Of a stretch of 64,000 nucleotides of DNA, positions 1 to 64,000 are shown piece by piece (the first letter of the stretch is position 1; the number at the start of each line of letters is the position of its first letter). This DNA comes from Prolixibacteraceae bacterium (GTDB lineage: Bacteria; Bacteroidota; Bacteroidia; Bacteroidales; Prolixibacteraceae). The translations under genes and the position numbers were made by a program. The stretch covers positions 5,802,705 to 5,866,704 of the forward strand of contig OY781040.1 in NCBI GenBank assembly GCA_963676095.1, in the 5' to 3' direction. The notes beneath the pieces were generated by a model. The model was given only the letters and a program-made list of their open reading frames with translations. It was not told the origin of the DNA and ran no database searches.

Positions 1-20
1 ACAAATAGAATTTTTAGAGG

Positions 21-380
21 ATGCGTCCAAAAGAAGTAATTGAAAGATTTGTCCTGCTGTTTAACCAGGAAAACGCTGAAGAAATAGCTGACCTTTATCA
101 TGAAGATGCGATTAATCATCAGGTTGCCAATGATCCTGTTATCGGGAAGAAAGCTATTCGTGAGATGTTTGAGACCGAATTTTCCCTGGCAAAAATGGTC
201 TGTATCGTCGAACATATTTTTGAAGACGGGGAATGGGCGATCTTGGAATGGAGAGATCCTCTGGGACTACGTGGTTGCGGATTTTTTCATATCATTGACG
301 GAAAAATTAAATTTCAACGTGGTTATTGGGATAAACTGACCTTTCTGAGACAGCATAATCTGCCAATTCCCAAAGAATAA
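21..380 (+). CDS. SnoaL/NTF2-like (ketosteroid-isomerase-like) small protein
   Basis: 119-aa ORF; small alpha+beta cone fold family pattern (EEIADLYHEDAINHQ...), no signal peptide; tightly followed by the GNAT gene. Confidence 0.5.
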   Translation: MRPKEVIERFVLLFNQENAEEIADLYHEDAINHQVANDPVIGKKAIREMFETEFSLAKMVCIVEHIFEDGEWAILEWRDPLGLRGCGFFHIIDGKIKFQRGYWDKLTFLRQHNLPIPKE

Positions 381-387
381 ATAATGG

Positions 388-930
388 ATGAAAGATAAAG
401 TGACAATTACCTGTGATAAATCCAGATTGGATCTTGAATATCGAGAACTGGCGGAAGATGATTTGGAAATGGTCAAAGAAATTTATGACCATTATATATT
501 AAATTCTGTTGCAACTTTTCATACTGAACAGATCTCAATTGGCGAGCTAAAAGAATTTATTCCGATAGGTCATCCAAAGTATAAATCATTCCTGATCCTG
601 GATGATGGAATCGTTTGTGGATATTGTTATATGGCCCCATACAAAAAAAGGCAGGCATATGACCGTAGTGCGGAGATAACCATTTATCTGAAGCCTGCAT
701 ATTCGGGTAAAGGGATTGGTTATCAGGTTATTCATAAATTGGAGGATGTCGCTGTCGGGAAAGGGATAAAGGTGCTGTTAGGTGTTATAACCGGGGAGAA
801 TTTGGCAAGTATCCGCCTTTTCAGTGCGTGTGGATTTGAAAAATGTGCTCATTTCAAGCAGGTTGGTGAAAAGTTTGGTAAAATTCTGGATGTGGTTGTT
901 TTCCAGAAAATTTTGGATTGTCATCAATAA
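388..930 (+). CDS. GNAT-family N-acetyltransferase
   Basis: 180-aa ORF with acetyl-CoA-binding style segment (ITIYLKPAYSGKGIGYQVI...) typical of GNAT acetyltransferases. Confidence 0.6.
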   Translation: MKDKVTITCDKSRLDLEYRELAEDDLEMVKEIYDHYILNSVATFHTEQISIGELKEFIPIGHPKYKSFLILDDGIVCGYCYMAPYKKRQAYDRSAEITIYLKPAYSGKGIGYQVIHKLEDVAVGKGIKVLLGVITGENLASIRLFSACGFEKCAHFKQVGEKFGKILDVVVFQKILDCHQ

Positions 931-1105
931 ATATCGTTTTTTGGATGTTCGTTAATCATTCCAGTATTTATGCTGTATTTGAGAGCAATAAAAACTGTTT
1001 TTTAATCTGATTGTATAATTTTTTATTATTTTTTAATCTCTTTTAGAATTGAATACTATACATTTGGCTAAAATAGAATTTCATATTTTAGTATGACTTG
1101 ATATT

Positions 1106-1663
1106 ATGCAACCGATAGATGATACAGCCATAATCAAAGCCCTGAAATTTGGAAATGTCAGTGCTTTTGATGAAATGTATTATAAGTATAACAAAAAGCT
1201 TTTTGCGTTTTCACTTAAGTATTTGAAGGATCGGGCAGAGGCTGAAGATCTTATTCAGAAAGTTTTTATAATTATTTGGGAACGCAGAGAGTTATTGGAC
1301 GAGAACAAGGCTTTTGAACGATACTTGTTTAAAATAACACGCAATGAGGTTTACGATGTCTTGAAAAAGAGGGTTACCTGTGAGTATTACGAAAATTATA
1401 TTTTGGATATTCAGGATCCGGGAATGGATGACCTTGAACGCAAAAAGCTGATTGAAGCTGCATACCAGCTTATAGATCATCTTCCTGAAAGAAGGGCACA
1501 AATCTTTAGAATGAGCAAAGAGGAAGGCCTTACCTATAAACAAATTGCAGAGATCCTTCATATTACCGAGAACACGGTGGATACACAGATCCGTCATAGC
1601 CTCAATTTTTTAAGAAAGGAGATGCTTAAACTCCGCACGATTATTCTTTTTATTATTCACTGA
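1106..1663 (+). CDS. ECF-type RNA polymerase sigma-70 factor (PUL1 regulator)
   Basis: 185 aa; sigma region 2 (LIQKVFIIIWERRELL) and region 4 (LTYKQIAEILHITENTVDTQIRHSL); immediately upstream of a FecR anti-sigma and an STN-containing SusC. Confidence 0.85.
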   Translation: MQPIDDTAIIKALKFGNVSAFDEMYYKYNKKLFAFSLKYLKDRAEAEDLIQKVFIIIWERRELLDENKAFERYLFKITRNEVYDVLKKRVTCEYYENYILDIQDPGMDDLERKKLIEAAYQLIDHLPERRAQIFRMSKEEGLTYKQIAEILHITENTVDTQIRHSLNFLRKEMLKLRTIILFIIH

Positions 1664-1730
1664 TAAAAATTTCCATTTTGCTTTCACGGAAAAATCCCTG
1701 TTGCAGGTATTCTTAGGGTAGCCTAAAAAT

Positions 1731-2870
1731 ATGATGCAGTCAAAAAGGGAAATAAAGAATATACTCGACAGCTTCTTGGAGGGTAAAGCTGATAACGACG
1801 ACAAACGTGCCTTGTTTAACTTTTTTAATGATCCGGAAAATAAGACCTATGTCTATAAATGGCTTAAGAAAAACTGGAAGGAAGTTAACCCTGTGGAATC
1901 AGCTATTGATTTTCCGGAAGACCAGCTTCTTGAGCGGATACATAATGAGATAAAGGTTCGCAGACTGCCGGACCGTCCTTTTAGAAAACGGGTATCCCCG
2001 AGGATTAAAAAAATAGCCGTGACGACTTTGCGCTATGCTGCTGTGTGTCTTATCGCCTGTGGAATAGAATGGTATTTCCTTTCCAATCCGGTTTCAAAGC
2101 CTAAAATTGTACAGACCCGCTATAACGAGATTAATGTTCCGTATGGTTCCAAATCTTATATTGTGCTTGCAGACAGCACCAAAATCTGGCTGAATGCAGG
2201 GGCGAAACTTCGTTATCCGACTGCTTTTGAAGGAAAAGATCGTGAAATTTATCTGGCCGGTGAAGCTTTTTTTGATGTGCGGAAGGATAAGCATCGTCCC
2301 TTCTTTGTGAAGATGGACGGCATTGATCTGAAAGTACTTGGAACGAAGTTTAATGTTAAAGCATATGATGACGATCCGAAAATTGAGGCTACCTTGCTGG
2401 AAGGATCTATTGAAGTGATCGGACTGAAATCTGATAAGAATAACCTGAAAGGTAATTTGCTCATGAAACCTGGACAGAAACTTATTTTGTACAAGGATCG
2501 TCAACGACACCACCAGATATCGACGGATGCAAGACAAAATATGGACTCTGTGGAAACAATGCCGATAAATAAAACACCTGTAAAAATTATGGATACCCGG
2601 TTACTTGACCAGGTAGCTATTGAACCGGTAATTGCATGGAAAAAGGATAAGTTGGTTTTTAACAAACAACGCTTCGACGAAGTAAAGGTACTTTTGGAAC
2701 GGTGGTATGGGGTAACTATTGATGTACAGGATTCATCGGTTTTAAATTACCGATTTACAGGAACATTCGATAAGGAAACATTTGAGCAGGCAATGAAGGC
2801 GTTGCAGGAAGCGGCCGGTTTTGAATATGAATTGAACAAGAAACACGTTGTTATAAAAAAAGCTGTATAA
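1731..2870 (+). CDS. FecR-family anti-sigma factor
   Basis: 379 aa; transmembrane segment (VTTLRYAAVCLIACGIEWYF); FecR core (LADSTKIWLNAGAKLRYP...YLAGEAFFDV...VLGTKFNVKAY). Confidence 0.85.
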   Translation: MMQSKREIKNILDSFLEGKADNDDKRALFNFFNDPENKTYVYKWLKKNWKEVNPVESAIDFPEDQLLERIHNEIKVRRLPDRPFRKRVSPRIKKIAVTTLRYAAVCLIACGIEWYFLSNPVSKPKIVQTRYNEINVPYGSKSYIVLADSTKIWLNAGAKLRYPTAFEGKDREIYLAGEAFFDVRKDKHRPFFVKMDGIDLKVLGTKFNVKAYDDDPKIEATLLEGSIEVIGLKSDKNNLKGNLLMKPGQKLILYKDRQRHHQISTDARQNMDSVETMPINKTPVKIMDTRLLDQVAIEPVIAWKKDKLVFNKQRFDEVKVLLERWYGVTIDVQDSSVLNYRFTGTFDKETFEQAMKALQEAAGFEYELNKKHVVIKKAV

Positions 2871-3089
2871 ATGGCTGAATAAAAAATAAAAACAAAATCA
2901 GAATTAGGTATTCGGAATATCAGACAAGGCTGTATAAATAGCTATGTTTATAAATATAATAAATTGCTGAACCAAATTTAATGCCTATGTGAATCCTTCC
3001 AAAAAAAGAGGATCGAAGAATGCACCACCATCCTCCGATCCTGAAGTGTAAATTAATTCTATGTAAAATTATTAACACGTTTCAATTCT

Positions 3090-6000
3090 ATGAAAAAAAA
3101 TTCTTGTGTGCAAGAGGAAAATCTGTTTTTCCTCCGGTTTAAAAAAATTTTATTGGTCATGAAACTAACTGTTGGAATTATAATCTTTTTTATGTTTCAG
3201 GCTACTGCTGTAATTTCCCAGAATACAGTTGCAACCATTCATGCTACAAATCTTGAAATGGACCGTTTTTTTGCGGAAATAGAAAAGCAAACATCGGTTA
3301 AATTCCTGTACCGGTACGAAAATATCGAAGGAAAACGGGTAAGCATAGCCGTTGATAACGCTTCTGTTGATGAGGTATTGAAGCTTGCACTTCACGATCA
3401 GGGGTTAAGTTTTACCAGGATGGGGAATAACCTGATCGTGATAGCTCAGGAAGGTACTGCACAGCAGAATAAAAAAATTACAGGGACGGTTACTGATGAG
3501 TCCGGCCAACCATTACCGGGGGTGAGTATTGTTATCAAAGGTACTACTTCCGGAACTGTTTCAGATATGGAGGGTAAGTTTAGTGTTAACCTTCAGGGGG
3601 ATCAGAGAACATTGATATTCTCTTTTATCGGTTATACTCCTCAGGAGATCATGCTTGGAACCCAGCCTGTGATCAATGTTGTGATGAAAGAAGAGGAACA
3701 TTCGATTGATGAGGTCGTCGTAACTGCTCTTGGAATTGAGAAAAAGAAGAGGACGTTAACTTACACGACGCAGCAGGTAGACGTCGATAACCTGGCAACG
3801 GTTACAAAAGGTGACGTTGGGGCAGCTTTGGCCGGTAAGGTGGCCGGTGTTGCAGTGATGACAGGGGCTACCGGTGGATCGCGTATTATTATTCGAGGGG
3901 AGCGTTCTATAAGCGGGGGCAATACTCCTTTGGTAATTATGGACGGCGTACCATCTGCCTTTGGACTTGGTAATGTTGATGACATAGAAAGTATTAATGT
4001 GCTTAAAGGGCCATCTGCATCAGCGTTATATGGTGCAGACGCGGCCAATGGTGTTATTATTGTTACGACGAAGAAAGGAAGGGTTGGGGAAACAAAAGTA
4101 GAGATTAACTCTCAAACCAGTTTGGGATTTCCAACCAGGTATCCGGAAATCCAGAATGTTTACGGACAAGGAACTGGAGGTATATTCAGTCCAAATGATC
4201 CTTATTATAGTTGGGGGCCCAAAATGCAGGGACAAACTGTTACTGACTGGACGGGTAACGAAACCACGTTGGATCCGCAACCGGATAACATAAAAGATCT
4301 GTTTCAGGTCTCTCAAAGCTATGTAAACAATGTCTCTTACAGCACAGGCAATCAAAAGTCAACGGCTTATTTCTCCTATACCAATTCTACCTGGAACGGA
4401 CTTCTTCCTGTAAATAAAGGGACGACCCATAAGGTGAATATGCGGATGGATACAGAACTGATTAAGAACCTGAGACTGGATGCCATACTAACTTGGTCAC
4501 ACGATAAAACGAAGAATACCCCGGAGAGTGGGGATGATCTTTTTAGTCCGATGTGGCAGTTGGTAAAAATGCCAAGGAGTATCAAAACCGCTGATATTAA
4601 AGCTGGTTATTATTACGATTCGTCAGGGTCAAAGAAACAATTGACATGGGCTCCAGGATCGACAGCAAATATTAATCCTTACTGGTCGATGTATGGACGT
4701 GAAGCAGAAGTGAACGGCAATACCGTGAATGCTGTGGCTACATTAAAATATAATTTTAGACCATGGCTTTACCTTCAGCTCAGGGGGCGCATGGAATACG
4801 GAAATGGTAATGAGGAGTATAAATATTACTGGGATACCCAGTATGTTTCGTCTGGGAAGGGATCTTATGAATTGGAATATTCAAAAAGTCAGGCTCTGAA
4901 TTCAGATGTCCTGCTGGGGTTTGACAAGGATTTAACCAAAGACTGGCACCTGAGCGGCAATTTAGGAGCGGAAATAAGAGACAACCAAAGTTCCAGCATA
5001 GATTCCAAAACAGGCGACGGAGGGCTTGTCCTTGAAAATAAATTCTATCTTGGAAACGGATCATCTGTAAGTACTGACAACAGTGCTTCTCATATACAGA
5101 CTCAATCCATTTACGGGACTGCTCAGATTGGATTCCGTAATTACCTGTTTATGGATGTGACTGCACGTAATGACTGGAGCTCGACATTACCATCTCCATA
5201 TGATTATTTTTATCCATCAGTCGGCCTAACTGGCGTTATATCAGATATAGTTAAGCTCCCTGAATTGATCTCTTATCTGAAGGTCCGTGGTTCATATGCA
5301 CAGGTTGGTGCCGGTGCCGGCTTTGCCGAGATATTTCAGACCTATTCCAGGGAATTGAACGGGACGCAGGGTGAAATTACAACCGGATCAACAAAAGTGG
5401 CCAGCCAGTTAATCCCGGAAAAGACTAAATCCTGGGAAGCAGGTACTGAACTGAGAGTGCTGAAGGACAGGTTAGGGATTGATTTTACATGGTATAAATC
5501 AAACACATATAATCAGCTGGTGAGTGTAACCTCACCTCCTACTTCGGGGTTCAGTAATGCCTATATCAATTGCGGAAATATTCAAAACAAAGGAATTGAA
5601 TTTATGGTTTCTACTGTTCCCATTCAGAATTCGGATATCAAATGGGATCTCAATCTGAATTTTTCACGAAACTGGAGTAAGGTGATTGAATTGACCAGCA
5701 CTATGGATGAATATGAGATCAAATCTCCTAATCTTTCGATGGGCGATAGCTGGATTATTGTTGGAAAACCTTATGGGGAGATACTTTCAAAGTCATTCAA
5801 GCGTACCGATGACGGAAGGCTTATTATTGATGATTTGGGTATGCCGGAAATAACTTCTGAAGCAAAAACGGATATTGGCAATTTTAATTATGACTTTAGA
5901 AGCGGTCTTACCAGTAATTTTAAATATAAGAACTGGAATGTCTATTTTCTGATTGATTTAAATTACGGAGGAGTCAGGCAGTCTGCCACTGAAGCACAGA

Positions 6001-6434
6001 TGATGCTTTCCGGCACAAGTAAAGCTACTTTGTATGGACGTGATGGTTTTGTCCTTGATGGGGTGAGGGAGGTTATAGATTCTGAAGGAAATGTTACTTC
6101 CTATGTCGGGAACGATATCGAAATTGATGCTGAGACCTATGCAAAGGCAATCGGCGGTCGTGCCTCCAATGGTTGTGGTGAAGCCTTCACACATAAGGCT
6201 ACGAATTCACGTCTTCGTGAGTTTTCCGTCGGGTACGACCTGCCCGTAAGATCATCCGTGGTAAAAAATTTAACCGTATCGGCTGTCGGCCGTAACCTCT
6301 TCTATTTTTATAATGCCTGCGGTTGGTTTGATCCTGATATGTCCTATGACCTGAGCCGAAACGGACAAGGATCTGAAAGCGCTTTTATGCCTGGAGGACC
6401 TACCCTTGCCATAAATATCAAACTTACCTTTTAA
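3090..6434 (+). CDS. SusC/RagA-family TonB-dependent outer-membrane transporter with N-terminal STN signalling domain
   Basis: ~1100 aa; STN domain (KFLYRYENIEGKRVSIAVDNASVDEVLKLALHD); carboxypeptidase-regulatory-like domain (ITGTVTDESGQPLPGVSIVIKGT); TonB plug and beta-barrel, with a C-terminal aromatic residue. The more likely start is the internal Met at 3156. Confidence 0.9.
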   Translation: MKKNSCVQEENLFFLRFKKILLVMKLTVGIIIFFMFQATAVISQNTVATIHATNLEMDRFFAEIEKQTSVKFLYRYENIEGKRVSIAVDNASVDEVLKLALHDQGLSFTRMGNNLIVIAQEGTAQQNKKITGTVTDESGQPLPGVSIVIKGTTSGTVSDMEGKFSVNLQGDQRTLIFSFIGYTPQEIMLGTQPVINVVMKEEEHSIDEVVVTALGIEKKKRTLTYTTQQVDVDNLATVTKGDVGAALAGKVAGVAVMTGATGGSRIIIRGERSISGGNTPLVIMDGVPSAFGLGNVDDIESINVLKGPSASALYGADAANGVIIVTTKKGRVGETKVEINSQTSLGFPTRYPEIQNVYGQGTGGIFSPNDPYYSWGPKMQGQTVTDWTGNETTLDPQPDNIKDLFQVSQSYVNNVSYSTGNQKSTAYFSYTNSTWNGLLPVNKGTTHKVNMRMDTELIKNLRLDAILTWSHDKTKNTPESGDDLFSPMWQLVKMPRSIKTADIKAGYYYDSSGSKKQLTWAPGSTANINPYWSMYGREAEVNGNTVNAVATLKYNFRPWLYLQLRGRMEYGNGNEEYKYYWDTQYVSSGKGSYELEYSKSQALNSDVLLGFDKDLTKDWHLSGNLGAEIRDNQSSSIDSKTGDGGLVLENKFYLGNGSSVSTDNSASHIQTQSIYGTAQIGFRNYLFMDVTARNDWSSTLPSPYDYFYPSVGLTGVISDIVKLPELISYLKVRGSYAQVGAGAGFAEIFQTYSRELNGTQGEITTGSTKVASQLIPEKTKSWEAGTELRVLKDRLGIDFTWYKSNTYNQLVSVTSPPTSGFSNAYINCGNIQNKGIEFMVSTVPIQNSDIKWDLNLNFSRNWSKVIELTSTMDEYEIKSPNLSMGDSWIIVGKPYGEILSKSFKRTDDGRLIIDDLGMPEITSEAKTDIGNFNYDFRSGLTSNFKYKNWNVYFLIDLNYGGVRQSATEAQMMLSGTSKATLYGRDGFVLDGVREVIDSEGNVTSYVGNDIEIDAETYAKAIGGRASNGCGEAFTHKATNSRLREFSVGYDLPVRSSVVKNLTVSAVGRNLFYFYNACGWFDPDMSYDLSRNGQGSESAFMPGGPTLAINIKLTF

Positions 6435-6445
6435 TAGTTAAAATA

Positions 6446-8092
6446 ATGATAGCTATGAAAAAATATATAATGAACCGGTATGTGATCAGATTATTTTTAG
6501 CAGTTTTTGTATCTCTCGGCTTGTATTCCTGTACTGATAATTTTATGGAAATTAATACCGATACTACTGAGTTTATGGAGGTGACAACGAAAGACTACGG
6601 CGAACTTTTCTTTCAGGCAGAGCATAGTGGACTTGCCTGGCAAACAACAGACGATATGAGCCGTATGTCCAGTACACTGGCTTTACACAATTGCGGATAT
6701 ACGTCATGTGGAAATTATCCCTATGATGAAAATCAACTCAATCTTGGATGGGAGAATTCCGGATTTAAAGATGTTTATGTAGACGCGCTTCCTGTATTGA
6801 TCAGTATGATGAGTGTTGCAAAAGAAGCTGGAGATGATGCTGTTTATGATATGGCGTTGATTTGGAAAGTCTTTCTGTTGCAACGAATTACCGATATTTG
6901 GGGGCCGACGCCTTATACTTATGCCGGGACTGGTGCGGAATCGATCCCTTATGACAGCCAGAAGGAGGTGTACTACGCTATGTTTGAAGACCTTAAATCT
7001 GCTATAACCGGTTTGTCCAAAGCGTTGGAAAGTGATCCTTCATTGAATCTGTTCGGCACAAATGACAATATCTATGCCGGCGATGTTTCCAAATGGATTA
7101 AGTTTGCCAATACGCTTCGGTTGCGGATGGCGATCCGGATCTCGAATGCCGATCCTGCAAAAGCCCGGGAAGAAGCAGAAGCCGCAGTTGCTACGGGTTC
7201 CCTCATGGAAAACAATGACGATAATGCCTTATTCGATGTAACAGACCTGAGTAGTGAGGGAAATGGAATGCCCAGAATGGAATCTTTTTATCAGGATGTG
7301 ATGAGTACCAATATGGAGAGCGTGCTAAAAGGGTATAAAGATCCGCGTATGGAAGAATATTGGTCACCTGTTGTGGAAAGTACTATTAATACAGTTTTCC
7401 CTGATGAATACAAGAGTAATATTGGAGGTTACCATGGCTTTAGCAGCGGTGCAGACCCGGTAGAATATACCTACTTTAAGGCTTTTTCGAAATATGGCCC
7501 TCGTTTTGTCGACGGCAATCAGCTCGTTACCCCTATCAATGTGATGAATGCAGCAGAAACATGGTTCCTGAAAGCTGAAGGAGCCTGGAGGGGATGGAGT
7601 ATGGGCGGAACAGCCACGGAATTTTATGAAAAGGGAATTGAGATTTCCATAAAACAGTGGCGGGAGAGCGAGATCTCCGATGACTCCATTCAGAGCTATA
7701 TCAATAGTAGCCTTACTCCGGTTGCCCCAGATAATTATCCGTATTATGATGAGCCGATGACGGACATTCCTGTAAAATTCTCCGGTAACAGTGAAACACA
7801 GTATGAGCAGATCATGACACAGAAGTGGATTGCATTATTCCCGGATTGTTATGAGGCATGGGCTGAATATCGCCGTACACGCTTACCGAAATTGTATGCT
7901 AAAAAATATACTGTTAATGCTAATGTTAGCCCATCTAAGGGACAGATAATAACGCGTTGTCCTTTTGCTAAAGATGAATATAGTGCCAATGCCGCAGAAG
8001 TAGAAAAGGCGATCTCCCTAATAGGTGATGGTGTTACAGAAGATCTTGAGAATATTCCATTGTGGTGGGATGTTAATGATAATGGAAACTAA
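6446..8092 (+). CDS. SusD/RagB-family nutrient-binding outer-membrane lipoprotein
   Basis: 548 aa; lipoprotein signal (LGLYSC); TPR-like SusD body; sits directly downstream of SusC (12-bp gap). Confidence 0.8.
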   Translation: MIAMKKYIMNRYVIRLFLAVFVSLGLYSCTDNFMEINTDTTEFMEVTTKDYGELFFQAEHSGLAWQTTDDMSRMSSTLALHNCGYTSCGNYPYDENQLNLGWENSGFKDVYVDALPVLISMMSVAKEAGDDAVYDMALIWKVFLLQRITDIWGPTPYTYAGTGAESIPYDSQKEVYYAMFEDLKSAITGLSKALESDPSLNLFGTNDNIYAGDVSKWIKFANTLRLRMAIRISNADPAKAREEAEAAVATGSLMENNDDNALFDVTDLSSEGNGMPRMESFYQDVMSTNMESVLKGYKDPRMEEYWSPVVESTINTVFPDEYKSNIGGYHGFSSGADPVEYTYFKAFSKYGPRFVDGNQLVTPINVMNAAETWFLKAEGAWRGWSMGGTATEFYEKGIEISIKQWRESEISDDSIQSYINSSLTPVAPDNYPYYDEPMTDIPVKFSGNSETQYEQIMTQKWIALFPDCYEAWAEYRRTRLPKLYAKKYTVNANVSPSKGQIITRCPFAKDEYSANAAEVEKAISLIGDGVTEDLENIPLWWDVNDNGN

Positions 8093-8118
8093 CTCCGTTT
8101 CGTATTTTGATAATTGAA

Positions 8119-8170
8119 AAGGAAGGGTTCAGGCCGGTATCCCGGGTTGGATACCGGCCTTCCTTATTTT
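8119..8170 (+). terminator. Rho-independent terminator after SusD
   Basis: Perfect 12-bp stem aggccggtatcc / ggataccggcct (8131-8160) extended by ggaagg/ccttcc, followed by a T-run (ttatttt). Confidence 0.6.
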
Positions 8171-8231
8171 AACTGAATAACGATACTAAATAAGTAAATC
8201 ATCAATAATAAATTAATTCCGGGAGCAAACG

Positions 8232-10097
8232 ATGAGTATGAGAAAAATTTTAATAGGGGCCTTGCTTTTCCTGTTTGTGGGGGCATCTGCCCAAACGGGA
8301 AAAGTAAGTTTTGTGGTGGAACCTTATCTTCAGGAAGTGAACGACAGCTCCTTCCGGGTAATGTGGGAAACATCGTCTCCGGGTAAAAGTGAGGTGAAAC
8401 TGGGAGTTGCCGGATTTAATGTCTTGAGACCAACCCTCGACCGTGCATTCAAAGATCAGCAGAATACCACCTTTCACGATGTTTGGGTATCCGGTTTACA
8501 GGTTGGGGAAAATTATTTTTATCAGGCCTGTACAATAGGAGAACCCGGAGATACGCTTTGGGGACCTGTTACCCCTTTGTATATTCCAGACTATGGAAAG
8601 ATGCCTGTTTCTTTTGCTGTTGTTGGCGATACCCAGAACTCCCCGGATGTATGGGGCAAGCTGGCTGCTTTGATTTACCAGGAACACCCGTCTTTTATCG
8701 TGCATGCAGGCGATTTGGTACAATATGGCCCAAACAAGAAGGATTGGGTTGAGGAATTTTTTTGGCCTGCGCGGAACGTGTTGCGGTTTTTCCCGTTGTA
8801 TCCGGCTATCGGTAATCACGAAATGAATAATGCCTGGTATTACCAGTACTTTCATTTACCGGATCCGGAATGGTTTTATACGGAAAAGAAAGGAAACGTC
8901 CTTTTTATTTTTGTCGATACCAATAAAGATATCCTTCCCGGTTCGGCACAATACAAAAAGCTTGAACAGATTCTGGCATCATCTCCCGAGGCCTGGAAGA
9001 TTATGGTACACCACCATCCTGTTTATGTTTCGGAAGAAGGATTTTACGGGAATACATGGTTTCAGAAAGCAGTTCATGGCGATCCGAACGAAATGCACCT
9101 GAAGAAGCTGTATGAGACTTACGGGGTTGACCTCGAACTTAACGGGCATGCCCATTTTTACGAACGGACATGGCCCCTGATGAACGACTGTGTCGATCCT
9201 GAATGCGGGGTTACCTATATTACCACAGGCGGGGCCAATCATGAATTTTCGAAACATGCGGCCAATAAGGCCTGGTATGATGCCCGGACAAGAGATGCAA
9301 CCAACCATTTTTTATATATCAGCATCGTAAACAATTCGTTGTATGGTATGGCCATCGATTCAGCTGGCCATGTTTTTGATACCTGGACGATTAAAAAAAG
9401 ACCTGGATACCAGAGATTAAATGCACCTTATTTACAGGGAGATAAACAATATTTCATGGATAGTACGGCTGTTATAATCAAAAATATGAATAACAGGGGA
9501 GAACTATTTTTTCAAACTGGAAGCGAGGGGTTCAAATCCGGAAAAGGCGGGAATATCAAGCTCTCTTTTTCAGAAACAACCAATCTTTCTGCATATGTAC
9601 AGGATGGGGAACAAAAAAGCCATGTTGCAGAAAAGACATTTGTGAAGTTGCCTGTTTACCCTGCTCAGAAAAAGGCTATAAAAGGGGTAAAGGCAGAATA
9701 TGCCGAAGGAAATTGGATCTGGGTTCCTGATTTTAAGAATATTACGCCATTGAAAATATTCAGTCTGGATTCCTTGAGCCTGAAACCGGTACAGCCCAGG
9801 GCTAAAGACCATTTTGCCGTTCGTTTTACCGGAAGTTTTTCAGTACCGGAAACAGATGTTTACCGTTTTTTATTGGAATCGTTTGACGGGAGCCGTTTGT
9901 TTATTGATGGTAAAGAGGTTATCAATGATGATGGCATTCATTATGAGATCAAAAAGGAAAATTACATTGCACTGGAAAAAGGGCTGCATTCATTTGAAGT
10001 CCGCTATTTCGACTATGTGCGGCGGGAAACTCTGAACCTGTGGATCGGAACTCAGACCGGAGAAATGAAAGATTTTAATACCTTTATAAACAGATAG
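8232..10097 (+). CDS. Secreted calcineurin-like metallophosphoesterase (purple-acid-phosphatase-like) with C-terminal PA14 domain
   Basis: Signal peptide; metallophosphoesterase motifs (GDTQN, HAGDLVQYG, GNHE, GHAHFYER); C-terminal PA14-like segment (FAVRFTGSFSVPETDVYRFLLESFDGSRLFIDGKEV). Confidence 0.7.
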   Translation: MSMRKILIGALLFLFVGASAQTGKVSFVVEPYLQEVNDSSFRVMWETSSPGKSEVKLGVAGFNVLRPTLDRAFKDQQNTTFHDVWVSGLQVGENYFYQACTIGEPGDTLWGPVTPLYIPDYGKMPVSFAVVGDTQNSPDVWGKLAALIYQEHPSFIVHAGDLVQYGPNKKDWVEEFFWPARNVLRFFPLYPAIGNHEMNNAWYYQYFHLPDPEWFYTEKKGNVLFIFVDTNKDILPGSAQYKKLEQILASSPEAWKIMVHHHPVYVSEEGFYGNTWFQKAVHGDPNEMHLKKLYETYGVDLELNGHAHFYERTWPLMNDCVDPECGVTYITTGGANHEFSKHAANKAWYDARTRDATNHFLYISIVNNSLYGMAIDSAGHVFDTWTIKKRPGYQRLNAPYLQGDKQYFMDSTAVIIKNMNNRGELFFQTGSEGFKSGKGGNIKLSFSETTNLSAYVQDGEQKSHVAEKTFVKLPVYPAQKKAIKGVKAEYAEGNWIWVPDFKNITPLKIFSLDSLSLKPVQPRAKDHFAVRFTGSFSVPETDVYRFLLESFDGSRLFIDGKEVINDDGIHYEIKKENYIALEKGLHSFEVRYFDYVRRETLNLWIGTQTGEMKDFNTFINR

Positions 10098-10101
10098 ATA
10101 C

Positions 10102-12414
10102 ATGAGTGTGAAGTCTGATTTACTAATATTTTTGATGTTGTTTTTGGGAATAACTCCTGCCCTGTACCCCTTTAATGCAGATGCCTTTCCGGGCTTCCTG
10201 GTGACAGAAGACCAATCGGGTACTGTCTGGTGGGCGGGCAATACCTGTAAGATCATGCGGGATGATCCGGCTCCACTGCAAAAGAAGAGGATCATCCTGT
10301 ATGCCGCTAAAAATGAGACTGAAAGTTTCCAGCTTGTTGTGAAACCGAAATCGGATATGGCGGACATTTCCGTAACGTGCACCGATTTTAGAGGAAAAGG
10401 AGACTGTCTTATCCCTGCAGAAAATGTAATTGTCAGAAAAGAAGAATATGTTCATGTTACCAAACCATCAGGAAAATTGCACCATGCAGGATGGTATCCG
10501 GATCCCTTACCATTACTGAAGGCTCCTTTCCATGCAGAAAGCGGGCTCAATTTGCCTCTTTGGATCACGATAAAAGTTCCCCGGAATGCTGTTCCCGGAA
10601 AATATTCAGGTCATATCGATCTGGAATCCGGATCATGGAAAATTTCTGTAGCGGTTTGTCTCCATATATGGGATTTTTCCCTGCCTGATGTTCCCTGTAT
10701 CCGTTCTGCATTTGGGCTGTCCTCCGGCTTGATTAAGCAATATCATAACATGGAGCATGATGATGAACTTAAGCAGGTGCTGGATCTGTATTACCAGGCT
10801 TTCAGGGATTACCGGATTTCCCCGCAGCAGTTTTTTGATGAGTATCCTATACGGAAAACGGTGAAGGGGGTTTGGTGGAATGGTGGCACTTTTGATCCGG
10901 ATACCGTATTTGCCGGCCGGTATTCTTTTCAGGTAACCGATAACAGGGTGAACGGGAATGTTGCGGGCAGTTGTGCGGATCTGATTCCTGTGAACCCTGA
11001 AAAGCCATACTGCCTAAAGTGGTGGGCAAAAACCCTGAAAGACAGGCAACGATACATGGTAACAGTGAAAAGTTACACTGCCGGGCGAACGCCGGTTCCC
11101 TGGCATTTGCAAGGGATGTATTACAGCGGGAGTACCACATGGAAGAAGGATAGCCTGTACCTTGACCCGGTGAACCCTGTTGTCCGTGACGATATGGTCC
11201 TCGCCAGACCTATGCCCAGAGAGGCCGCTTATGTTCAGGTACAACTGTACCCGGTGATGCCGGATCAGGGAGGAGAAGGGACCGGGACAGTTTGGTTCGA
11301 CGAATTTCAGTTTCTGGATGGGCAAAGTGGAGTAAACCTGCTGCCTCACGGAAATTTTGAACAGGATATTAATGACCTTTCAGTCAGTCTGGATTTTACG
11401 GAGTTTGATCAGGCGGCCCGAAAATACCTGGATGAATATGGATTTACCGGGTTTCGGGTTAAAATTCCGGAACTGAGGCCCGGACCATTTGTAGGAAAGA
11501 AAGCCGGATGGTTCAGTGGCTTCATTAACGGCACTCCCGAATACAGGAAACTTATGGTGCAGTACCTTGGGCAGTTTCAGGATCACCTGAAAGCGAACGG
11601 GTGGTTGGGTAAGGAGTATTTGTACTGGATTGATGAACCAAGGCATGAAGATTATGATTTTGTCAGGGAAGGGATGGAAACGATCCATGAAGTTGCACCC
11701 GAACTGACCCGTTTTATTACTGAGAATAACCCTGGACCGGAAATCATGGATGTGACAGAGATCGGTTGTCCGGTCCTCGCCAAATTTGATCCTGAAAAAT
11801 CAGAGAAATGGATTGCTAAAGGACGCCGGATGTGGTCGTACCTGATGACCTGGCCCAAAGCTCCTCATCTTAATCTGTTTATTGACGCTGATGCCATTAA
11901 TATGCGTATGTGGCTGTGGATGTCGTACCGTTATCAATTGACGGGGATACTGGTCTGGAACTCGAACAAGTGGAATGCCGACGGATGCTCTCCTTCAGGG
12001 ATATTGCAAAATATCTGGGAGGACCCGATGACTTACATGGACGGGCACGGTATGCCGGAAGGTGCTGCTGCAGAATACGGCAATGGCGACGGGATGTTTT
12101 TTTATCCCCCTAACCGCGATCCTAACCATGATCGGACGAAATATCTGGAGGGACCTGTTCCTTCCCTGAGACTGGAAATCCTGAGAGAAGGAATTGACGA
12201 TTACGACTACCTTAAAATGCTTGACAATTTCGTGAAGAAGGCAAGACCGGATCAGCAGGGACTGGTACAAAGGGCCAGCAAAATACTGAATTTCGGAACA
12301 GAAGTTTTTGTTAATGAACATGAATATACCAGGGATCCGCAAATCCTGATGGGATACAGGAAGCAGATAGGTGACCTGCTCGAAGAGTTTACACGGGAAA
12401 GTGAGACAAAGTAA
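10102..12414 (+). CDS. DUF4091-like secreted protein (putative glycoside-hydrolase-like, family uncertain)
   Basis: 770 aa; signal peptide; C-terminal LEILREGIDDYDYLKMLD segment recalled from DUF4091 proteins; PUL context. Confidence 0.35.
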   Translation: MSVKSDLLIFLMLFLGITPALYPFNADAFPGFLVTEDQSGTVWWAGNTCKIMRDDPAPLQKKRIILYAAKNETESFQLVVKPKSDMADISVTCTDFRGKGDCLIPAENVIVRKEEYVHVTKPSGKLHHAGWYPDPLPLLKAPFHAESGLNLPLWITIKVPRNAVPGKYSGHIDLESGSWKISVAVCLHIWDFSLPDVPCIRSAFGLSSGLIKQYHNMEHDDELKQVLDLYYQAFRDYRISPQQFFDEYPIRKTVKGVWWNGGTFDPDTVFAGRYSFQVTDNRVNGNVAGSCADLIPVNPEKPYCLKWWAKTLKDRQRYMVTVKSYTAGRTPVPWHLQGMYYSGSTTWKKDSLYLDPVNPVVRDDMVLARPMPREAAYVQVQLYPVMPDQGGEGTGTVWFDEFQFLDGQSGVNLLPHGNFEQDINDLSVSLDFTEFDQAARKYLDEYGFTGFRVKIPELRPGPFVGKKAGWFSGFINGTPEYRKLMVQYLGQFQDHLKANGWLGKEYLYWIDEPRHEDYDFVREGMETIHEVAPELTRFITENNPGPEIMDVTEIGCPVLAKFDPEKSEKWIAKGRRMWSYLMTWPKAPHLNLFIDADAINMRMWLWMSYRYQLTGILVWNSNKWNADGCSPSGILQNIWEDPMTYMDGHGMPEGAAAEYGNGDGMFFYPPNRDPNHDRTKYLEGPVPSLRLEILREGIDDYDYLKMLDNFVKKARPDQQGLVQRASKILNFGTEVFVNEHEYTRDPQILMGYRKQIGDLLEEFTRESETK

Positions 12415-12496
12415 TAACATGCAGGTGCTGTAAAAAATAAATATTCAATCCGAAAGATGCATAAATCTTACGATTAACTAAAACCTGAATTTTAAG

Positions 12497-13102
12497 ATGA
12501 AACGACTGATTTTTATTTTGCCCTGTTTGTTTGCCTTGGGATCAATAGCCCAAACGGTAAGCAAATCCTTTGAAATGAGATATTTTACAAATGATCCGAA
12601 GGCTGATGGAGAAACTGATCTTAAGGGAGAAACGGAGTGGATGAATACGGACCAGCGTATTCATTTTCTGAATGATTATGCAGCCTATGCTTCCCGTTTT
12701 TTCGGGAATCCTGGCTTCGATCAGGAAATTGTTGACGATCAGGAAGTGCGTGAGGCCCTTGCTCATTTAAAGCCACAGCCTTTAACCAATATCCGACGGA
12801 CTATTAGGCTAAACGGATGGAAAGCCTACGGTTATAAAGAAGGAGAAGAGTCTGAACGGCAGGAGGAACTGGATCGCTGGAAATCGATACAGGGAGTAAA
12901 CCTTTCAGACGGAATTTTGCAGCTTAACGATGCTGTTGCTGAACGTAAAATTGATTCACTGAACTGGCGTTTCCGGTTTGATGTAAAAGTTGATGCCGGA
13001 ACCGGAGAATGCGTCATCGTTACCCGTCTGGATGGGTTCCGGTTCAGAAATGTGCCTGAAGGAACCTATGTGGTCAGTTATGAAGTGACGGAACACAGGT
13101 GA
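12497..13102 (+). CDS. Hypothetical secreted protein
   Basis: 201 aa with an N-terminal signal peptide (LPCLFALGSIAQT); no family recognised. Confidence 0.4.
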   Translation: MKRLIFILPCLFALGSIAQTVSKSFEMRYFTNDPKADGETDLKGETEWMNTDQRIHFLNDYAAYASRFFGNPGFDQEIVDDQEVREALAHLKPQPLTNIRRTIRLNGWKAYGYKEGEESERQEELDRWKSIQGVNLSDGILQLNDAVAERKIDSLNWRFRFDVKVDAGTGECVIVTRLDGFRFRNVPEGTYVVSYEVTEHR

Positions 13103-13125
13103 TTTAATACCTGTTTATAGCCTGA

Positions 13126-13169
13126 GTATAGGAAGAGTATAGGTGAAGTATAGGTGGAGTATAGCTAAT
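13126..13169. repeat. Four tandem copies of an 11-bp unit (gtataggNgNa)
   Basis: gtatag recurs at 13126, 13137, 13148 and 13159 with exact 11-bp spacing, in the spacer upstream of the GH92 gene. Confidence 0.6.
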
Positions 13170-13280
13170 GTGCCGTCTGTAAAACATAATATTTGATTTA
13201 GGGATTTACAGTCAGCTACGAATATGATAATTTATGTGGATTGGAGAAAACAGAAATAACTAAACTAAAAATGATATATC

Positions 13281-15560
13281 ATGAGCTATCTTAAGAAAAA
13301 TTTATTGGTCATACTGGCGCCGGCCTTTTTGCTTTTTGCCTGGTCTTGTTCACAGCAGGAGAAAAGGCTTCCTGCAGATTATGTGGATCCGTTTATCTGT
13401 TCGGAAGGCGACCACGGGCAGTGGGATCCTTCGGCATTAGTCCCGTCAGGACTGGTAAAGCTTGGTCCGGATACTTATCCGGGCAGCCTTACCGGGGACG
13501 GTGATTATGCCCATTCCGGGTACAATTATTCTGATAGTATATTCCGGGGATTTAGCCATTTTCATAAGGGAAGCTCTGGTGGAGGCAGGGTATGTGACCG
13601 GGCAGGAAAGCTTTCAATTCTGCCTTTTTCACACGAGCCAACCGATACGTTTATGGTGAACCCATTGGCAGCTGTTGATAAAAAAACGGAAAAGGCCAGT
13701 CCTGGTTATTTCTCGGTCGATCTGAAGGAAGACGGGATTCACGTCGAACTGACAGCCACCGGTCACGTCGGGGTTCATCGTTATACCTTTCAGCCGGGCA
13801 GATCCGCGCGGTTGTACTTGAATCCCGGTAAGATGGATCATTCCTGGGCGATGACACTGAATATGATTGACGATAAAGGTCTGGAAGGGGTGTTGTCAGT
13901 CGGCGCCGGGATCCATTTTATTGTTTGTTTCGACCGCCCTGTTCTTTCGACAACTTTATGGACAGGAGACAAAATGGAACCGGGGAATTCGCTTGAACAA
14001 GTGAGAAATGGTGGCATCGTTTGTGATTTCGGTGACCTGGAAGGTAAACCATTGATGGTAAAGGTCGCTGTTTCGTTAACTACTCAGGATGCAGCAAAAA
14101 ACAACCTTCAGGCTGAATGTCCCGGATGGGATTTTGACCGGATCAGGCAGCAGGCAGTCGATCAATGGAATGCAAAGCTGGGGCATATCAAGGTGGAAGG
14201 CAATGAGGAATACAAGACGATTTTTTACACAGCCTTGTATCATTCCTGCTTTTTACCGGTAGTACTGAGCGATGTATCCGGAAAATATCCCGGGCTGGAC
14301 GGACAGGTACATCAGGCCAAAGGTTATAAATATTATTATGATTATGCTTTCTGGGATTCGTTCCGGACTAAATACCCGCTTTACAGTTTGTACAATCAGG
14401 AAACGTACAAAGATATAATCAGGTCGCTGGTTGATATCTGTGAGCAAGCCGATAATTGCGGACCTTTTCCGCAAAGTACCCATCTGCCGCACAGCCCGGG
14501 CTTTGAGTATTACGGTAAGAACGGATACCAACCCTTTGGCAATTGCAGGAACGAGCATATGCTGATGGTAATGACTGATGCTTATGAAAAGGGACTGTTC
14601 GGGCCCGATATGAAAAAAGTTTATCCATATCTAAGAAAGGAAGCGATGATCCAGATGCCTGAAAAATATGATTCGATCGGGTATATTCCTGCCCGTCCGG
14701 ATCAGACCGGGGAATATTGCTGGGACAGCTGGTGTGTGGCACAGGTTGCCAAATCGATCGTGAACGGGGCAGACTATAATTATTTTATGAAACGATCAGA
14801 ATACTGGAAGAATACCTGGGATCCGTCGCTCCGGTTTTTCAGGGCGCGTGCAGCTGACGGGAGCTGGCTTGATTTTCCGGAAGACCCGGGTGTGAACCGG
14901 GAAAAATATACCTACGAGGGAACGGCCTGGCAATACCGGTGGAATATCCTGCATGATATCCCTTCACTGATCGAAGCATTTGGAGGTAAGGAGAATTTTG
15001 TAAAAGAGCTGGAATATTTCTTCGATCACGATTTATATACCGCGGGGAACCAGCCGGACCTGCAGGCGCCATTCTTGTTTAATCCGGCCAGTGCCTCATG
15101 GCTGTCGCAGAAATGGGTGCACAAGATCCTGACAGAGCCCATGGTGCAACGATACGGGACACATAACTTTTTTCCGAAGCCGATCAACGACCGGATCTAT
15201 AAAACCACGCCTGATGGTTATCTGGAAGAGATGGATGACGACTACGGTTGCATGTCGTCTTGGTACGCCATGGCCTCGATGGGGTTTTACCAGATCTGTC
15301 CGGGAAGTCCGGTATTCCAACTGACTTCGCCGGTTTTTGATAAGATTATCATACGGCCCGATGTCAAAGATGGTGACTCGAAGACATTTACCATCGAAGC
15401 TAAAAACCTGAGTCCGTCAGATTATTATATCCAGTCAGCTACCTTGAATGGTAAACCGCTAAACCGTTCGTGGCTGAATTACGATGAAATCGCCAGGGGT
15501 GGAAAACTAATCTATGAGATGGGATCTGACCCCAATAAAAATTGGGGTACAGAAAATTGA
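13281..15560 (+). CDS. GH92-family alpha-mannosidase-like glycoside hydrolase (divergent N-terminal motif)
   Basis: 759 aa; lipoprotein signal; YVDPFICSEGDHGQ in place of the usual NPFIGTGG; FWDSFRTKYPLYSLY and MDDDYGCMSSWYAMASMGFYQICPGSP match conserved GH92 blocks. Confidence 0.65.
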   Translation: MSYLKKNLLVILAPAFLLFAWSCSQQEKRLPADYVDPFICSEGDHGQWDPSALVPSGLVKLGPDTYPGSLTGDGDYAHSGYNYSDSIFRGFSHFHKGSSGGGRVCDRAGKLSILPFSHEPTDTFMVNPLAAVDKKTEKASPGYFSVDLKEDGIHVELTATGHVGVHRYTFQPGRSARLYLNPGKMDHSWAMTLNMIDDKGLEGVLSVGAGIHFIVCFDRPVLSTTLWTGDKMEPGNSLEQVRNGGIVCDFGDLEGKPLMVKVAVSLTTQDAAKNNLQAECPGWDFDRIRQQAVDQWNAKLGHIKVEGNEEYKTIFYTALYHSCFLPVVLSDVSGKYPGLDGQVHQAKGYKYYYDYAFWDSFRTKYPLYSLYNQETYKDIIRSLVDICEQADNCGPFPQSTHLPHSPGFEYYGKNGYQPFGNCRNEHMLMVMTDAYEKGLFGPDMKKVYPYLRKEAMIQMPEKYDSIGYIPARPDQTGEYCWDSWCVAQVAKSIVNGADYNYFMKRSEYWKNTWDPSLRFFRARAADGSWLDFPEDPGVNREKYTYEGTAWQYRWNILHDIPSLIEAFGGKENFVKELEYFFDHDLYTAGNQPDLQAPFLFNPASASWLSQKWVHKILTEPMVQRYGTHNFFPKPINDRIYKTTPDGYLEEMDDDYGCMSSWYAMASMGFYQICPGSPVFQLTSPVFDKIIIRPDVKDGDSKTFTIEAKNLSPSDYYIQSATLNGKPLNRSWLNYDEIARGGKLIYEMGSDPNKNWGTEN

Positions 15561-15575
15561 TGGTTTTATGGTTAA

Positions 15576-16140
15576 ATGGTTGAATTTTATAATATGAAGC
15601 GAAGGATCATTTTATATCTCCAGGGAATAACGTGTTTGTTTTTTATAATTTTTGCGAATAAATTATCAGCTCAGCAGGATACGGTTTCAATGCTGCATAT
15701 TTCTGATCTCCATGTTATCATTAACCATTCATCTGGAAACCGATCTGATAATTCCAGAAGACCGGCCAGGGAAAACTGGTCTATCCTCATGTAATTTTGA
15801 ATGGCAGTGGAAAAGGTGGATTGAAGAAATCGGAGATGCTTTTGAGATCCGCGGTGTTTATGCGCTTCGTCCGTGGAACCTGGCAAAAGCGATTGATTTG
15901 TATAGTGAGGCAACCCGACAGGTGCATAAACCGCTTTATTTACAGGGAGATTTTCATGGTATGACATTCGACGGCCCGTTTGACAGTACCCGTTCCGAAA
16001 TCGATCTGGTAAAACAGCACGATGGACTGGATGGCTATGTCTTTTATGAGACGGCCAATATAACGAGGATCGATGAAGCAGGGAACGTGGAAGGAAGCGG
16101 GGCGGTTGCAGAAATACTTGGCGGTAGTCTTCCGGGGTGA
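15576..16140 (+). pseudogene. Frameshifted remnant of a secreted metallophosphoesterase-like gene
   Basis: ORF 15576-15794 has a signal peptide and an ISDLHV phosphoesterase motif and then terminates; the coding continues in another frame (15652-16140); about 230 bp of noncoding DNA follows. Confidence 0.3.
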
Positions 16141-16369
16141 TTCGCCACGGATGTTGTGAGGCCTCGCCGTTTGAGTATGTTTGATACTTTGTGTTTGAAG
16201 AGGTTTGATCGCCTGTGTCCTGTTTGAAAGGCGTTGCCCAGCTTCCCCCGATTGTATTGAGGGTGATGAATATTCAATCCTCCGGGTTGTAACGGAGGGA
16301 AAGATGTTGATGAAAATTTAGATGATAACGTATAATGAAATAAAATGAGGTTAAATAAAAATTATCAAG

Positions 16370-18568
16370 ATGATTAATAAAGATAAGTCAATAGCAACCT
16401 TCCTTTTTCTGTGCCTGTTTCTTGTTCCCTTCTTTTCTTTTGGAGGTAACCCGGTGAAGTATGTCAATCCGTTTATCTGCACGGAAGGTGATAATGGACA
16501 GCTTTTCCCAGGTGCTGCCTGGCCTTTGGGTTTGGTACAATTGTCTCCTGAAACGGAAGGCGGTTCCCATGTCGGGTATTATTATGAAGATAAATACATA
16601 GAGGGGTTTTCCCATTTAAGAGTTGCCGGTGCCGGATCAAACGGGAAAGGTGGCGATTTGCTGATAAAACCGGGCATAGGAAAGTTTACCTCGAAGATAG
16701 AACGGTTTCGGGAAAAGTACGATAAAGCATCAGAAGAGGCTTCTCCCGGTTATTATAAAGTGGTCCTGGAATCGGGCGTAAAAGCAGAACTTACTGTTTC
16801 TGAACGGGTTGGTTTTCATAAATATACTTTTCCCGAGAACTCGAATGATCGTTATATTGTAATCGACCTCTCCCATAGTTATGTAGGAATGCTTGATGCC
16901 CGGCTGAATGTCAGAAATGATCATGAAATCACGGGGATGATTAAATCGTTACACAATAATGGGGGAGGCTACCACTTGCTTTATTTTGCCATTGTTTCAG
17001 ATGTTCAATTTGACTCGTTTACCAGTTGGGAAGGCAGGGATTCGGGCCGTCAACCGGTTCGAAAAGGTAAAGATTGCGGGGTATGGCTGAATTTTCCGGC
17101 TTCGGGGAAGAACGTCATCAAATTAAAGGTTGGCTTATCGCCGGTGAGCGAAGAACAAGCTATGATCGAAGCAACTTCCGGGATTCCGGGATGGAGTTTC
17201 GACAAGGCTCATCATCAGGCAGCAGATGCCTGGAATGAAATACTTTCCACGATCAGGGTCAAATGTGATTCGACCGGTCTAAAAACGATTTTTTACACGC
17301 ACCTGTATCATGCGTTTCTTGTGCCCTGTAATGCGACTTCTTCTTCTGGTACCTACCGCTCGGCACATCAGCCTGATTCCCTATATTATACAGCAGACAC
17401 CGCTCCTGATTTTGTCTGTTATTCAACCTGGAGCCTTTGGGACGATTTCCGGAAATATGCCCTTGTTTCGTTATTGGAACCCGAAATGGATAAGAACATA
17501 GCCCGGTCATTAGTCGATTATTATAAGCACAAGGATGGAGGAGACAGCAAGTACTGGCCCACCCCGAATATCCGGACCGAGTTTGCCAGCGCGGCCGTTA
17601 TGGACGCCTGGAACAAAGAACTTGGCGATTTCGATGGAGAAGCTGCTTTTCGGGGGATGAAGGAAGAATATGAGCGTTACAGTACGAAAAACGTAAGCGC
17701 ACGGCTGGAAAAAGCCTATGAAGCCTATGCGGCGATGAAAATGGCCATAGCCCTTGGAAAGAAGGATGAGGCTGAAGAACTACGGAAAGCGGCCCTGTCG
17801 TACAGGGAGATGTGGTGCCCGGAACAGAAAGACAACCAGGGAAATGTAAGGGGATTTTTCACTCCTGGAGGAAAACCGGTTAAAGATGTGGAAGAATTTG
17901 AAAAATATGTTTATGAAGGGAATTTATGGCACTACCGCTGGTTTGTGTTGCACGACGTTCCCGGACTGGCAGAGCTTAGGGGAGGAAAAGATAAACTGTC
18001 GGATGACCTGGAGTATTTTTTTGAAAAAAATTTTTACATGCACCTGAATGAACCTGATATTCAGGCTCCTTTTTTGTTCGACCTGCTTGGAAAACCTTAT
18101 CTGACACAGAAATGGGTCCGAACCTTTACGACAAAAAAGGTGACCCAGCTATACCATAATCATGGCTTATTCAGTAACCCTGTTGTGGACAGAATTTACC
18201 GGAACGATCCGAAAGGGTACATCGAATCGATGGACGATGATGCAGGGGCCATGTCTTCATGGTTCGTGATGAGCGCTATGGGGCTTTTCCCGTATGATCC
18301 GGTCGAACCATACTACCTGATCGGATCCCCGGTCTTTCCGGAGGTGACAATCCATCCTGATAGCGGGAAAAGCTTTAAGATCATTGCCAGGAATGTGAGC
18401 GAGGATAATTTTTATATCCAATCGGCCACTCTGAACGGCCAGGCTTACGATAAACCATGGATCGACTATGAAACGATCAGGGCAGGTGGTACACTTATCT
18501 TTGAAATGGGAAATCAGCCTAATAAGGAATGGGGTAGTCAGCCCGGAAATTTTCCGTATGGAATGTGA
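16370..18568 (+). CDS. GH92-family alpha-mannosidase-like glycoside hydrolase (paralog)
   Basis: 732 aa; YVNPFICTEGDNGQLFPGAAWPLGLVQLSPETEGG; C-terminal MDDDAGAMSSWFVMSAMGLFPYDPVEPYYLIGSPVF GH92 block. Confidence 0.65.
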   Translation: MINKDKSIATFLFLCLFLVPFFSFGGNPVKYVNPFICTEGDNGQLFPGAAWPLGLVQLSPETEGGSHVGYYYEDKYIEGFSHLRVAGAGSNGKGGDLLIKPGIGKFTSKIERFREKYDKASEEASPGYYKVVLESGVKAELTVSERVGFHKYTFPENSNDRYIVIDLSHSYVGMLDARLNVRNDHEITGMIKSLHNNGGGYHLLYFAIVSDVQFDSFTSWEGRDSGRQPVRKGKDCGVWLNFPASGKNVIKLKVGLSPVSEEQAMIEATSGIPGWSFDKAHHQAADAWNEILSTIRVKCDSTGLKTIFYTHLYHAFLVPCNATSSSGTYRSAHQPDSLYYTADTAPDFVCYSTWSLWDDFRKYALVSLLEPEMDKNIARSLVDYYKHKDGGDSKYWPTPNIRTEFASAAVMDAWNKELGDFDGEAAFRGMKEEYERYSTKNVSARLEKAYEAYAAMKMAIALGKKDEAEELRKAALSYREMWCPEQKDNQGNVRGFFTPGGKPVKDVEEFEKYVYEGNLWHYRWFVLHDVPGLAELRGGKDKLSDDLEYFFEKNFYMHLNEPDIQAPFLFDLLGKPYLTQKWVRTFTTKKVTQLYHNHGLFSNPVVDRIYRNDPKGYIESMDDDAGAMSSWFVMSAMGLFPYDPVEPYYLIGSPVFPEVTIHPDSGKSFKIIARNVSEDNFYIQSATLNGQAYDKPWIDYETIRAGGTLIFEMGNQPNKEWGSQPGNFPYGM

Positions 18569-18608
18569 ATGTTCTTTTTTATTTTTACAGGATTAAAAAT
18601 CCTGCATT

Positions 18609-19250
18609 TTGAACGACCTAAACTATACAAAACAACTTCTTCAAAAGATTTCAGTGAAACCGGATGAAAAGGCATTCAAGGCATTGTTCGATCTTTATGC
18701 TTTTCGTTTGGTCTGTTTTGCCGATTCGTTTCTCCGGAATCATGAGTTGTCTGAAGAGGCTGTATCTGATGTTTTTTTTAAAGTATGGTTGCACCGGGAG
18801 ACCCTGGTTAAAATAGAAAATTTTAAAGCCTATTTGTTCACGGCGACGAGGAATACCGCACTTAACTATCTGGAGCAGGAAAGAAGGATCAAGGCAGAAA
18901 GGCTGGAGGACCTGAATATTGATATGGTAATCGATGAGATCTGTCCGGAAACATCCCTGATCAGCAAAGAACTGAGGTTGACTATTGAAGCCGCGATTAA
19001 TGCGCTTCCCCCAAGATGTAAGCTTATTTATAACCTGGCAAAGACGGAGAGAATGAAGTATAAGGAAATTGCTTCGTTACTTCAGGTATCTGTAAAGACG
19101 ATTGATAACCAGATCGCTATTGCCATAAAAAAAATAGGGGAAGTGATCCGGGAATATCTTGATAATACGGACAATGATACTTCTTTCACCGTTTTATTCC
19201 AGCTTTTTGTGCCAGGTGAAACCATTGGTGCAATAAGCGGATCTTTGTAA
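18609..19250 (+). CDS. ECF-type RNA polymerase sigma-70 factor (PUL2 regulator)
   Basis: 213 aa; sigma regions 2 and 4 (ERMKYKEIASLLQVSVKTIDNQIAIA); the ORF as called begins with TTG, so the true start is uncertain. Confidence 0.8.
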   Translation: MNDLNYTKQLLQKISVKPDEKAFKALFDLYAFRLVCFADSFLRNHELSEEAVSDVFFKVWLHRETLVKIENFKAYLFTATRNTALNYLEQERRIKAERLEDLNIDMVIDEICPETSLISKELRLTIEAAINALPPRCKLIYNLAKTERMKYKEIASLLQVSVKTIDNQIAIAIKKIGEVIREYLDNTDNDTSFTVLFQLFVPGETIGAISGSL

Positions 19251-19347
19251 TATTTTTTGAGGATCATTTAGGGGATTTCTTTAATCTTCCTGTTTATTCT
19301 TTCAAACAGAAATGAATTTAATTTTTTTCAGCTTGTCTTAATAAATT

Positions 19348-20361
19348 ATGGAAGATATCTGGACGAATATAGCAAGGAGGATCGCAGGAGAAAGCGGGCC
19401 TTCCGATCAGGAGAAGACGGAAGCGTGGTTCAACAATAACAAAAAAAATAAGGCTGTCTATGACCGGTTGGTCCGGTTGTGGAACGTTGTACCTTCTGCA
19501 AGCCCCGGACTGCCATTCCTGTACCGGAAAGTCAGGACAAGGATTTTACATGCAGACCGTGCTGTTTATAGAAAGTATTTATTCTTACGGATCTCTGGAA
19601 TTGCTGCCATGTTTCTCTTGTTTATCGCTTTAAGCTTTTTTGCCTGGCATTACTTTACAGATAGTTTGCCTGTCAGTGAATATGAGGCTTTTAATACTAT
19701 CATTGTACCCAAAGGGAACCGTTCCCAGATTGTTTTGCCCGATAGTACGAAAGTTTGGCTTAATAATGACACCCGGCTGGAGTTCCCGCAAAAATTCCGG
19801 ACTGCTTCCCGGGAAGTGAAACTGACCGGTGAGGCTTATTTTGAAGTGAAACATGACAGCAGGAGGCCCTTTTTCGTCGTCGTGGAAAACAGCAGGATCA
19901 AAGTGCTGGGTACCCGGTTTTCCGTATCAGCCTATCCGGATGATCCGGTTATTGAAACTTCGCTGATCGAGGGGAAAGTTGTTTTTGAGACAAATTATAA
20001 ATCGGACGGGGATACTTCCTATGAGTTGAAGCCCGGGTTTAAGCTGGATTATAATAAAAGTAAGGAGCAACTTAGCCAGGGATTCGTTTCTCCGTCTTTC
20101 TACGACTACTGGAAAAACGGTGTGTATTCCTTTAAAAATGAAGATTTGGAAAGCCTGGCCCGGAAAATTTACCGGATCTATAACACCCGCCTGGTATTCG
20201 AAAACGACTATCTGAAACATAAGACCTATACCGGAACATTAAGCATTAACGATAACATTTTTACGTTTATGGAAACGATCAAACGGATTACCGTGGAACC
20301 GATCGACTATGATTACGATTACGCAAAAAATACGATTTATTTAAAAATGAAACGCCAATGA
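19348..20361 (+). CDS. FecR-family anti-sigma factor
   Basis: 337 aa; transmembrane segment (ISGIAAMFLLFIALSFFAW); FecR core (LPDSTKVWLNNDTRLEFP...LTGEAYFEV...VLGTRFSVSAY). Confidence 0.85.
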   Translation: MEDIWTNIARRIAGESGPSDQEKTEAWFNNNKKNKAVYDRLVRLWNVVPSASPGLPFLYRKVRTRILHADRAVYRKYLFLRISGIAAMFLLFIALSFFAWHYFTDSLPVSEYEAFNTIIVPKGNRSQIVLPDSTKVWLNNDTRLEFPQKFRTASREVKLTGEAYFEVKHDSRRPFFVVVENSRIKVLGTRFSVSAYPDDPVIETSLIEGKVVFETNYKSDGDTSYELKPGFKLDYNKSKEQLSQGFVSPSFYDYWKNGVYSFKNEDLESLARKIYRIYNTRLVFENDYLKHKTYTGTLSINDNIFTFMETIKRITVEPIDYDYDYAKNTIYLKMKRQ

Positions 20362-20496
20362 ATAAAAACTGAGCGAATTTACAAAAAAGCGGAAAATGCT
20401 CCAACATCTTCCGCCATGATTCCGGAAACAGCCTAAGTTTCCTTTAAAACACGAAAGCGATTGCTTTCCAGTATTTTAATAAAATCATTCAAATTT

Positions 20497-23400
20497 ATGA
20501 AAAAAAATGAATCCGGGAAGGACGTCATTTGTCTTCCTGTGTTAAAAAAATTGATGTTAATGGCTCGAATAACAGTTATTCTGTTGCTGGCAGGACTGAT
20601 GCAGGTATCTGCGAAAAGTTATTCCCAGAACATGAAGTTAAACATTGAACTTAGAAATGCAACAATTGCAGCAGTACTAAACCAGATCGAAAATCAGAGC
20701 GAATACCGTTTTTTTTATGACAACGGGCAGATCGATCTTTCCAGAAAGATCGATCTGAATATAGAAAACAGGTCTATCGATGAGATTCTGAAGCAGTTGT
20801 TCGATGGCACACAGATCTCTTATGAAATATCCGGTCGCCGGATACTGTTGGTCCCCAAACCGGGAACAGAATGGATGCAACAACCCAAACAATCAAAAGT
20901 CTCAGGAAAAGTCACAGATTCTTCAGGAACTTCATTGCCCGGAGTTTCCGTAATATTAAAGGGTACTACGTTTGGTACAATTACGGATACTGATGGTAAT
21001 TATTCTCTGAACAATGTACATGCAAACTCTGTATTGATTTTTTCTTTCATCGGAATGAAAAACCAGGAAGTTGAAACAGAAGGAAGAATGATGGTAAATA
21101 TCCGGATGGAAGAAGAAACAGTTGGTATTGATGAAGTCGTGGCCATTGGATACGGGACCCAGAAGAAGGTAAACCTGACCGGATCTGTTGCTTCAATGAC
21201 AACGGAGCGACTCTCTCAGATACCTATCTCAAATATCTCAAACGCTATGGCCGGTCAAATGCCTGGATTATTTTCATTGAATAAATCGAGTAACCCGGGA
21301 ACATCGTCCGATATAACAATTCGCGGGGTAAGTACGGTAAATACCACTTCGCCTATTTATGTTATAGACGGGGTTGTCCGTGATAAAACTGATTTTGACG
21401 GGATTGATCCTAATTCCATTGAAACAATAACGGTACTGAAAGATGCTGCCTCATGCGCCGTATATGGTTCCCGTGCTGCAAATGGAGTTATTCTTGTCAC
21501 AACCAAACGAGGAAAAATTCAGAAGCCGACCTTTAGTTATTCGGCTTTGTTCGGAACAGAAAATCTGACAAAGGATGTCGAAATGATGAATGCTTATGAA
21601 TACGCTACCTATTATGATAAATGTCTGCTTGAAAACGGATATACCTCCGATTATGCCGGATATTTTGCTGATGACGAGAAGGAATATTTTAAAACTCATT
21701 CAACTGATTGGTGGGATCTTTGTACCAAAACGCCCTTTACTCAGCAACACAATCTGAGCGTGAGCGGAGGATCCGAATCAATACAATATTTGCTGTCATC
21801 CGGGTATTATCATCAGAATGGAATCCTGAGGGGAGGGCATAATACTTATGACCGGTATAATCTCCGGTCGAATATCGATGCAAAACTAACCGATAATTTA
21901 AAGATTACTTTGGATATTGATCTGTTACGTTCCGTTAAAGATACTCCTTTCTGGCCGTATAATTCGAGTGAAGATTACCTGGACAACTTATACCAGGGAG
22001 TAAAAAATGCCCCTTCCTATATGCCGGCAAAAATTAACGGTTTGTATGATAAAACTTTTTATGGATGGAATCCGGTTGCTGTCCTTTATGAAGGAGGATA
22101 TAAAAACTACCTGAATAATACGACAAACGCCAAGTTTTCTTTCAAATATGATATTAAGAAGTTAAAAGGTTTGTCAGTCGGAGGTTTGTTTGACTACCGC
22201 TTTTATAATTATAAAAGAAAATTCCTTTCAAAAGCCTATAATCTGTATTCCCACCAAACATCCGGAACCCATAACCACATTGTGTATGACGATGCTGAGG
22301 TTACTTCATATACAACCAGAAGCGATGGTAATTATATCACCAAATACAACAACGATCAATCTTCGTATACATTGAATTTAAATATTAACTATAATCATAC
22401 TTTTGGGAAGCACGACATTGGTGCAATGTTTATTTATGAACAATACGAAGATAAGACCGACTATTTCTATGCGCAAAGAAAGTATCTGCAAGCTGAAGGA
22501 GTTGAACAACTTTGGTCCGGAAGTTCAGGTTATCAATATGCTGACGGGTATGAGGGCGAAAATGGACGTTTGGGGTATATTGGCCGGATTAACTATTCTT
22601 ATGACGACAAATATTTATTCGAAGCAAATTGCCGGTACGACGGATCTATGGTCTTTTCGAAAGACCACCGTTGGGGATTCTTTCCTTCAGTTTCTGCCGC
22701 ATGGAGAATTTCGGAAGAACCATTCGTAAAAGAAAAAGAAAATCTTTCATTTATTGATAATTTAAAACTCAGGGGATCTTATGGGGTTTTGGGAAATGAC
22801 CAGACGACAACTTTCCAATGGGAGCAGAAATATAATATGACGACCGGTGGTGTTTTTGGCAGTGGAACCGGTACCGGTTCTACTGCTGTATATGCAGGGA
22901 CCTATCCTAATCCTGATATCACCTGGGAAAAAACTGCCACTTTTGATCTTGGCGTTGATGCTTCATTCTGGAAAGGGTTACTGAGTATTGAAACAGATTA
23001 TTTTCAAAAAAGAACGACAGATGTATTCCGGGCCAGGACACGTTCTGTTCCGGGGACGTTTGGGGCAACCTTGCCTTCTGAGAATTATGCAGAGATTAAA
23101 AATCACGGGTTTGAATTTAATCTGGCCCACAACAATCATATCGGTAATTTGAAGTATTATGCAAATTTTAACTTCAGTTTTGCCCGAAATAAATGGGTTG
23201 TTGTTGATGAATCTTCAGCTGCAGCCTCATACGATTATCTGCGGCTAACGGGACGTCCGATCAGTTTTATTACCGGGTATGAGGCAGTTGGTATTGCCCG
23301 GACACAAGCCGATCTGGACAACGCTCCAACTTACCAGGGAGTAAAATATGAGCTCGGAGATTTAATTCTGAAGGATCAGGATGACGATAATAATATTACT

Positions 23401-23916
23401 TCTGCAGATCAGGTGGTATTGAGCAAAAAAAGCGGGACTCCGGAAGTTATATATGGCTTTTCTGTCGGTGCAACCTGGAAGAACTTCGATCTGAACATGT
23501 TTTTTCAGGGAGTAGGTAACCGTAAAATTATGTCACCAATAAAAGGGCAGGCATGGAGTGAGCAAACATCATTGAAAGTATGGACAGATACATGGTCGGA
23601 ATCGAACCCCAATGCAAGTATGCCTAAAGTCGGAGGATTGACCACTGCGAAAAACGCCCGTTCAGAAAATTCATCATTCTGGTTAAGGGACGCTTCTTTT
23701 CTGCGTTTGAAAAACGTGGAAATTGGATACACCATACCTAAAACTTTAACAAACAGAATTGGCCTTGATAATTGCAGATTGTTTGTTTCCGGGACGAACC
23801 TGTTCCTTCTCCGGGATAAAATTAAAGTTTATGATCCCGAAAACACCGCTTCTTCAGGCGCCTTTCAGTATCCGTCAAACAGAACTTATGATATTGGTGT
23901 GAATATTTCTTTCTAA
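20497..23916 (+). CDS. SusC/RagA-family TonB-dependent transporter with STN domain
   Basis: STN domain (EYRFFYDNGQIDLSRKIDLNIENRSIDEILKQL); carboxypeptidase-regulatory-like domain (VSGKVTDSSGTSLPGVSVILKGTTFGT); plug and barrel. The ORF as called begins at a TTG at 20461; the first ATG is at 20497. Confidence 0.9.
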   Translation: MKKNESGKDVICLPVLKKLMLMARITVILLLAGLMQVSAKSYSQNMKLNIELRNATIAAVLNQIENQSEYRFFYDNGQIDLSRKIDLNIENRSIDEILKQLFDGTQISYEISGRRILLVPKPGTEWMQQPKQSKVSGKVTDSSGTSLPGVSVILKGTTFGTITDTDGNYSLNNVHANSVLIFSFIGMKNQEVETEGRMMVNIRMEEETVGIDEVVAIGYGTQKKVNLTGSVASMTTERLSQIPISNISNAMAGQMPGLFSLNKSSNPGTSSDITIRGVSTVNTTSPIYVIDGVVRDKTDFDGIDPNSIETITVLKDAASCAVYGSRAANGVILVTTKRGKIQKPTFSYSALFGTENLTKDVEMMNAYEYATYYDKCLLENGYTSDYAGYFADDEKEYFKTHSTDWWDLCTKTPFTQQHNLSVSGGSESIQYLLSSGYYHQNGILRGGHNTYDRYNLRSNIDAKLTDNLKITLDIDLLRSVKDTPFWPYNSSEDYLDNLYQGVKNAPSYMPAKINGLYDKTFYGWNPVAVLYEGGYKNYLNNTTNAKFSFKYDIKKLKGLSVGGLFDYRFYNYKRKFLSKAYNLYSHQTSGTHNHIVYDDAEVTSYTTRSDGNYITKYNNDQSSYTLNLNINYNHTFGKHDIGAMFIYEQYEDKTDYFYAQRKYLQAEGVEQLWSGSSGYQYADGYEGENGRLGYIGRINYSYDDKYLFEANCRYDGSMVFSKDHRWGFFPSVSAAWRISEEPFVKEKENLSFIDNLKLRGSYGVLGNDQTTTFQWEQKYNMTTGGVFGSGTGTGSTAVYAGTYPNPDITWEKTATFDLGVDASFWKGLLSIETDYFQKRTTDVFRARTRSVPGTFGATLPSENYAEIKNHGFEFNLAHNNHIGNLKYYANFNFSFARNKWVVVDESSAAASYDYLRLTGRPISFITGYEAVGIARTQADLDNAPTYQGVKYELGDLILKDQDDDNNITSADQVVLSKKSGTPEVIYGFSVGATWKNFDLNMFFQGVGNRKIMSPIKGQAWSEQTSLKVWTDTWSESNPNASMPKVGGLTTAKNARSENSSFWLRDASFLRLKNVEIGYTIPKTLTNRIGLDNCRLFVSGTNLFLLRDKIKVYDPENTASSGAFQYPSNRTYDIGVNISF

Positions 23917-23938
23917 AACTATTTTAACAATTAGGAAA

Positions 23939-25618
23939 ATGAAAAAAACATACAAAATACTATTCTTGACATCCAGTATCTTTTTCTTTTTATCCTGTAA
24001 TAAAGTACTGGATAAAGAAGATCTTACCAGTATATCAGAATCTACTGTTTTTGGAAGTGAGTCACTGGCCGAAGCTAATTTGAATTATTTTTATCTTTCT
24101 ATACCGGGGTGGGATACTTCTTATAAAGCATGGTCGGATTGCACGGATGAGGCTTCCGGCTCAACAATGTGGACAAACGGAACACTTACTGCTGACAATC
24201 CTTATTGGTATTGGCCATATACTGCCATCCGGAACATTAATACGTTCCTTCAGAAACTGGAAGCCAGTACTGCTGTCGGCGATGAAAGTAAAACCCGTTT
24301 TTATGCTGAGGCTCGTTTTATAAGAGCTTATTTGTATTTCGAAATGTGGAAGTTATATGGTGGAGTACCTGTTTTAACTGAACCTCAATCATTATCCGAC
24401 GATTTGGAGGTAGCCAGGAATTCAACCTTAGAAACCTTTCAGTTTATTTCAGATGAACTCGACTACGCCATTGACAATTTATCCGAGACCGACAATACCG
24501 GAACAAGTGACTTCGGACGGGTTACAAAAGCCGCGGCTTTGGCATTACAGGGACGATTATATTTATTCCGTGCCAGTAAAATGTTTAATCCTAACGGAAC
24601 AGAGAGACTTTGGCAGGAAGCTTATGACAGGAATAAGACGGCTTTAGCGTATCTGGATTCGCATGGCTATGGTATGGTTGATGATTTTTCATCTATCTTT
24701 CTCGAATCAAACGAATTAAATTCGGAAGTAGTATTTAGCCGACGATATGCTTATGGTTATTCTACTCATAATCTGGATGCCTGTATCCGTCCGTTACAAT
24801 GGTCACAAAATTGTACTGGGGGTTGTCATCCAATTCAATATGCAGTAGACAAATTCCCGACAAAAAGCGGGAAAGTCCTTACTTATCCCGACTATTCTTC
24901 TGTAATGAATAGTTATGAAAACCGTGATGACAGATTTTATGCAACGATTGTTTACAACGGAGCCTCATATTTTGATGATCCGATGGAGATTTATTCAAAT
25001 TCGGGAAAGAATTACCGTTATGGTGTCGAAACTTACGGTTCAAGAACCGGCTATTTTTCGAGAAAAGGTATCGTTACGTCGCAAACCATAACCGAAGCCC
25101 AGTCCAGCGGTCGCGACTATTTAGATATTCGTTACACGGAAGTGATGATGAACCTTGCTGAAGCTGCTATTGAGATCGGGACTTCAGATAAGCTATCCGA
25201 AGCATTGGGTATTCTTAAAAAAGTCCGGGCCCGGGCTGGTATTGATCAAACCAATGCCGAAATGCCAGGAAAAGAATATGGTTTTTCGTCTGATATGACC
25301 CAGGGTGAAATGAGAGAAGCGTACAGAAACGAGCGGTTTGTCGAGTTTATGTATGAACAGAAACGTTTTTGGGATATGCGCCGATGGAAAATTTTTGATC
25401 AGGTTATGGTCGGACAAGGATTGCGCTATGCTTTAAATCTTACCAAAAAGGATGATGGATCCTATTCTCAAGAGTTTATTGAGCTGGATGTAACGTCTAT
25501 GATAAATTCTGAAAAAATGTATTTTTTGCCTATGTCTACTTCCGAAATGAATAACAATTCACGTCTGGAGCAGCAAAAAGACTGGGGAGGAACATTCGAT
25601 CCACTGGAAGGAATGTAA
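23939..25618 (+). CDS. SusD/RagB-family nutrient-binding lipoprotein
   Basis: 559 aa; lipoprotein signal (FFFLSC); SusD-type body; directly downstream of SusC. Confidence 0.8.
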   Translation: MKKTYKILFLTSSIFFFLSCNKVLDKEDLTSISESTVFGSESLAEANLNYFYLSIPGWDTSYKAWSDCTDEASGSTMWTNGTLTADNPYWYWPYTAIRNINTFLQKLEASTAVGDESKTRFYAEARFIRAYLYFEMWKLYGGVPVLTEPQSLSDDLEVARNSTLETFQFISDELDYAIDNLSETDNTGTSDFGRVTKAAALALQGRLYLFRASKMFNPNGTERLWQEAYDRNKTALAYLDSHGYGMVDDFSSIFLESNELNSEVVFSRRYAYGYSTHNLDACIRPLQWSQNCTGGCHPIQYAVDKFPTKSGKVLTYPDYSSVMNSYENRDDRFYATIVYNGASYFDDPMEIYSNSGKNYRYGVETYGSRTGYFSRKGIVTSQTITEAQSSGRDYLDIRYTEVMMNLAEAAIEIGTSDKLSEALGILKKVRARAGIDQTNAEMPGKEYGFSSDMTQGEMREAYRNERFVEFMYEQKRFWDMRRWKIFDQVMVGQGLRYALNLTKKDDGSYSQEFIELDVTSMINSEKMYFLPMSTSEMNNNSRLEQQKDWGGTFDPLEGM

Positions 25619-25747
25619 TTTTTTAAGGTTCTATAATAAGGGAGAGATTTGTTCTCTTCCTTATTGATTTTCTGGTAAATGGCATATAAGTCAGGTGAAT
25701 TAATTCTTGTCATATTTCATTTTTTAAATAAAAGAAGTAGTAATAAG

Positions 25748-26227
25748 ATGATAAAAAGGTCCGTGACATTAAACATTAAAAAGAAAAGATTTACAATCGG
25801 ATTTAGTCTGCTTGTTTTAGTCTTGTCGATCAGCCTTTCTTATTATTGGTTCCGGAAAACCAATACCACAGAAATTAAAGGATTTGGTCAAAACATAAGA
25901 GTGTGGAATACGACCATAGCATTTGATACAAAATTTGCAGACCAAAAACATATTTGTCAAATGAAGCCGTCAACGGTAACCTTTCACTTTAAAAATACGG
26001 GAAATAATCCCCTTATTATCTATGATGTCAATGCTTTATGCGGTTGTTTAAAAGTAATGGAGTGGACTGGTTTCCCTATTGTTCCCGGGGCAGGGGGAAC
26101 CTTGAAGATTAAAATAGATACTGACAAGACTGGATTAATTGATAAAGAAGTCCTTGTTTATTCGAATTCAATTCCAAATCCATTCCACCTGAGGATAAAA
26201 GCAACTATTTGTGACCGAAACAACTAA
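25748..26227 (+). CDS. DUF1573-domain protein
   Basis: Membrane anchor plus conserved CGC motif (VNALCGCLKV) characteristic of DUF1573; start taken at the internal ATG at 25748. Confidence 0.55.
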   Translation: MIKRSVTLNIKKKRFTIGFSLLVLVLSISLSYYWFRKTNTTEIKGFGQNIRVWNTTIAFDTKFADQKHICQMKPSTVTFHFKNTGNNPLIIYDVNALCGCLKVMEWTGFPIVPGAGGTLKIKIDTDKTGLIDKEVLVYSNSIPNPFHLRIKATICDRNN

Positions 26228-26278
26228 AATTTTGCAGATAAATTTTATTTTTTTGTACTAAAATAAACCTATTGACCT

Positions 26279-28435
26279 ATGAATTCAAAGAAACTATCCC
26301 TGCCATTTTGCATTATTTTGCTTTTTATTAATAATGCATGCGATATTGCTGAACCACTGAAAGCAGATCCTGTTTGGAACCCGGTTGCTCCAGGCATCTG
26401 GAAAGCAGAATACGGCTCCCCTGAAAAAAACAACTTATTAAATAAATTAGATATTACGCCTAAGCTTGATGCCATTGACAAAATGGGGCAGGCTGATCTG
26501 CCTGTTCGTAAAGAAGATATACGTTTTGAACAGGTTGACGGGAAAACCTATATCCGTTTCCCGCTGGATAAAGAAGAACAGATTTATGGGTTAGGGCTAA
26601 ACTTTAAGACTGTTGGGCAAAGGGGGCGTGTCATGAGGTTGCATGTTGACCACTATGGGGGAAGCGATAACGGGAGAACACATGCTCCTGTCCCTTTTTT
26701 TATATCGTCCAAGGGATACGGGGCATTAATCAATTCGGCCCGTTATATTGACGTATGGTGCGGAACTGGTGTTCGTAAAGACAGTAAGAACCCGCCTGTG
26801 GTACGGGACCGGAATGCCGACAAAAACTGGGATGCCCAGCCTTATTCGGATAATCTGGAGTTCCTTGTTCCCGCCAATGGTGTTGAAGTGATCATTTTCT
26901 CCGGGCCAACCATGCTTGATGTGGTCAGAAGATATAACCTTTTTAACGGAGGTGGATGCCTTCCTCCCAAGTGGGGACTTGGTTTCTGGCAACGGGTACC
27001 TGCTTTGTATTCAGACCGGGATGTACAGAATGAAGTTTCCGAATTTGAAAAGCGGGAATTCCCGTTAAGTGTTATTGGCCTTGAACCTGGCTGGATGTCG
27101 CGGTCTTATCCGTGTACTTATGAATGGGATAATACCCGTTTCCCTGATCCTGAATCGTTTATCCGGAAACTAAAGAAAAAGCATATTCAGACGAATCTTT
27201 GGATCAACCCGTATATCTTGCCGGAAGGGGAACTGTACAAAAAAATTGAACCGTTTACCGCAAGCCATACCGTATGGTGCGGTGTTGTTCCGGATTATAC
27301 CATGGATGAAGTTCAGAAGATTATAACCCAACATTTCGAAAAGTACCAGCTTGATAAAGGGGTGAGTGGGTTCAAAATGGACGAAAACGATGGTTACGAC
27401 TCATGGTTGTGGCCTGACGTGGCAACTTTCCCTTCCGGAACGCCGGCTGAGCAGATGCGGCAAATATATGGTTCATTGATGCAAAGCGTTACGACACAAA
27501 TGTTTCATAACCGGGACCAACGGACGTACGGGCTTGTGCGGTCAGGAAATGCAGGAACTTCATCTTTCCCGTATGTCATTTATAATGATTACTATAATCA
27601 TCGGGATTTTATTACAGCCCTGATTAATAGTTCTTTTATCGGAGTTCTTTGGACACCGGAAGTGAGGGCCTCTAAAAGTGCTGAGGAATGGTTGCGGCGA
27701 ATGCAGACGGTATGTTTCTCCCCGCTGGCCATGCTTAATGCCTGGGCTGACGGAACTAAACCCTGGTCATTTCCGGAAGTGGCGGAAGAAGTGAATGAAA
27801 TTGCAAAACTCCGGATGCAGCTTATTCCATATTTATACACAGCGTTTGCTGATTATACTTTTTCCGGAACGCCTCCTTTCCGGGCTATGAACCTGGAACC
27901 GGAATTTAATAGCCAGGGATCAGAAGAGAAGGGGATACTGGATGGAACGGAAAATCCGTATGCAATGGCTGCAAAACATGAAATAAAAGACCAGTTCATG
28001 GTAGGCGAGAACCTGCTGATCGCACCTCTTTTTGCCGGAGAAAAGGAAAGGGTGGTCATCCTGCCAACTGGGAAATGGTTCGATTTTTACACTGGAAAAC
28101 TGGCCGGGGATGGCGAGATGATAAAGATAAAGGCAGGTAAACAAATACCGGTTTTTGTTAAAGATGGTGGGATTGTACCTTTGTGGCCGGAGTTTGCAAA
28201 AATTGACGGGTCAAAGCTTCCGCTGGAAATCCGGCATTACGGGACCAGGGACGGATCATTCAACCTTTACGATGACGACGGCGAAACGTATAATTACGAA
28301 AAAGGCGAATATACACGCATCACAATAACTATTTCGGTTGACAGACAAGGAAAGAAAACCGGGAAAGTCAGCATTCCTGAAGGGCATAACGTATGGTCGT
28401 TCGACAAATTTAATTTTCACTATATGTCTGAGTAA
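26279..28435 (+). CDS. GH31-family-like alpha-glycosidase (family assignment tentative)
   Basis: 718 aa secreted; TIM-barrel-like region with VSGFKMDENDG, resembling the GH31 nucleophile block (xGxWxDMNE). Confidence 0.45.
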   Translation: MNSKKLSLPFCIILLFINNACDIAEPLKADPVWNPVAPGIWKAEYGSPEKNNLLNKLDITPKLDAIDKMGQADLPVRKEDIRFEQVDGKTYIRFPLDKEEQIYGLGLNFKTVGQRGRVMRLHVDHYGGSDNGRTHAPVPFFISSKGYGALINSARYIDVWCGTGVRKDSKNPPVVRDRNADKNWDAQPYSDNLEFLVPANGVEVIIFSGPTMLDVVRRYNLFNGGGCLPPKWGLGFWQRVPALYSDRDVQNEVSEFEKREFPLSVIGLEPGWMSRSYPCTYEWDNTRFPDPESFIRKLKKKHIQTNLWINPYILPEGELYKKIEPFTASHTVWCGVVPDYTMDEVQKIITQHFEKYQLDKGVSGFKMDENDGYDSWLWPDVATFPSGTPAEQMRQIYGSLMQSVTTQMFHNRDQRTYGLVRSGNAGTSSFPYVIYNDYYNHRDFITALINSSFIGVLWTPEVRASKSAEEWLRRMQTVCFSPLAMLNAWADGTKPWSFPEVAEEVNEIAKLRMQLIPYLYTAFADYTFSGTPPFRAMNLEPEFNSQGSEEKGILDGTENPYAMAAKHEIKDQFMVGENLLIAPLFAGEKERVVILPTGKWFDFYTGKLAGDGEMIKIKAGKQIPVFVKDGGIVPLWPEFAKIDGSKLPLEIRHYGTRDGSFNLYDDDGETYNYEKGEYTRITITISVDRQGKKTGKVSIPEGHNVWSFDKFNFHYMSE

Positions 28436-28578
28436 AGAATTATACTAAAGACATGTAGAAAATGGAATCATGAGAGTCTGGCCTTACATGCAGAGACATG
28501 ACGATTTCCATACTGTCACCGGAATTGAAAATATTTCCATGAAATACGAAAATTGTAAAAAATTAAAAAAAGGAACGA

Positions 28579-30753
28579 ATGAAAAATAGTTATCTGCTTT
28601 TTGTAGTTTTCATGTTTTCAATAACCATTTGTAAAAGTCAGGTCAGTCAGTTCACCCAAAAGGACGACTGGCTGATCAGTAATGGGAAATACAAAGCCTC
28701 GTTAAGTGTATCAGAGAACGGGAAGGACCTCATCCTGAATAACGGACTGGTGAAACGGGTATTCCGGATTACCCCCAATGTGGCCTGTACAGAATATAAA
28801 AATTTGATTAATGGCCAGCAATTGCTCCGGGCCCTAAGACCAGAGGCAGAAATTGTCATCGACGGCAAAAGATATAATGTCGGTGGTTTGTACGGACAGA
28901 AAGAGCAAGCTTATTTATTGCCGGAATGGATTGACTCTTTTATTTCTGATGCAACTGATTTTCGTTTTGTTTCCTATTCGGAGTCCGCTATCGAACCGTT
29001 TATCAAAGGGAAACAAACATTTTGGTCCGGGAATGCCCATTCTCCTTCAGGCAAAATGCTTTCATTTTTCTACACGTCTGATCAGCTAAAAGGGATTGAT
29101 GTGACCGTTTACTATGAACTCTATGACGGTATTCCACTGATTGTAAAAGGGATGTCCATTAAGAACAACAGCGACAGGCCCATCCGGATAGGGCGGGTCG
29201 TCAACGAGAAACTGGCAATTGTCGAGGAAGAAAGTGCCGTAGTAGGTTCGCCGGAACAAATGAAGAAACAGCATGGCATCTATCTTGAAACCAACTATGC
29301 CTTTAACAATGCGATGAGCTATGATCTCAGCGACCAGACGACCCATTGGAACGCTGATTCGCTGTACACCTCGCAGGTTAATTACAGTTATCAGACTCCC
29401 TGTCTGCTTGAAATATATCCTGAAAAGGTAACAGGTATAACATTGTTGCCGGGAGAAACTTATCGTTCTGTAAGAACACACGAATTGCTGATGGACAGTT
29501 ATGACCGGGAACGTCGGGGTCTCGCCATCCGGAAGATGTACCGTACTGTCGCACCATGGACAACAGAGAATCCCATATTTATGCACTTGGTGAGCCGTAA
29601 TGATGAACAGGTAAAAAACGCCGTTGAACAGTGCGTGGAAACCGGCTATGAAGCCTTGATCCTTAGTTTTGGCAGTCACTGTAATATGGAAGATACATCG
29701 GCTGTAAACATAGCAAAATGGAAAGAACTGGCAGATCTGGCACATAGCAGGGGTATTAAAATCGGTGGTTATTCGTTGTTTAGCTCGCGACGGATCAGCG
29801 ATGAAGATGACGTGATTGACCCGGCGAGTGGTTTGCCGGATAAAGCGGCTTTCTTTGGTCATGCACCTTGTCTGGGAAGTAAATGGGGACTGGCTTACAT
29901 CAGCAAGCTGGAGTATTTTATGGCAAAAACAGGTTTTGATATTTTTGAAAATGATGGCCCTTATCCTGGAGATGTCTGTGCATCAACAACTCATCCCGGA
30001 CATGAAGGCCTTGCCGACTCTCAATGGAGGCAGATGGAGTTGCAAAAGGGACTATATCACTGGTGCAATGAACACGGTATTTATGTGAATGCTCCGGACT
30101 GGTATTTTTTGGATGGAACAAATAAAATTGCATTAGGTTACCGCGAAGTAAATTTTGCATTGTCACGCGAACAGCAAAAAATACTGAACCGGCAAAATAT
30201 TTTTGATGGAACATGGGAGAAGACGCCATCGATGGGCTGGGGCTTTGTTCCGTTAACTGCTTACCACGGGGGAGGGAAAGATGCTGTTCTGGAACCGCTT
30301 TCGGAACATTTAAATGACTACGGGCAATTGATGGTTCAGTATTACGGAGCAGGGGTCCAGGCTTGCTATCGCGGACCAAGACTGTTCGATACGGAAGAAA
30401 CAAAACAATTGGTGATCAGGACCATTAATTGGTATAAAAAGCACCGGGAAGTACTGAATTCGGACATCATTCATCTCCGGAGGCCTGACGGACGCGATTG
30501 GGACGGATTTTTACATGTCAATCCCGAAGGTGAGGAAAAAGGATTTCTCCTGCTTTTTAATCCGCTGAAAGAACAGATTACACGGCAAATCAAGATTCCT
30601 GTTTATTATACGGGCATATCCCGGAATGTAATTGTCCGGTTCCGGGATGGAAAAACTAAAACCCTTCCGGTCGGTCGCGATTACATGGTTTCGCTGCAGG
30701 TGACAATACCCGCTGGTAGTTACAATTACTTTGTTTTAAGATCCGGCGATTGA
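28579..30753 (+). CDS. Secreted 724-aa protein, putative glycoside hydrolase of unassigned family
   Basis: Signal peptide; central barrel-like region (LILSFGSHCNMED...IKIGGYSLFSS...FENDGPYPGDVC); last gene of PUL2. Confidence 0.35.
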   Translation: MKNSYLLFVVFMFSITICKSQVSQFTQKDDWLISNGKYKASLSVSENGKDLILNNGLVKRVFRITPNVACTEYKNLINGQQLLRALRPEAEIVIDGKRYNVGGLYGQKEQAYLLPEWIDSFISDATDFRFVSYSESAIEPFIKGKQTFWSGNAHSPSGKMLSFFYTSDQLKGIDVTVYYELYDGIPLIVKGMSIKNNSDRPIRIGRVVNEKLAIVEEESAVVGSPEQMKKQHGIYLETNYAFNNAMSYDLSDQTTHWNADSLYTSQVNYSYQTPCLLEIYPEKVTGITLLPGETYRSVRTHELLMDSYDRERRGLAIRKMYRTVAPWTTENPIFMHLVSRNDEQVKNAVEQCVETGYEALILSFGSHCNMEDTSAVNIAKWKELADLAHSRGIKIGGYSLFSSRRISDEDDVIDPASGLPDKAAFFGHAPCLGSKWGLAYISKLEYFMAKTGFDIFENDGPYPGDVCASTTHPGHEGLADSQWRQMELQKGLYHWCNEHGIYVNAPDWYFLDGTNKIALGYREVNFALSREQQKILNRQNIFDGTWEKTPSMGWGFVPLTAYHGGGKDAVLEPLSEHLNDYGQLMVQYYGAGVQACYRGPRLFDTEETKQLVIRTINWYKKHREVLNSDIIHLRRPDGRDWDGFLHVNPEGEEKGFLLLFNPLKEQITRQIKIPVYYTGISRNVIVRFRDGKTKTLPVGRDYMVSLQVTIPAGSYNYFVLRSGD

Positions 30754-30872
30754 GATTTGCAGACGAACTAATTTTACTAAAGGAAGGGACTGCCCTTGAC
30801 AGAATAATAGTAATTTTTTCATGTTTGCGGATAATCTCTTTTTTAATAGTTTTGTTTGTAAACTTTTGAAAA

Positions 30873-31139
30873 ATGACCGAGGACGAAAAATATTTACTGG
30901 ACAGGATAAAGAAAGGTGATGAAGCTGCGTTCAAAGTCATTTACAATAAATACGTTCCCAAATTGTATTATTTCGTTTACGAGTATGTGCCCTTTAGCGA
31001 TATTGTTGAAAATATCGTTCAGGAAACCTTGATAGTACTGTGGAATAAACGATTGGAACGAAAAGAGAATACCAATTTTGGGGCATATCTTTTTACTGTG
31101 GCCAAGATGCACAGGCAGGTACTGAAAAAGACGGGATGA
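30873..31139 (+). CDS. Truncated ECF sigma factor (region 2 only)
   Basis: 88 aa matching the sigma-70 region 2 N-terminus (KGDEAAFKVIYNKYVPKLYYFVYEY...IVQETLIVLWNKR); no region 4 follows in any frame. Confidence 0.5.
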   Translation: MTEDEKYLLDRIKKGDEAAFKVIYNKYVPKLYYFVYEYVPFSDIVENIVQETLIVLWNKRLERKENTNFGAYLFTVAKMHRQVLKKTG

Positions 31140-31223
31140 TCGTCCGGATGCAGCCAGTACACGTGTTTCCTGGAAAATAGCATTTAGGCAGGAGATAAGG
31201 ATCAAGTGGTACAGATACAAAAT

Positions 31224-31271
31224 CCCGGGAGCAAGCTTAAAAAGATCAGTCTATTCAAATTTGCTCCCGGG
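31224..31271 (-). terminator. Hairpin terminator downstream of the flotillin gene
   Basis: Perfect 11-bp stem cccgggagcaa / ttgctcccggg with a 26-nt loop; on the minus strand it is followed by attttgtatctg, 18 bp after the flotillin stop. Confidence 0.4.
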
Positions 31272-31288
31272 TGGGTTAATCCTGGTTA

Positions 31289-32713
31289 TTAACTGTTTTT
31301 TGCATTGGTACCCTGGGGCAGGGTTTTATCGGATCCGCTATTCGTTTCATTTACAACCTGTTTTCCTTTCAGATAGTCGGGCAGTTCCAGACCAGCCGAT
31401 TTGAAGACATCTTCGAGTGGGGGAATGGCCCCTAGCAGGCCCTGCATAAAGTTGGCAGTCGACGTTTTTCCATCCTTGCTGTTTCCGGTTTCCCAAACAG
31501 TCACTTTGTCGATCTTGATATTTTTAATCGCCTCGACCTGCGTTTTTACCAGGTCTGGCAGCTTATCGGCGATCATCATCATAACGGCATCTTTCGAGTT
31601 ATTTCCGGTGGCCTTCACGAGCATGTCAAACCCTTCTGCCTGTTTGCTCAGGATTTCGTAGATCCCTTTTGCCTGGGCCTCCATCTTCATATAGATGGCA
31701 TCGGCTTCCCCTTTCGCCCTCCGGCGGATCTGTTCGGCAGCAGCCTCAGCTTCGATCTCGATCTTTTGTTTATCGATTTCGGCAGGGACAACCACATTTG
31801 CCGTCTGCGTGGCCTTATCACGACTGGCACGGACCAGTTCTGCTTCTTTTTCAGCGGAGTAAGCTTCTTCGAGGGCCTTTGCCTGTTTTACTTTTTCCGC
31901 AGCAACTGCTTTTCTGGTGGCTTCGGCCTCCTTTTCACGACGGTCGGCGTCGGAATTGGCAATGGTCACTTTGGCGATATTTTCACCTTCGACGGCTGTG
32001 GCGTCAGCCTGTGCAACACGCACGCGCTGTTCCTGATGGGCATCGGCCTGTCCGATTTCCCCGTCCCGGTTCTTTTCAGCCACGCTCTTTTTGGCATCAT
32101 TAATTGCTTTGGCGGCTGCCTCTTTCCCAAGTGCATCAATATACCCCGATTCGTCGTTGATGTCTGTGACATTGACATTTATAAGTTTCAGCCCGATCTT
32201 TTTCAACTCAGCTTCCACGTTCGAAGATACGGCGGCCAGGAATTTATCGCGGTTGCTGTTGATTTCTTCGATTTCCATGGTCGCTACCACGAGGCGCAAC
32301 TGTCCGAATATAATATCCTTGGCCAGGTTGCTGATGGATTCCTGGGAAAGTCCCAACAACCGTTCCGCAGCATTGGTCATAATGTTGGGTTCGGTGGAAA
32401 TACCGACGGTAAAACGGGAGGGGACATCCACACGAATGTTTTGCTTGCTCAGGGCGCTTTTCAGGTTGATCTCGATGGAGATCGGCGTGAGGTCGAGAAA
32501 TTCGTAAGAATGAATGATGGGCCAGATAAAAGCAGCCCCGCCATGGATACATCTTGCCGAGCGGAACTCACTGTTGATCCCTTTGCCCACTTTACCGTAA
32601 ACAACCAGAATGCGGTCGGAAGGGCACCGCTTGTAGCGTTTGGTCATGGCTACAATAATGATAAAAAGAAACAGGGCAGCGATGCTGACCATGATTACAA
32701 AGTATTTGTCCAT
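31289..32713 (-). CDS. Flotillin-like SPFH/band-7 membrane protein
   Basis: 474 aa; N-terminal transmembrane segment; SPFH domain; long Ala/Glu/Lys-rich coiled-coil flotillin region (EKEAELVRASRDKATQ...). Confidence 0.8.
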   Translation of the reverse strand: MDKYFVIMVSIAALFLFIIIVAMTKRYKRCPSDRILVVYGKVGKGINSEFRSARCIHGGAAFIWPIIHSYEFLDLTPISIEINLKSALSKQNIRVDVPSRFTVGISTEPNIMTNAAERLLGLSQESISNLAKDIIFGQLRLVVATMEIEEINSNRDKFLAAVSSNVEAELKKIGLKLINVNVTDINDESGYIDALGKEAAAKAINDAKKSVAEKNRDGEIGQADAHQEQRVRVAQADATAVEGENIAKVTIANSDADRREKEAEATRKAVAAEKVKQAKALEEAYSAEKEAELVRASRDKATQTANVVVPAEIDKQKIEIEAEAAAEQIRRRAKGEADAIYMKMEAQAKGIYEILSKQAEGFDMLVKATGNNSKDAVMMMIADKLPDLVKTQVEAIKNIKIDKVTVWETGNSKDGKTSTANFMQGLLGAIPPLEDVFKSAGLELPDYLKGKQVVNETNSGSDKTLPQGTNAKNS

Positions 32714-32922
32714 TGTTTGTTTATTTTGGGTTTAATAATTTATGCCGGATGAAAGACCAGGACGGCAGTATAAATTCTGCGGTATTTTACCGGTAAAGGC
32801 CCTATACCCTGTTTCCCCGGAAAAAAATTGCGGACACAGGTTCCGGAAGAGGAACGTGAGCATGTCCCGGTCTGATGCTTTCTGTTTTCCATCGGAAAAA
32901 TTGTTTTTTTAACCTGTCCGGT

Positions 32923-33516
32923 TCACCTCGCGCTGCGTTTCACCAGGAGGATCTGGTCGTCGATAACTGCGATGACTTGGACAATAGACGAAGTTACAAT
33001 CGCTTCCTCGTCGTTGGTTATCGCGTCGAGCGTACGTAATGCTTCCTGTACTGTTAACTGGACCTTTCCCATGCCTTCGCGTTTGGCCGGGATTGTGAGG
33101 TAAACCTCTCCCAACTTACCAACTGCATTTTGCATTTTTAAGGTCCCTGTTTCTGCCAGTTTCGACATCAGGTAGAATAGTGTTGCCATGGCCAGCATCA
33201 TCAGGAGCCCGCAGATGACCGAAAGCGTAATAACGAGCCAGACGGCAAGGCCTGCATGAAAAAAACCGAGGCCAGACCAGCCGAACATGGTGAAGAAGCC
33301 GATAATATTTTTCAGAGATAAAAACTGGAACGGGATGCTGTCGCCATCGGCCAGGGACAAATCAACGTCAGCCTGAACATCGGCGTCGACGTCGGCCCCG
33401 ATCGTGGTCGTTATCAGTAAAATAACGAAAATCAGTGTGGAAGGAATTGAAACCAGCCAATAGACTTGCTCGAGTAGGCTTAAATTCTGCCAGACGGGAA
33501 GGATTGATGTGATCAT
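32923..33516 (-). CDS. NfeD-like membrane protein (partner of flotillin)
   Basis: 197 aa; multiple transmembrane helices and a C-terminal beta-rich soluble domain; immediately upstream of and co-oriented with the flotillin gene. Confidence 0.55.
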   Translation of the reverse strand: MITSILPVWQNLSLLEQVYWLVSIPSTLIFVILLITTTIGADVDADVQADVDLSLADGDSIPFQFLSLKNIIGFFTMFGWSGLGFFHAGLAVWLVITLSVICGLLMMLAMATLFYLMSKLAETGTLKMQNAVGKLGEVYLTIPAKREGMGKVQLTVQEALRTLDAITNDEEAIVTSSIVQVIAVIDDQILLVKRSAR

Positions 33517-34061
33517 GGTTTTATTTATAAACTTTAGTTCTGTGAAAGATAGGAATATTTTTTTAGTTAATCGGTTTTGGCTGTTTAGTTTTTAGGTCCC
33601 GGCTATCAGTTACTGACTATTTGACCGTGGTTACGATTATGGAGTAACCGGAGCACATAAGTGCCGGATTAGAATTGGCAAATGACTTCCTTTACTGAAG
33701 GGACTTTCGGAAAACATTTTAGCATTTTAAGACAAAATTATTAATATAATATTCCAGAATTATTATAATAATCTTAAATAAATTATAGTAATAATTCTGA
33801 AATATTATTACCATAATTTGATGTAAAGTACGGTTAATCGTCGACGTATTAAGCATTGCTGATACAAATGCATAAACAGATGCTTAAAACAGAGACCGTC
33901 TTTTGGGGACAGCCTCTGTTAATCAGTTGCCGGACCGGTTAAGTCCGGACTTTTGTATGTTCATTAAGTTGTTATAAATTAACAAACAAATGTATTCCTG
34001 CATTTTTCCTTCACTGCACAGACGGGAAAGCTAATGCGAATACGTGCTGCACCTATCGGGA

Positions 34062-36566
34062 TCAGGGCAACATTTTGATGAAGTACCCTCCGACAACCGA
34101 CCGGGCCTGGAACCCGACTTTCTTTCCGTCTGTTGTCTCGTACCAGTCGGACATTGGTACGCGGTCCGGGGTTTCTGTTACAAAATGGTGCAGGCCTCCG
34201 ATCAGTTTTTCAAAGTCTTCCTGACTGGCAGCAAGCGTCGCCGTCCAGATTTCCCAGTCCGACTTGGTATAGGTCTTCCTGCTGTCAAGCGGTAAGCCGT
34301 ATTTGTTCAGTTTGGTCAGGTAATAGCTTATTTCCTTGCCGGCTATTTCTTTCGGGAAAATATTCAAATCCAATAGATTGTCCCATACCAGGTTGTATTT
34401 CTGGCTCCAGGTACCGGGCTGGTCGAAGGTCAGGCGGTAGTGATCGCCGTCGTTGGCCATTTTTTCCCATTCTCCGGCCATCCTTTTGGCTTCGGAAGTG
34501 TATTTTTCAGCTATGTCATTTTTTCCGAGTATCCCTGCCAGTTTCCCGTAGCAGGCAATTCCCATGATCGCCTTAACCGAGAGGTTGGTATTGTGGGCAA
34601 AGTGTCCGGCAAAGTCATCTGTACAGAGCTGGTTCTCCGGATCCAGTCCTTTTTCCAGCAGGTAATCGGCCCAGGTGCTGAGCACTTCCCAGTGCATCTC
34701 TGCGTACCGGGCATTTCCTTCAGCCCGGGCGATGGCTGCCGTCAGGATCAGCATGTTCCCGCATTCTTCTACGGGCATGTCGCCTCCGTAAGTCTGTCCG
34801 TTCGCCAGGGGATAGGTGCCCACATCATGAGCAGCAAACGGCTTGGTCCATTTTCCGCTTTCCGAGAAGTAAAAAATCGGGTTCATCATCCCTTCCAGCA
34901 ACTCCGGGTTATATTTCAGGAACAGCGGGGCTGAGGGATAAGTCACATCCACCGTCCCGATCGATCCGTTGCTAAAGTTTTCCTTAGAGAAGAACAGCGT
35001 TTCTCCCTGCGGCCCTTTTACCAGCTTATGGGCGGCAATACTTTGGCGGAAGGCCAGCACGCACAGGTCGGCATACTGTTTTCCGCCGGCCTTTACTGCT
35101 TCCGCCCACAGCCGGTTGTCGAAGGCCAGGCAGCTGTCCAGCACTATTTCCCTTTCCTGTGAGGCTAAGGTCAGGGCATTGTCCATGGTCACCTGTCCGT
35201 CTTTCTTCCACCAGGCCTGCAGGTTGTTCCCAAAGTATTGGACAGACTGGATATCGTCATAGCCCACCATCAGGTACCCTGTAGCGGTGGAGCCGACCTT
35301 TCCCAGGTTTTCGGTACAGGCCATTGCCGGCATTTCTTTAGTCATGACTGCTCTCAGATGATCTTCTCCAGCCGGAAGGGTTCCGTCTTTGGCAAAGGAC
35401 TGTTTCAGCCGGCTGTAATCGCCTATCGCCATTGCAGTACTGGCCGACTTGTCTGCTGCCAGGTAAAAGTAACCCCAGTCGATGCGAACATCGTCTCCCT
35501 TCTTCAGAAGGATTGGTTGTCCTGTCGTACCTGCTTTCAGGTAACCTATTTCCCCGGTTTCTCCCCTGCTCACTTCTACCTCTTCATCCAGCTCGTTGAC
35601 TGCCCACTGCGGGGTACCTTCAAAATAAAGCTGTACCTCGTGGCTTTTTCCATCGGCGGAGCTGACTTCATAGTTGATGTAGCTGACCGGTCTTGACAGC
35701 AGGTCGGGGTTTCCCGGCAGCAGGGGAGAGACGAAGTGAAGTGTCAGGTTTACCGGTCCGCAGGAAAACCTGTAACGCGTCTGCGTGGCCGACAGCGAGA
35801 CGCTTTTTTGTTTGGCGGTCTGTGTAAACACTTCTTTCTGGTCCGGCGTCCGGTACAGTCCGAAGTCCACATACCCGCCGCCGGTCTGGTTCTGGCAGTG
35901 TACGGCAATCAGGTTTTTTTCTCCCGGAACCAGCAGATCCCGGCTGATCTTCAGCATAACGTTGTTTTTCCATCTGTAGCCGGTATCCACCAGCTTTTCG
36001 CCGTTCAGGTACAGTTCGAATGTGTCGTCGTGGGAATATACGAGGAAGAGGTCTCCTTTCCCGGTATCCCCAGGTAGGGCAAATTCGCGTCTTACCCAGA
36101 TATCTTTGCCTGTCCAGGAGGTCGACAGGTAAGGCATCTCCGGGGTCCCGAAAGCGCCCTTCCCGGCTTTCCAGGAAGCATCTGCATAGCCTGGCTTTTC
36201 CCATCCTTTTTGAGGTTTTTGAAATGTATATTTGCCTTCCCAGAACTCATCCTTAGCCATTGGGAGGACACTCTTAAGCGGGATTTCCTCTTTCCCCAGA
36301 AAACGGAACACCTGTCCGTCCACGCGGATGGCGCCGATCAGGGGATGCACCTTTCCTGTCCAGTGACGTACCGGACTATCGTACAGGTTATCGGTTTCCG
36401 ACCAGGCGCTTGTGTACGGATCGATAGTCACTAACGGGTAAGCAGGGGCCCGTAGTTCTGTCATCTCCGGGTCCTGCCGGACAGTTTCTTTTTCCGGGGC
36501 ACAGGACGAAAAACCAATCCCTGCCAATAAAAACGCATAAATAAAATAAAATCTACTTCTCTTCAT
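34062..36566 (-). CDS. Glutaminase-A-like (DUF4965/DUF5127/DUF1793-type) secreted protein, putative glycoside hydrolase
   Basis: Lipoprotein signal (GFSSC) at the internal Met; N-terminus RAPAYPLVTIDPYTSAWSETDNLYD...IGAIRVDGQVFRFLG typical of this PUL-associated family; paralog at 52362-54854. Confidence 0.6.
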   Translation of the reverse strand: MKRSRFYFIYAFLLAGIGFSSCAPEKETVRQDPEMTELRAPAYPLVTIDPYTSAWSETDNLYDSPVRHWTGKVHPLIGAIRVDGQVFRFLGKEEIPLKSVLPMAKDEFWEGKYTFQKPQKGWEKPGYADASWKAGKGAFGTPEMPYLSTSWTGKDIWVRREFALPGDTGKGDLFLVYSHDDTFELYLNGEKLVDTGYRWKNNVMLKISRDLLVPGEKNLIAVHCQNQTGGGYVDFGLYRTPDQKEVFTQTAKQKSVSLSATQTRYRFSCGPVNLTLHFVSPLLPGNPDLLSRPVSYINYEVSSADGKSHEVQLYFEGTPQWAVNELDEEVEVSRGETGEIGYLKAGTTGQPILLKKGDDVRIDWGYFYLAADKSASTAMAIGDYSRLKQSFAKDGTLPAGEDHLRAVMTKEMPAMACTENLGKVGSTATGYLMVGYDDIQSVQYFGNNLQAWWKKDGQVTMDNALTLASQEREIVLDSCLAFDNRLWAEAVKAGGKQYADLCVLAFRQSIAAHKLVKGPQGETLFFSKENFSNGSIGTVDVTYPSAPLFLKYNPELLEGMMNPIFYFSESGKWTKPFAAHDVGTYPLANGQTYGGDMPVEECGNMLILTAAIARAEGNARYAEMHWEVLSTWADYLLEKGLDPENQLCTDDFAGHFAHNTNLSVKAIMGIACYGKLAGILGKNDIAEKYTSEAKRMAGEWEKMANDGDHYRLTFDQPGTWSQKYNLVWDNLLDLNIFPKEIAGKEISYYLTKLNKYGLPLDSRKTYTKSDWEIWTATLAASQEDFEKLIGGLHHFVTETPDRVPMSDWYETTDGKKVGFQARSVVGGYFIKMLP

Positions 36567-36651
36567 CTTTAGATAGTTGTAATTGAATAAATCTATTTCT
36601 CTGGTACTTTTTTCTAAATAGCATCGCTTTTTTGCCGGGACCGGCAATCCA

Positions 36652-37725
36652 TTATTTTTGAAGCGGGAACAGGCTTTTCTCTCCTCCCGGAATTTTTATT
36701 TCCTCCCCGCCGGGGACAGGAGTCCCAAAATCAGGGGTGCCATCTGCATTCCATGTAAAACGCTGCATCCGCACATCCCGTTTCCAACCTGGTTCCGTTC
36801 CTTTTTTTGAATGATAAACGATCCAGTCCTCTTTACCGTCAGGCGATTTGACAAACGAACAATGACCGACTCCAAGGACTTTGTCGGTCCCCATAAAGAC
36901 AGGTCCTTTTTTGATCCAGCTGGATGGGGCGAGCAAATCGGCATCCGGGGCCTTTAGTTGCAGCATTCCCAGACGGTAATCCGCCAGCCAGGATTCACGG
37001 CACGAATAAATGAGAAACAGCTGGTCTTCATGTTCCAGAAATTCAGGGCCTTCGTTCAGGTTGAGCGGGCCGCCTGTTTCCCAGCTTTCATCCGGGGAAG
37101 AAAGCAATACCCTTTTCCCTTTCAGTGTCCACGGGTTTGTCATTTCCTGAATGTAGAGTTGCTGGGGGGTGGCATCTGTGTCCATTTGCTTTTTCCATCC
37201 TGACCAGACCGCATACAATTTTCCCCTGTATTTGATAACCGTCATATCAATTGCCCAGATATTGTCAGACTGGTCCTCCGGATGATCTCCTGTGTACAAC
37301 ATGCCCATATCTTCGTAATCACTGAATACGTCATCCGTTTTGGAACGGAGTACGCCTGCCCGTTGGTGAATAAAAGGAGGTCCGGATATGCCCGCAGCAT
37401 AATAGACGTACCATCGCCCGTCAATAAAATGGATCTCCGGCGCCCATATGCAGGAGCGGTTCCATCCTGTTTCCGGGGCTTTCCAGATTTCTTTCTGCTC
37501 TCCTTTCCGGATCATCGATTCCGACCGGGAGACCATAATCCCGTTGTTTGCCGAAAAACAATAAATATATTCGTGACCGTGCTTCACCATCCATGGATCT
37601 GCCCCGTCCCAGACCGGGTTAGCAAACGTCTCCTTCATTTGCTGGGCACTGACCGGTATTGTTCCGATACAGGCAATAAATACCAGCGTAGCTGCTACGC
37701 GCCACGGAAGCTTTATGATCTTCAT
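36652..37725 (-). CDS. GH43-family-like beta-propeller glycoside hydrolase
   Basis: 357 aa; signal peptide; NPVWDGADPWMV (catalytic-Asp block), IWAPEIHFIDGRWYVYYAAG and WSGW blocks. Confidence 0.55.
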   Translation of the reverse strand: MKIIKLPWRVAATLVFIACIGTIPVSAQQMKETFANPVWDGADPWMVKHGHEYIYCFSANNGIMVSRSESMIRKGEQKEIWKAPETGWNRSCIWAPEIHFIDGRWYVYYAAGISGPPFIHQRAGVLRSKTDDVFSDYEDMGMLYTGDHPEDQSDNIWAIDMTVIKYRGKLYAVWSGWKKQMDTDATPQQLYIQEMTNPWTLKGKRVLLSSPDESWETGGPLNLNEGPEFLEHEDQLFLIYSCRESWLADYRLGMLQLKAPDADLLAPSSWIKKGPVFMGTDKVLGVGHCSFVKSPDGKEDWIVYHSKKGTEPGWKRDVRMQRFTWNADGTPDFGTPVPGGEEIKIPGGEKSLFPLQK

Positions 37726-37849
37726 CTTTTTCTTTCTTTAGTACTTAATAATCACCTTGCTGTCTGTATAAACGGTTACCGTTGTTCTGCCGGGAAGAGA
37801 GATCTATTCTGATCAGGCAATCTTTCAACGGATTAAGCCGTGTCTTTTG

Positions 37850-37950
37850 AAGCTGTTTACAGGGGTAATGCCCCACAAACAGGCGCAGCCCTTAAACTTT
37901 TCAAACACGGAGATCAAACAGCCTCAGGTTATCAAACGGCGAAGCCTCAA
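37850..37950. repeat. Degenerate copy of the caaac-rich intergenic repeat (module 1)
   Basis: ccacaaacaggcgcagcccttaaacttttcaaacacggagatcaaacagcctcaggttatcaaacggcgaagcctcaaac shares the tcaaacggcgaagcctcaaac core with copies at 40.3, 40.6 and 41.9 kb. Confidence 0.6.
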
Positions 37951-37953
37951 ACA

Positions 37954-40056
37954 TCAATTCTTACTCCATGGTATTGCGCTGACCCTCAGTCTGGCTGCCC
38001 CCATGGGGATCAGTTCTACCTCCACTACCGGCTGGTCCGTCATTACCGGGCTGTCGGGCAGCTCGCCGCAAAGTCCGTACTGGTCCAGTTCCCATTGGGG
38101 AACCTGCCTGGCCTTTGCCTTGAGCACCAGCGGTACATTGTCTGAGGTGAACGGATAATCAGATTTTGGCCAGGCCTTCTTTTCCAGACGGAAAGACAGT
38201 GCAGGATCTTTTTCATCCAGCACCAGGGCGTAGTTCCAGGCCGATCCGGGGAGAATATTCCAGGAGGGCCACTTCGACCGGTCTACTCCCGCCTGCCACT
38301 TCGAGTCGCCGATAGCTGTCTGATCGCTTTCTTTTTTTACATAGTTTTCTTTGATTTTCAGGGAGAATGTCAGCGGACCATAGTTTACGCTCACGCAGTT
38401 ATGGTTTTTAGCCCAATGCTGTACGCTGACTTTCATCGGCAGTTTCAGTGTAATGCGATCGCCGTTTTTCCATTTCCGTTCCAGCAGGACGATCTTTCCT
38501 GCTGCCGGGGCTACCGCCACCGCCTTTCCGTTTATCTCGAGTGAAGCCTGGCCGCACCATTCCGGGATGCGCAGGTATAACGGGAATGTTACAGGCTTTT
38601 TCATCGACAGGCTGATTTGTACTGCCTCTTCAAAAGGATACCGGGTTGTTTCCTGCAGGGTTACCTCCGAGCCGTTTCCTACCATGATCTTTGTCTCACA
38701 GGCAGCATACAGGGCCGCGAAAGCCCCGTTATCAGGAGTAGCCATCCACAGGTTTTCGGCATAGTAAGGCCAGCCCTGTCCGTGGTTATGCTGGCAGCAG
38801 CGGCTGCTGAACGGGTTCATCATAAAGAAAGGGCCTGAGTTCATGATGCCGGGACTGTGGTCCCGGTCGTCACAGACGACCATATTAGGAGCGGTAAAAT
38901 AACGCAAAGCTTTCATGTCGGCAGTGAGCGCTGCGGGGTACATGTTGAATGCCACATTCTCGGCATGATCGGCCCAGAACGGATTGCCCGAGATGCGGAG
39001 CATCTGCTCGTCCGAATTCATCTCTTCAACCAGTCCACAGGTTTCGATGCCCTGGTGCGGATCGTCATATCCCGGACGGGCCACTTCGTCGGCGCCGAAC
39101 ATTCCGCCCGGGACCTGACCGAAATGTTCCCTGATAATATTGAAAACATCGTAGGAAGCGTGCAGGTCGGCAGAGTCTTTCGACAACAGAAAATATTCAG
39201 CCGGTTCCCGGAAGCTCTGGGCCACGTTCACATTGTGCCAGTCGGGAAGCAGGTCGTACCACGAAGGATTGTTCTGACGCGGGTGGCTCCCCGACTTGTG
39301 CGGATTATTACGGGATTCCCAGCTTGGCATGCAGCGATGGATTTTCTTTGCCAGGTCCATCAGAAAGTCATCGCCGGTCCTGTTATACAGCCAGAATACG
39401 CTGTACAGGTTATCGCCGCCCCGCAGGCCTTCCCAGTAACCCTTCATAAAATCCGTATCCGGGATGCTTAGCTGGTATTTAAAGAAGTTGGTCATCAGGT
39501 CAAGCACCCGCTGATCGCGAGCGTATTCGTAGTACGACTGAAGGCAGTAGAGCATGACCATATTGCCCCAGAAATTCCGTCTGCCATCCTCGTAATGCGT
39601 TGGACCAAAGTCGCCATTTGGGCGTTGACTGTTCAGGGCCCCTTCGATCCATACTTTAGCCTCGGCGATCATCCGCGGATCTTTCAGGATATAAGCCAGG
39701 TCGCCGTAACCTTTCAACCAGTATGGAACTTCTTCCCAGCCCCAGGCGCCATCGCCTGTTTTGGAAAGCCATGCATTGTCCTTTTTCTGTAGCCAGGCGC
39801 TGATCTCTCCCAGATGACCGTTCAGTCCGTCCCGCTGACGGAGCAGGCATTCCCGCAGCCAGCCACGGGGAGTGACAGCGCCCACCGGCAGTTTTATGAA
39901 CATTCCCTGTTTCAGGGGCGGCCGGTTCCCTTTATAAAAGGAATTCCGGACAGTTGTATCCGGGCGGTCGACAACTGCAACCCATGTTCGTTCCTGATCA
40001 GCCCGTAAATGATCAAATGACAAAATGATTAGTAATAAAAAAAGTAGTTTTCTCAT
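37954..40056 (-). CDS. GH127-family (DUF1680) beta-L-arabinofuranosidase-like glycoside hydrolase
   Basis: 700 aa secreted; ETCGLVEEM and SRCCQHNHGQGWPYY blocks match the Glu/Cys and Cys-Cys zinc and nucleophile ligands described for HypBA1-type GH127 enzymes. Confidence 0.6.
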   Translation of the reverse strand: MRKLLFLLLIILSFDHLRADQERTWVAVVDRPDTTVRNSFYKGNRPPLKQGMFIKLPVGAVTPRGWLRECLLRQRDGLNGHLGEISAWLQKKDNAWLSKTGDGAWGWEEVPYWLKGYGDLAYILKDPRMIAEAKVWIEGALNSQRPNGDFGPTHYEDGRRNFWGNMVMLYCLQSYYEYARDQRVLDLMTNFFKYQLSIPDTDFMKGYWEGLRGGDNLYSVFWLYNRTGDDFLMDLAKKIHRCMPSWESRNNPHKSGSHPRQNNPSWYDLLPDWHNVNVAQSFREPAEYFLLSKDSADLHASYDVFNIIREHFGQVPGGMFGADEVARPGYDDPHQGIETCGLVEEMNSDEQMLRISGNPFWADHAENVAFNMYPAALTADMKALRYFTAPNMVVCDDRDHSPGIMNSGPFFMMNPFSSRCCQHNHGQGWPYYAENLWMATPDNGAFAALYAACETKIMVGNGSEVTLQETTRYPFEEAVQISLSMKKPVTFPLYLRIPEWCGQASLEINGKAVAVAPAAGKIVLLERKWKNGDRITLKLPMKVSVQHWAKNHNCVSVNYGPLTFSLKIKENYVKKESDQTAIGDSKWQAGVDRSKWPSWNILPGSAWNYALVLDEKDPALSFRLEKKAWPKSDYPFTSDNVPLVLKAKARQVPQWELDQYGLCGELPDSPVMTDQPVVEVELIPMGAARLRVSAIPWSKN

Positions 40057-40234
40057 GGTTAACAGGTACTAATTGGTTTAGATCCTTAAAATTAGTATTT
40101 ACTTTCGTTTCTTCTATTTCTGTAATAATATTATTACCACCAACATCTCTCAATTACTCATTCCTTGTTTAATTTTTTTTTAGACATTTAAATCAGAATC
40201 ACTCGTGATAATTAAATTAACAACAACACAACAA

Positions 40235-40510
40235 AAGCCCTTTTATAAAAGCAACAACCTTGGGGGCCCGGACCGGGCAACGCCCCTCAAACGGCCGCAG
40301 GCCATCAAACTCCTCAAACGGCGAAGCCTCAAACCTTCTTAAACGGGCGAAGCCCCTTCTATTCCGCCCGAAAGAAGCAATCTGTTCTGATCAACCGTTT
40401 CCCGCGGGCGGGAGGCAATGGTCCGGATCCGCTTCTTACCCGGGGTGCCGCTCCTGACGTCGCTTACCCCGGGCTACCAAAACATGACCCCTCCGGGGCC
40501 AGGGGTGAAA
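40235..40510. repeat. Composite intergenic repeat, copy A (module 1 then module 2)
   Basis: Module 1 (40235-40366) has three caaacgg motifs; module 2 (40352-40504) is GC-rich with duplicated cttaccccggg. Matches copies B and C at about 90% identity. Confidence 0.8.
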
Positions 40511-40580
40511 CCGGTATCGTCATTATTTTAAAACACATTATCAAAATCATTCCTATTAATTAAATTAATAATGACCATCC

Positions 40581-40705
40581 AAAGCCCTTTTATAAGACCA
40601 CCACCCTTGGGAGCCCGGAACGGGCAACGCCCCTCAAACGGCCGCAGGCCATCAAACTCCTCAAACGGCGAAGCCTCAAACCTTCTCAAACGGGCGAAGC
40701 CCCTG
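40581..40705. repeat. Intergenic repeat copy B (module 1 only)
   Basis: Near-identical to 40235-40366, including the flanking aaagcccttttataa. Confidence 0.8.
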
Positions 40706-40711
40706 TCCCTT

Positions 40712-41698
40712 TTACCACTCGATAGCCTGATCTTCATCAGGTATCTGTGTATTGATTTTACGTTCCAGGATTATTGATCCTCTTACCGTGTAAGCGATGG
40801 TAGCGCCTGTAGAGGAAGTATAATCCGTGTAATTGTAATCGATATTGCTAATGGTTACGTAGCGGTGCTTCAGATAGGGGCGGGTAGCGTCCATCGTCTC
40901 TTCCACTGCAAACATGGGGGTGCTGTTCACCTTGAATTCGATATTGGGATCTTCCGCCGTAAGGGTTACGATTTTTGTTTCCTCATCAAATGAAGCGGAG
41001 ATCTTATAGCTGCGACGGTCTGTGTTTTCTTCGTCCACTGTTCCGGCATAGAAGAACACCGTGTTTTCGTCCACCACGTAAACAGGGATCTCGCTCTCGA
41101 CAATTGCTGCGTCACTCTCATAACCTTTCAGATAAACCTTCAGTGCCGTACCGCTGTACGTTCCCGAGTAGTCGTTGAAAGGCATTATACGGAGCAGTGC
41201 TTTCCGGTAGTTTTTGCGGGGGTTCGCCACGTAGTCGTACGAAGGATCGTCCACAATCGTCAGGGGAAGCACCCATTTGTCCACTAAATCGATCCCTCCC
41301 AGCGTGAGATCAATGTCCAGCAAAGATGTGTTTTCTCCTGCCCGGATGTTTACTGTGTCGGACATCGTGAAATACCTGCTGTCCAGTTCCTGATAATAAA
41401 GTTCCTCACGGCTTTGGAACCGTTCGTCGTTCAGTGTTTGCAAGGTATCGGGGTCTACCGCCACGTGGACGGTCATATCCCTGTCGTTTGTGGTCGACCC
41501 GCTGACGATCAGGGGGAGCTGGTAGGTTACTTCTCCTTCGGATTTGTACCGTACGTAGATTGGCGTCACCCCGTTGTCGTCGAGCGGGGCTTTAAAAGAG
41601 ACGTAATGCACGTATTGTTCGTCTTTCCATTCGTCGTTGCATGCGCTGAACACCACCAGCACACTCAGTAAAAATGGCAAAAAATATCTTTTTTTCAT
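40712..41698 (-). CDS. SusE/SusF-like PUL-associated surface lipoprotein (DUF4973/DUF4361-like)
   Basis: 328 aa; lipoprotein signal (VVFSACNDE); beta-rich with no catalytic motifs; located directly downstream of SusD, as SusE/F-type accessory lipoproteins are. Confidence 0.4.
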   Translation of the reverse strand: MKKRYFLPFLLSVLVVFSACNDEWKDEQYVHYVSFKAPLDDNGVTPIYVRYKSEGEVTYQLPLIVSGSTTNDRDMTVHVAVDPDTLQTLNDERFQSREELYYQELDSRYFTMSDTVNIRAGENTSLLDIDLTLGGIDLVDKWVLPLTIVDDPSYDYVANPRKNYRKALLRIMPFNDYSGTYSGTALKVYLKGYESDAAIVESEIPVYVVDENTVFFYAGTVDEENTDRRSYKISASFDEETKIVTLTAEDPNIEFKVNSTPMFAVEETMDATRPYLKHRYVTISNIDYNYTDYTSSTGATIAYTVRGSIILERKINTQIPDEDQAIEW

Positions 41699-41758
41699 TT
41701 ATTTTTCAATTTAATCATGTAAGTAATTATTTGTTTATTATATCAACCCTCGCCGCCG

Positions 41759-41985
41759 TTCCGCCCGGGGAAGATGATCTGTACTGATCAATGTTTTCCC
41801 GCGGACGGGAGGCAATGATCCGGGTCCGCTTCTTACCCGGGGTGCCGCTCCTGACGTCGCTTACCCCGGGCTACCAAAACATGACCCCTCCGGGGCCAGG
41901 GACAACGCCCCTCAAACGGCCGCAGGCCATCAAACCCTTCAAATACGAGGCCTCAAACCTTCTCAAACGGGCAACGACCCTCCTT
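41759..41985. repeat. Composite intergenic repeat, copy C (module 2 then module 1)
   Basis: Module 2 (41759-41891) then module 1 (41891-41980), the reverse of the order in copy A. Confidence 0.8.
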
Positions 41986-41987
41986 CA

Positions 41988-44033
41988 TCAATCATTATAC
42001 GTCCATCCCGGGTTTTGCGTCAGCCGGTTGTTGCTCTTCAGCTCGTCGTGTTTGATGGGCCAGAACCACATCTTGCGGGAGAATGTCGATTGGAGTGCCC
42101 ATGCAGCTACCGGCGTATGGAACAGGTCTTTTTGCGCGGAAGTCATCAACGTGTTGCATCCGTAGATTGTCAGCGCTTCTTCCACCGGAGCGTCTTTCCA
42201 GCGGCGCAGGTCGTAGTACCGCTGACCTTCGCCCATGAGTTCGATTTGCCGTTCGCGTTTTAACTTTTTTCGGAACTCATCCCGGTCGCCATATACATCA
42301 GCTGTATAATCTGGCACACCGGCCCGGATACGGACAGGGCGAATGCCTTTCTTCATTTCGTCGATGTTGCGGCTGATAGTGTAAGTCTGCGTGCCATCCC
42401 AGGACTGGATGTTGTAAGAGCCTTCCAGTTCGTTCAATGCTTCCGCATAGATCAGCAGGATGTCGGCATAACGGATAGCCGGTTCGGTTTTGTCTTCCAC
42501 GTTGCCGATTTCTCCGTTTTCGTAGGTGTCTTTCGGGTGTACGAATTTCATGACGCCGATGCCGGTACGGAGCCAGAACATGGTGTTGGTATAGCCGTTA
42601 CCGTCCCCGCGGTAATAAAAAACCTGTTGCTCCCGGTTTGCTTCCTCCGATTCGTTTTCCAAATGCCAGACACTGCCGTTGTAAGCCACCGAGGCATAAA
42701 AGCGGGGTGAGCGGTTGGCATATTGCAGCGAGACGCCTGCTGCCAGCGGTTTGTACCTGCCGGCCTCCACATCTTCCGCTGTCACATAGCCTGTCAGTCG
42801 GTCGCTGCCGTCGCCGCGCCCGATCTCCTTGTCCTTACCCGGGCAGTCTGTGCCATCGTTCATGTAGTAGGCGTCGCATTGTTTTAGTGTCAGCCCGTGC
42901 GTATTCCAGCCCGAAGCAATACGCGGCAACTGGTGCGCCACCATGGCAGCAATACTTTCCCCGCCGTTATTTCCGCGCGTGAAGATCAGTTCCGGGTTTT
43001 CCGATGCATTCAGGGTACCGTTAAATACCGCGCGGTACGATTCGAACGGGTCGATGTCCGCCCAGCCGTCCGGCCAGTTGCTATTGGAAAATTCACTGTC
43101 ATACGGGGGAACGATCGTGGCCGGGTAGGAAGAAGTGCCCGATGTGCGGAAATTGGCCACATACAACTGATAGATCCCGAGCTCCATCACGTCCCTGGCA
43201 GCAGCGGCTGCCCTGGCCCATTTTTCTTCATCATAGTCGGAAGACAACAATTGCTTTCCCTCATCGTCGACCAGCTCTTTGGCGTAATTATCGGTATTCC
43301 CGTTCGCCAGCGGACTGGCGGCGTAAAGCAACACTTTTGCGCGGGCGGCCAGTGCCGCACCGCGGGTTGGCCGGGCAACGGATTGTTCATCGCGGTTTAG
43401 CTGCAGATCTTTTGCCGCAAGCACCATTTCGTTGCTGATGTATTCCGCACATTCTTCATAGGTACTGCGGGGAGTGGCTATGTCGTCGTAGCTCTCCGTA
43501 TAATCGATACCTTCCTCGGGAAGCAACGGGATTGGGCCATACTTGCGCAACAACAGCCAGTAGTAATAGGCCCTAACAAAGCGGGCCTGTGCTTTGTAGT
43601 CTGCTATTTTCTCAGCGGTCATTTCCTGGTTTATGTCAATATTCTGGATGAAAACGGTGGCATTACGGATCCCTTTGTAGCATTGTGTCCAGGTGTCCTG
43701 CTTGTCATCCTCGGTGTATTCCCCCATATGGAACTCATTGTATGACAAGGCCGATTCGTTGCTAACGTCATAATCGCCGTCACGGTCGCCATAGTACATA
43801 TCGTCTGCAAAGCAATGCGGCGTATAGCCCTTGCTGCATACGTCGGCACATTCGTTTGTCAGAAAGGAGTAGGTGTGGGCCAGCCACTCTTCCGAGTACT
43901 CTTTGCTCTCAAACACTTTTTCCTCGGTCATCCGGTCATCGAAATACTGATCGGCATCCAGGTAATCCGAACAGGAGGAAAGGATCCCTGTTCCCAGTAC
44001 CGTTAATATTAGAATATATATTTTCTGTATCAT
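41988..44033 (-). CDS. SusD/RagB-family nutrient-binding lipoprotein (long form, 681 aa)
   Basis: Lipoprotein signal (ILSSCSDYLD); SusD-like body; directly downstream of SusC (12-bp gap). Confidence 0.8.
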   Translation of the reverse strand: MIQKIYILILTVLGTGILSSCSDYLDADQYFDDRMTEEKVFESKEYSEEWLAHTYSFLTNECADVCSKGYTPHCFADDMYYGDRDGDYDVSNESALSYNEFHMGEYTEDDKQDTWTQCYKGIRNATVFIQNIDINQEMTAEKIADYKAQARFVRAYYYWLLLRKYGPIPLLPEEGIDYTESYDDIATPRSTYEECAEYISNEMVLAAKDLQLNRDEQSVARPTRGAALAARAKVLLYAASPLANGNTDNYAKELVDDEGKQLLSSDYDEEKWARAAAAARDVMELGIYQLYVANFRTSGTSSYPATIVPPYDSEFSNSNWPDGWADIDPFESYRAVFNGTLNASENPELIFTRGNNGGESIAAMVAHQLPRIASGWNTHGLTLKQCDAYYMNDGTDCPGKDKEIGRGDGSDRLTGYVTAEDVEAGRYKPLAAGVSLQYANRSPRFYASVAYNGSVWHLENESEEANREQQVFYYRGDGNGYTNTMFWLRTGIGVMKFVHPKDTYENGEIGNVEDKTEPAIRYADILLIYAEALNELEGSYNIQSWDGTQTYTISRNIDEMKKGIRPVRIRAGVPDYTADVYGDRDEFRKKLKRERQIELMGEGQRYYDLRRWKDAPVEEALTIYGCNTLMTSAQKDLFHTPVAAWALQSTFSRKMWFWPIKHDELKSNNRLTQNPGWTYND

Positions 44034-44045
44034 CTCGTTTTTAGT

Positions 44046-47000
44046 TTATAAGTTAACGCTTACTCCCAATGTGATTGATTTTGCGGGGGGGTACTCTTCT
44101 CCCCGGGGGTCGCCCATTTCGGGGTCCCAGAGTTTAAAACCCGACCAGGTCACCAGGTTGGTACCGACCAGTGATACGCGTATATTATTTATGTGTAGAT
44201 TGTTTACAATTCTTTTGGGTAGGGTGTACCCGATATCGACCGTTTTCAGCCGGACATACCGTCCGTTGCGCAGCCAAAAAGTAGAATTGCGGTAGTTGTT
44301 GGCATTTCCTCCATAGCTCAGCCTCGGATAAGCTGCGTTCGGGTTCTCCGTGGCGGGATCGCCTGAAATATCAGCGGAAATCCAACGATCTGAACCGACC
44401 AGGCCTTTCAGTATATTTCCCCATTCCCCTTCACTGAAGGCGTATACACATTTTCCATAGATCGGAAAAGTCGATTTGCCGGCACCCTGGAAATGCACGT
44501 TCACGTCCAGTCCTTTCCATTGGAAAGAACTGCCCACGCCATAAGTCAGGTTGGGTGTCGTGGTTGCCCCGATAGCAACAATGTCGCCGTCGTCTATTAC
44601 CCCGTCGCCATTGACATCCTTATATTTGATGTCTCCCGGCTGGTAGTCGCCAAAGTTTTGCGTTGGACTGTTACGGATGTCGTCGTAATCCTTAAACAGT
44701 CCAAGGGCAATCAATCCTTTGCTTTGGTTTACCCGGTAGCCCTCTTCCATTTGATAAGCGTAAACATTGTTTTGTTCGTCCTTTTCCAGTACCGTGTTCT
44801 TGCTGTAGGTGATGGTGCCGCGGACCGTCAGGTCGACGCTTCCCACTTTCCGTTTGTAATCGAAACGTCCGTCGAACCCTTTTGAACGGACAGCCCCTAC
44901 ATTGGCGCTGGGATTGCTTTCCAGCCCTACTATTTCCGGTAAATAATCACGTTCCATATAGATTCCCGTGCGTTTTTCGTTAAAGTAGTCCACATTAGCC
45001 GAGAATTTGTCATTGAAAAGCGACAAATCGATACCGAGGTCGTTTTTTGTGGCTACCTCCCAGGTGACATTCGGGGAAGCGACCTGGGAGTAATACAGGC
45101 CGCTGTAAGATTTGTTATTTCCATACTCGGCCCATTGGTAGCCGTCTCCGGACGATATGGCAGAAAGGTAAGGGAAGCGGTTATCATCCCCCAGGTTGTC
45201 GTTACCTACTTTACCATGGGAATAGCGGATCTTGAACAAGTTCATCCACCTGACATTTTTCTTGATAATTTTTTCTTCAGAGAGGTTCCATGCCATGGAG
45301 TAGGCCGGGAAGAACCCGAACCGGTGTCCGGAAGCAAAATTTTCCGAACCGGTGTAGCCAAAATTAAAATCCGCAAAATAGCGATAGTTCCAGTTGTAGG
45401 TTACTTGTCCTGCCAGTCCCTGGTTGCGTTTTGGGGCCCCATTTTTGAGATCGCTGCCCAGGTTTTGTGTTTGTATGTAAGCATCCTGCGTGTATTTGAG
45501 CGTTCCTCCGAAATGGTGGTCTTTAACGCTGTGGTCGTAATTGAACATCAGGTCGAGAAACTCCCGGCGGTCGCCGTCCGAGCCGCTTGTCTGGGTCATT
45601 TCCTGTGCCGCGGATATTTGGGTGAATACCAGTTCCCCTTCGCTGTTACGCGCACGTTCCGCCTTCCACTGTTCTGGCCATTTTATACGGTTGATATAGT
45701 TGCTGTTGTTCGTGTCGTAACCGAAATGCCCTACAAAGCGGAGCCCTTTCAGGATGAAGTCAAAGTTCTGCTCCAGGGAAACATTGGTTTGTATTTTATT
45801 TTCCCAGGTTTCGTCGAATCCGGTTTGCGTGGCGGCTACCCAGGGGTTTGTTTTGTTTCCCGTCCCGTAGGCAGGCACATAGCCATTGGAATACGTGATC
45901 GGCGTGAGGATCGGCGTGTATCCGAAAAGTTCGCCCCAGAGATCGTCTCCGCTTTCCAGGCCCGGCGTGTTCTGTTTGGACAGCGAACCGGAAAGGCCTA
46001 CTTTCAGTATCGTACTTTTCGTGATGTTGATATCGGTGTTCATGCGGTAGTTCCACCGCCTGTAGTTGACATTGGTGTCGTACTCATCCTGCACGGCCTT
46101 GTCTGTTTTGTACATCCCCTGTTCTTCCACATAGCTGGCAGAAACAAAATAACGTGCAGTAGCGCCACCCCCGCTCATATTCAGATTGGCACGATAGCTC
46201 ATGGCGCCATCCCGCAGCACGACGTCCTGCCAGTTTATATTGGGGTAAAGGTCAGGGTCGAGTCCCAACCGCAGGATTTCCAGCTCTTCGGGTTGATAGA
46301 TCGGTTCCTCGTTGCGGGTGATACGCGCTTCGTTCAGCAGGTTGGCATACGTGTAGCCATCCACAAATTCAGGAGTGATGGTCCGGGTATTATATGTAGT
46401 CTCGACCTTGGCATCGATATTGATTTTGCCTGCTTTACCATGTTTGGTGGTGATCAATATGACACCATTGGCGCCTTTAGCTCCATAAATGGCCGTGGCT
46501 GAAGCATCCTTGAGTACAGAGAACGATTCAATATCCTCGATGTTCAGGTCGTTCAGGTCGCGTTCGAAGCCATCTACCAGCACGTAAGCCTCACTACCGG
46601 CCCCAAAGGTTGAAATACCGCGGATCCAGAATTCGGAAACGTTTTTACCGGGCTGTCCTGAGGTCTGCATGGCTATGATCCCTGACACATTCCCTGCCAG
46701 CGTATTCGAGATGCTCGACGAAGGATTTGACTTCAGTTCGTCTATGTCCACCGTCGTGATGGCACCGGTCACCGTCTGTTTCTTCCGGACCCCCGTACCG
46801 GTAACGACTACCTCGTCCAGGGCGTTGGCTTTCGATTCTTTCATTTTAACGTTGATCCGGAGCTGGTCTTTCACCAGTATTTCCTGTTTGTCGTACCCGA
46901 TGTATGAGAAAATCAGTTTATGATAGGGTTCCATCTTAATCCGGTAATTTCCGTCCCGGTCGGTAACCGTACCCAAGCCGGGTACGTCGCTTACAATAAT

Positions 47001-47201
47001 GTTGACACCGACCAGCGGTTCATTTTTAGTGTCGGTTACAACACCGGTCACGACAATTGTCTCCTGTGCAATGGCATTTGCAGAAAATCCGAGCAAAAGG
47101 ACACATGCCAGTAGAAAATTCACTGTGCGCAACATATTTATGCCTGGAAGAGCCTTAACTAAATTTGGTCTTTGCCCTCGCTTAATCGTATTTTTTTTCA
47201 T
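44046..47201 (-). CDS. SusC/RagA-family TonB-dependent transporter (no STN domain)
   Basis: Carboxypeptidase-regulatory-like domain (VTGVVTDTKNEPLVGVNIIVSDVPG); plug and barrel. The more likely start is the internal Met at 47135. Confidence 0.9.
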   Translation of the reverse strand: MKKNTIKRGQRPNLVKALPGINMLRTVNFLLACVLLLGFSANAIAQETIVVTGVVTDTKNEPLVGVNIIVSDVPGLGTVTDRDGNYRIKMEPYHKLIFSYIGYDKQEILVKDQLRINVKMKESKANALDEVVVTGTGVRKKQTVTGAITTVDIDELKSNPSSSISNTLAGNVSGIIAMQTSGQPGKNVSEFWIRGISTFGAGSEAYVLVDGFERDLNDLNIEDIESFSVLKDASATAIYGAKGANGVILITTKHGKAGKINIDAKVETTYNTRTITPEFVDGYTYANLLNEARITRNEEPIYQPEELEILRLGLDPDLYPNINWQDVVLRDGAMSYRANLNMSGGGATARYFVSASYVEEQGMYKTDKAVQDEYDTNVNYRRWNYRMNTDINITKSTILKVGLSGSLSKQNTPGLESGDDLWGELFGYTPILTPITYSNGYVPAYGTGNKTNPWVAATQTGFDETWENKIQTNVSLEQNFDFILKGLRFVGHFGYDTNNSNYINRIKWPEQWKAERARNSEGELVFTQISAAQEMTQTSGSDGDRREFLDLMFNYDHSVKDHHFGGTLKYTQDAYIQTQNLGSDLKNGAPKRNQGLAGQVTYNWNYRYFADFNFGYTGSENFASGHRFGFFPAYSMAWNLSEEKIIKKNVRWMNLFKIRYSHGKVGNDNLGDDNRFPYLSAISSGDGYQWAEYGNNKSYSGLYYSQVASPNVTWEVATKNDLGIDLSLFNDKFSANVDYFNEKRTGIYMERDYLPEIVGLESNPSANVGAVRSKGFDGRFDYKRKVGSVDLTVRGTITYSKNTVLEKDEQNNVYAYQMEEGYRVNQSKGLIALGLFKDYDDIRNSPTQNFGDYQPGDIKYKDVNGDGVIDDGDIVAIGATTTPNLTYGVGSSFQWKGLDVNVHFQGAGKSTFPIYGKCVYAFSEGEWGNILKGLVGSDRWISADISGDPATENPNAAYPRLSYGGNANNYRNSTFWLRNGRYVRLKTVDIGYTLPKRIVNNLHINNIRVSLVGTNLVTWSGFKLWDPEMGDPRGEEYPPAKSITLGVSVNL

Positions 47202-47216
47202 AGCGTCTGTTTTTGA

Positions 47217-48590
47217 TTATTCCCCTTCCAGGGCTATTTTACGAATACAGTGATTTGAAGCGTCTCCCACATAAAACACATTGTGTTCCTCGTCGTATGC
47301 CAGTCCTTTGGGCTGGTCGAAACGGGCTTCTTCACGCAAATCGCCGTCGATGTGCCCGTAGTAATTGGAATTGACGCTCGTACTTCCCCGTCCGGCAAAG
47401 GTGGTTACCTTGCCTTCAGGCGTTAAAATACGGATGTCGTGGTTGCCCTGCTCTGTAAAATAGAAATCGTATTCATCATCATTTCCGGCATAATCGGGAT
47501 TCTTCACGAACACGCCCTGGTAAGGAGTACTTAAACGGACTTTGGAACCTACTCCGTCGACATAACCGGATGTTCCGGCTTCACCGCATACCAGGTAGGG
47601 AGAGGTAAAGGTTTTTCTTTCCCAGTTATAGTCCGTGCGCAAAATGTAGTGTCGATTGATCACCACGATATAGGCATAATTTCCCGAGGGGTGTATCCGG
47701 ATGTTAAACTCCCAGGAATTGTCCTGGATCTTGAACAGCTCTTCATAGTCCTTAACACCTAATTCTCCCTTGAAATAGCGCTCCATGTCGTAACGGTAGA
47801 ACTGGCCTTTCTCGTAGCTGTTGAAATACAACTCGCCGTTCACCGGGTGGATGGACGCCCCGTTGCATTGTTTATACCGGGTCATGGCCTGCGGATCCGT
47901 AAAATTACTGGCCCGTGACAGGATGGAAGTACTGATATCATTGGTGCCCCCCTGGTCGTTTGCAATGATCATGTATTCGCCGTCAATGGTCCAGTCGATC
48001 GTGCGTATGCGGTCCCAGTTCCCCATTCCCCGCGTGATGGGCGTACTCACCGTGCTGTCGCTGAAATCGAGCAAACGGACATCGCCTCCATCCTGCCCCA
48101 TATAAAGGTGCTGCGGATCCTTTGGATCGAAAGACAGCCAGGAGGGATTATTGAACCCGCCGCAATCGGAGAACGGACCGTTGATGGTTTCATAATCGCC
48201 GTATTCATCTTCTACTCCGCACAGTGTGCTCACCAGCGTGTCCCGCTCATATTCGAACACTTCTTTCGCGGTGGCCACAGCAATATCTTCTCCCTTGCCA
48301 ATATGCATTTCAATATCGCCATCATAAGCCTTTCCAGGCACCAGGCAGTAGAGGCTTTCGTTGTTTACACCGATCACTTTGGACTCTTTGCCACCAATGA
48401 ACAGACGGATGATTGAAGTGTCGTTGCCGAAGTTTGTACCGTAAATTACCAATCGCTGTCCTATGCCACCAGTTTTGGGCGTGAAGTCAGAAATAACCAC
48501 AGGCTGGGACGGATCATAAATTTCCGCGCCCGGATTGTCCTGATCGTCATTGCAACTACCCAGGCAAAGAGCGGTCAGCGCCATCGCCAT
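47217..48590 (-). CDS. IPT/TIG-domain plus NHL-like beta-propeller lipoprotein (first gene of PUL3)
   Basis: Lipoprotein signal (ALCLGSCNDD) at the internal Met; IPT/TIG segment (PVVISDFTPKTGGIGQRLVIYGTNFG); the ORF could extend to 48722. Confidence 0.5.
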   Translation of the reverse strand: MAMALTALCLGSCNDDQDNPGAEIYDPSQPVVISDFTPKTGGIGQRLVIYGTNFGNDTSIIRLFIGGKESKVIGVNNESLYCLVPGKAYDGDIEMHIGKGEDIAVATAKEVFEYERDTLVSTLCGVEDEYGDYETINGPFSDCGGFNNPSWLSFDPKDPQHLYMGQDGGDVRLLDFSDSTVSTPITRGMGNWDRIRTIDWTIDGEYMIIANDQGGTNDISTSILSRASNFTDPQAMTRYKQCNGASIHPVNGELYFNSYEKGQFYRYDMERYFKGELGVKDYEELFKIQDNSWEFNIRIHPSGNYAYIVVINRHYILRTDYNWERKTFTSPYLVCGEAGTSGYVDGVGSKVRLSTPYQGVFVKNPDYAGNDDEYDFYFTEQGNHDIRILTPEGKVTTFAGRGSTSVNSNYYGHIDGDLREEARFDQPKGLAYDEEHNVFYVGDASNHCIRKIALEGE

Positions 48591-49181
48591 CCACCAGATG
48601 TGCCGGCGCTTGCTTTTCCGGCTATCGCCGGCAAATTGCTTTCGTCCGGCAAAGCCCAAACAAGTTTGGCTTTGCTCCCTCTTAATCGCAACTTTCATAC
48701 GTAGCCTTACGTTTTTTTTCATAGATCATTATTTTGGAGTTAATTAATTTAAACAGGAAGACAGATCTGGGATTATCCCTGGTCAATTTTCCCGTTCAAA
48801 AATAAAAGCGGCAAAAATGGAATACCGGAAATAGCTGGTCAAAAAAAGATAATGGCAGTTCAATATGGGGGAAAACGGACGTCCCCAAAAGGCAGATTGT
48901 CTTCAAAAAAGGGGACGGCAAGTTCTGTAAGCATAAAGTTTGTTTCATACTTTCATCATTTGAGGTTGAAAAATGTTAGTTTGCTTTTGGTTTGTAAGTA
49001 TCAGTATCCATGGTTCCCGTGAACCCCGAAGTGGCAGGCCTGTACAGAAGTATTTCACTCCAATTCCCTTCAAACATTTGAAATAATTCCTACTTTTGTT
49101 TACGTCTAGAACAACTTTTCCGGGAAGAAGCCCGGTCTAATAAGATAATCGCAGAAAACCCAAATAAAATTAGTATCAACA

Positions 49182-49601
49182 ATGGATAATCAGGACATAC
49201 GATGGCAGCAACGTTTTAGTAACTATAAAAAAGCGCTGAACCAGCTCGAAAATGCAATAAACCTTGCAGGGGAAAGGAACCTGTCTGATATCGAACGGCA
49301 AGGACTGCTTAAAGCTTTTGAATTCACCCATGAACTTGCATGGAATGTAATGAAAGATTTTTTTGAATATCAGGGAAATGTTTCCATTAAAGGTTCCAGG
49401 GATGCAATTCGGGAAGCTTTTGCAACCGGTCTGATCGAAGATGGCGACGTTTGGATGGATACGATAAAAAGCAGGGTACAGACCGTTCATGCGTACGATG
49501 AAAGTACCGCTGATGAGATAGCCAGTAAAGTCGTTGAACAGTATTTTTTAATTTTTGTCGATTTTAAACGCAAAATGGAAAGTTTACTAGAAAAAATTTA
49601 A
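49182..49601 (+). CDS. HEPN-domain protein, HI0074-family nucleotidyltransferase substrate-binding protein (toxin-like partner)
   Basis: 139 aa; N-terminus DIRWQQRFSNYKKALNQLENAI is the HI0074/TIGR01987 signature. Confidence 0.7.
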   Translation: MDNQDIRWQQRFSNYKKALNQLENAINLAGERNLSDIERQGLLKAFEFTHELAWNVMKDFFEYQGNVSIKGSRDAIREAFATGLIEDGDVWMDTIKSRVQTVHAYDESTADEIASKVVEQYFLIFVDFKRKMESLLEKI

Positions 49602-49603
49602 GA

Positions 49604-49915
49604 ATGAAATACGGATTAAAAGAACAGGACATTAAAGCTATTCAAACCGTGTTTGAGAAATACCCGACCATAGATGAGGCCATTTTGTATGGTTCACGGG
49701 CAAAAGGTAATTACCGGAAAGGCTCCGATGTAGACCTCACATTGCGGGGTCGTGGTTTAGATTTGACTACTTTGCTAAAAATTGAAAATCAGCTTGACGA
49801 CCTTCTGCTACCGTATAAAATTGATCTTTCCATTTTTCACAAAATTGAAAATCCTGATTTAATTGACCATATCAACCGCATTGGAATAACTTTTTACCGT
49901 ATAAGAAATATCTAA
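49604..49915 (+). CDS. Minimal nucleotidyltransferase (MNT, HI0073-type antitoxin-like partner)
   Basis: 103 aa; nucleotidyltransferase motif (LYGSRAKGNYRKGSDVDL); starts 2 bp after the HEPN stop. Confidence 0.75.
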   Translation: MKYGLKEQDIKAIQTVFEKYPTIDEAILYGSRAKGNYRKGSDVDLTLRGRGLDLTTLLKIENQLDDLLLPYKIDLSIFHKIENPDLIDHINRIGITFYRIRNI

Positions 49916-49946
49916 CTTTGTATTTCTTATACGTAAACCGATAATT

Positions 49947-51065
49947 ATGAAACTAACATCCAGCTATTTATGCGTTTGTCTGTTAATTGCATTTTTTATG
50001 ATTTCGTGCAACAGTAAGCGACCGTCACAACAACCTGTGACCGACGTACAGGTCAAAACCTATACCAATCCTTTATTGCCCACAGGAGCCCGTCCATGGG
50101 CAACATTTTACAAGGGTAATTATTACTACTTTCAGGATGCCGACGACCGGATTTGTATGTGGAAAACTCCGGATCTGACCGATCTGAGGGATGCCCCAAA
50201 AAAAGAGATCTGGGTTCCCCGCGATAAAAGCAATGCCTTCCACATCTGGGCCTCCGAAATGTATCACATTGACAATAAATGGTATGTTTACTTTGCGGCT
50301 GACGACGGGAATACTGATAACCATCAGATTTACGTGATCGAAAACAGTTCTGCGGATCCGTTTGAAGGAAAATTTACCATGAAAGGACGCATAAAAACGG
50401 ATAAAAAGAACAGTTGGGGAATTCATGCCAGTTTATTTCAGCATAAAAATGACTGGTATATGATCTGGTCGGGATGGCAAACCAGACGGGTAGAAGCTGA
50501 GACACAATGTATTTATATTGCCAGGATGAAAAATCCATGGACGTTGGCATCGGAAAGGGTCCTTATTTCCAAACCTGAGTATGAATGGGAACGTCAATGG
50601 ATCAACCCTGACGGTAGCAAAACGGGCTATCCCATCTACGTCAATGAAGATCCCCAGTGCTTTTATACGAAAGACAAAAGTAAAATCCTTATTTATTATT
50701 CAGCCAGCGGGACCTGGACCCCCTATTATGCGGTAGGTATGTTGTCGGCAGACATAAATGCCGATCTGCTCAATCCCGCATCGTGGCAAAAGTCGGACAA
50801 GCCTGTGTTTAAGCAAAATCCGGATAACCAGGTTTTCGCAACGGGGACCCCTTGTTTTATTCCTTCACCGGACCAGAAGGAGATTTACTTTCTTTACCAG
50901 GCCCGGCCTACCGAAAAGGAACCCTATGGCTCATTGCCTTCCAAAGAAACGGATACCCGGTCGCCCCGGTTACAGAAAATGGAGTGGGACGATAAGGGAT
51001 TTCCTTATTTTGGGGAAGCGCTATCGGAGATTGAAAAAATAGCCAGGCCGTCCGGAAGCCGTTGA
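49947..51065 (+). CDS. GH43-family-like glycoside hydrolase (paralog of 36652-37725)
   Basis: 372 aa; lipoprotein signal; YTNPLLPTGARPW, IWASEMYHIDNKWYVYFAAD and IWSGW blocks parallel the other GH43-like gene. Confidence 0.55.
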   Translation: MKLTSSYLCVCLLIAFFMISCNSKRPSQQPVTDVQVKTYTNPLLPTGARPWATFYKGNYYYFQDADDRICMWKTPDLTDLRDAPKKEIWVPRDKSNAFHIWASEMYHIDNKWYVYFAADDGNTDNHQIYVIENSSADPFEGKFTMKGRIKTDKKNSWGIHASLFQHKNDWYMIWSGWQTRRVEAETQCIYIARMKNPWTLASERVLISKPEYEWERQWINPDGSKTGYPIYVNEDPQCFYTKDKSKILIYYSASGTWTPYYAVGMLSADINADLLNPASWQKSDKPVFKQNPDNQVFATGTPCFIPSPDQKEIYFLYQARPTEKEPYGSLPSKETDTRSPRLQKMEWDDKGFPYFGEALSEIEKIARPSGSR

Positions 51066-51196
51066 AAAGTCGTTAAAAATGACGATTTGACCAGATATTC
51101 CTGTTTTTTGAACAGTTATTTCAATCACAAGGAGATTCTTCATCTATTTTTATGCCCCTTTAACACAGTGCAAAAAGAGAAATAAATCAAGATGCA

Positions 51197-52360
51197 ATGA
51201 AGAAGAGCCTGTTATTCCTTAGTTTGTTGCTAAGCGGGACACTGGTTTTTTCACAGGGAGAACAGACCGTTGATAAAATAAAAATGAACGGGTCTGACGT
51301 GAGCATAAGCCACCGGCATGCCCTTCCTGATTTACAGAAAAACGCGATCGAAGCTTACGATTCATTTAATAAATACCTTTTCGATCCCCGCAGGAAGCTC
51401 TATTCCAGGGATACGGACCAATCCGGAAAACTGGCTGCTATATGGACGCAGGCAATCTACTGGGATATGGCCATGAATGCGTATAAGCTCACAAAAGAGC
51501 GGCGGTACCGTCAGTTAATAGAAGATATCTATCAGGGAGGATCTGCTGAATACGATCACTATAACTGGGAAAATCATGAAGAATGGTTTATCTGGGACGA
51601 TATGATGTGGTGGATCATCTCATTGGCACGGGCCTATGAAGTAACCGGGGAACAAAAATACCTGGATCATAGTATGAAAGGTTTCCGTCACGTTTGGGAA
51701 GGCTCCTATGACCCGGATGAAGGCGGAATGGACTGGTGGTGGAAGCAGGAAGGAAAAACGGCCTGTATCAATTATCCCACGGTGATCGCCGCCGTGACTT
51801 TATTCCGGATTACGCAGGATTCCGTTTACCTGGAAAAGGCAAAAAAAATATATGACTGGGCTTTTACCAACCTGTTCAACCAGTCTGAAGGAAAAGTTGC
51901 AGACCATAAGGTGGGGAAAAATCCGGCTTCCGGCCAGACCCATGTGTATAACCAGGGTACGTGTATCGGGGCTGCGGTGATGCTGTTTCAGGCAACCGGT
52001 GAAGATCATTATCTCCACGATGCGGTGCTGGCGGCTAACTATGTCAAGGACAAGATGTGCCGGGCAGACGGGATAATCCCCGGAGAGGGGGATGATAACC
52101 CTGACAATGAGCAGGGGATCTATACTGCAATCTTTGCGCAATACATGGTCCGCCTGATCGAAGACGGCAACAAACCGGAATACATACCCTGGCTGAAAAA
52201 CAATATTGAAACGGCCTGGTCAAAAAGAGATACGGCAAGGTGCCTTACCTGGAAACATTATACGGAAAAGTGTCCGTCAGGGAAGCCGGTCAGCAGCTAT
52301 GACGCCAGTGGTCTCCCTGCCCTCATGCTGGTTTTTCCGGCAGAAAACAACCAGAAATAA
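51197..52360 (+). CDS. GH76-family-like (alpha-1,6-mannanase-like) alpha/alpha-toroid glycoside hydrolase
   Basis: 387 aa secreted; IWDDMMWWIISLARAYEVTG resembles the GH76 catalytic DD block. A related six-hairpin family (GH88/GH105-like) is not excluded. Confidence 0.45.
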   Translation: MKKSLLFLSLLLSGTLVFSQGEQTVDKIKMNGSDVSISHRHALPDLQKNAIEAYDSFNKYLFDPRRKLYSRDTDQSGKLAAIWTQAIYWDMAMNAYKLTKERRYRQLIEDIYQGGSAEYDHYNWENHEEWFIWDDMMWWIISLARAYEVTGEQKYLDHSMKGFRHVWEGSYDPDEGGMDWWWKQEGKTACINYPTVIAAVTLFRITQDSVYLEKAKKIYDWAFTNLFNQSEGKVADHKVGKNPASGQTHVYNQGTCIGAAVMLFQATGEDHYLHDAVLAANYVKDKMCRADGIIPGEGDDNPDNEQGIYTAIFAQYMVRLIEDGNKPEYIPWLKNNIETAWSKRDTARCLTWKHYTEKCPSGKPVSSYDASGLPALMLVFPAENNQK

Positions 52361-52361
52361 A

Positions 52362-54854
52362 ATGAGAACCGATATTAAGAGAATGAAACAACTGATTTAT
52401 TTGATCTGTCTGGCGATCCTGACCGGATGCGGAAAATCCGAACAATCTTCTGTTATCAAAAATAACCTTCGTCCGCCGGCCTATCCCCTGGTAACGATTG
52501 ATCCGTACACCAGTGCCTGGTCTATGACCGACAAATTGTACAACGAACAGGTAAAACACTGGACAGGGAAAGAGTTCCCGCTGATCGGAGCGGTCCGTGT
52601 TGACGGACAAACCTATCGCTTTATGGGGGTGGAAGAACCTGCGGAGAAAACCATTGCAGCCATGTCGACAGACAGGGCCTGGGCCGGTAAATACCGGTTC
52701 GACAATCCGGGGGAAGGGTGGGAGCAACCTGAATTTGACGATTCCCGCTGGCAGGAGGGCCAGGCTTCCTTTGGCACACCCGGGGAAACAAATGTCAATA
52801 CGCTTTGGCAAACCAAGGATATCTGGGTGCGCAGGCATATCAGGATCAATGAAGACTTGTCACGCAAAAAAGTCTTTCTTAAATATTCGCACGACGATAC
52901 GTTCGAGTTATACATCAATGGAATACCCGTTGTAAAAACCGGTTATGAATGGCATAAAAATGTCGTCATTTCCCTGAATGAACAGGTAAAGGAGACATTG
53001 AAACAAGGCGAAACCGTTATTGCCGCCCACTGTAGCAATAAAACAGGAGGTGCCCTGGTCGATTTTGGCATTTCTGCTGTGGACGAAACAGAGCCCTATT
53101 TAGCTCAAACAGCAGTACAGCAATGTGCCGATGTCCAGGCCACACAAACGCATTATACGTTCGAATGCGGAAGGGTCGAACTGAAACTTACCTTTCTGGC
53201 CCCGTTATTAATGGACAACCTGGAACTGATCTCCCGGCCCGTCAATTATATCTGTTACGATGTCCGTTCGCTCGACGGCAAAAAACATGATGTACAGATC
53301 TATTTCGAAGCAGCCCGCAACTGGGCTCTGGATACCCCTTCCCAGGAAAATAAGGGCGAAGGGTATGAAAAAGACGGACTGATCTTTTTGAAAACAGGCA
53401 GCACTAATCAAAAAGTACTTGGCAAACGGGGCGATGACATCCGGATCGATTGGGGCTATTTTTACCTGTGCGGCAAAAAGGCAGACAGTTATTACCAGAC
53501 CGGGAATCCTTACCAAATGCGCCGTGAATTTGCACAAACAGGGAGACTCTCGGGGGACGCCGGTCCAAAGGATGAGGCAAGCCTGGCGATATCCCGGTCT
53601 TTGGGAGATCATAAATCTGCTTCTGGAAAGATCATGATCGGCTATGACGATATTTTTTCGATGCAATATTTCAGGGAAAACCTTCGCCCTTACTGGAACA
53701 AAGATGGCAGCAAAACAATAGAAGAGGTATTTGCCAGAGCAGATCACGACTTCGGTAAATTACGTGACCGCTGTACCCGGTTCGACCATCAGTTAATGCT
53801 CGACGCCTGGGATGCAGGAGGGAAAGAATATGCCGAGCTTTGCGCGTTGGCATACCGCCAGGCCATCTCTGCACACAAATTGATGGAATCACCGGAGGGG
53901 GACCTTCTTTTTCTATCGAAAGAGAACAACAGTAATGGCTCTATTGCAACAGTGGATGTAACTTATCCTTCGGCCCCCTTGTTTTTGTATTACAATCCCC
54001 AACTGGCAGAAGGGCTGTTGAACGCGATTTTTTATTACAGTGAAAGCGGTAAATGGGACAAACCGTTTCCCGCTCATGATATCGGTACCTATCCCTGGGG
54101 TAATGGCCAGACCTACGGAGGGGACATGCCGGTTGAAGAAGCCGGGAATATGCTGATCCTTACCACTGCCATCGCAGTCGTTGAAGGCAATGCCCGGTAC
54201 GCAGAAAAGCACTGGGATATACTCACTGTCTGGGCCGATTATCTGGCTGAAAAGGGACTCGATCCGGAAAACCAGCTCTGTACCGACGATTTTGCCGGAC
54301 ATCTTGCCCATAATGTTAACCTTTCGGCAAAAGCCATTCTGGCAATTGCCGGTTATGGCCGTCTGGCAGGAATGCTTGGAAAAAAAGATATCGCCGGAAA
54401 ATATATGCAACAGGCTAAACAGATGGCGCAATCCTGGATGAAAATGGCTGACGGCAATGATCATTACCGCCTGACATTTGACCAGCCCGGCACCTGGAGC
54501 CAAAAATATAACCTGGTATGGGACAAATTATTGGATTTAAATATTTTTCCGGAGGAAGTAACCCGGAAGGAAGTGGCCTGGTACCTCACAAGATTAAATA
54601 CTTACGGTCTGCCACTCGACAGCCGGCAGAATTATACAAAAGCCGACTGGACCGTCTGGTGTGCCTCCTTAAGCGATAACCCGGAGACTTTCCGCAAATT
54701 TATTGCGCCGCTGCACCGTTTTATGGATGAAACGACCGACCGGGTCCCGATGACCGACTGGTATAATACCGACAGTAAGAGGCAAGTCGGGTTCCGGGCC
54801 CGCTCCGTTGTCGGCGGTTACTATATCAAGATGCTGGAAAAACGCCTGCGATAG
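52362..54854 (+). CDS. Glutaminase-A-like (DUF4965-type) protein, paralog of 34062-36566
   Basis: Lipoprotein signal (LTGCGK); RPPAYPLVTIDPYTSAWSMTDKLYN...IGAVRVDGQTYRFMG, about 70% identical to the minus-strand paralog over the N-terminus; start taken at ATG 52362, which abuts the GH76-like stop. Confidence 0.6.
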   Translation: MRTDIKRMKQLIYLICLAILTGCGKSEQSSVIKNNLRPPAYPLVTIDPYTSAWSMTDKLYNEQVKHWTGKEFPLIGAVRVDGQTYRFMGVEEPAEKTIAAMSTDRAWAGKYRFDNPGEGWEQPEFDDSRWQEGQASFGTPGETNVNTLWQTKDIWVRRHIRINEDLSRKKVFLKYSHDDTFELYINGIPVVKTGYEWHKNVVISLNEQVKETLKQGETVIAAHCSNKTGGALVDFGISAVDETEPYLAQTAVQQCADVQATQTHYTFECGRVELKLTFLAPLLMDNLELISRPVNYICYDVRSLDGKKHDVQIYFEAARNWALDTPSQENKGEGYEKDGLIFLKTGSTNQKVLGKRGDDIRIDWGYFYLCGKKADSYYQTGNPYQMRREFAQTGRLSGDAGPKDEASLAISRSLGDHKSASGKIMIGYDDIFSMQYFRENLRPYWNKDGSKTIEEVFARADHDFGKLRDRCTRFDHQLMLDAWDAGGKEYAELCALAYRQAISAHKLMESPEGDLLFLSKENNSNGSIATVDVTYPSAPLFLYYNPQLAEGLLNAIFYYSESGKWDKPFPAHDIGTYPWGNGQTYGGDMPVEEAGNMLILTTAIAVVEGNARYAEKHWDILTVWADYLAEKGLDPENQLCTDDFAGHLAHNVNLSAKAILAIAGYGRLAGMLGKKDIAGKYMQQAKQMAQSWMKMADGNDHYRLTFDQPGTWSQKYNLVWDKLLDLNIFPEEVTRKEVAWYLTRLNTYGLPLDSRQNYTKADWTVWCASLSDNPETFRKFIAPLHRFMDETTDRVPMTDWYNTDSKRQVGFRARSVVGGYYIKMLEKRLR

Positions 54855-55198
54855 GCCCCAACACAAGGATCAGCGAAGGAGCACTGAACGATCACTGATG
54901 GATGGGAACCCTCATTTTCATTTTGAATTTGGTCATTCCATCCGGGCCTGATCCATCTGTGATGATTGGTTGGGGGTCAGAGGACAGGGAGATGATGGCT
55001 CCCCCAAAAGCGGAGGCTTCGGTGAGGTATTTGCTGGATAAATATTTAATTTTACAGGGGCCATTGTACAAATTAAAGATAATGGAAATATGTACGATCC
55101 ATATTGGGCAACCTCAAAGTGATTCATTTGGCGCTTCACTGCAACAGCTTTTACCTGTATTAAAGAATATTTGTTAGCTTGCATAAAAATTACAGACA

Positions 55199-55543
55199 GT
55201 GGAACAACGATTAAAAATAAAGAAGTTTTTTTCGCCGATGATCGCGATTCGGTCCTCTGTTCGTGATTTCCTGCAATCGAACATCAGGAAAGATGTTCAA
55301 AAAGTGATACTCGATTTTTCCAGTATTACTTTTATCTCAAGGTCTGCTACAGACGAGTTTCTCACTTTTTTTGAGCAGAATAAAATTGAATATCTTTTTA
55401 CAAATCAATCGGAGAACCTTGTTAGTATGTTTTCAGCCGTTAAAAATTCACGTAACCGGAAACAGAGGCGTTCATTCCGGGATGTGCCGGTTGTTTCATT
55501 CAGATCATACAAAGAGCTGAATGAATTTCTGTCTGTTTTATAA
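55199..55543 (+). CDS. Small STAS-like (DUF4325-like) hypothetical protein
   Basis: 114-aa ORF (GTG start; alternative ATG at 55238); VILDFSSITFISRSATDEFL resembles the STAS/DUF4325 core. Confidence 0.3.
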   Translation: MEQRLKIKKFFSPMIAIRSSVRDFLQSNIRKDVQKVILDFSSITFISRSATDEFLTFFEQNKIEYLFTNQSENLVSMFSAVKNSRNRKQRRSFRDVPVVSFRSYKELNEFLSVL

Positions 55544-55614
55544 TCAATATAGAATTTCTGTATGAATTAAGAATTAATTCTGACGAGACTCTTTCAGAAA
55601 TGTCATCAAAAACC

Positions 55615-55725
55615 TTATTTTTCTACGTTTTCCCCAACGTAGTCCTTTGGCAAAACGCCAAAGCGGGCTTTGAAACATTTGGCGAAATAGGATGAAGGGC
55701 AGAACACGGTTGGGCTACAAATTTC
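55615..55725 (-). pseudogene. 3'-terminal remnant of an AraC-family HTH regulator gene
   Basis: The minus-strand frame reads EICSPTVFCPSSYFAKCFKARFGVLPKDYVGENVEK-stop, matching the AraC C-terminal consensus (SYFsKvFKk.FG.tP.eY); only about 37 codons, bounded upstream by a stop. Confidence 0.5.
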
Positions 55726-55950
55726 CTACCCCTCATTGTTCGCAAAAGATAATTAAGAGCAAATTTTCTTTATTTAACTCGTATTTTGACCTGTTATTAT
55801 TGTTTTTTGACCAGAATTTCCCGTTCCGTCTGATTTTAGATTCCGACCTTCGAATTGCAAATAAATATGGAGGGAAATTTACCGAGCTTTATTCTGGAAA
55901 CGGATAAAGCATAAAGAACATTTATTTAATACAAATCATAAATCGCCGAA

Positions 55951-56649
55951 GTGGTCATGGTGTTCATTATTACAAATTTTATAATTGTTCTCACTGAAAA
56001 TCAATTACCAATGAAAAAATTAACTAAAAAGAACCTAAAGCAATTGTCTGAAACAATGACACATCTCACAAAAACAGAACAGCGCAATTGTGTCGGCGCC
56101 GAAAACTATTATTCTCCTTCGGGTGAATTTTTGGGGCATTATGGTAATAGCGACGAAATTAGGGTTGTTTCCGATTTTTTTTGAACAATATCTCAGTGAT
56201 ATTCCAGGTATTAACATGCATAATTACAGCACCTCACTATTTAGGTCAAGCAATAGTGCGCAAAATAATGTTATCGGGACTATTGCCCAACATCTTGATA
56301 TCGACGCACATTTATATATTAGCGGTATTATGGATGACAATGGGAACCCGCTCTTTACAACTGCTGGAAGCACCTATCTGCGCATGACCCTTATGGAAGC
56401 TATATCGTGATAAATAGTCTATCTTATACATTTCAAAATGGTAACCAAAACGACATACTTTGCACACTTGTTCATGAATACGACCATTATGAAAATTACG
56501 ATCCAGAAACATATGACAAAGCTATGTCAGAGTATTTAGCTTATTACAATACGATTCATAATGACTATTTTCAGAACGTCTCGGACGAATATAGGTACGG
56601 AGTGTTGCGACAATACGAATATTATGGAAGAATTACTTCACAATATTAG
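55951..56649 (+). pseudogene. Frameshifted copy of the leader-HExxH protein gene (cassette copy 1)
   Basis: Coding spans frames 1, 2, 1 (ORFs 55951-56184, 56090-56410, 56407-56649). Relative to the intact copy there is a +1 in a T7 to T8 run near 56177 and a -1 near 56388. Confidence 0.7.
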
Positions 56650-56654
56650 ATACC

Positions 56655-57422
56655 ATGAAGAAAAAAATACTATATCCCTTCTTGTATCTCGCTATGGGCG
56701 TAATGCAAGTGTTTGGGCAGGAATACGAACAAACAGTAGAAGTCACTACTGATGAGTTTTCGGGCAGGCTGTTGAAAACTTCGGATGAATTATACATGGG
56801 GGATCATGCAGACAAATATTTAATGAATAAGTCACCTTTGTCGTTTTTTAAAGGATATAAAAGCATCTTCGGTGGTGATTCTAAAGAACCTAAAAAAAAT
56901 CAGGGATCTGAGAAATCTAAAAACTATATGATATCTACTTTCGTTATCCCATATCCAGCAGTTCGTTTTGGAGAAGTTGGATATAGTGAGAAAGAGTATA
57001 CTGCCTACTGGATATTGTTAGATGAACAACTATATCTCTGTAAGATTGATTTTCCGGATAGCGTTAATAAAGAACAAACGGTTTATCCCGCTATGGAGAA
57101 ATTTACAGGCGTGTGTTTTTCTAAAAGGAATGCACCATCAAACGACGGTCTTGGGGAGATATATGGACTTATGCCAGCCACATGGTTTACCGATACGCTA
57201 TATGTGAAAAAAGCAGTTACTAAAGAAGACCCTTTTATGCCGCTTGATTCGTGGGAAGTGAAGCCATATTGGCAGATGATATTCAACAAAGGAAAATTAA
57301 CTTCCAAAAAGATAGTTGACAATAAAATGCACACTCGGAAAATAACTGTACCCAGAAGAAAATTACCTCGAAAAAAGACAAGTCCTGTCATTAAAAAGGT
57401 GCCGCAAGAATTGGAAGACTAA
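56655..57422 (+). CDS. Secreted 255-aa protein with basic C-terminal tail (cassette copy 1; candidate immunity/partner protein)
   Basis: Signal peptide (LYLAMGVMQVFGQE); Lys/Arg-rich tail (HTRKITVPRRKLPRKKTSPVIKKVPQELED); about 90% identical to 63095-63862. Confidence 0.6.
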   Translation: MKKKILYPFLYLAMGVMQVFGQEYEQTVEVTTDEFSGRLLKTSDELYMGDHADKYLMNKSPLSFFKGYKSIFGGDSKEPKKNQGSEKSKNYMISTFVIPYPAVRFGEVGYSEKEYTAYWILLDEQLYLCKIDFPDSVNKEQTVYPAMEKFTGVCFSKRNAPSNDGLGEIYGLMPATWFTDTLYVKKAVTKEDPFMPLDSWEVKPYWQMIFNKGKLTSKKIVDNKMHTRKITVPRRKLPRKKTSPVIKKVPQELED

Positions 57423-57730
57423 TCAATTATACAGAAAGAGAAATTCCCTGCACCCGGATTATTGAGCATAAACATTTTGAGTTTGGGAACCAACCCAAAA
57501 CGATTATAACAAGGGAATATCCTCAATCCTGGAGACCTGGTTCAGAACCTTACTATCCGGTCAATACGGAGAAGAACAATTCGATTTACAAGAAATATAA
57601 GGAGTTAGCAGTAAAAGAAAGGAATATTTATTTTGGCGGACGTTTAGGTTTCTACAAATATTATAATATGGACCAAGTGGTAGAAGCAGCTTTGGAGCTA
57701 TACAATCATATTACAATATCAGATAGTTAA
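57422..57730 (+). pseudogene. 3' fragment (about 100 codons) of a UDP-galactopyranose mutase gene
   Basis: About 95% nucleotide identity to 60227-60526 (INYTEREIP...GGRLG.YKYYNMDQVV), with no start codon and no upstream part. It is joined to the cassette end through the shared pentamer taatc. Confidence 0.8.
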
Positions 57731-57740
57731 AACAATAAAA

Positions 57741-58166
57741 ATGGACGAGGTAAAAAAATGCCCTAAATGCAATGCTGAAGTTGACGATAGCTTTGGTGTA
57801 TGCTGGAATTGTCAGTACAGCTTTATTGAAGAGAGAATTTTGGACGACACCGATCTTGTATTGGTCTGCCCCAAGTGCCACAGCGAAATTGGGTCCTCCG
57901 TAAGTTACTGTCCTCAGTGTCATTATGATTTAAGGAAAATCCTTAAAGAAAGCGGAATAAAGCCGCAGGGTCCCAAAAACATTGACTGCTTGCGATGCAA
58001 AGTGCCTCTTGAGTATCAGGGTAATTTTAAATTCCATGAAGGCACAAGGATCGGAGCATTCGGCAATCTGTTTGAGTTGTTTACAAACAGAGAATCATTC
58101 GATTTGTATTGTTGTCCCAGTTGCGGAAAAGTGGAGTTTTTTCTACCTGGATTTGATACAAAATAA
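57741..58166 (+). CDS. Cytoplasmic multi-zinc-ribbon protein (at least five CxxC pairs)
   Basis: 141 aa; CPKC, CWNC, CPKC, CPQC, CLRC and CPSC pairs; no signal peptide. Confidence 0.5.
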   Translation: MDEVKKCPKCNAEVDDSFGVCWNCQYSFIEERILDDTDLVLVCPKCHSEIGSSVSYCPQCHYDLRKILKESGIKPQGPKNIDCLRCKVPLEYQGNFKFHEGTRIGAFGNLFELFTNRESFDLYCCPSCGKVEFFLPGFDTK

Positions 58167-58290
58167 ACGAAACTTTGGGTTGTTGACCTGATTTCATTAT
58201 GAAAAATCTCAAAACCTACATTTATTTCACCATAAAAATAAGTGACCAAAGACTTTTTTATACCAATAAAATGCTGATAAAACGCCAAAA

Positions 58291-59190
58291 ATGAAACCAA
58301 TAATCAAACTTACAATCCTGTTTTTATCAATTCTATTTATATTTGCAGCTGCAAAACGGACTGACGTTCAGAAAGCCGTTGCAGAACAAATTGTTACAAC
58401 ATCCGATAGCGTCGCCATACAAGAAGCCATCGCGGAGATTAGGAGTTTTTATGTGGCTTATACGGCCAACCTCCTATCTGATAACTCTTCCCCTGATTCT
58501 CTCATGGAAAAGTATTTGACCAGAAGACTGATAGAAAAAGTGGAAAGAATGAGAACAGCAATAGGCGCCGATCCCATTATTCGTGCACAAGATTTCACTG
58601 AAGATGCCAGAAAAACATTAGATATAAAATATTTAGACGGAAATTGGTTTATGGTTGGCTATAGCTATTCCTTGTTCGGAAGTAAAGATACCGTTTATAT
58701 GAATATTCCATTAAGAGTAATCCAAACAGACGGACGGTACTTGATCGATTATATCACACCGGAATGGAATGGTTCCCTTTACGGAGACAGTTTGCTGTAT
58801 GATCATCCTATGCCGCAACCGATAGATGCTTCCGCTCCTCTGTCATTACTGAAAACTTTTTATGCTGCCTATACGATGACATATTGTAGTATGCCTGAAG
58901 AACTGATATCTCAACTTGCAGCGTTACGTGAAAAGTAAACCCCCAATGCTTTGGCTCAATTTGCGTCTGCAGCAAATGAGTATAGTCTGGATGGTTCAAT
59001 GGGATACGATCTAATGATTGACTATTTTGATTTTGACCGGTTGTGGCTTCCTTCCGTAAAATTTACCCAACTGGATGAAGACACTTACCAAATGTGTTAC
59101 ACAAAGTGGAAAACTCCCTGTACCATTGAGCTAAAAGTAATCAGGCAAGGTAAGGAATACCGGATTGACAGTATAATCAGGAGCATATGA
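58291..59190 (+). CDS. Secreted hypothetical protein whose reading frame is interrupted by one in-frame TAA at 58936-58938
   Basis: ORFs 58291-58938 (signal peptide) and 58951-59190 are in the same frame, separated only by one TAA and four sense codons. Confidence 0.35.
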
Positions 59191-59425
59191 TTATTGTCAT
59201 TAATTTATAGAACCTCTTTCCACCCTGTTCCTCATTGCAGTGTTTATTGCACAGCACTGCAATGAGGTGTACATGGCTTGGTGAGGCTGGATAAAAAGAA
59301 TTTAGTAAGGAATATATCAGTGCCAGATCATAGGGATTTTTTAGAAAATTTTAAGCTTAAAAACATGAAATAAAAAACCGGCATATTCATTTAAAGCACA
59401 TAGAAATCAATTATGGTGGAATGCG

Positions 59426-60526
59426 ATGAAGAAATTTAAATATGATTATCTTTTTGTTGGAGCAGGGTTATTCAATGCGATAATTGCCCGGGAGGCTTCA
59501 AAACGGGGCAAGAAATGTCTTGTAATTGAGAAACGGGATCATATCGGAGGCAACCTGTATTGCGAAAATATAGAGGGCATTAATGTTCACAGATACGGAG
59601 CTCATATTTTCCATACTGACAACAAATTTATATGGAAATATATGGAAGAATTGTGCGAGTTCAATCATTATATAAATTCGCCATTGGCCAGGTATAAGAA
59701 CGAGCTTTACAATTTGCCGTTTAACATGAATACTTTCAGTCGTTTATGGGGATTGTACACCCCACAGGAAGTCGCGCGCAAAATTGATGAACAAAGGTTG
59801 AAATGCATTATTCCTGCAAACTTTGAAGAGCAAGCATTACATCTTGTGGGAACAGACGTATATGAAAAGCTCATTAAAGGATATACGGAAAAACAATGGG
59901 GTAGGGAAGCCAAATCCTTACCTGCTTTTATCATCAAACGTGTTCCGATACGGTTCACTTATAACAATAATTATTTCGATGGTGTTTATCAGGGCATCCC
60001 TAAAGGTGGATTCAATCCTATATTCGAGAAATGTTTCGCGAAGTGTGACATTTACACCAATACTGATTTTTTTGAACACAGAGAGATCGTTAGGTCAGCA
60101 GAAAAAACGATTTTTAGCGGGATGATCGACCAATATTATGATTATTGCTTTGGTCAGTTAGAATACAGGTCGCTTTATTTTGAAGACGAGGTAATTGATG
60201 CCTTCAATTATCAGGGTAATGCTGTAATCAATTATACAGAAAGAGAAATTCCCTACACCCGGATTATCGAGCATAAACATTTTGAGTTTGGGAACCAACC
60301 CAAAACGATTATAACAAGGGAATATCCTCAATCCTGGAGACCTGGTTCAGAACCTTACTATCCGGTCAATACGGAGAAGAACAATTCGATTTACAAGAAA
60401 TATAAGGAGTTAGCAGTAAAAGAAAGGAATATTTATTTTGGCGGACGTTTAGGTTCCTACAAATATTACAATATGGATCAAGTGGTAGGAGCAGCTTTGG
60501 AACTATATGCTTATATTGAATCATAG
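59426..60526 (+). CDS. glf: UDP-galactopyranose mutase
   Basis: 366 aa; N-terminal FAD-binding motif (YDYLFVGAGLFNAIIAREASKRGKKCLVIEKRDHIGGN); HIFHT block; length and sequence typical of UGM. Confidence 0.9.
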   Translation: MKKFKYDYLFVGAGLFNAIIAREASKRGKKCLVIEKRDHIGGNLYCENIEGINVHRYGAHIFHTDNKFIWKYMEELCEFNHYINSPLARYKNELYNLPFNMNTFSRLWGLYTPQEVARKIDEQRLKCIIPANFEEQALHLVGTDVYEKLIKGYTEKQWGREAKSLPAFIIKRVPIRFTYNNNYFDGVYQGIPKGGFNPIFEKCFAKCDIYTNTDFFEHREIVRSAEKTIFSGMIDQYYDYCFGQLEYRSLYFEDEVIDAFNYQGNAVINYTEREIPYTRIIEHKHFEFGNQPKTIITREYPQSWRPGSEPYYPVNTEKNNSIYKKYKELAVKERNIYFGGRLGSYKYYNMDQVVGAALELYAYIES

Positions 60527-61977
60527 CTGTCCGGAATTCTTAATTAGGAAAAAAGCTCAAAAATTCAAAATTTTAAGGCGACAAAACACTTAAAAAAGAA
60601 TTATGAGCTTTCCGATGCATAAAAATACAAAAAAGTCTGACATACCATTGTTCGGACAGTTAATTGATTTGATTCCCCGTCACATTCTGATAACAAGTAT
60701 CGACAAATATCAAACGGATAAATATTGTAGCAATTACAAAACCTACGACCAACTTGTAGCATTAATGTTCGGACAGCTGAATAAATGCACGAGCCACCGC
60801 GAGATTTGTATCGGGTTGGGCGGTGACGAAAAATTTCTCAGGGACATTGGGTTGAGCCAAAGCCCGGCACGTTCCACCATGAGCGATGGCAATGCCAAAC
60901 GCAACTATGAAGTATTCTGCGAGATATACCACAAGCTGGTGGAACATTACCGAAATGTTTTTAGTAAACGCCCCGGGTATAAAGAGATAAAGGAAATTGA
61001 AGGGAAAAACATCAAATTGGTCGATGCCACCATAATGAGCGTTTGCCTTAGCCTCTTCGAATGGGCCTCATACCGGACAGCTAAAGGAGGCATAAAGGCA
61101 CATGTGAGCCTTGACGAGAAAACAATGTTGCCTGAGATTATAAACATTACCGAAGCCAAACTAAGCGACAGGCGAGGGGTTGACGGATTCCGTTACCCCA
61201 AAGACACCATTGTTGTTGACGACCGGGGATATTTTGATTTTTCCCTGTTCAAACAAAGGGTCGACGACCAAAACATCTTTATCACACGGATGAAATCAAA
61301 TACGGTGTACCAGGAAATAGAAGAACTTGACCTGCCGGACGACCGTGATTTTGAAATTCTCAAAGACGAAACTATAAAATTAAGCAGTGTTGCTGCCGTC
61401 GAAGCAGGGATGGACGATATAACACTAAGGCGTGTTGCCATTTATTTTGAAGAAACCGACCGTAAGACAAAAACAAAAAAACACAAGGTAATAGCACTGG
61501 TAACAAATAACCTTGATTGGGATGCTTCCGTCATTGCGGAACTGTATAAAAGAAGGTGGTATATCGAAACATTTTTCAAGCTGATGAAACAAAACCTCCA
61601 GATAAAGAACTTCCTTGGAACCAGTGAGAATGCCTGCAAATCGCAAATCTATGTTGCACTGATCTGCTATTTTCTGCTCGAACTGGTAAGACGGACCGCA
61701 ACAAAGGCCACGCACCGCTTTGGGCATTTTATAACGCTGATAAGGGTCTGCCTCATAAAATATGAGGTGATGGAATATATCGTCAATGATATCCGTACGG
61801 TTGTGAAAAAAGTGAATGATTACAAAAAACGGCAGGACGACAAACAGATGGCGCTAAATTTAAAGACCGGCTAAAATAGTTTTGCCTGTTTTTCTGAAAT
61901 TTAAAAAAATAAACACTTGATCTCAACTTAGTTATGAAATAAAAATCATTTTTTTCATAAAATCCCGGACACTTATG
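60522..61977 (+). mobile_element. IS4-family-like insertion sequence (about 1.46 kb) with imperfect ~20-bp terminal inverted repeats and a 9-bp target-site duplication
   Basis: Left end catagctgtccggaattctta; reverse complement of the right end cataagtgtccgggattttat; 16 of 20 positions match. Flanking direct repeat atattgaat at 60513-60521 and 61978-61986. Single transposase ORF inside. Confidence 0.75.
60603..61874 (+). CDS. DDE transposase (IS4-family-like)
   Basis: 423 aa; DDE transposase-like organisation (VDATIMSV...IVVDDRGYFDF...YKRRWYIETFFKLMKQ); the E-containing YIETFFK motif is typical of the IS4/IS5 superfamily. Confidence 0.75.
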   Translation: MSFPMHKNTKKSDIPLFGQLIDLIPRHILITSIDKYQTDKYCSNYKTYDQLVALMFGQLNKCTSHREICIGLGGDEKFLRDIGLSQSPARSTMSDGNAKRNYEVFCEIYHKLVEHYRNVFSKRPGYKEIKEIEGKNIKLVDATIMSVCLSLFEWASYRTAKGGIKAHVSLDEKTMLPEIINITEAKLSDRRGVDGFRYPKDTIVVDDRGYFDFSLFKQRVDDQNIFITRMKSNTVYQEIEELDLPDDRDFEILKDETIKLSSVAAVEAGMDDITLRRVAIYFEETDRKTKTKKHKVIALVTNNLDWDASVIAELYKRRWYIETFFKLMKQNLQIKNFLGTSENACKSQIYVALICYFLLELVRRTATKATHRFGHFITLIRVCLIKYEVMEYIVNDIRTVVKKVNDYKKRQDDKQMALNLKTG

Positions 61978-62054
61978 ATATTGAATGAATTATTGATACC
62001 GCTTTTTTCTGGAAAAGAGGCCTCCTGATTAACATCCGTACACATTCAAAAACC

Positions 62055-62165
62055 TTATTTTTCCATGTTTTCCCCAACGTAGTCCTTTGGCAAAACGCCA
62101 AAGCGGGCTTTGAAACATTTAGCGAAATAGGATGAAGAGCAGAACACAGTTGGGCTACAAATTTC
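62055..62165 (-). pseudogene. AraC-family C-terminal remnant (copy 2)
   Basis: Same remnant as 55615-55725 with two substitutions near the stop. Confidence 0.45.
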
Positions 62166-62450
62166 CTACCCCTCATTGTTCGCAAAAGATAATTAAGAGC
62201 AAATTTTCTTTATTTAACTCGTATTTTGACCTGTTATTATTGTTTTTTGACCAGAATTTCCCGTTCCGTCTGATTTTAGATTCCGACCTTCGAATTGCAA
62301 ATAAATATGGAGGGAAATTTACCGAGCTTTATTCTGGAAACGGATAAAGCATAAAGAACATTTATTTAATACAAATCATAAATCGCCGAAGTGGTCATGG
62401 TGTTCATTATTACAAATTTTATAATTGTTCTCACTGAAAATCAATTACCA

Positions 62451-63089
62451 ATGAAAAAATTAACTAAAAAGAACCTAAAGCAATTGTCTGAAACAATGAC
62501 ACATCTCACAAAAACAGAACAGCGCAATTGTGTCGGCGCCGAAAACTATTATTCTCCTTCGGGTGAATTTTTGGGTCATTATGGGGAAAGCCACGAAATT
62601 AGGGTTGTTTCCGATTTTTTTGAACAATATCTCAGCGATATTCCAGGTATTAACATGTATAATTACAGCACCTCACTATTTATGTCAAGCAATAGTGCGC
62701 AAAATAATGTTATTGGGACCTTGGTAGAACGTCTTGGTTATGATTTAAATGTATATGTTAGTGGTATTTGGGATGACAATGGGAACCCGCTTTTGACAAC
62801 TGCAGGAAGCACCTATCATGCGCAAGACCCTTATGGAAGCTATACAGTGATAAATAGTCTATCTTATACATTTCAAAATGGTAACCAAAACGACATACTT
62901 TGCACACTTATTCATGAATACGATCATGTTATAAGTTACGATCCAGAAACATATGACAAAGCTATGTCAGAGTATTTAGCTTATTACAATACGATTCATA
63001 ATGACTATTTTCAGTACGTCTCGGACGAATATAGGGACGGAGTGTTGCGACAATACGAATATTATGGAAGAATTACTTCACAATATTAG
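62451..63089 (+). CDS. Protein with Bacteroidales double-glycine-type leader and HExxH motif (candidate leader-exported metallo-effector)
   Basis: N-terminus MKKLTKKNLKQLSETMTHLTKTEQRNCVGA matches the Bacteroidetes GG-leader pattern (Lys-rich, LxxL, EQ, then a small-residue pair) and lacks a Sec signal; HEYDH motif at LIHEYDHV with Glu/Tyr-rich downstream helix. The ORF as called starts at 62391; the Met at 62451 opens the leader. Confidence 0.55.
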   Translation: MKKLTKKNLKQLSETMTHLTKTEQRNCVGAENYYSPSGEFLGHYGESHEIRVVSDFFEQYLSDIPGINMYNYSTSLFMSSNSAQNNVIGTLVERLGYDLNVYVSGIWDDNGNPLLTTAGSTYHAQDPYGSYTVINSLSYTFQNGNQNDILCTLIHEYDHVISYDPETYDKAMSEYLAYYNTIHNDYFQYVSDEYRDGVLRQYEYYGRITSQY

Positions 63090-63094
63090 ATGTC

Positions 63095-63862
63095 ATGAAG
63101 AAAAAAATACCATTTTGCTTTTTGTATCTCGCTATGGGCGTAATGCAAGTGTCTGCACAGGAATACGAACAAACAGTAGAAGTCACTACTGATGAGTTTT
63201 CGGGCAGGCTGTTGAAAACTTCGGATGAATTATACATGGGGGATCATGCAGACAAATATTTAATGAATAAGTCACCTTTATCCTTTTTTAAAGGATATAA
63301 GAGCATCTTCGGTGGTGATTCTAAAGAACCTAAAAAAAATCAGGGATCTGAGAAATCTAAAAACTATATGATAACAACTTTCGTTATCCCACATCCAGCA
63401 GTTCGTTTTGGAGAAGTTGGATATAGTGAGAAAGAGTATACTGCCTACTGGATATTGTTAGATGAACAACTATATCTCTGTAAGATTGATTTTCCGGATA
63501 GCGTTAATAAAGAACAAACGGCTTATCCCGATATGGAGAAATTTACAGGCGTGCGTTTTTCTAAAAGGGATGTACCGACAAACGAAGGTCCTGGAGATAT
63601 CTTTGGATTTATGCCAGCCTTATGGTTTACCGATACGCTATATGTGAAAAAAGCAGTTACTAAAGAAGACCCTTATATGCCGCCTGATTTCTGGAAAGCG
63701 AAGCCATATTTGCAGATGATATTCAACAAAGGAAAATTAACTTCCAAAAAGATAGTTGACAATAAAATGCACACTCGGAAAATAACTGTACCCAGAAGAA
63801 AAATACCTCGAAAAAAGACAAGTCCTGTCATTAAAAAGGTGCCGCAAGAATTGGAAGACTAA
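63095..63862 (+). CDS. Secreted 255-aa basic-tailed partner protein (cassette copy 2)
   Basis: Signal peptide and same architecture as 56655-57422; starts 6 bp after the HExxH gene stop, suggesting translational coupling. Confidence 0.6.
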   Translation: MKKKIPFCFLYLAMGVMQVSAQEYEQTVEVTTDEFSGRLLKTSDELYMGDHADKYLMNKSPLSFFKGYKSIFGGDSKEPKKNQGSEKSKNYMITTFVIPHPAVRFGEVGYSEKEYTAYWILLDEQLYLCKIDFPDSVNKEQTAYPDMEKFTGVRFSKRDVPTNEGPGDIFGFMPALWFTDTLYVKKAVTKEDPYMPPDFWKAKPYLQMIFNKGKLTSKKIVDNKMHTRKITVPRRKIPRKKTSPVIKKVPQELED

Positions 63863-64000
63863 TCCTAAAATAGTACGGGATAAAGATGAAGTCATCCACT
63901 ATTCAAAGCACGGCTCCTTTTAACTGTCATAGTTTAAGACCGGCTAAAAAATGGCAGAAGACAAGACAATTTGGAGCAATTTTGGGGTCAAGTCCCGCTC

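Follow-up and report, generated by a model that had tools for sequence, protein, structure and literature searches.

We analysed a stretch of 64,000 nucleotides from a Prolixibacteraceae bacterium (the window). Its minus strand carries a PUL whose genes encode, according to Pfam, a TIG-domain protein, SusC, SusD, a DUF4973 lipoprotein, a GH127 enzyme, a GH43 enzyme, and a GtaA-like protein. These assignments agree with a sequence-only reading of the same DNA, which had placed four repeat stretches in the spacers of a single co-directional minus-strand PUL, and we recovered all four at the claimed places by repeat finding and self-BLAST. The repeats are built from modules, which we call M1, M2, and so on, and the copies of M1 are labelled A to E (Table 1). 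The 3' end of this PUL has a conventional terminator-like hairpin followed by a U-run, without modules, and modules are also absent from two other PULs within the 64-kb window, so they are no general requirement of PUL operons.

Table 1. Positions of genes and repeat modules in the window
Feature	Position	Strand	Remark
SusC gene	44046-47201	minus	Pfam
SusD-family gene	41988-44033	minus	Pfam; native stop codon (41988-41990) abuts M1 copy C
M1 copy C	41900-41987	minus	GUUUGA/mini-hairpin array; first hexamer 19 nt past the SusD stop codon
M2 copy C	41758-41899	minus	covariance model R1, 140 bits
M2 copy C, hairpin a	41882-41898	minus
M2 copy C, GTAG tag and hairpin b	41832-41874	minus
M2 copy C, hairpin c	41761-41809	minus
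DUF4973 / BT_3044-like surface lipoprotein gene	40712-41698	minus	Pfam; stop codon 40712-40714
M1 copy B	40576-40711	minus	directly past the lipoprotein stop codon
M1 copy B, mini-hairpins	40692-40703, 40666-40677, 40640-40650, 40622-40633	minus
AT-rich flank common to copies A and B	40192-40228 and 40540-40575	minus	71% identity
M2 copy A	40361-40502	minus	covariance model R1, 126 bits
M2 copy A, hairpin a	40485-40501	minus
M2 copy A, GTAG tag and hairpin b	40435-40477	minus
M2 copy A, hairpin c	40364-40412	minus
M1 copy A	40229-40360	minus	preceded by M2, not by a stop codon
GH127 beta-L-arabinofuranosidase gene	37954-40056	minus	Pfam
M1 copy D (diverged)	37863-37953	minus	first GUUUGA 1 nt past the GH127 stop codon
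Degenerate remnant of M2 hairpin c	37779-37831	minus	downstream of M1 copy D, GH127-GH43 spacer
GH43 gene	36652-37725	minus	Pfam
GtaA-like gene	34062-36647	minus	Pfam
GH92 gene	16370-18568		downstream of M1 copy E
M3 (hairpin-rich)	16245-16320	plus	89.6% identity to post-M1 copies in L022 and L023
M1 copy E (degenerate)	16160-16245	plus	GTTTGA on the plus strand; between two plus-strand genes

On the mRNA strand, M1 consists of GUUUGA hexamers in a variable tandem array, with either 2-4 nt or a GC mini-hairpin of 3-4 bp with a three-base loop (core GCUUCGC) between them. Read from the stop codon, the aligned copies begin with GGGGCUUCGCCC – GUUUGAG – AAG – GUUUGAG – GCUUCGCC – GUUUGAGG – A and continue with GUUUGAU – GGCCUGCGGCC – GUUUGAG – GGGCGUUGCCC. 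The sequence-only reading had described a plus-strand motif, TCAAACGG; the periodic repeat is real, and it is better taken as units of GUUUGA plus mini-hairpin on the mRNA strand. Copies A and B are 93% identical over 129 nt (40229-40357 versus 40576-40704, by repeat finding and self-BLAST), and copy C (41900-41984) is 86-88% identical to both. Copy D (37863-37952) is diverged, with 66% identity over a 44-nt core, and keeps one exact 21-mer, TCAAACGGCGAAGCCTCAAAC. The two copies of M2 (40362-40504 and 41759-41901) are 91-94% identical.

The clustering of the hexamer is not due to chance (binomial P = 7e-27): TCAAAC occurs 38 times in the window, and the four repeat stretches account for 17 of these while covering 0.71% of the sequence. 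We measured 207 intervals between hexamers, in the window and ten loci; the spacing is irregular, at 8-10 nt or 13-16 nt (8, 9, 10, and 13-16 dominate), and the hairpin core GCUUCGC predominates (GCUGCGC and GCUACGC also occur). The hexamer is much better conserved than the spacers between hexamers. This would fit sites for a sequence-specific RNA-binding protein, such as one of the RRM type or the cold-shock type, as would the presence of G/U-rich single-stranded repeats on the mRNA strand only; also, global RRM proteins that affect PUL expression exist in Bacteroides (PMC11697453). However, no protein partner is known, and the FopS family that is associated with RbpB is in Rfam, yet our elements do not match Rfam. 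For a DNA-binding protein, helically phased sites can be rejected, as the spacing is irregular. We consider binding sites of either kind to be quite improbable.

FopS itself is worth a comparison. The FopS genes of Bacteroides are independent, PUL-associated sRNA genes that are present in multiple copies, have their own promoter and terminator, and are in Rfam (PMC11697453). Our elements are likewise a multicopy, PUL-linked family in Bacteroidota; unlike FopS, they have no match in Rfam at the gathering score, either in the window or in eight loci. At E ≤ 5, a search of 37700-42100 gave only two chance-level matches. As no family matched at the gathering score, we rejected FopS, riboswitches, and ribozymes as identities.

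M2 is a unit of about 140 nt with three hairpins and 35 base pairs in its consensus, which was built from 11 copies in the window and in three orthologous loci of other genomes (L022, L023, and L030), a small sample of closely related sequences. We found compensatory changes in six of the 35 pairs. Pairing partners are complementary in 95.3% of cells, as compared to 91.6% after shuffling columns (none of 500 shuffles attained the observed value), and pairing drops to 57% or less once partners are slid. The sense strand pairs better than the antisense strand (324 versus 302 of 340 cells), and G-U pairs account for 28 cells. In such a small and closely related sample, these covariation controls are suggestive only.

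In the central hairpin, b, an 8-bp stem (CCCGGGGU/ACCCCGGG) encloses an inner stem and loop; this hairpin is conserved in all 11 copies. In L030 it stays paired across G-C to U-A and G-C to G-U changes. REPs are short imperfect palindromes of 20-40 bp, and hairpin b, which reads GUAG-CCCGGGGUAAGCG…CACCCCGGGUAAG, has the layout of a GTAG-tagged one, with a bulged stem and the tag at its foot. The tag is present in both window copies, in both L030 copies, in L016, and in three soil contigs (L009, L012, and L017). At this position L010 has ATAG, and all seven copies in L022 and L023 have ATAA. The window holds two copies of M2 and one remnant, all within one PUL; the copies are single and co-oriented, and we did not find inverted REPIN-like pairs. 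Hairpin a is terminator-like in the window copies only (UGGCCCCGGAGGGGUCA followed by the U-run UGUUUUGG), and the U-run is missing in L022 and L023. The modules do not look like a set of regular terminators: only hairpin a in the window is terminator-like, it is not conserved, and the hairpins of M1 have just 3-4 bp.

Folding of the transcribed-strand RNA, which the sequence-only reading had suggested, gave a split result. M2 has its three conserved hairpins, but M1 shows no gain in folding over dinucleotide shuffles (its four copies have z = -0.5, -2.1, +0.15, and -1.0), and neither does the whole 291-nt composite (a non-significant z of -0.7). With no significant z-scores, we abandoned the hypothesis that M1 adopts a single large specific fold. 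The predicted folding energy of M1 is lower on the sense strand than on the antisense strand (-52.7 versus -31.2 kcal/mol), as UUUGAG is self-complementary once G-U pairs are allowed.

The modular make-up that was claimed earlier stands, but the order of the modules needs to be read in the direction of transcription. It is then M1 followed by M2 in the spacers that contain copies C and D. The spacer between the lipoprotein and GH127 has M1 (copy B), an AT-rich stretch, M2, and M1 (copy A). The flanks of the repeats are AT-rich, as claimed, but they are not all unrelated, as copies A and B have about 40 nt of flank in common. Given this common flank, the pair seems to have arisen either by tandem duplication of a 347-bp unit or by gene conversion.

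The arrays are strictly oriented. In the window, L022, L023, and L030, the strand with GUUUGA is the mRNA strand for all 23 arrays. Measured from the stop codon, a spacer's first array is 1-57 nt away, and no more than 31 nt away in all spacers but one. In the window, the distance from the stop codon is 1-28 nt for the first hexamer and 3-20 nt for the first mini-hairpin, across the stops of SusD, the lipoprotein, GH127, and a plus-strand ORF that ends at 16140. The last of these is followed by copy E (first mini-hairpin at 19 nt, first hexamer at 28 nt). Since array orientation switches with gene strand inside the window (at 16 kb versus 38-42 kb), it tracks transcription and not replication, which rules out replication-oriented signals similar to Chi or KOPS. 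Reading frames on the sense strand close soon after the upstream stop codon: within about 60 nt, two or more of the three have a stop, and within 120 nt all of them do.

We considered several other identities for elements in such places. Adjacency to stop codons and strand specificity raised the possibility of integron attC-like sites, but we rejected these on visual comparison, as the GTTRRRY/RYYYAAC core sites are not matched by GTTTGA/TCAAAC. Internal promoters are unsupported: the Bacteroidetes pattern TTTG-N17-23-TAnnTTTG has no site in the spacers and a whole-window count at chance, and a scan for sigma-70-like promoters was also at chance. Nothing suggests that the elements came from a phage or plasmid: the unit GTTTGANGCTTCGCNGTTTGA had no matches in viral contigs and M1+M2 was unmatched in plasmid and phage collections.

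The sequence-only reading noted plus-strand ORFs over the repeats (65-124 amino acids) and called them spurious, and we agree. They exist, but they carry no coding signal and are in different frames from copy to copy. A 69-amino-acid translation, from the part of the 124-amino-acid ORF that covers modules, had no candidate homologues among 5.8 billion proteins. The TCAAAC strand has no stop codons in any frame, which is why these ORFs are open; spurious ORFs also occur in L005 and L008. (We also met module-derived spurious ORFs in the annotation of L022.) If these ORFs were real, the repeats would be small plus-strand protein or sRNA genes, and the 347-bp tandem unit formed by copies A and B could instead point to a local segmental duplication within one operon. 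We think both are very improbable. The open frames are a trivial result of the stop-free strand, the frames are not preserved, and no homologue or Rfam match was found; and a local duplication would not explain modules at unrelated loci and in other genomes.

Indeed, the family is not restricted to this operon: it is present at a second operon in the window and in related genomes, at both PUL and non-PUL loci. Neither outcome that would have refuted the sequence-only reading (an element occurring only here, or coding potential in the embedded ORFs) was borne out. It is confined to a sub-lineage of Prolixibacteraceae-like Bacteroidota. The 21-mer TCAAACGGCGAAGCCTCAAAC matched seven MAG contigs from Prolixibacteraceae or other Bacteroidales, and these carry 21 further arrays. 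An eighth match, within a coding region of an Ignavibacteriaceae contig, is probably due to chance. In the MAGs, the usual pattern is a stop codon, a GTTTGA array within 0-31 nt, often an inverted TCAAAC array, and then the next gene. The sole exception is an array in a divergent spacer (L007, 607-814). Where [GTTTGA]n is followed by [TCAAAC]n, this foldback pair forms a strong predicted hairpin (z = -4.5 versus shuffles). Arrays within genes are only in the stop-free TCAAAC orientation. The AcrB-family ORFs of L001, L006, and L008 run through one or two arrays in frame, which contribute peptide segments rich in S, N, G, E, and A and split the Pfam match. A protein search with the translated insert from AcrB gave nothing significant, probably owing to its low complexity.

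We located orthologs of the window's PUL via the lipoprotein. In L030 (84% identity), gene order is the same as in the window. M2 follows SusD; M1, an AT-rich stretch, M2, and a decayed M1 follow the lipoprotein; and a short M1 follows GH127. In L022 and L023 (85% identity), the SusD-lipoprotein and GH127-GtaA spacers are 1.3-1.6 kb and contain M1, M2, M3, and M4. Their lipoprotein-GH127 spacer is 119 bp, as compared to 655 bp in the window, and has just one hairpin and GTTTGAG left. Copy D of the window is orthologous to the arrays that follow GH127 in L022 and L030. The sequence-only reading had asked if some relatives lack the insertions, and some do: L024, L025, and L026-L029 (78-89% identity) are module-free and have an ordinary terminator-like hairpin past the lipoprotein. 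The orthologous spacers without modules are 19-190 bp, and the SusD-lipoprotein spacer of L024 is 19 bp.

These comparisons also bear on how the modules change. M1, M3, and M4 are present at a non-PUL spacer in L022 and L023 (between Kinase-PPPase and MFS genes), whose length differs by about 1 kb between the two; here, 285-bp direct repeats of modules have recombined. L022 also has a copy of M2 on the opposite strand, at the far end and outside the PUL (20891-20987). Identity between the window's two copies of M2 is 89%, as against 72% between copy C and its L030 ortholog, and this greater similarity of paralogs than of orthologs indicates concerted evolution. For the short and long alleles of the lipoprotein-GH127 spacer (L022 versus the window, a single pair), there is TGAG microhomology at both junctions, which fits deletion or insertion equally well.

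Could the elements be classical MITEs or other non-autonomous transposons, mobilised by a transposase of the DDE type or a REP-associated tyrosine transposase? The sequence-only reading had listed a mobile mini-element similar to REPs or MITEs as a candidate, and part of this holds up: copies are dispersed, their presence or absence is polymorphic, and hairpin b has the REP layout of GTAG plus palindrome. The foldback array pairs in the other MAGs also speak for it. However, we found no terminal inverted repeats or target-site duplications bounding the window's composites, and the copies are single and co-oriented. We did not find a tyrosine transposase (Y1/RAYT) among 20 scanned ORFs of the window (including those at 49-62 kb) or among the genes called in L022-L030, and the only transposase in the window is of an unrelated DDE type. 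A classical MITE is unlikely. Spread of M2 by a RAYT-type enzyme, and of M1 by slippage or recombination, are leads only.

Hairpin b also has counterparts beyond these genomes. When we scanned metagenomes with its two arms, GC-rich soil contigs yielded four to six distinct sites, and a contig with 40% GC yielded one. Covariance model R1, which was built from the Prolixibacteraceae copies, matched four of these distant loci along their full length (L016 at 57 bits, L009 at 45, L010 at 39, and L012 at 34). At these loci, hairpins a and c are at equal positions with different sequences. As the distant loci were recovered with hairpin b, its conservation there is by construction, but the flanking architecture is not. 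With that proviso, hairpin b is shared nearly letter for letter with elements in GC-rich soil bacteria, which appear to be of other phyla.

The main rival to a function in cis is that these are selfish or neutral repeats, and that they are found wherever insertion is tolerated. GTTTGA arrays close all reading frames and would be tolerated only after genes, TCAAAC arrays are stop-free and would survive within genes, and the AT-rich leaders for translation initiation would stay intact. Several observations fit. Copies have decayed (copy D in the window and copy A in L030), which is compatible with weak or no selection, and some are partly deleted in relatives; many related genomes, as well as the window's other PULs, manage without modules; recombination between copies has caused large indels; M1 folds no better than its shuffles; and colonization of AcrB genes in frame is typical of selfish palindromic DNA (PMC3733652). 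On the other hand, tolerance alone should give both orientations in intergenic DNA, yet all 23 arrays in the four loci are sense-oriented, and the one nearest the upstream gene lies close against its stop codon. Also, the helices of M2 are kept by compensatory and G-U changes, and orthologous copies persist where the neighboring lipoprotein is only about 84-85% identical. We regard selfish or neutral DNA as a doubtful explanation, though one to be taken seriously.

We propose instead that the inserts are mosaic hairpin repeats similar to BIME or BOX elements, that they are co-transcribed with the operon, and that they probably act as RNA stem-loops at cistron boundaries; on balance, we think this is probable. 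In this reading, modules were gained by insertion, and recombination, gene conversion, and deletion among the copies keep rearranging them. They would be transcribed within the polycistronic PUL mRNA and most probably act in cis as RNA. Their stable stem-loops would be near enough to the stop codon that a ribosome terminating there has to melt them, and modules inside the approximately 15 nt that such a ribosome covers could affect termination. (Liang, Rudd and Deutscher reportedly found in 2015 that stop-proximal REPs in E. coli are in reach of the terminating ribosome.) Stem-loops may also impede 3'-to-5' exonucleases, and so protect the upstream messages, or modulate termination or processing. 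The outcome would be to set the amounts of the SusC, SusD, and lipoprotein messages relative to those of the downstream enzymes, as with REP/BIME in E. coli operons.

A more far-reaching version is that M1 arrays and M2 together form an undescribed, strand-specific cistron-boundary cassette. M1 would be a signal near the stop codon, to which a dedicated RNA-binding protein binds or which the terminating ribosome senses, M2 would be a conserved structured RNA or else serve a single-strand transposase as its substrate, and some arrays would have been exapted as linkers in AcrB. We think that this is rather unlikely. If it were true, the similarity of hairpin b to elements of soil bacteria would imply an ancient, conserved recognition partner or horizontal spread.

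Interspersed mosaic hairpin repeats are a known kind of element (REP/BIME, BOX, BrickBuilt, MIRU), so this is not new biology, but as far as the literature we searched shows, this family is undescribed. BIME elements have a mosaic organization. Like REP and BIME, our elements are short, GC-rich, imperfect palindromes in the extragenic DNA of operons, lie mostly 3' of coding regions, often touch a stop codon, form mosaics of conserved motifs in variable order, have G-U pairing that hints at a role as RNA, and have occasional intragenic copies. In the window, hairpin b resembles an E. coli REP, as its bulged stem carries GTAG at the foot. Unlike in REP/BIME, hairpin b is fixed in a unit of three hairpins and is single instead of forming inverted dimers, the M1 arrays of hexamers and mini-hairpins have no counterpart, and GTAG has been lost in L022 and L023. 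According to the survey of Di Nocera et al. 2013 (PMC3733652), most REPs lie 3' of coding regions, where they can provide the stop codon, and some are intragenic; their G-T pairs suggest a function as RNA, and GTAG REPs were not reported there from Bacteroidetes.

Other known repeats share some of these traits with our elements. Like the BrickBuilt MITE, they are from the same phylum, combine a tandem short unit with flanking modules, are intergenic, and are found in one lineage. BrickBuilt, from Porphyromonas gingivalis, has 23-nt units without hairpin spacers, small inverted-repeat ends, distances of 49-591 nt from coding sequences, and promoter activity (PMC4596501); our elements have no inverted ends, keep to one orientation, and sit right beside stop codons. 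Both BOX and our family are modular intergenic repeats whose sub-units vary in number and order and have predicted stable structures within transcripts. BOX of Streptococcus pneumoniae has the modular form boxA-boxB(n)-boxC. It is unrelated in sequence and phylum, keeps a fixed A-B-C polarity, and has no tie to stop codons and no hexamers. MIRU of Mycobacterium tuberculosis have units of 46-101 bp with small ORFs that overlap the neighboring stop and start codons. They resemble our elements as tandem units in the intercistronic spacers of operons, all oriented with transcription, but we found no such coupling ORF, overlapping flanking stop and start codons, in our repeats. Finally, Rickettsia palindromic elements were reportedly described by Ogata et al. 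in 2000. The in-frame arrays inside AcrB-family genes of L001, L006, and L008 recall these elements and intragenic REPs (PMC3733652), but the insert is a hexamer array and not one palindrome, and it is found only in the other genomes and not in the window. Unusual traits of our family are the arrays of hexamers and mini-hairpins, the strict adjacency to stop codons, the in-frame colonization of AcrB, and a REP-like hairpin in Bacteroidota that distant soil bacteria also have.

To our knowledge, work on interspersed hairpin repeats is extensive for Proteobacteria and for a few Firmicutes, and Bacteroidota have received very little of it. The likeness of hairpin b to distant soil elements is a lead on REP-like biology outside of Proteobacteria. 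The family also has practical effects: spurious ORFs in annotations, spacers inflated to up to 1.6 kb, indels by recombination, and in-frame insertions in efflux pumps. In Bacteroidota, PUL operons dominate carbohydrate ecology. If the modules do set the ratios of messages for SusC/SusD, the surface glycan-binding protein, and the enzymes, then they would be a lineage-specific and fast-evolving layer of PUL regulation.

Hexamer arrays of the kind found in M1 (the array in the PUL spacers of GUUUGA on the mRNA strand, or TCAAAC on its complement, with 3-4 bp GC mini-hairpins) also lie within protein-coding genes. In three Prolixibacteraceae/Bacteroidales MAG contigs (L001, L006, and L008), in-frame arrays in the TCAAAC orientation interrupt the ACR_tran Pfam match of AcrB/RND efflux-pump genes. 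One example of these inserts is SSNPQNISNGEASNPQTAQPSNSAASNISNGEATNRAAPNGEASG. A second insertion site is common to L001 and L008 and is absent from L006. L001 also contains a gene for a 23S rRNA intervening-sequence protein (PF05635) that is located between foldback pairs, with [GTTTGA]n and [TCAAAC]n arrays on each side, and this arrangement resembles a cassette.

The layout of M2, the ~140-nt unit, also recurs in seven metagenome contigs (L009, L010, L012-L014, L016, and L017): hairpin a is followed by a (G/A)UAG tag, hairpin b, and hairpin c. These elements score 34-57 bits with R1, our covariance model of the Prolixibacteraceae copies. Their hairpin b is CCCGGGGUAAGCG…ACCCCGGGUAAG, but these contigs were retrieved via its arms, so its conservation is by construction. 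The hosts are GC-rich soil contigs and one contig with 40% GC.

In related genomes, M1 and M2 are accompanied by a hairpin-rich module (M3), which also has a copy in the window, and by a further repeat of ~550 nt (M4). Neither has a match in Rfam. Two relatives without M1 or M2 (L026 and L028) have short tandem repeats that are rich in purines and resemble (GGAGACC)n, located at the equivalent stop-proximal positions or close to them.

Coordinates of the modules, arrays, and other features
Feature	Sequence	Positions
M3/M4 copies	L022	9030-9590; 13590-14130
M3/M4 copies (and others)	L023	18724-18940
M3 copy	window	16245-16320
In-frame TCAAAC arrays, AcrB/RND gene	L001	2121-2272; 3146-3291
In-frame TCAAAC array, AcrB/RND gene	L006	3283-3351
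In-frame TCAAAC arrays, AcrB/RND gene	L008	1550-1627; 2519-2594
PF05635 gene and flanking foldback array pairs	L001	929-1109; 1151-1543; 1553-1686
(GGAGACC)n-like repeats	L026	8657-8700; 9850-9900
(GGAGACC)n-like repeats	L028	9943-9975; 11120-11160
GtaA-like DNA similarity (opposite strands)	window	34068-35090 vs 53814-54836
Second GtaA-like gene	window	52299-54854
GH43 and GH76 genes	window	49947-52360
Nucleotidyltransferase gene pair	window	49182-49915
Palindrome	window	33735-33819
Terminator-like hairpin	window	about 33890-33925
1.8-kb duplication	window	55606-57424 vs 62046-63864
283-bp duplication	window	57420-57702 vs 60225-60507
UDP-galactopyranose mutase gene	window	59426-60526
IS4-like DDE transposase	window	60603-61874

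Downstream of the last PUL gene, which is GtaA-like, are an AT-rich, nearly perfect palindrome of 86 nt and a hairpin that has a U-run and resembles a conventional terminator. A second GtaA-like gene in the window (72% DNA identity to the PUL's own) adjoins GH43 and GH76 genes that are divergent from the PUL. A Pol-beta-type nucleotidyltransferase and a nucleotidyltransferase substrate-binding protein are encoded side by side, and the two genes resemble a toxin-antitoxin pair of the MNT/HEPN type. Two segments at 55-64 kb are duplicated, one of 1.8 kb (95% identity) and one of 283 bp (97.5% identity). Their copies, which carry 255-amino-acid ORFs without a match in Pfam, bracket an IS4-like DDE transposase together with a UDP-galactopyranose mutase gene.

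Read on the window's plus strand, which is antisense here, the mini-hairpins of M1 are GCGAAGC or GCGCAGC, which is the d(GCGNAGC) motif. This strand has 12 GCGNAGC sites in the window, six of them in M1, against a single site for the complement. As DNA, d(GCGNAGC) forms a mini-hairpin of exceptional stability.

Follow-up and report, generated by a model that had tools for sequence, protein, structure and literature searches.

Duplicated putative bacteriocin-like toxin-immunity cassettes in a Prolixibacteraceae genome: a probable case of toxin gene inactivation with retention of the predicted immunity gene

Immunity genes can persist without a functional cognate toxin, as they do in orphan cdiA-CT/cdiI modules. 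In the orphan immunity and acquired interbacterial defence of the Bacteroidales T6SS, immunity genes likewise persist, diversify and spread in the absence of a functional toxin (PMC12247911, PMC10470768). A 2025 review recognises six contact-independent Bacteroidales toxin types (PMC11901371), and the toxin family described here is not among them. Double-glycine-leader bacteriocins and class II microcins (ColV/CvaAB-type PCATs), and also the bacteroidetocins, have leaders ending in GG or GA; in the bacteroidetocins the leader is 15 aa and the mature peptide 42 aa long, and they have no described immunity gene (PMC11901371; PMC10352776). Among the toxin domains of polymorphic toxin systems is the zincin-like metallopeptidase Tox-MPTase2 (PF15638; Zhang et al. 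2012, PMC3482391). As described, it forms the C-terminal tip in proteins of the RHS/TcdB-TcaC type, and no immunity protein is known to go with it.

We analyzed a window of 64,000 nucleotides (the whole stretch of DNA examined) from a Prolixibacteraceae bacterium, in which a two-gene cassette is present twice, with all features given below on the forward strand. The predicted toxin family resembles Tox-MPTase2 in its HExxH metallopeptidase core, its restriction to Bacteroidetes and its length of about 180-200 aa, but here the domain forms a protein of its own with a double-glycine leader in front, PCAT/HlyD genes are linked to its orthologs, and a dedicated partner gene lies downstream. The leader ending in GG or GA is shared with the double-glycine-leader bacteriocins, class II microcins and bacteroidetocins, and the PCAT and HlyD genes beside orthologs, the immunity-like gene downstream and the tandem arrays of cassettes are shared with PCAT-exported bacteriocins. 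However, the predicted cargo is an enzyme of about 180 aa and not a peptide under 10 kDa. The toxin is predicted to be diffusible and PCAT-exported, unlike those of T6SS or CDI, and in contrast to T6SS acquired interbacterial defence the orphans occur as lone genes in a variety of contexts, with no recombinase-associated island. We read the locus as a bacteriocin-like toxin-immunity module in which the copy 1 toxin was inactivated and the immunity gene kept, and we give this reading a probability of roughly 0.7.

Comparison of the window against itself by blastn aligned 55606-57424 with 62046-63864 at 95.06% identity over 1823 columns (82 mismatches, E = 0), and the two copies were collinear with a constant offset of 6440 bp. 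This agreed with the first-pass annotation, which had put the identity at about 90-95% with the same offset. Each cassette contains two genes, with the partner gene starting 5 nt 3' of the toxin gene, and is headed by a conserved upstream region (55606-56010 in copy 1, where it is non-coding, and 62046-62450 in copy 2) in which 5 of 405 positions differ between copies. The changes were concentrated in two patches of the toxin and in the C-terminal half of the partner, where dN/dS between the two copies was 1.57. Locus L002, from an independent assembly, has two cassettes in tandem, one of the copy 1 type (97.4% identical to window copy 1) and one of the copy 2 type (98% identical to window copy 2). 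The two cassette copies are diverged alleles.

The copy 2 toxin gene is intact and encodes 212 aa (62451-63089; the ORF spans 62391-63089 and the real start is ATG 62451). Its copy 1 counterpart (56011-56649), with a double-glycine leader and Tox-MPTase2-like HExxH peptidase, is a probable pseudogene with two 1-nt indels. Base-level alignment placed a run of eight T residues (T8) at 56175-56182 in copy 1 against T7 in copy 2. The T8 run leads straight into TGA at 56182-56184, so the copy 1 frame ends at 56184; both the T8/T7 difference (near 56177) and this stop had been noted at first pass. The second indel is one A absent in copy 1 between 56378 and 56379 (TATC-TGCGCA versus TATCATGCGCA in copy 2). 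This deletion had also been seen but was placed near 56388, about 10 nt off, and the frame disruption that it closes covers about 66 codons instead of the 70 or so first estimated.

The ORF listing showed the copy 1 toxin split into ORFs 55951-56184, 56090-56410, and 56407-56649, and the source annotation gives only a 75-aa fragment of it. Removing one T and adding one A gave a full 212-aa ORF with no further stop, whose product was 88% identical to the copy 2 toxin, and H155, E156, and H159 of the HExxH motif are present in both copies. The remaining alignment gaps (56297/56302 and 56487/56491-2) cancel out in pairs within diverged patches and cause no frameshift. The variant patches of copy 1 (IAQHLDIDAHLY and HEYDHYENYDP) occur in the intact ortholog P0002 too, and therefore represent allelic variation and not decay. 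The exact DNA pattern across the T-run had no match in JGI metagenomes, and leader-based scans of metagenomes and GTDB genomes returned only relatives at 47% identity or less.

Between the two cassettes, a 283-bp fragment of the 3' end of glf (57420-57702, 97.5% identical to 60225-60507) is joined to the copy 1 cassette via a 5-nt microhomology, TAATC. It is followed by a gene for a 141-aa zinc-ribbon protein (57741-58166), which is syntenic with the partner and a DUF3828-like gene in L002, L003, and L021. The DUF3828-like gene of the window (58291-59190) is cut by an in-frame TAA at 58936-58938; its L002 ortholog is intact and encodes 304 aa, and a deletion of 3 nt with respect to that ortholog created the stop. 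The full-length glf (UDP-galactopyranose mutase gene, 59426-60526) has had its stop codon replaced by an IS insertion, with one residue added. The inserted element is a 1456-bp IS4-family insertion sequence (60522-61977, transposase 60603-61874) with inverted repeats CATAGCTGTCCGG and CATAAGTGTCCGG and a 9-bp target-site duplication, ATATTGAAT, at 60513-60521 and 61978-61986, and it is missing from the otherwise collinear L002. The 3-nt deletion with its stop and the nearby IS indicate that real decay is under way locally. An Rfam search over 54800-64000 found no family, and a sigma-70 promoter scan gave 11 sites compared with 9.6 expected by chance.

The copy 2 toxin has leader residues 1-30, ending in G29-A30, and the motif H155-E156-x-x-H159 with E174, which falls in a predicted helix (170-182) downstream of HExxH. 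In gluzincins a Glu from a helix at this place serves as the third zinc ligand, a role for which E174 is a candidate. An exhaustive HMM search collected 140 representative clusters (50% identity) of proteins of about 200 aa with the same leader, and in 28 diverse members of this family G29, G38, H155, E156, H159, and E174 were invariant. Neither the toxin nor the partner of the window had a match in Pfam or NCBIfam scans, and the window toxin, below the Pfam threshold, showed no Tox-MPTase2 match even at E <= 1. PF15638 was matched by 10 of the 28 members, with a best E of 3.9e-5. The same peptidase domain was found at the C-terminal tip of an RHS-core protein (P0144), where its start coincides exactly with the GG cleavage position; P0144 matched Pfam Tox-MPTase2 at E 3.1e-6 and the toxin family profile at 97.5% probability in hhalign (E 6.9e-12). 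The RHS architecture belongs to P0144 only, and the window protein is a stand-alone 212 aa with an N-terminal leader. On this transitive and profile evidence, we take the window toxin to be distantly homologous to Tox-MPTase2.

Structural comparison of the toxin gave no significant match, and PDB profile searches returned E of 0.18 or worse for the toxin family and nothing for the partner family. AF2 on the toxin reached a pLDDT of 44 with a 4-sequence alignment, which was unusable, and 81 with a 17-sequence alignment. The similarity to minigluzincins (selecase MJ1213, PDB 4qhf/4qhj) was not significant; selecase, unlike the window toxin, lacks a leader, does not act as a toxin and is built differently in its N-terminal subdomain.

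The leader is conserved even where overall identity is 25-45%, with G29 invariant and position 30 occupied by G in most members and by A in the window clade. Against the curated GG-leader model TIGR04149, relatives scored E 0.003-0.005 (17 bits, below the cutoff of 25) and the window leader scored E = 1. In P0172, the same leader is fused to a Toxin-JAB1 domain. Exporter genes were found beside several orthologous loci: a PCAT (Peptidase_C39 at 1.4e-33 and ABC domains) and a HlyD gene directly upstream of the pair in L014, the 3' end of a PCAT 1.27 kb upstream of a toxin leader in L015, a HlyD remnant just 3' of the pair in L001, and the same exporter type with sister toxins in L016 and L019. 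No PCAT/HlyD exporter was found inside the 64-kb window. Sister genes in the class proposed below carry Toxin-JAB1 and other domains of no known kind.

The partner genes of copy 1 (56655-57422) and copy 2 (63095-63862) are both intact in the ORF listing, in line with the 255-aa partner described at first pass, and encode a Sec-exported predicted immunity protein and the predicted cognate immunity protein, respectively, each of 255 aa. The partner family comprises 14 homologous clusters with a Sec signal peptide and a conserved A/Q junction, and the copy 1 partner keeps all 48 of the family-invariant positions. At every locus with downstream DNA available (both window copies, L001, L002, L005/6/11, L008/9, L010, L012, L013, and L014) the partner lies directly 3' of the toxin, which gives at least 10 loci with unrelated flanks.

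In four other independent arrangements (L003, L004, L007/L020, and L021), one of them from a short-read assembly, the partner is intact but the toxin gene is missing or truncated, and together with copy 1 these resemble the orphan immunity genes of T6SS. The dN/dS between orphan partners was 0.18-0.5, and by this measure they are under purifying selection. No toxin-only locus was seen among the close orthologs with downstream DNA available, which are a small sample. Copy 1, with an intact partner beside a toxin gene with two frameshifts, fits the definition of orphan immunity, and its partner appears to be functionally orphaned, with a predicted immunity role. The effector-and-partner, orphan-immunity-like reading of the first-pass annotation thus gained support from the link to Tox-MPTase2 by profile searches and from the same domain on an RHS core, from the double-glycine-type leader and the orthologous pairs beside PCAT/HlyD, and from the constant toxin-partner adjacency and the four orphan arrangements under purifying selection.

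The chance that the two copies are one locus duplicated by assembly, an alternative raised at first pass, is close to nil. The repeat does lie near the window end, and cassette repeats break other assemblies (L002, L011, L012, and L015), but the 5% divergence, the flanks that differ on both left and right, the IS4 with its target-site duplication between the copies and beside copy 2 only, and the independent tandem of both cassette types in L002 refute it. It is unlikely that copy 1 is really intact and that both indels are consensus or polishing errors within a 95%-identical repeat. The source is a single 7.64-Mb contig and so is probably a long-read assembly, one indel sits in a T7/T8 homopolymer, which is a classic long-read error site, and the indels compensate each other with the rest of the gene undamaged. 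However, the second indel is outside any homopolymer (TATC[A]TGCG), and the genome is well assembled, with no frame break at the 42 homopolymers of at least 7 nt (11 of them at least 8 nt) in 50.7 kb of intact long ORFs. The nearby stop-creating deletion and the IS with its perfect target-site duplication also speak against sequencing error, as does toxin loss in the four other arrangements, including the one assembled from short reads. Regulation of copy 1, either by a slipped-strand T7/T8 phase switch or by a prfB-like +1 programmed frameshift at UUU UGA, is very improbable. The T8 run reads GAU UUU UUU UGA A, where a +1 slip before UGA would give the conserved DFFEQY, and run length varies between copies and between strains, but either event leads into a frame that ends at 56408-56410, before HExxH, and no shift is needed in any of the intact relatives, where the run is T7 or the sequence is another one. 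The second indel has no slippery or repeat context. Because it is not in a homopolymer, the slipped-strand switch that had been suggested is excluded: shortening the run from T8 to T7 would not mend the frameshift at 56378/56379, which lies outside any repeat, and a single slip is not enough to bring the gene back. The prfB-like frameshift was rejected on the same indel.

It seems rather unlikely that the pair has a different function, with gene 1 encoding a secreted peptidase or a long-core RiPP-like precursor and gene 2 a periplasmic protein in an accessory, signalling or chaperone role. LanC-like and glycosyltransferase genes do adjoin some orthologs, and a survey of Bacteroidales RiPPs described similar clusters of a long-core precursor followed by a signalling protein, with LanC-like genes (PMC10352776). 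Against this, an RHS protein has the mature domain as its C-terminal tip, the domain is related to Tox-MPTase2, and toxin domains of other kinds, such as Toxin-JAB1, are found behind the same leader. An accessory protein that the peptidase needs would also not stay intact and under purifying selection after loss of the peptidase, which has happened at least four times, and the diversification is centred on the C-terminal half of the partner, as expected of a specificity interface. Given the indels, the kinship to a toxin domain, the exporter linkage and the recurrent orphan partners, the most likely reading of copy 1 is that its toxin was inactivated recently while immunity was kept.

As a toxin-immunity module, each cassette would be a two-gene bacteriocin-like unit. 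Gene 1 would encode a 212-aa pre-toxin with a 30-residue double-glycine-type leader (MKKLTKKNLKQLSETM..L...EQR.CVGA), predicted to be cut after G29-A30, and its exporter would be a PCAT (an ABC transporter with a C39 peptidase) working with HlyD. The mature part would be a gluzincin-type zinc metallopeptidase of about 180 aa, distant kin of the polymorphic-toxin domain Tox-MPTase2, and the gene 2 product, Sec-exported to the periplasm, would neutralize it. The copy 1 toxin would have been knocked out by two independent 1-nt indels; since its immunity gene is retained, the strain would make one toxin type (copy 2) and stay protected against both.

The system is of a known kind and its decay pattern is ordinary and unsurprising to specialists, while the toxin family is barely described. 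We see about an even chance that it represents an unrecognised class of diffusible Bacteroidales bacteriocins, in which enzyme-sized, double-glycine-led and PCAT-exported toxins each have their own Sec-exported immunity family, and the immunity genes circulate and persist as orphans. If true, this would be the secreted-toxin counterpart of T6SS orphan immunity and acquired interbacterial defence, and Tox-MPTase2-type toxins would gain, in the partner family, their first assigned immunity family. In dense communities, competition between strains is shaped by toxin-immunity modules and orphan immunity genes, whose documentation in Bacteroidales has so far covered mainly T6SS effectors and a handful of secreted toxins. 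The locus points to about 140 clusters (at 50% identity) of double-glycine-led, predicted enzyme-sized toxins with PCAT exporters, and to an unannotated candidate immunity family for Tox-MPTase2, which has been without a known immunity partner since 2012. The window would capture an early stage of toxin loss with immunity kept, and the related genomes its end state.

Comparison of the window with itself gave a single strong direct repeat, 55606-57424 (copy 1) against 62046-63864 (copy 2), with 95.06% identity over 1823 columns and the constant 6440-bp offset described in the first-pass annotation. Each copy carries a gene for an HExxH peptidase, the putative toxin, followed by a partner gene. 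The copy 2 toxin gene is one ORF of 212 aa, whose real start was taken as ATG 62451 because ortholog homology begins there; the copy 1 gene is broken into three ORF pieces. Base-level alignment showed T8 in copy 1 (56175-56182) against T7 in copy 2, with the run passing directly into TGA (56182-56184), so that the frame stops at 56184 as had been reported. The compensating deletion that had been placed near 56388 was also found, but its true site lies about 10 nt further upstream, where copy 1 lacks one A between 56378 and 56379 (TATC-TGCGCA vs TATCATGCGCA). Taking out one T and restoring the A gave a stop-free 212-aa ORF, 88% identical to copy 2. The other alignment gaps are compensated pairs within diverged patches and leave the frame unchanged. 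The 255-aa partner ORF is whole in both copies (56655-57422 and 63095-63862), in agreement with the earlier account of copy 1.

An assembly duplication of a single locus, raised earlier as an alternative, was refuted and retains next to no probability, because the copies differ at 82 positions, their flanks differ too, and an independent metagenome assembly (L002) has two cassettes in tandem, one of copy 1 type (97.4%) and one of copy 2 type (98%). It is unlikely that the copy 1 indels are a sequencing artefact: none of the 42 homopolymers of at least 7 nt inside the 50.7 kb of intact long ORFs of the window breaks the frame, the second indel lies outside any homopolymer, and the nearby DUF3828-like gene (58291-59190) is damaged as well: compared with its intact 304-aa ortholog in L002 it has lost 3 nt, which creates an in-frame TAA (58936-58938). 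A phase switch or a programmed +1 frameshift is very improbable. The copy 1 stretch 56175-56184 (GAU UUU UUU UGA A) forms a prfB-like slippery/stop site, and a +1 slip at UUU UGA would bring back the conserved DFFEQY. Even then the protein would be cut short before the HExxH motif by the second indel; since this second frameshift sits downstream, the site is probably coincidental.

The upstream 405 nt showed 5 mismatches between copies and the first 44 toxin codons 1 synonymous change (6 differences in ~537 nt, 55606-56140 vs 62046-62580, covering the upstream and leader-coding parts). Over the remainder of the cassette the copies differ by about 7%, and dS in the toxin gene is about 0.13. The near-identity of the upstream and leader part suggests gene conversion or strong constraint. 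The upstream region gave no Rfam match and no promoter was identified in it; a segment of it (55759-55893) persists in the orphan-partner locus L020. Toxin differences are concentrated at residues 91-107 and 160-162, and partner differences at residues 143-206, where dN/dS is 1.57. The variant toxin patches of copy 1 also occur in an intact ortholog (P0002) and its partner residues in several orphans, so the copies are best read as two alleles, not as an original and a degraded duplicate. They possibly represent two specificities.

The window toxin has no match in Pfam or NCBIfam, and its close clusters number only three among 5.8 billion proteins. An exhaustive HMM search gave 140 representative clusters of ~200-aa proteins, all with the N-terminal leader MKKLTKKxLdELAkvMPVLSExEQRxxxGG followed by YYxxxGxxLGxxGxSxEIR. 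Across 28 diverse members G29, G38, H155, E156, H159, and E174 are invariant, a set that contains the predicted cleavage-site glycine and a gluzincin-type H-E-H...E. Pfam PF15638 (Tox-MPTase2) was matched by 10 of the 28 (best E 3.9e-5). In P0144 the same domain directly follows an RHS core, its first residue falling at the position corresponding to the GG site, and this protein matches Tox-MPTase2 at 3.1e-6 and the family profile with 97.5% probability. The leader is also fused to Toxin-JAB1 (P0172) and, in other proteins, to unrelated C-terminal parts, a modular design characteristic of polymorphic toxins. Tox-MPTase2 has been described as Bacteroidetes-specific and RHS-linked, without a known immunity protein (Zhang et al. 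2012, PMC3482391).

For the partner, 14 homologous clusters were found, exclusively in Bacteroidales; they include several named Dysgonomonadaceae genera, among them Proteiniphilum and Fermentimonas. Pfam and PDB gave no match to it. Its N-terminus is a signal peptide whose conserved ...FAQ junction we take to fit the Bacteroidetes signal-peptidase-I 'Q-rule'. All 48 invariant positions of the family are kept in copy 1. The partner lies immediately 3' of the toxin at every orthologous locus with downstream DNA available, in unrelated genomic contexts. It is intact without any trace of the toxin gene in L003 and L004, with only the final 37 toxin codons in L007 and L020 (a short-read assembly), and directly after a DUF3828-like gene, again without toxin, in L021. 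Among these orphans dN/dS was 0.18-0.5, so they have been kept by selection. This asymmetry is as for an immunity gene, and an accessory factor needed by the peptidase would not show it. Proteiniphilum acetatigenes DSM 18083 (L011, L012, L015) has three or more copies of the cassette, located either at the end of a contig or on a contig of 1.4 kb, with a direct toxin-partner-toxin tandem in L012; such multi-copy arrays break short-read assemblies.

Against TIGR04149, the Bacteroidetes GG-leader model, the leaders of relatives gave sub-threshold matches (E 0.003-0.005), and that of the window toxin reached only E = 1; gene linkage is the stronger support for the export route. Directly upstream of the orthologous pair in L014 (42%/41% identity) are a gene of the HlyD family and one for a 728-aa transporter with Peptidase_C39, ABC_membrane, and ABC_tran domains (PCAT), preceded by three further leader-toxin/signal-peptide-protein pairs and a 'GT4-conflict' glycosyltransferase. 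In P. acetatigenes (L015) the 3' end of a PCAT gene precedes a toxin leader by 1.27 kb, and sister toxins have the same exporter in L016 and L019. HlyD-family gene fragments matching residues 341-458, directly downstream of the pair in L001 (11540-11888), are an exporter remnant. PCAT and HlyD genes are absent from the 64-kb window, the rest of which holds polysaccharide-utilisation genes. In L014 (666-11410), L016 (10001-17807, including three 197-aa paralogs in tandem), L018, and L019, several different proteins with double-glycine leaders are arrayed together with 'GT4-conflict' glycosyltransferase, HlyD, and PCAT genes, and behind each leader protein comes a signal-peptide or membrane protein; these loci look like a polymorphic secreted-toxin locus type. 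A LanC-like gene is found directly upstream of toxin orthologs in L008 (335-1279) and L009 (71-1015) and a few genes downstream of the toxin in L005/L011 (4253-5176), sitting among glycosyltransferases in P. acetatigenes; modification of the toxins is possible.

After copy 1 comes a 283-bp 3'-end fragment of glf, the UDP-galactopyranose mutase gene (57420-57702, 97.5% identical to 60225-60507), joined to the partner stop codon via the 5-nt microhomology TAATC. The sequence that continues the fragment corresponds to an alternative glf 3' end, which in L003 runs directly into the zinc-ribbon gene. In L002 the fragment comes after each of the two cassettes, the unit being repeated in tandem, a layout compatible with recombination between glf-fragment repeats as the means by which cassettes move. 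Far from these cassettes, L002 also has a solitary fragment of ~130 bp (10064-10193) that combines the glf end with the cassette's first 90 nt; it is flanked by a DUF5128 gene and a hybrid two-component regulator and may be the scar of a recombination event. Upstream of copy 2 lies the full glf gene. Between the two sits an IS4-family element of 1456 bp (60522-61977), whose terminal inverted repeats are imperfect and whose 9-bp target-site duplication (ATATTGAAT) is perfect; it is inserted exactly in the glf stop codon, and the collinear L002 lacks it. The window also encodes a 141-aa multi-CxxC zinc-ribbon protein (57741-58166), which is conserved beside the partner, the DUF3828-like gene, or both in L002, L003, and L021. 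DUF3828-like signal-peptide proteins also follow another leader-toxin in L013, and the DUF3828-like gene of the window may be another immunity-type gene. Elsewhere in the window, short direct repeats (75-166 bp, 89-91% identity; 40192-41972) flank a minus-strand 328-aa ORF (40712-41698), and an inverted 77%-identical stretch (53952-54572 vs 34332-34952) links the 882-aa GtaA-type glycoside hydrolase upstream of copy 1 to a paralog at 34 kb. Fragments of the 3' end of the GtaA-type gene follow orphan partners in L003, L007, and L020.

Orphan immunity genes are well documented for Bacteroidales T6SS (PMC12247911, PMC10470768), and the decay pattern of copy 1 is itself ordinary. For small bacteriocins, bacteroidetocins among them, double-glycine/PCAT export is a classical route (PMC11901371), whereas the present toxins are enzyme-sized, with a double-glycine leader and PCAT linkage in relatives. 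In the literature searched we found no description of an enzyme-sized Tox-MPTase2-like toxin behind such a leader, of its PCAT linkage, or of a dedicated immunity family for it, and the family is not among the six contact-independent Bacteroidales toxin types of a 2025 review.

That the pair is a non-toxin secreted peptidase or RiPP-like module is rather unlikely, although the LanC-like and glycosyltransferase neighbours and the similar clusters noted in PMC10352776 speak for it. The most likely reading (probability about 0.7) is a toxin-immunity system in four steps. The pre-toxin would be cut after G29-A30 and exported by a PCAT/HlyD system encoded elsewhere; the mature zinc peptidase would attack neighbouring cells, probably in the cell envelope since the antidote is Sec-exported; and the partner would neutralise it. 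With the copy 1 toxin recently inactivated and its immunity gene retained, the strain would make one toxin type and resist both.
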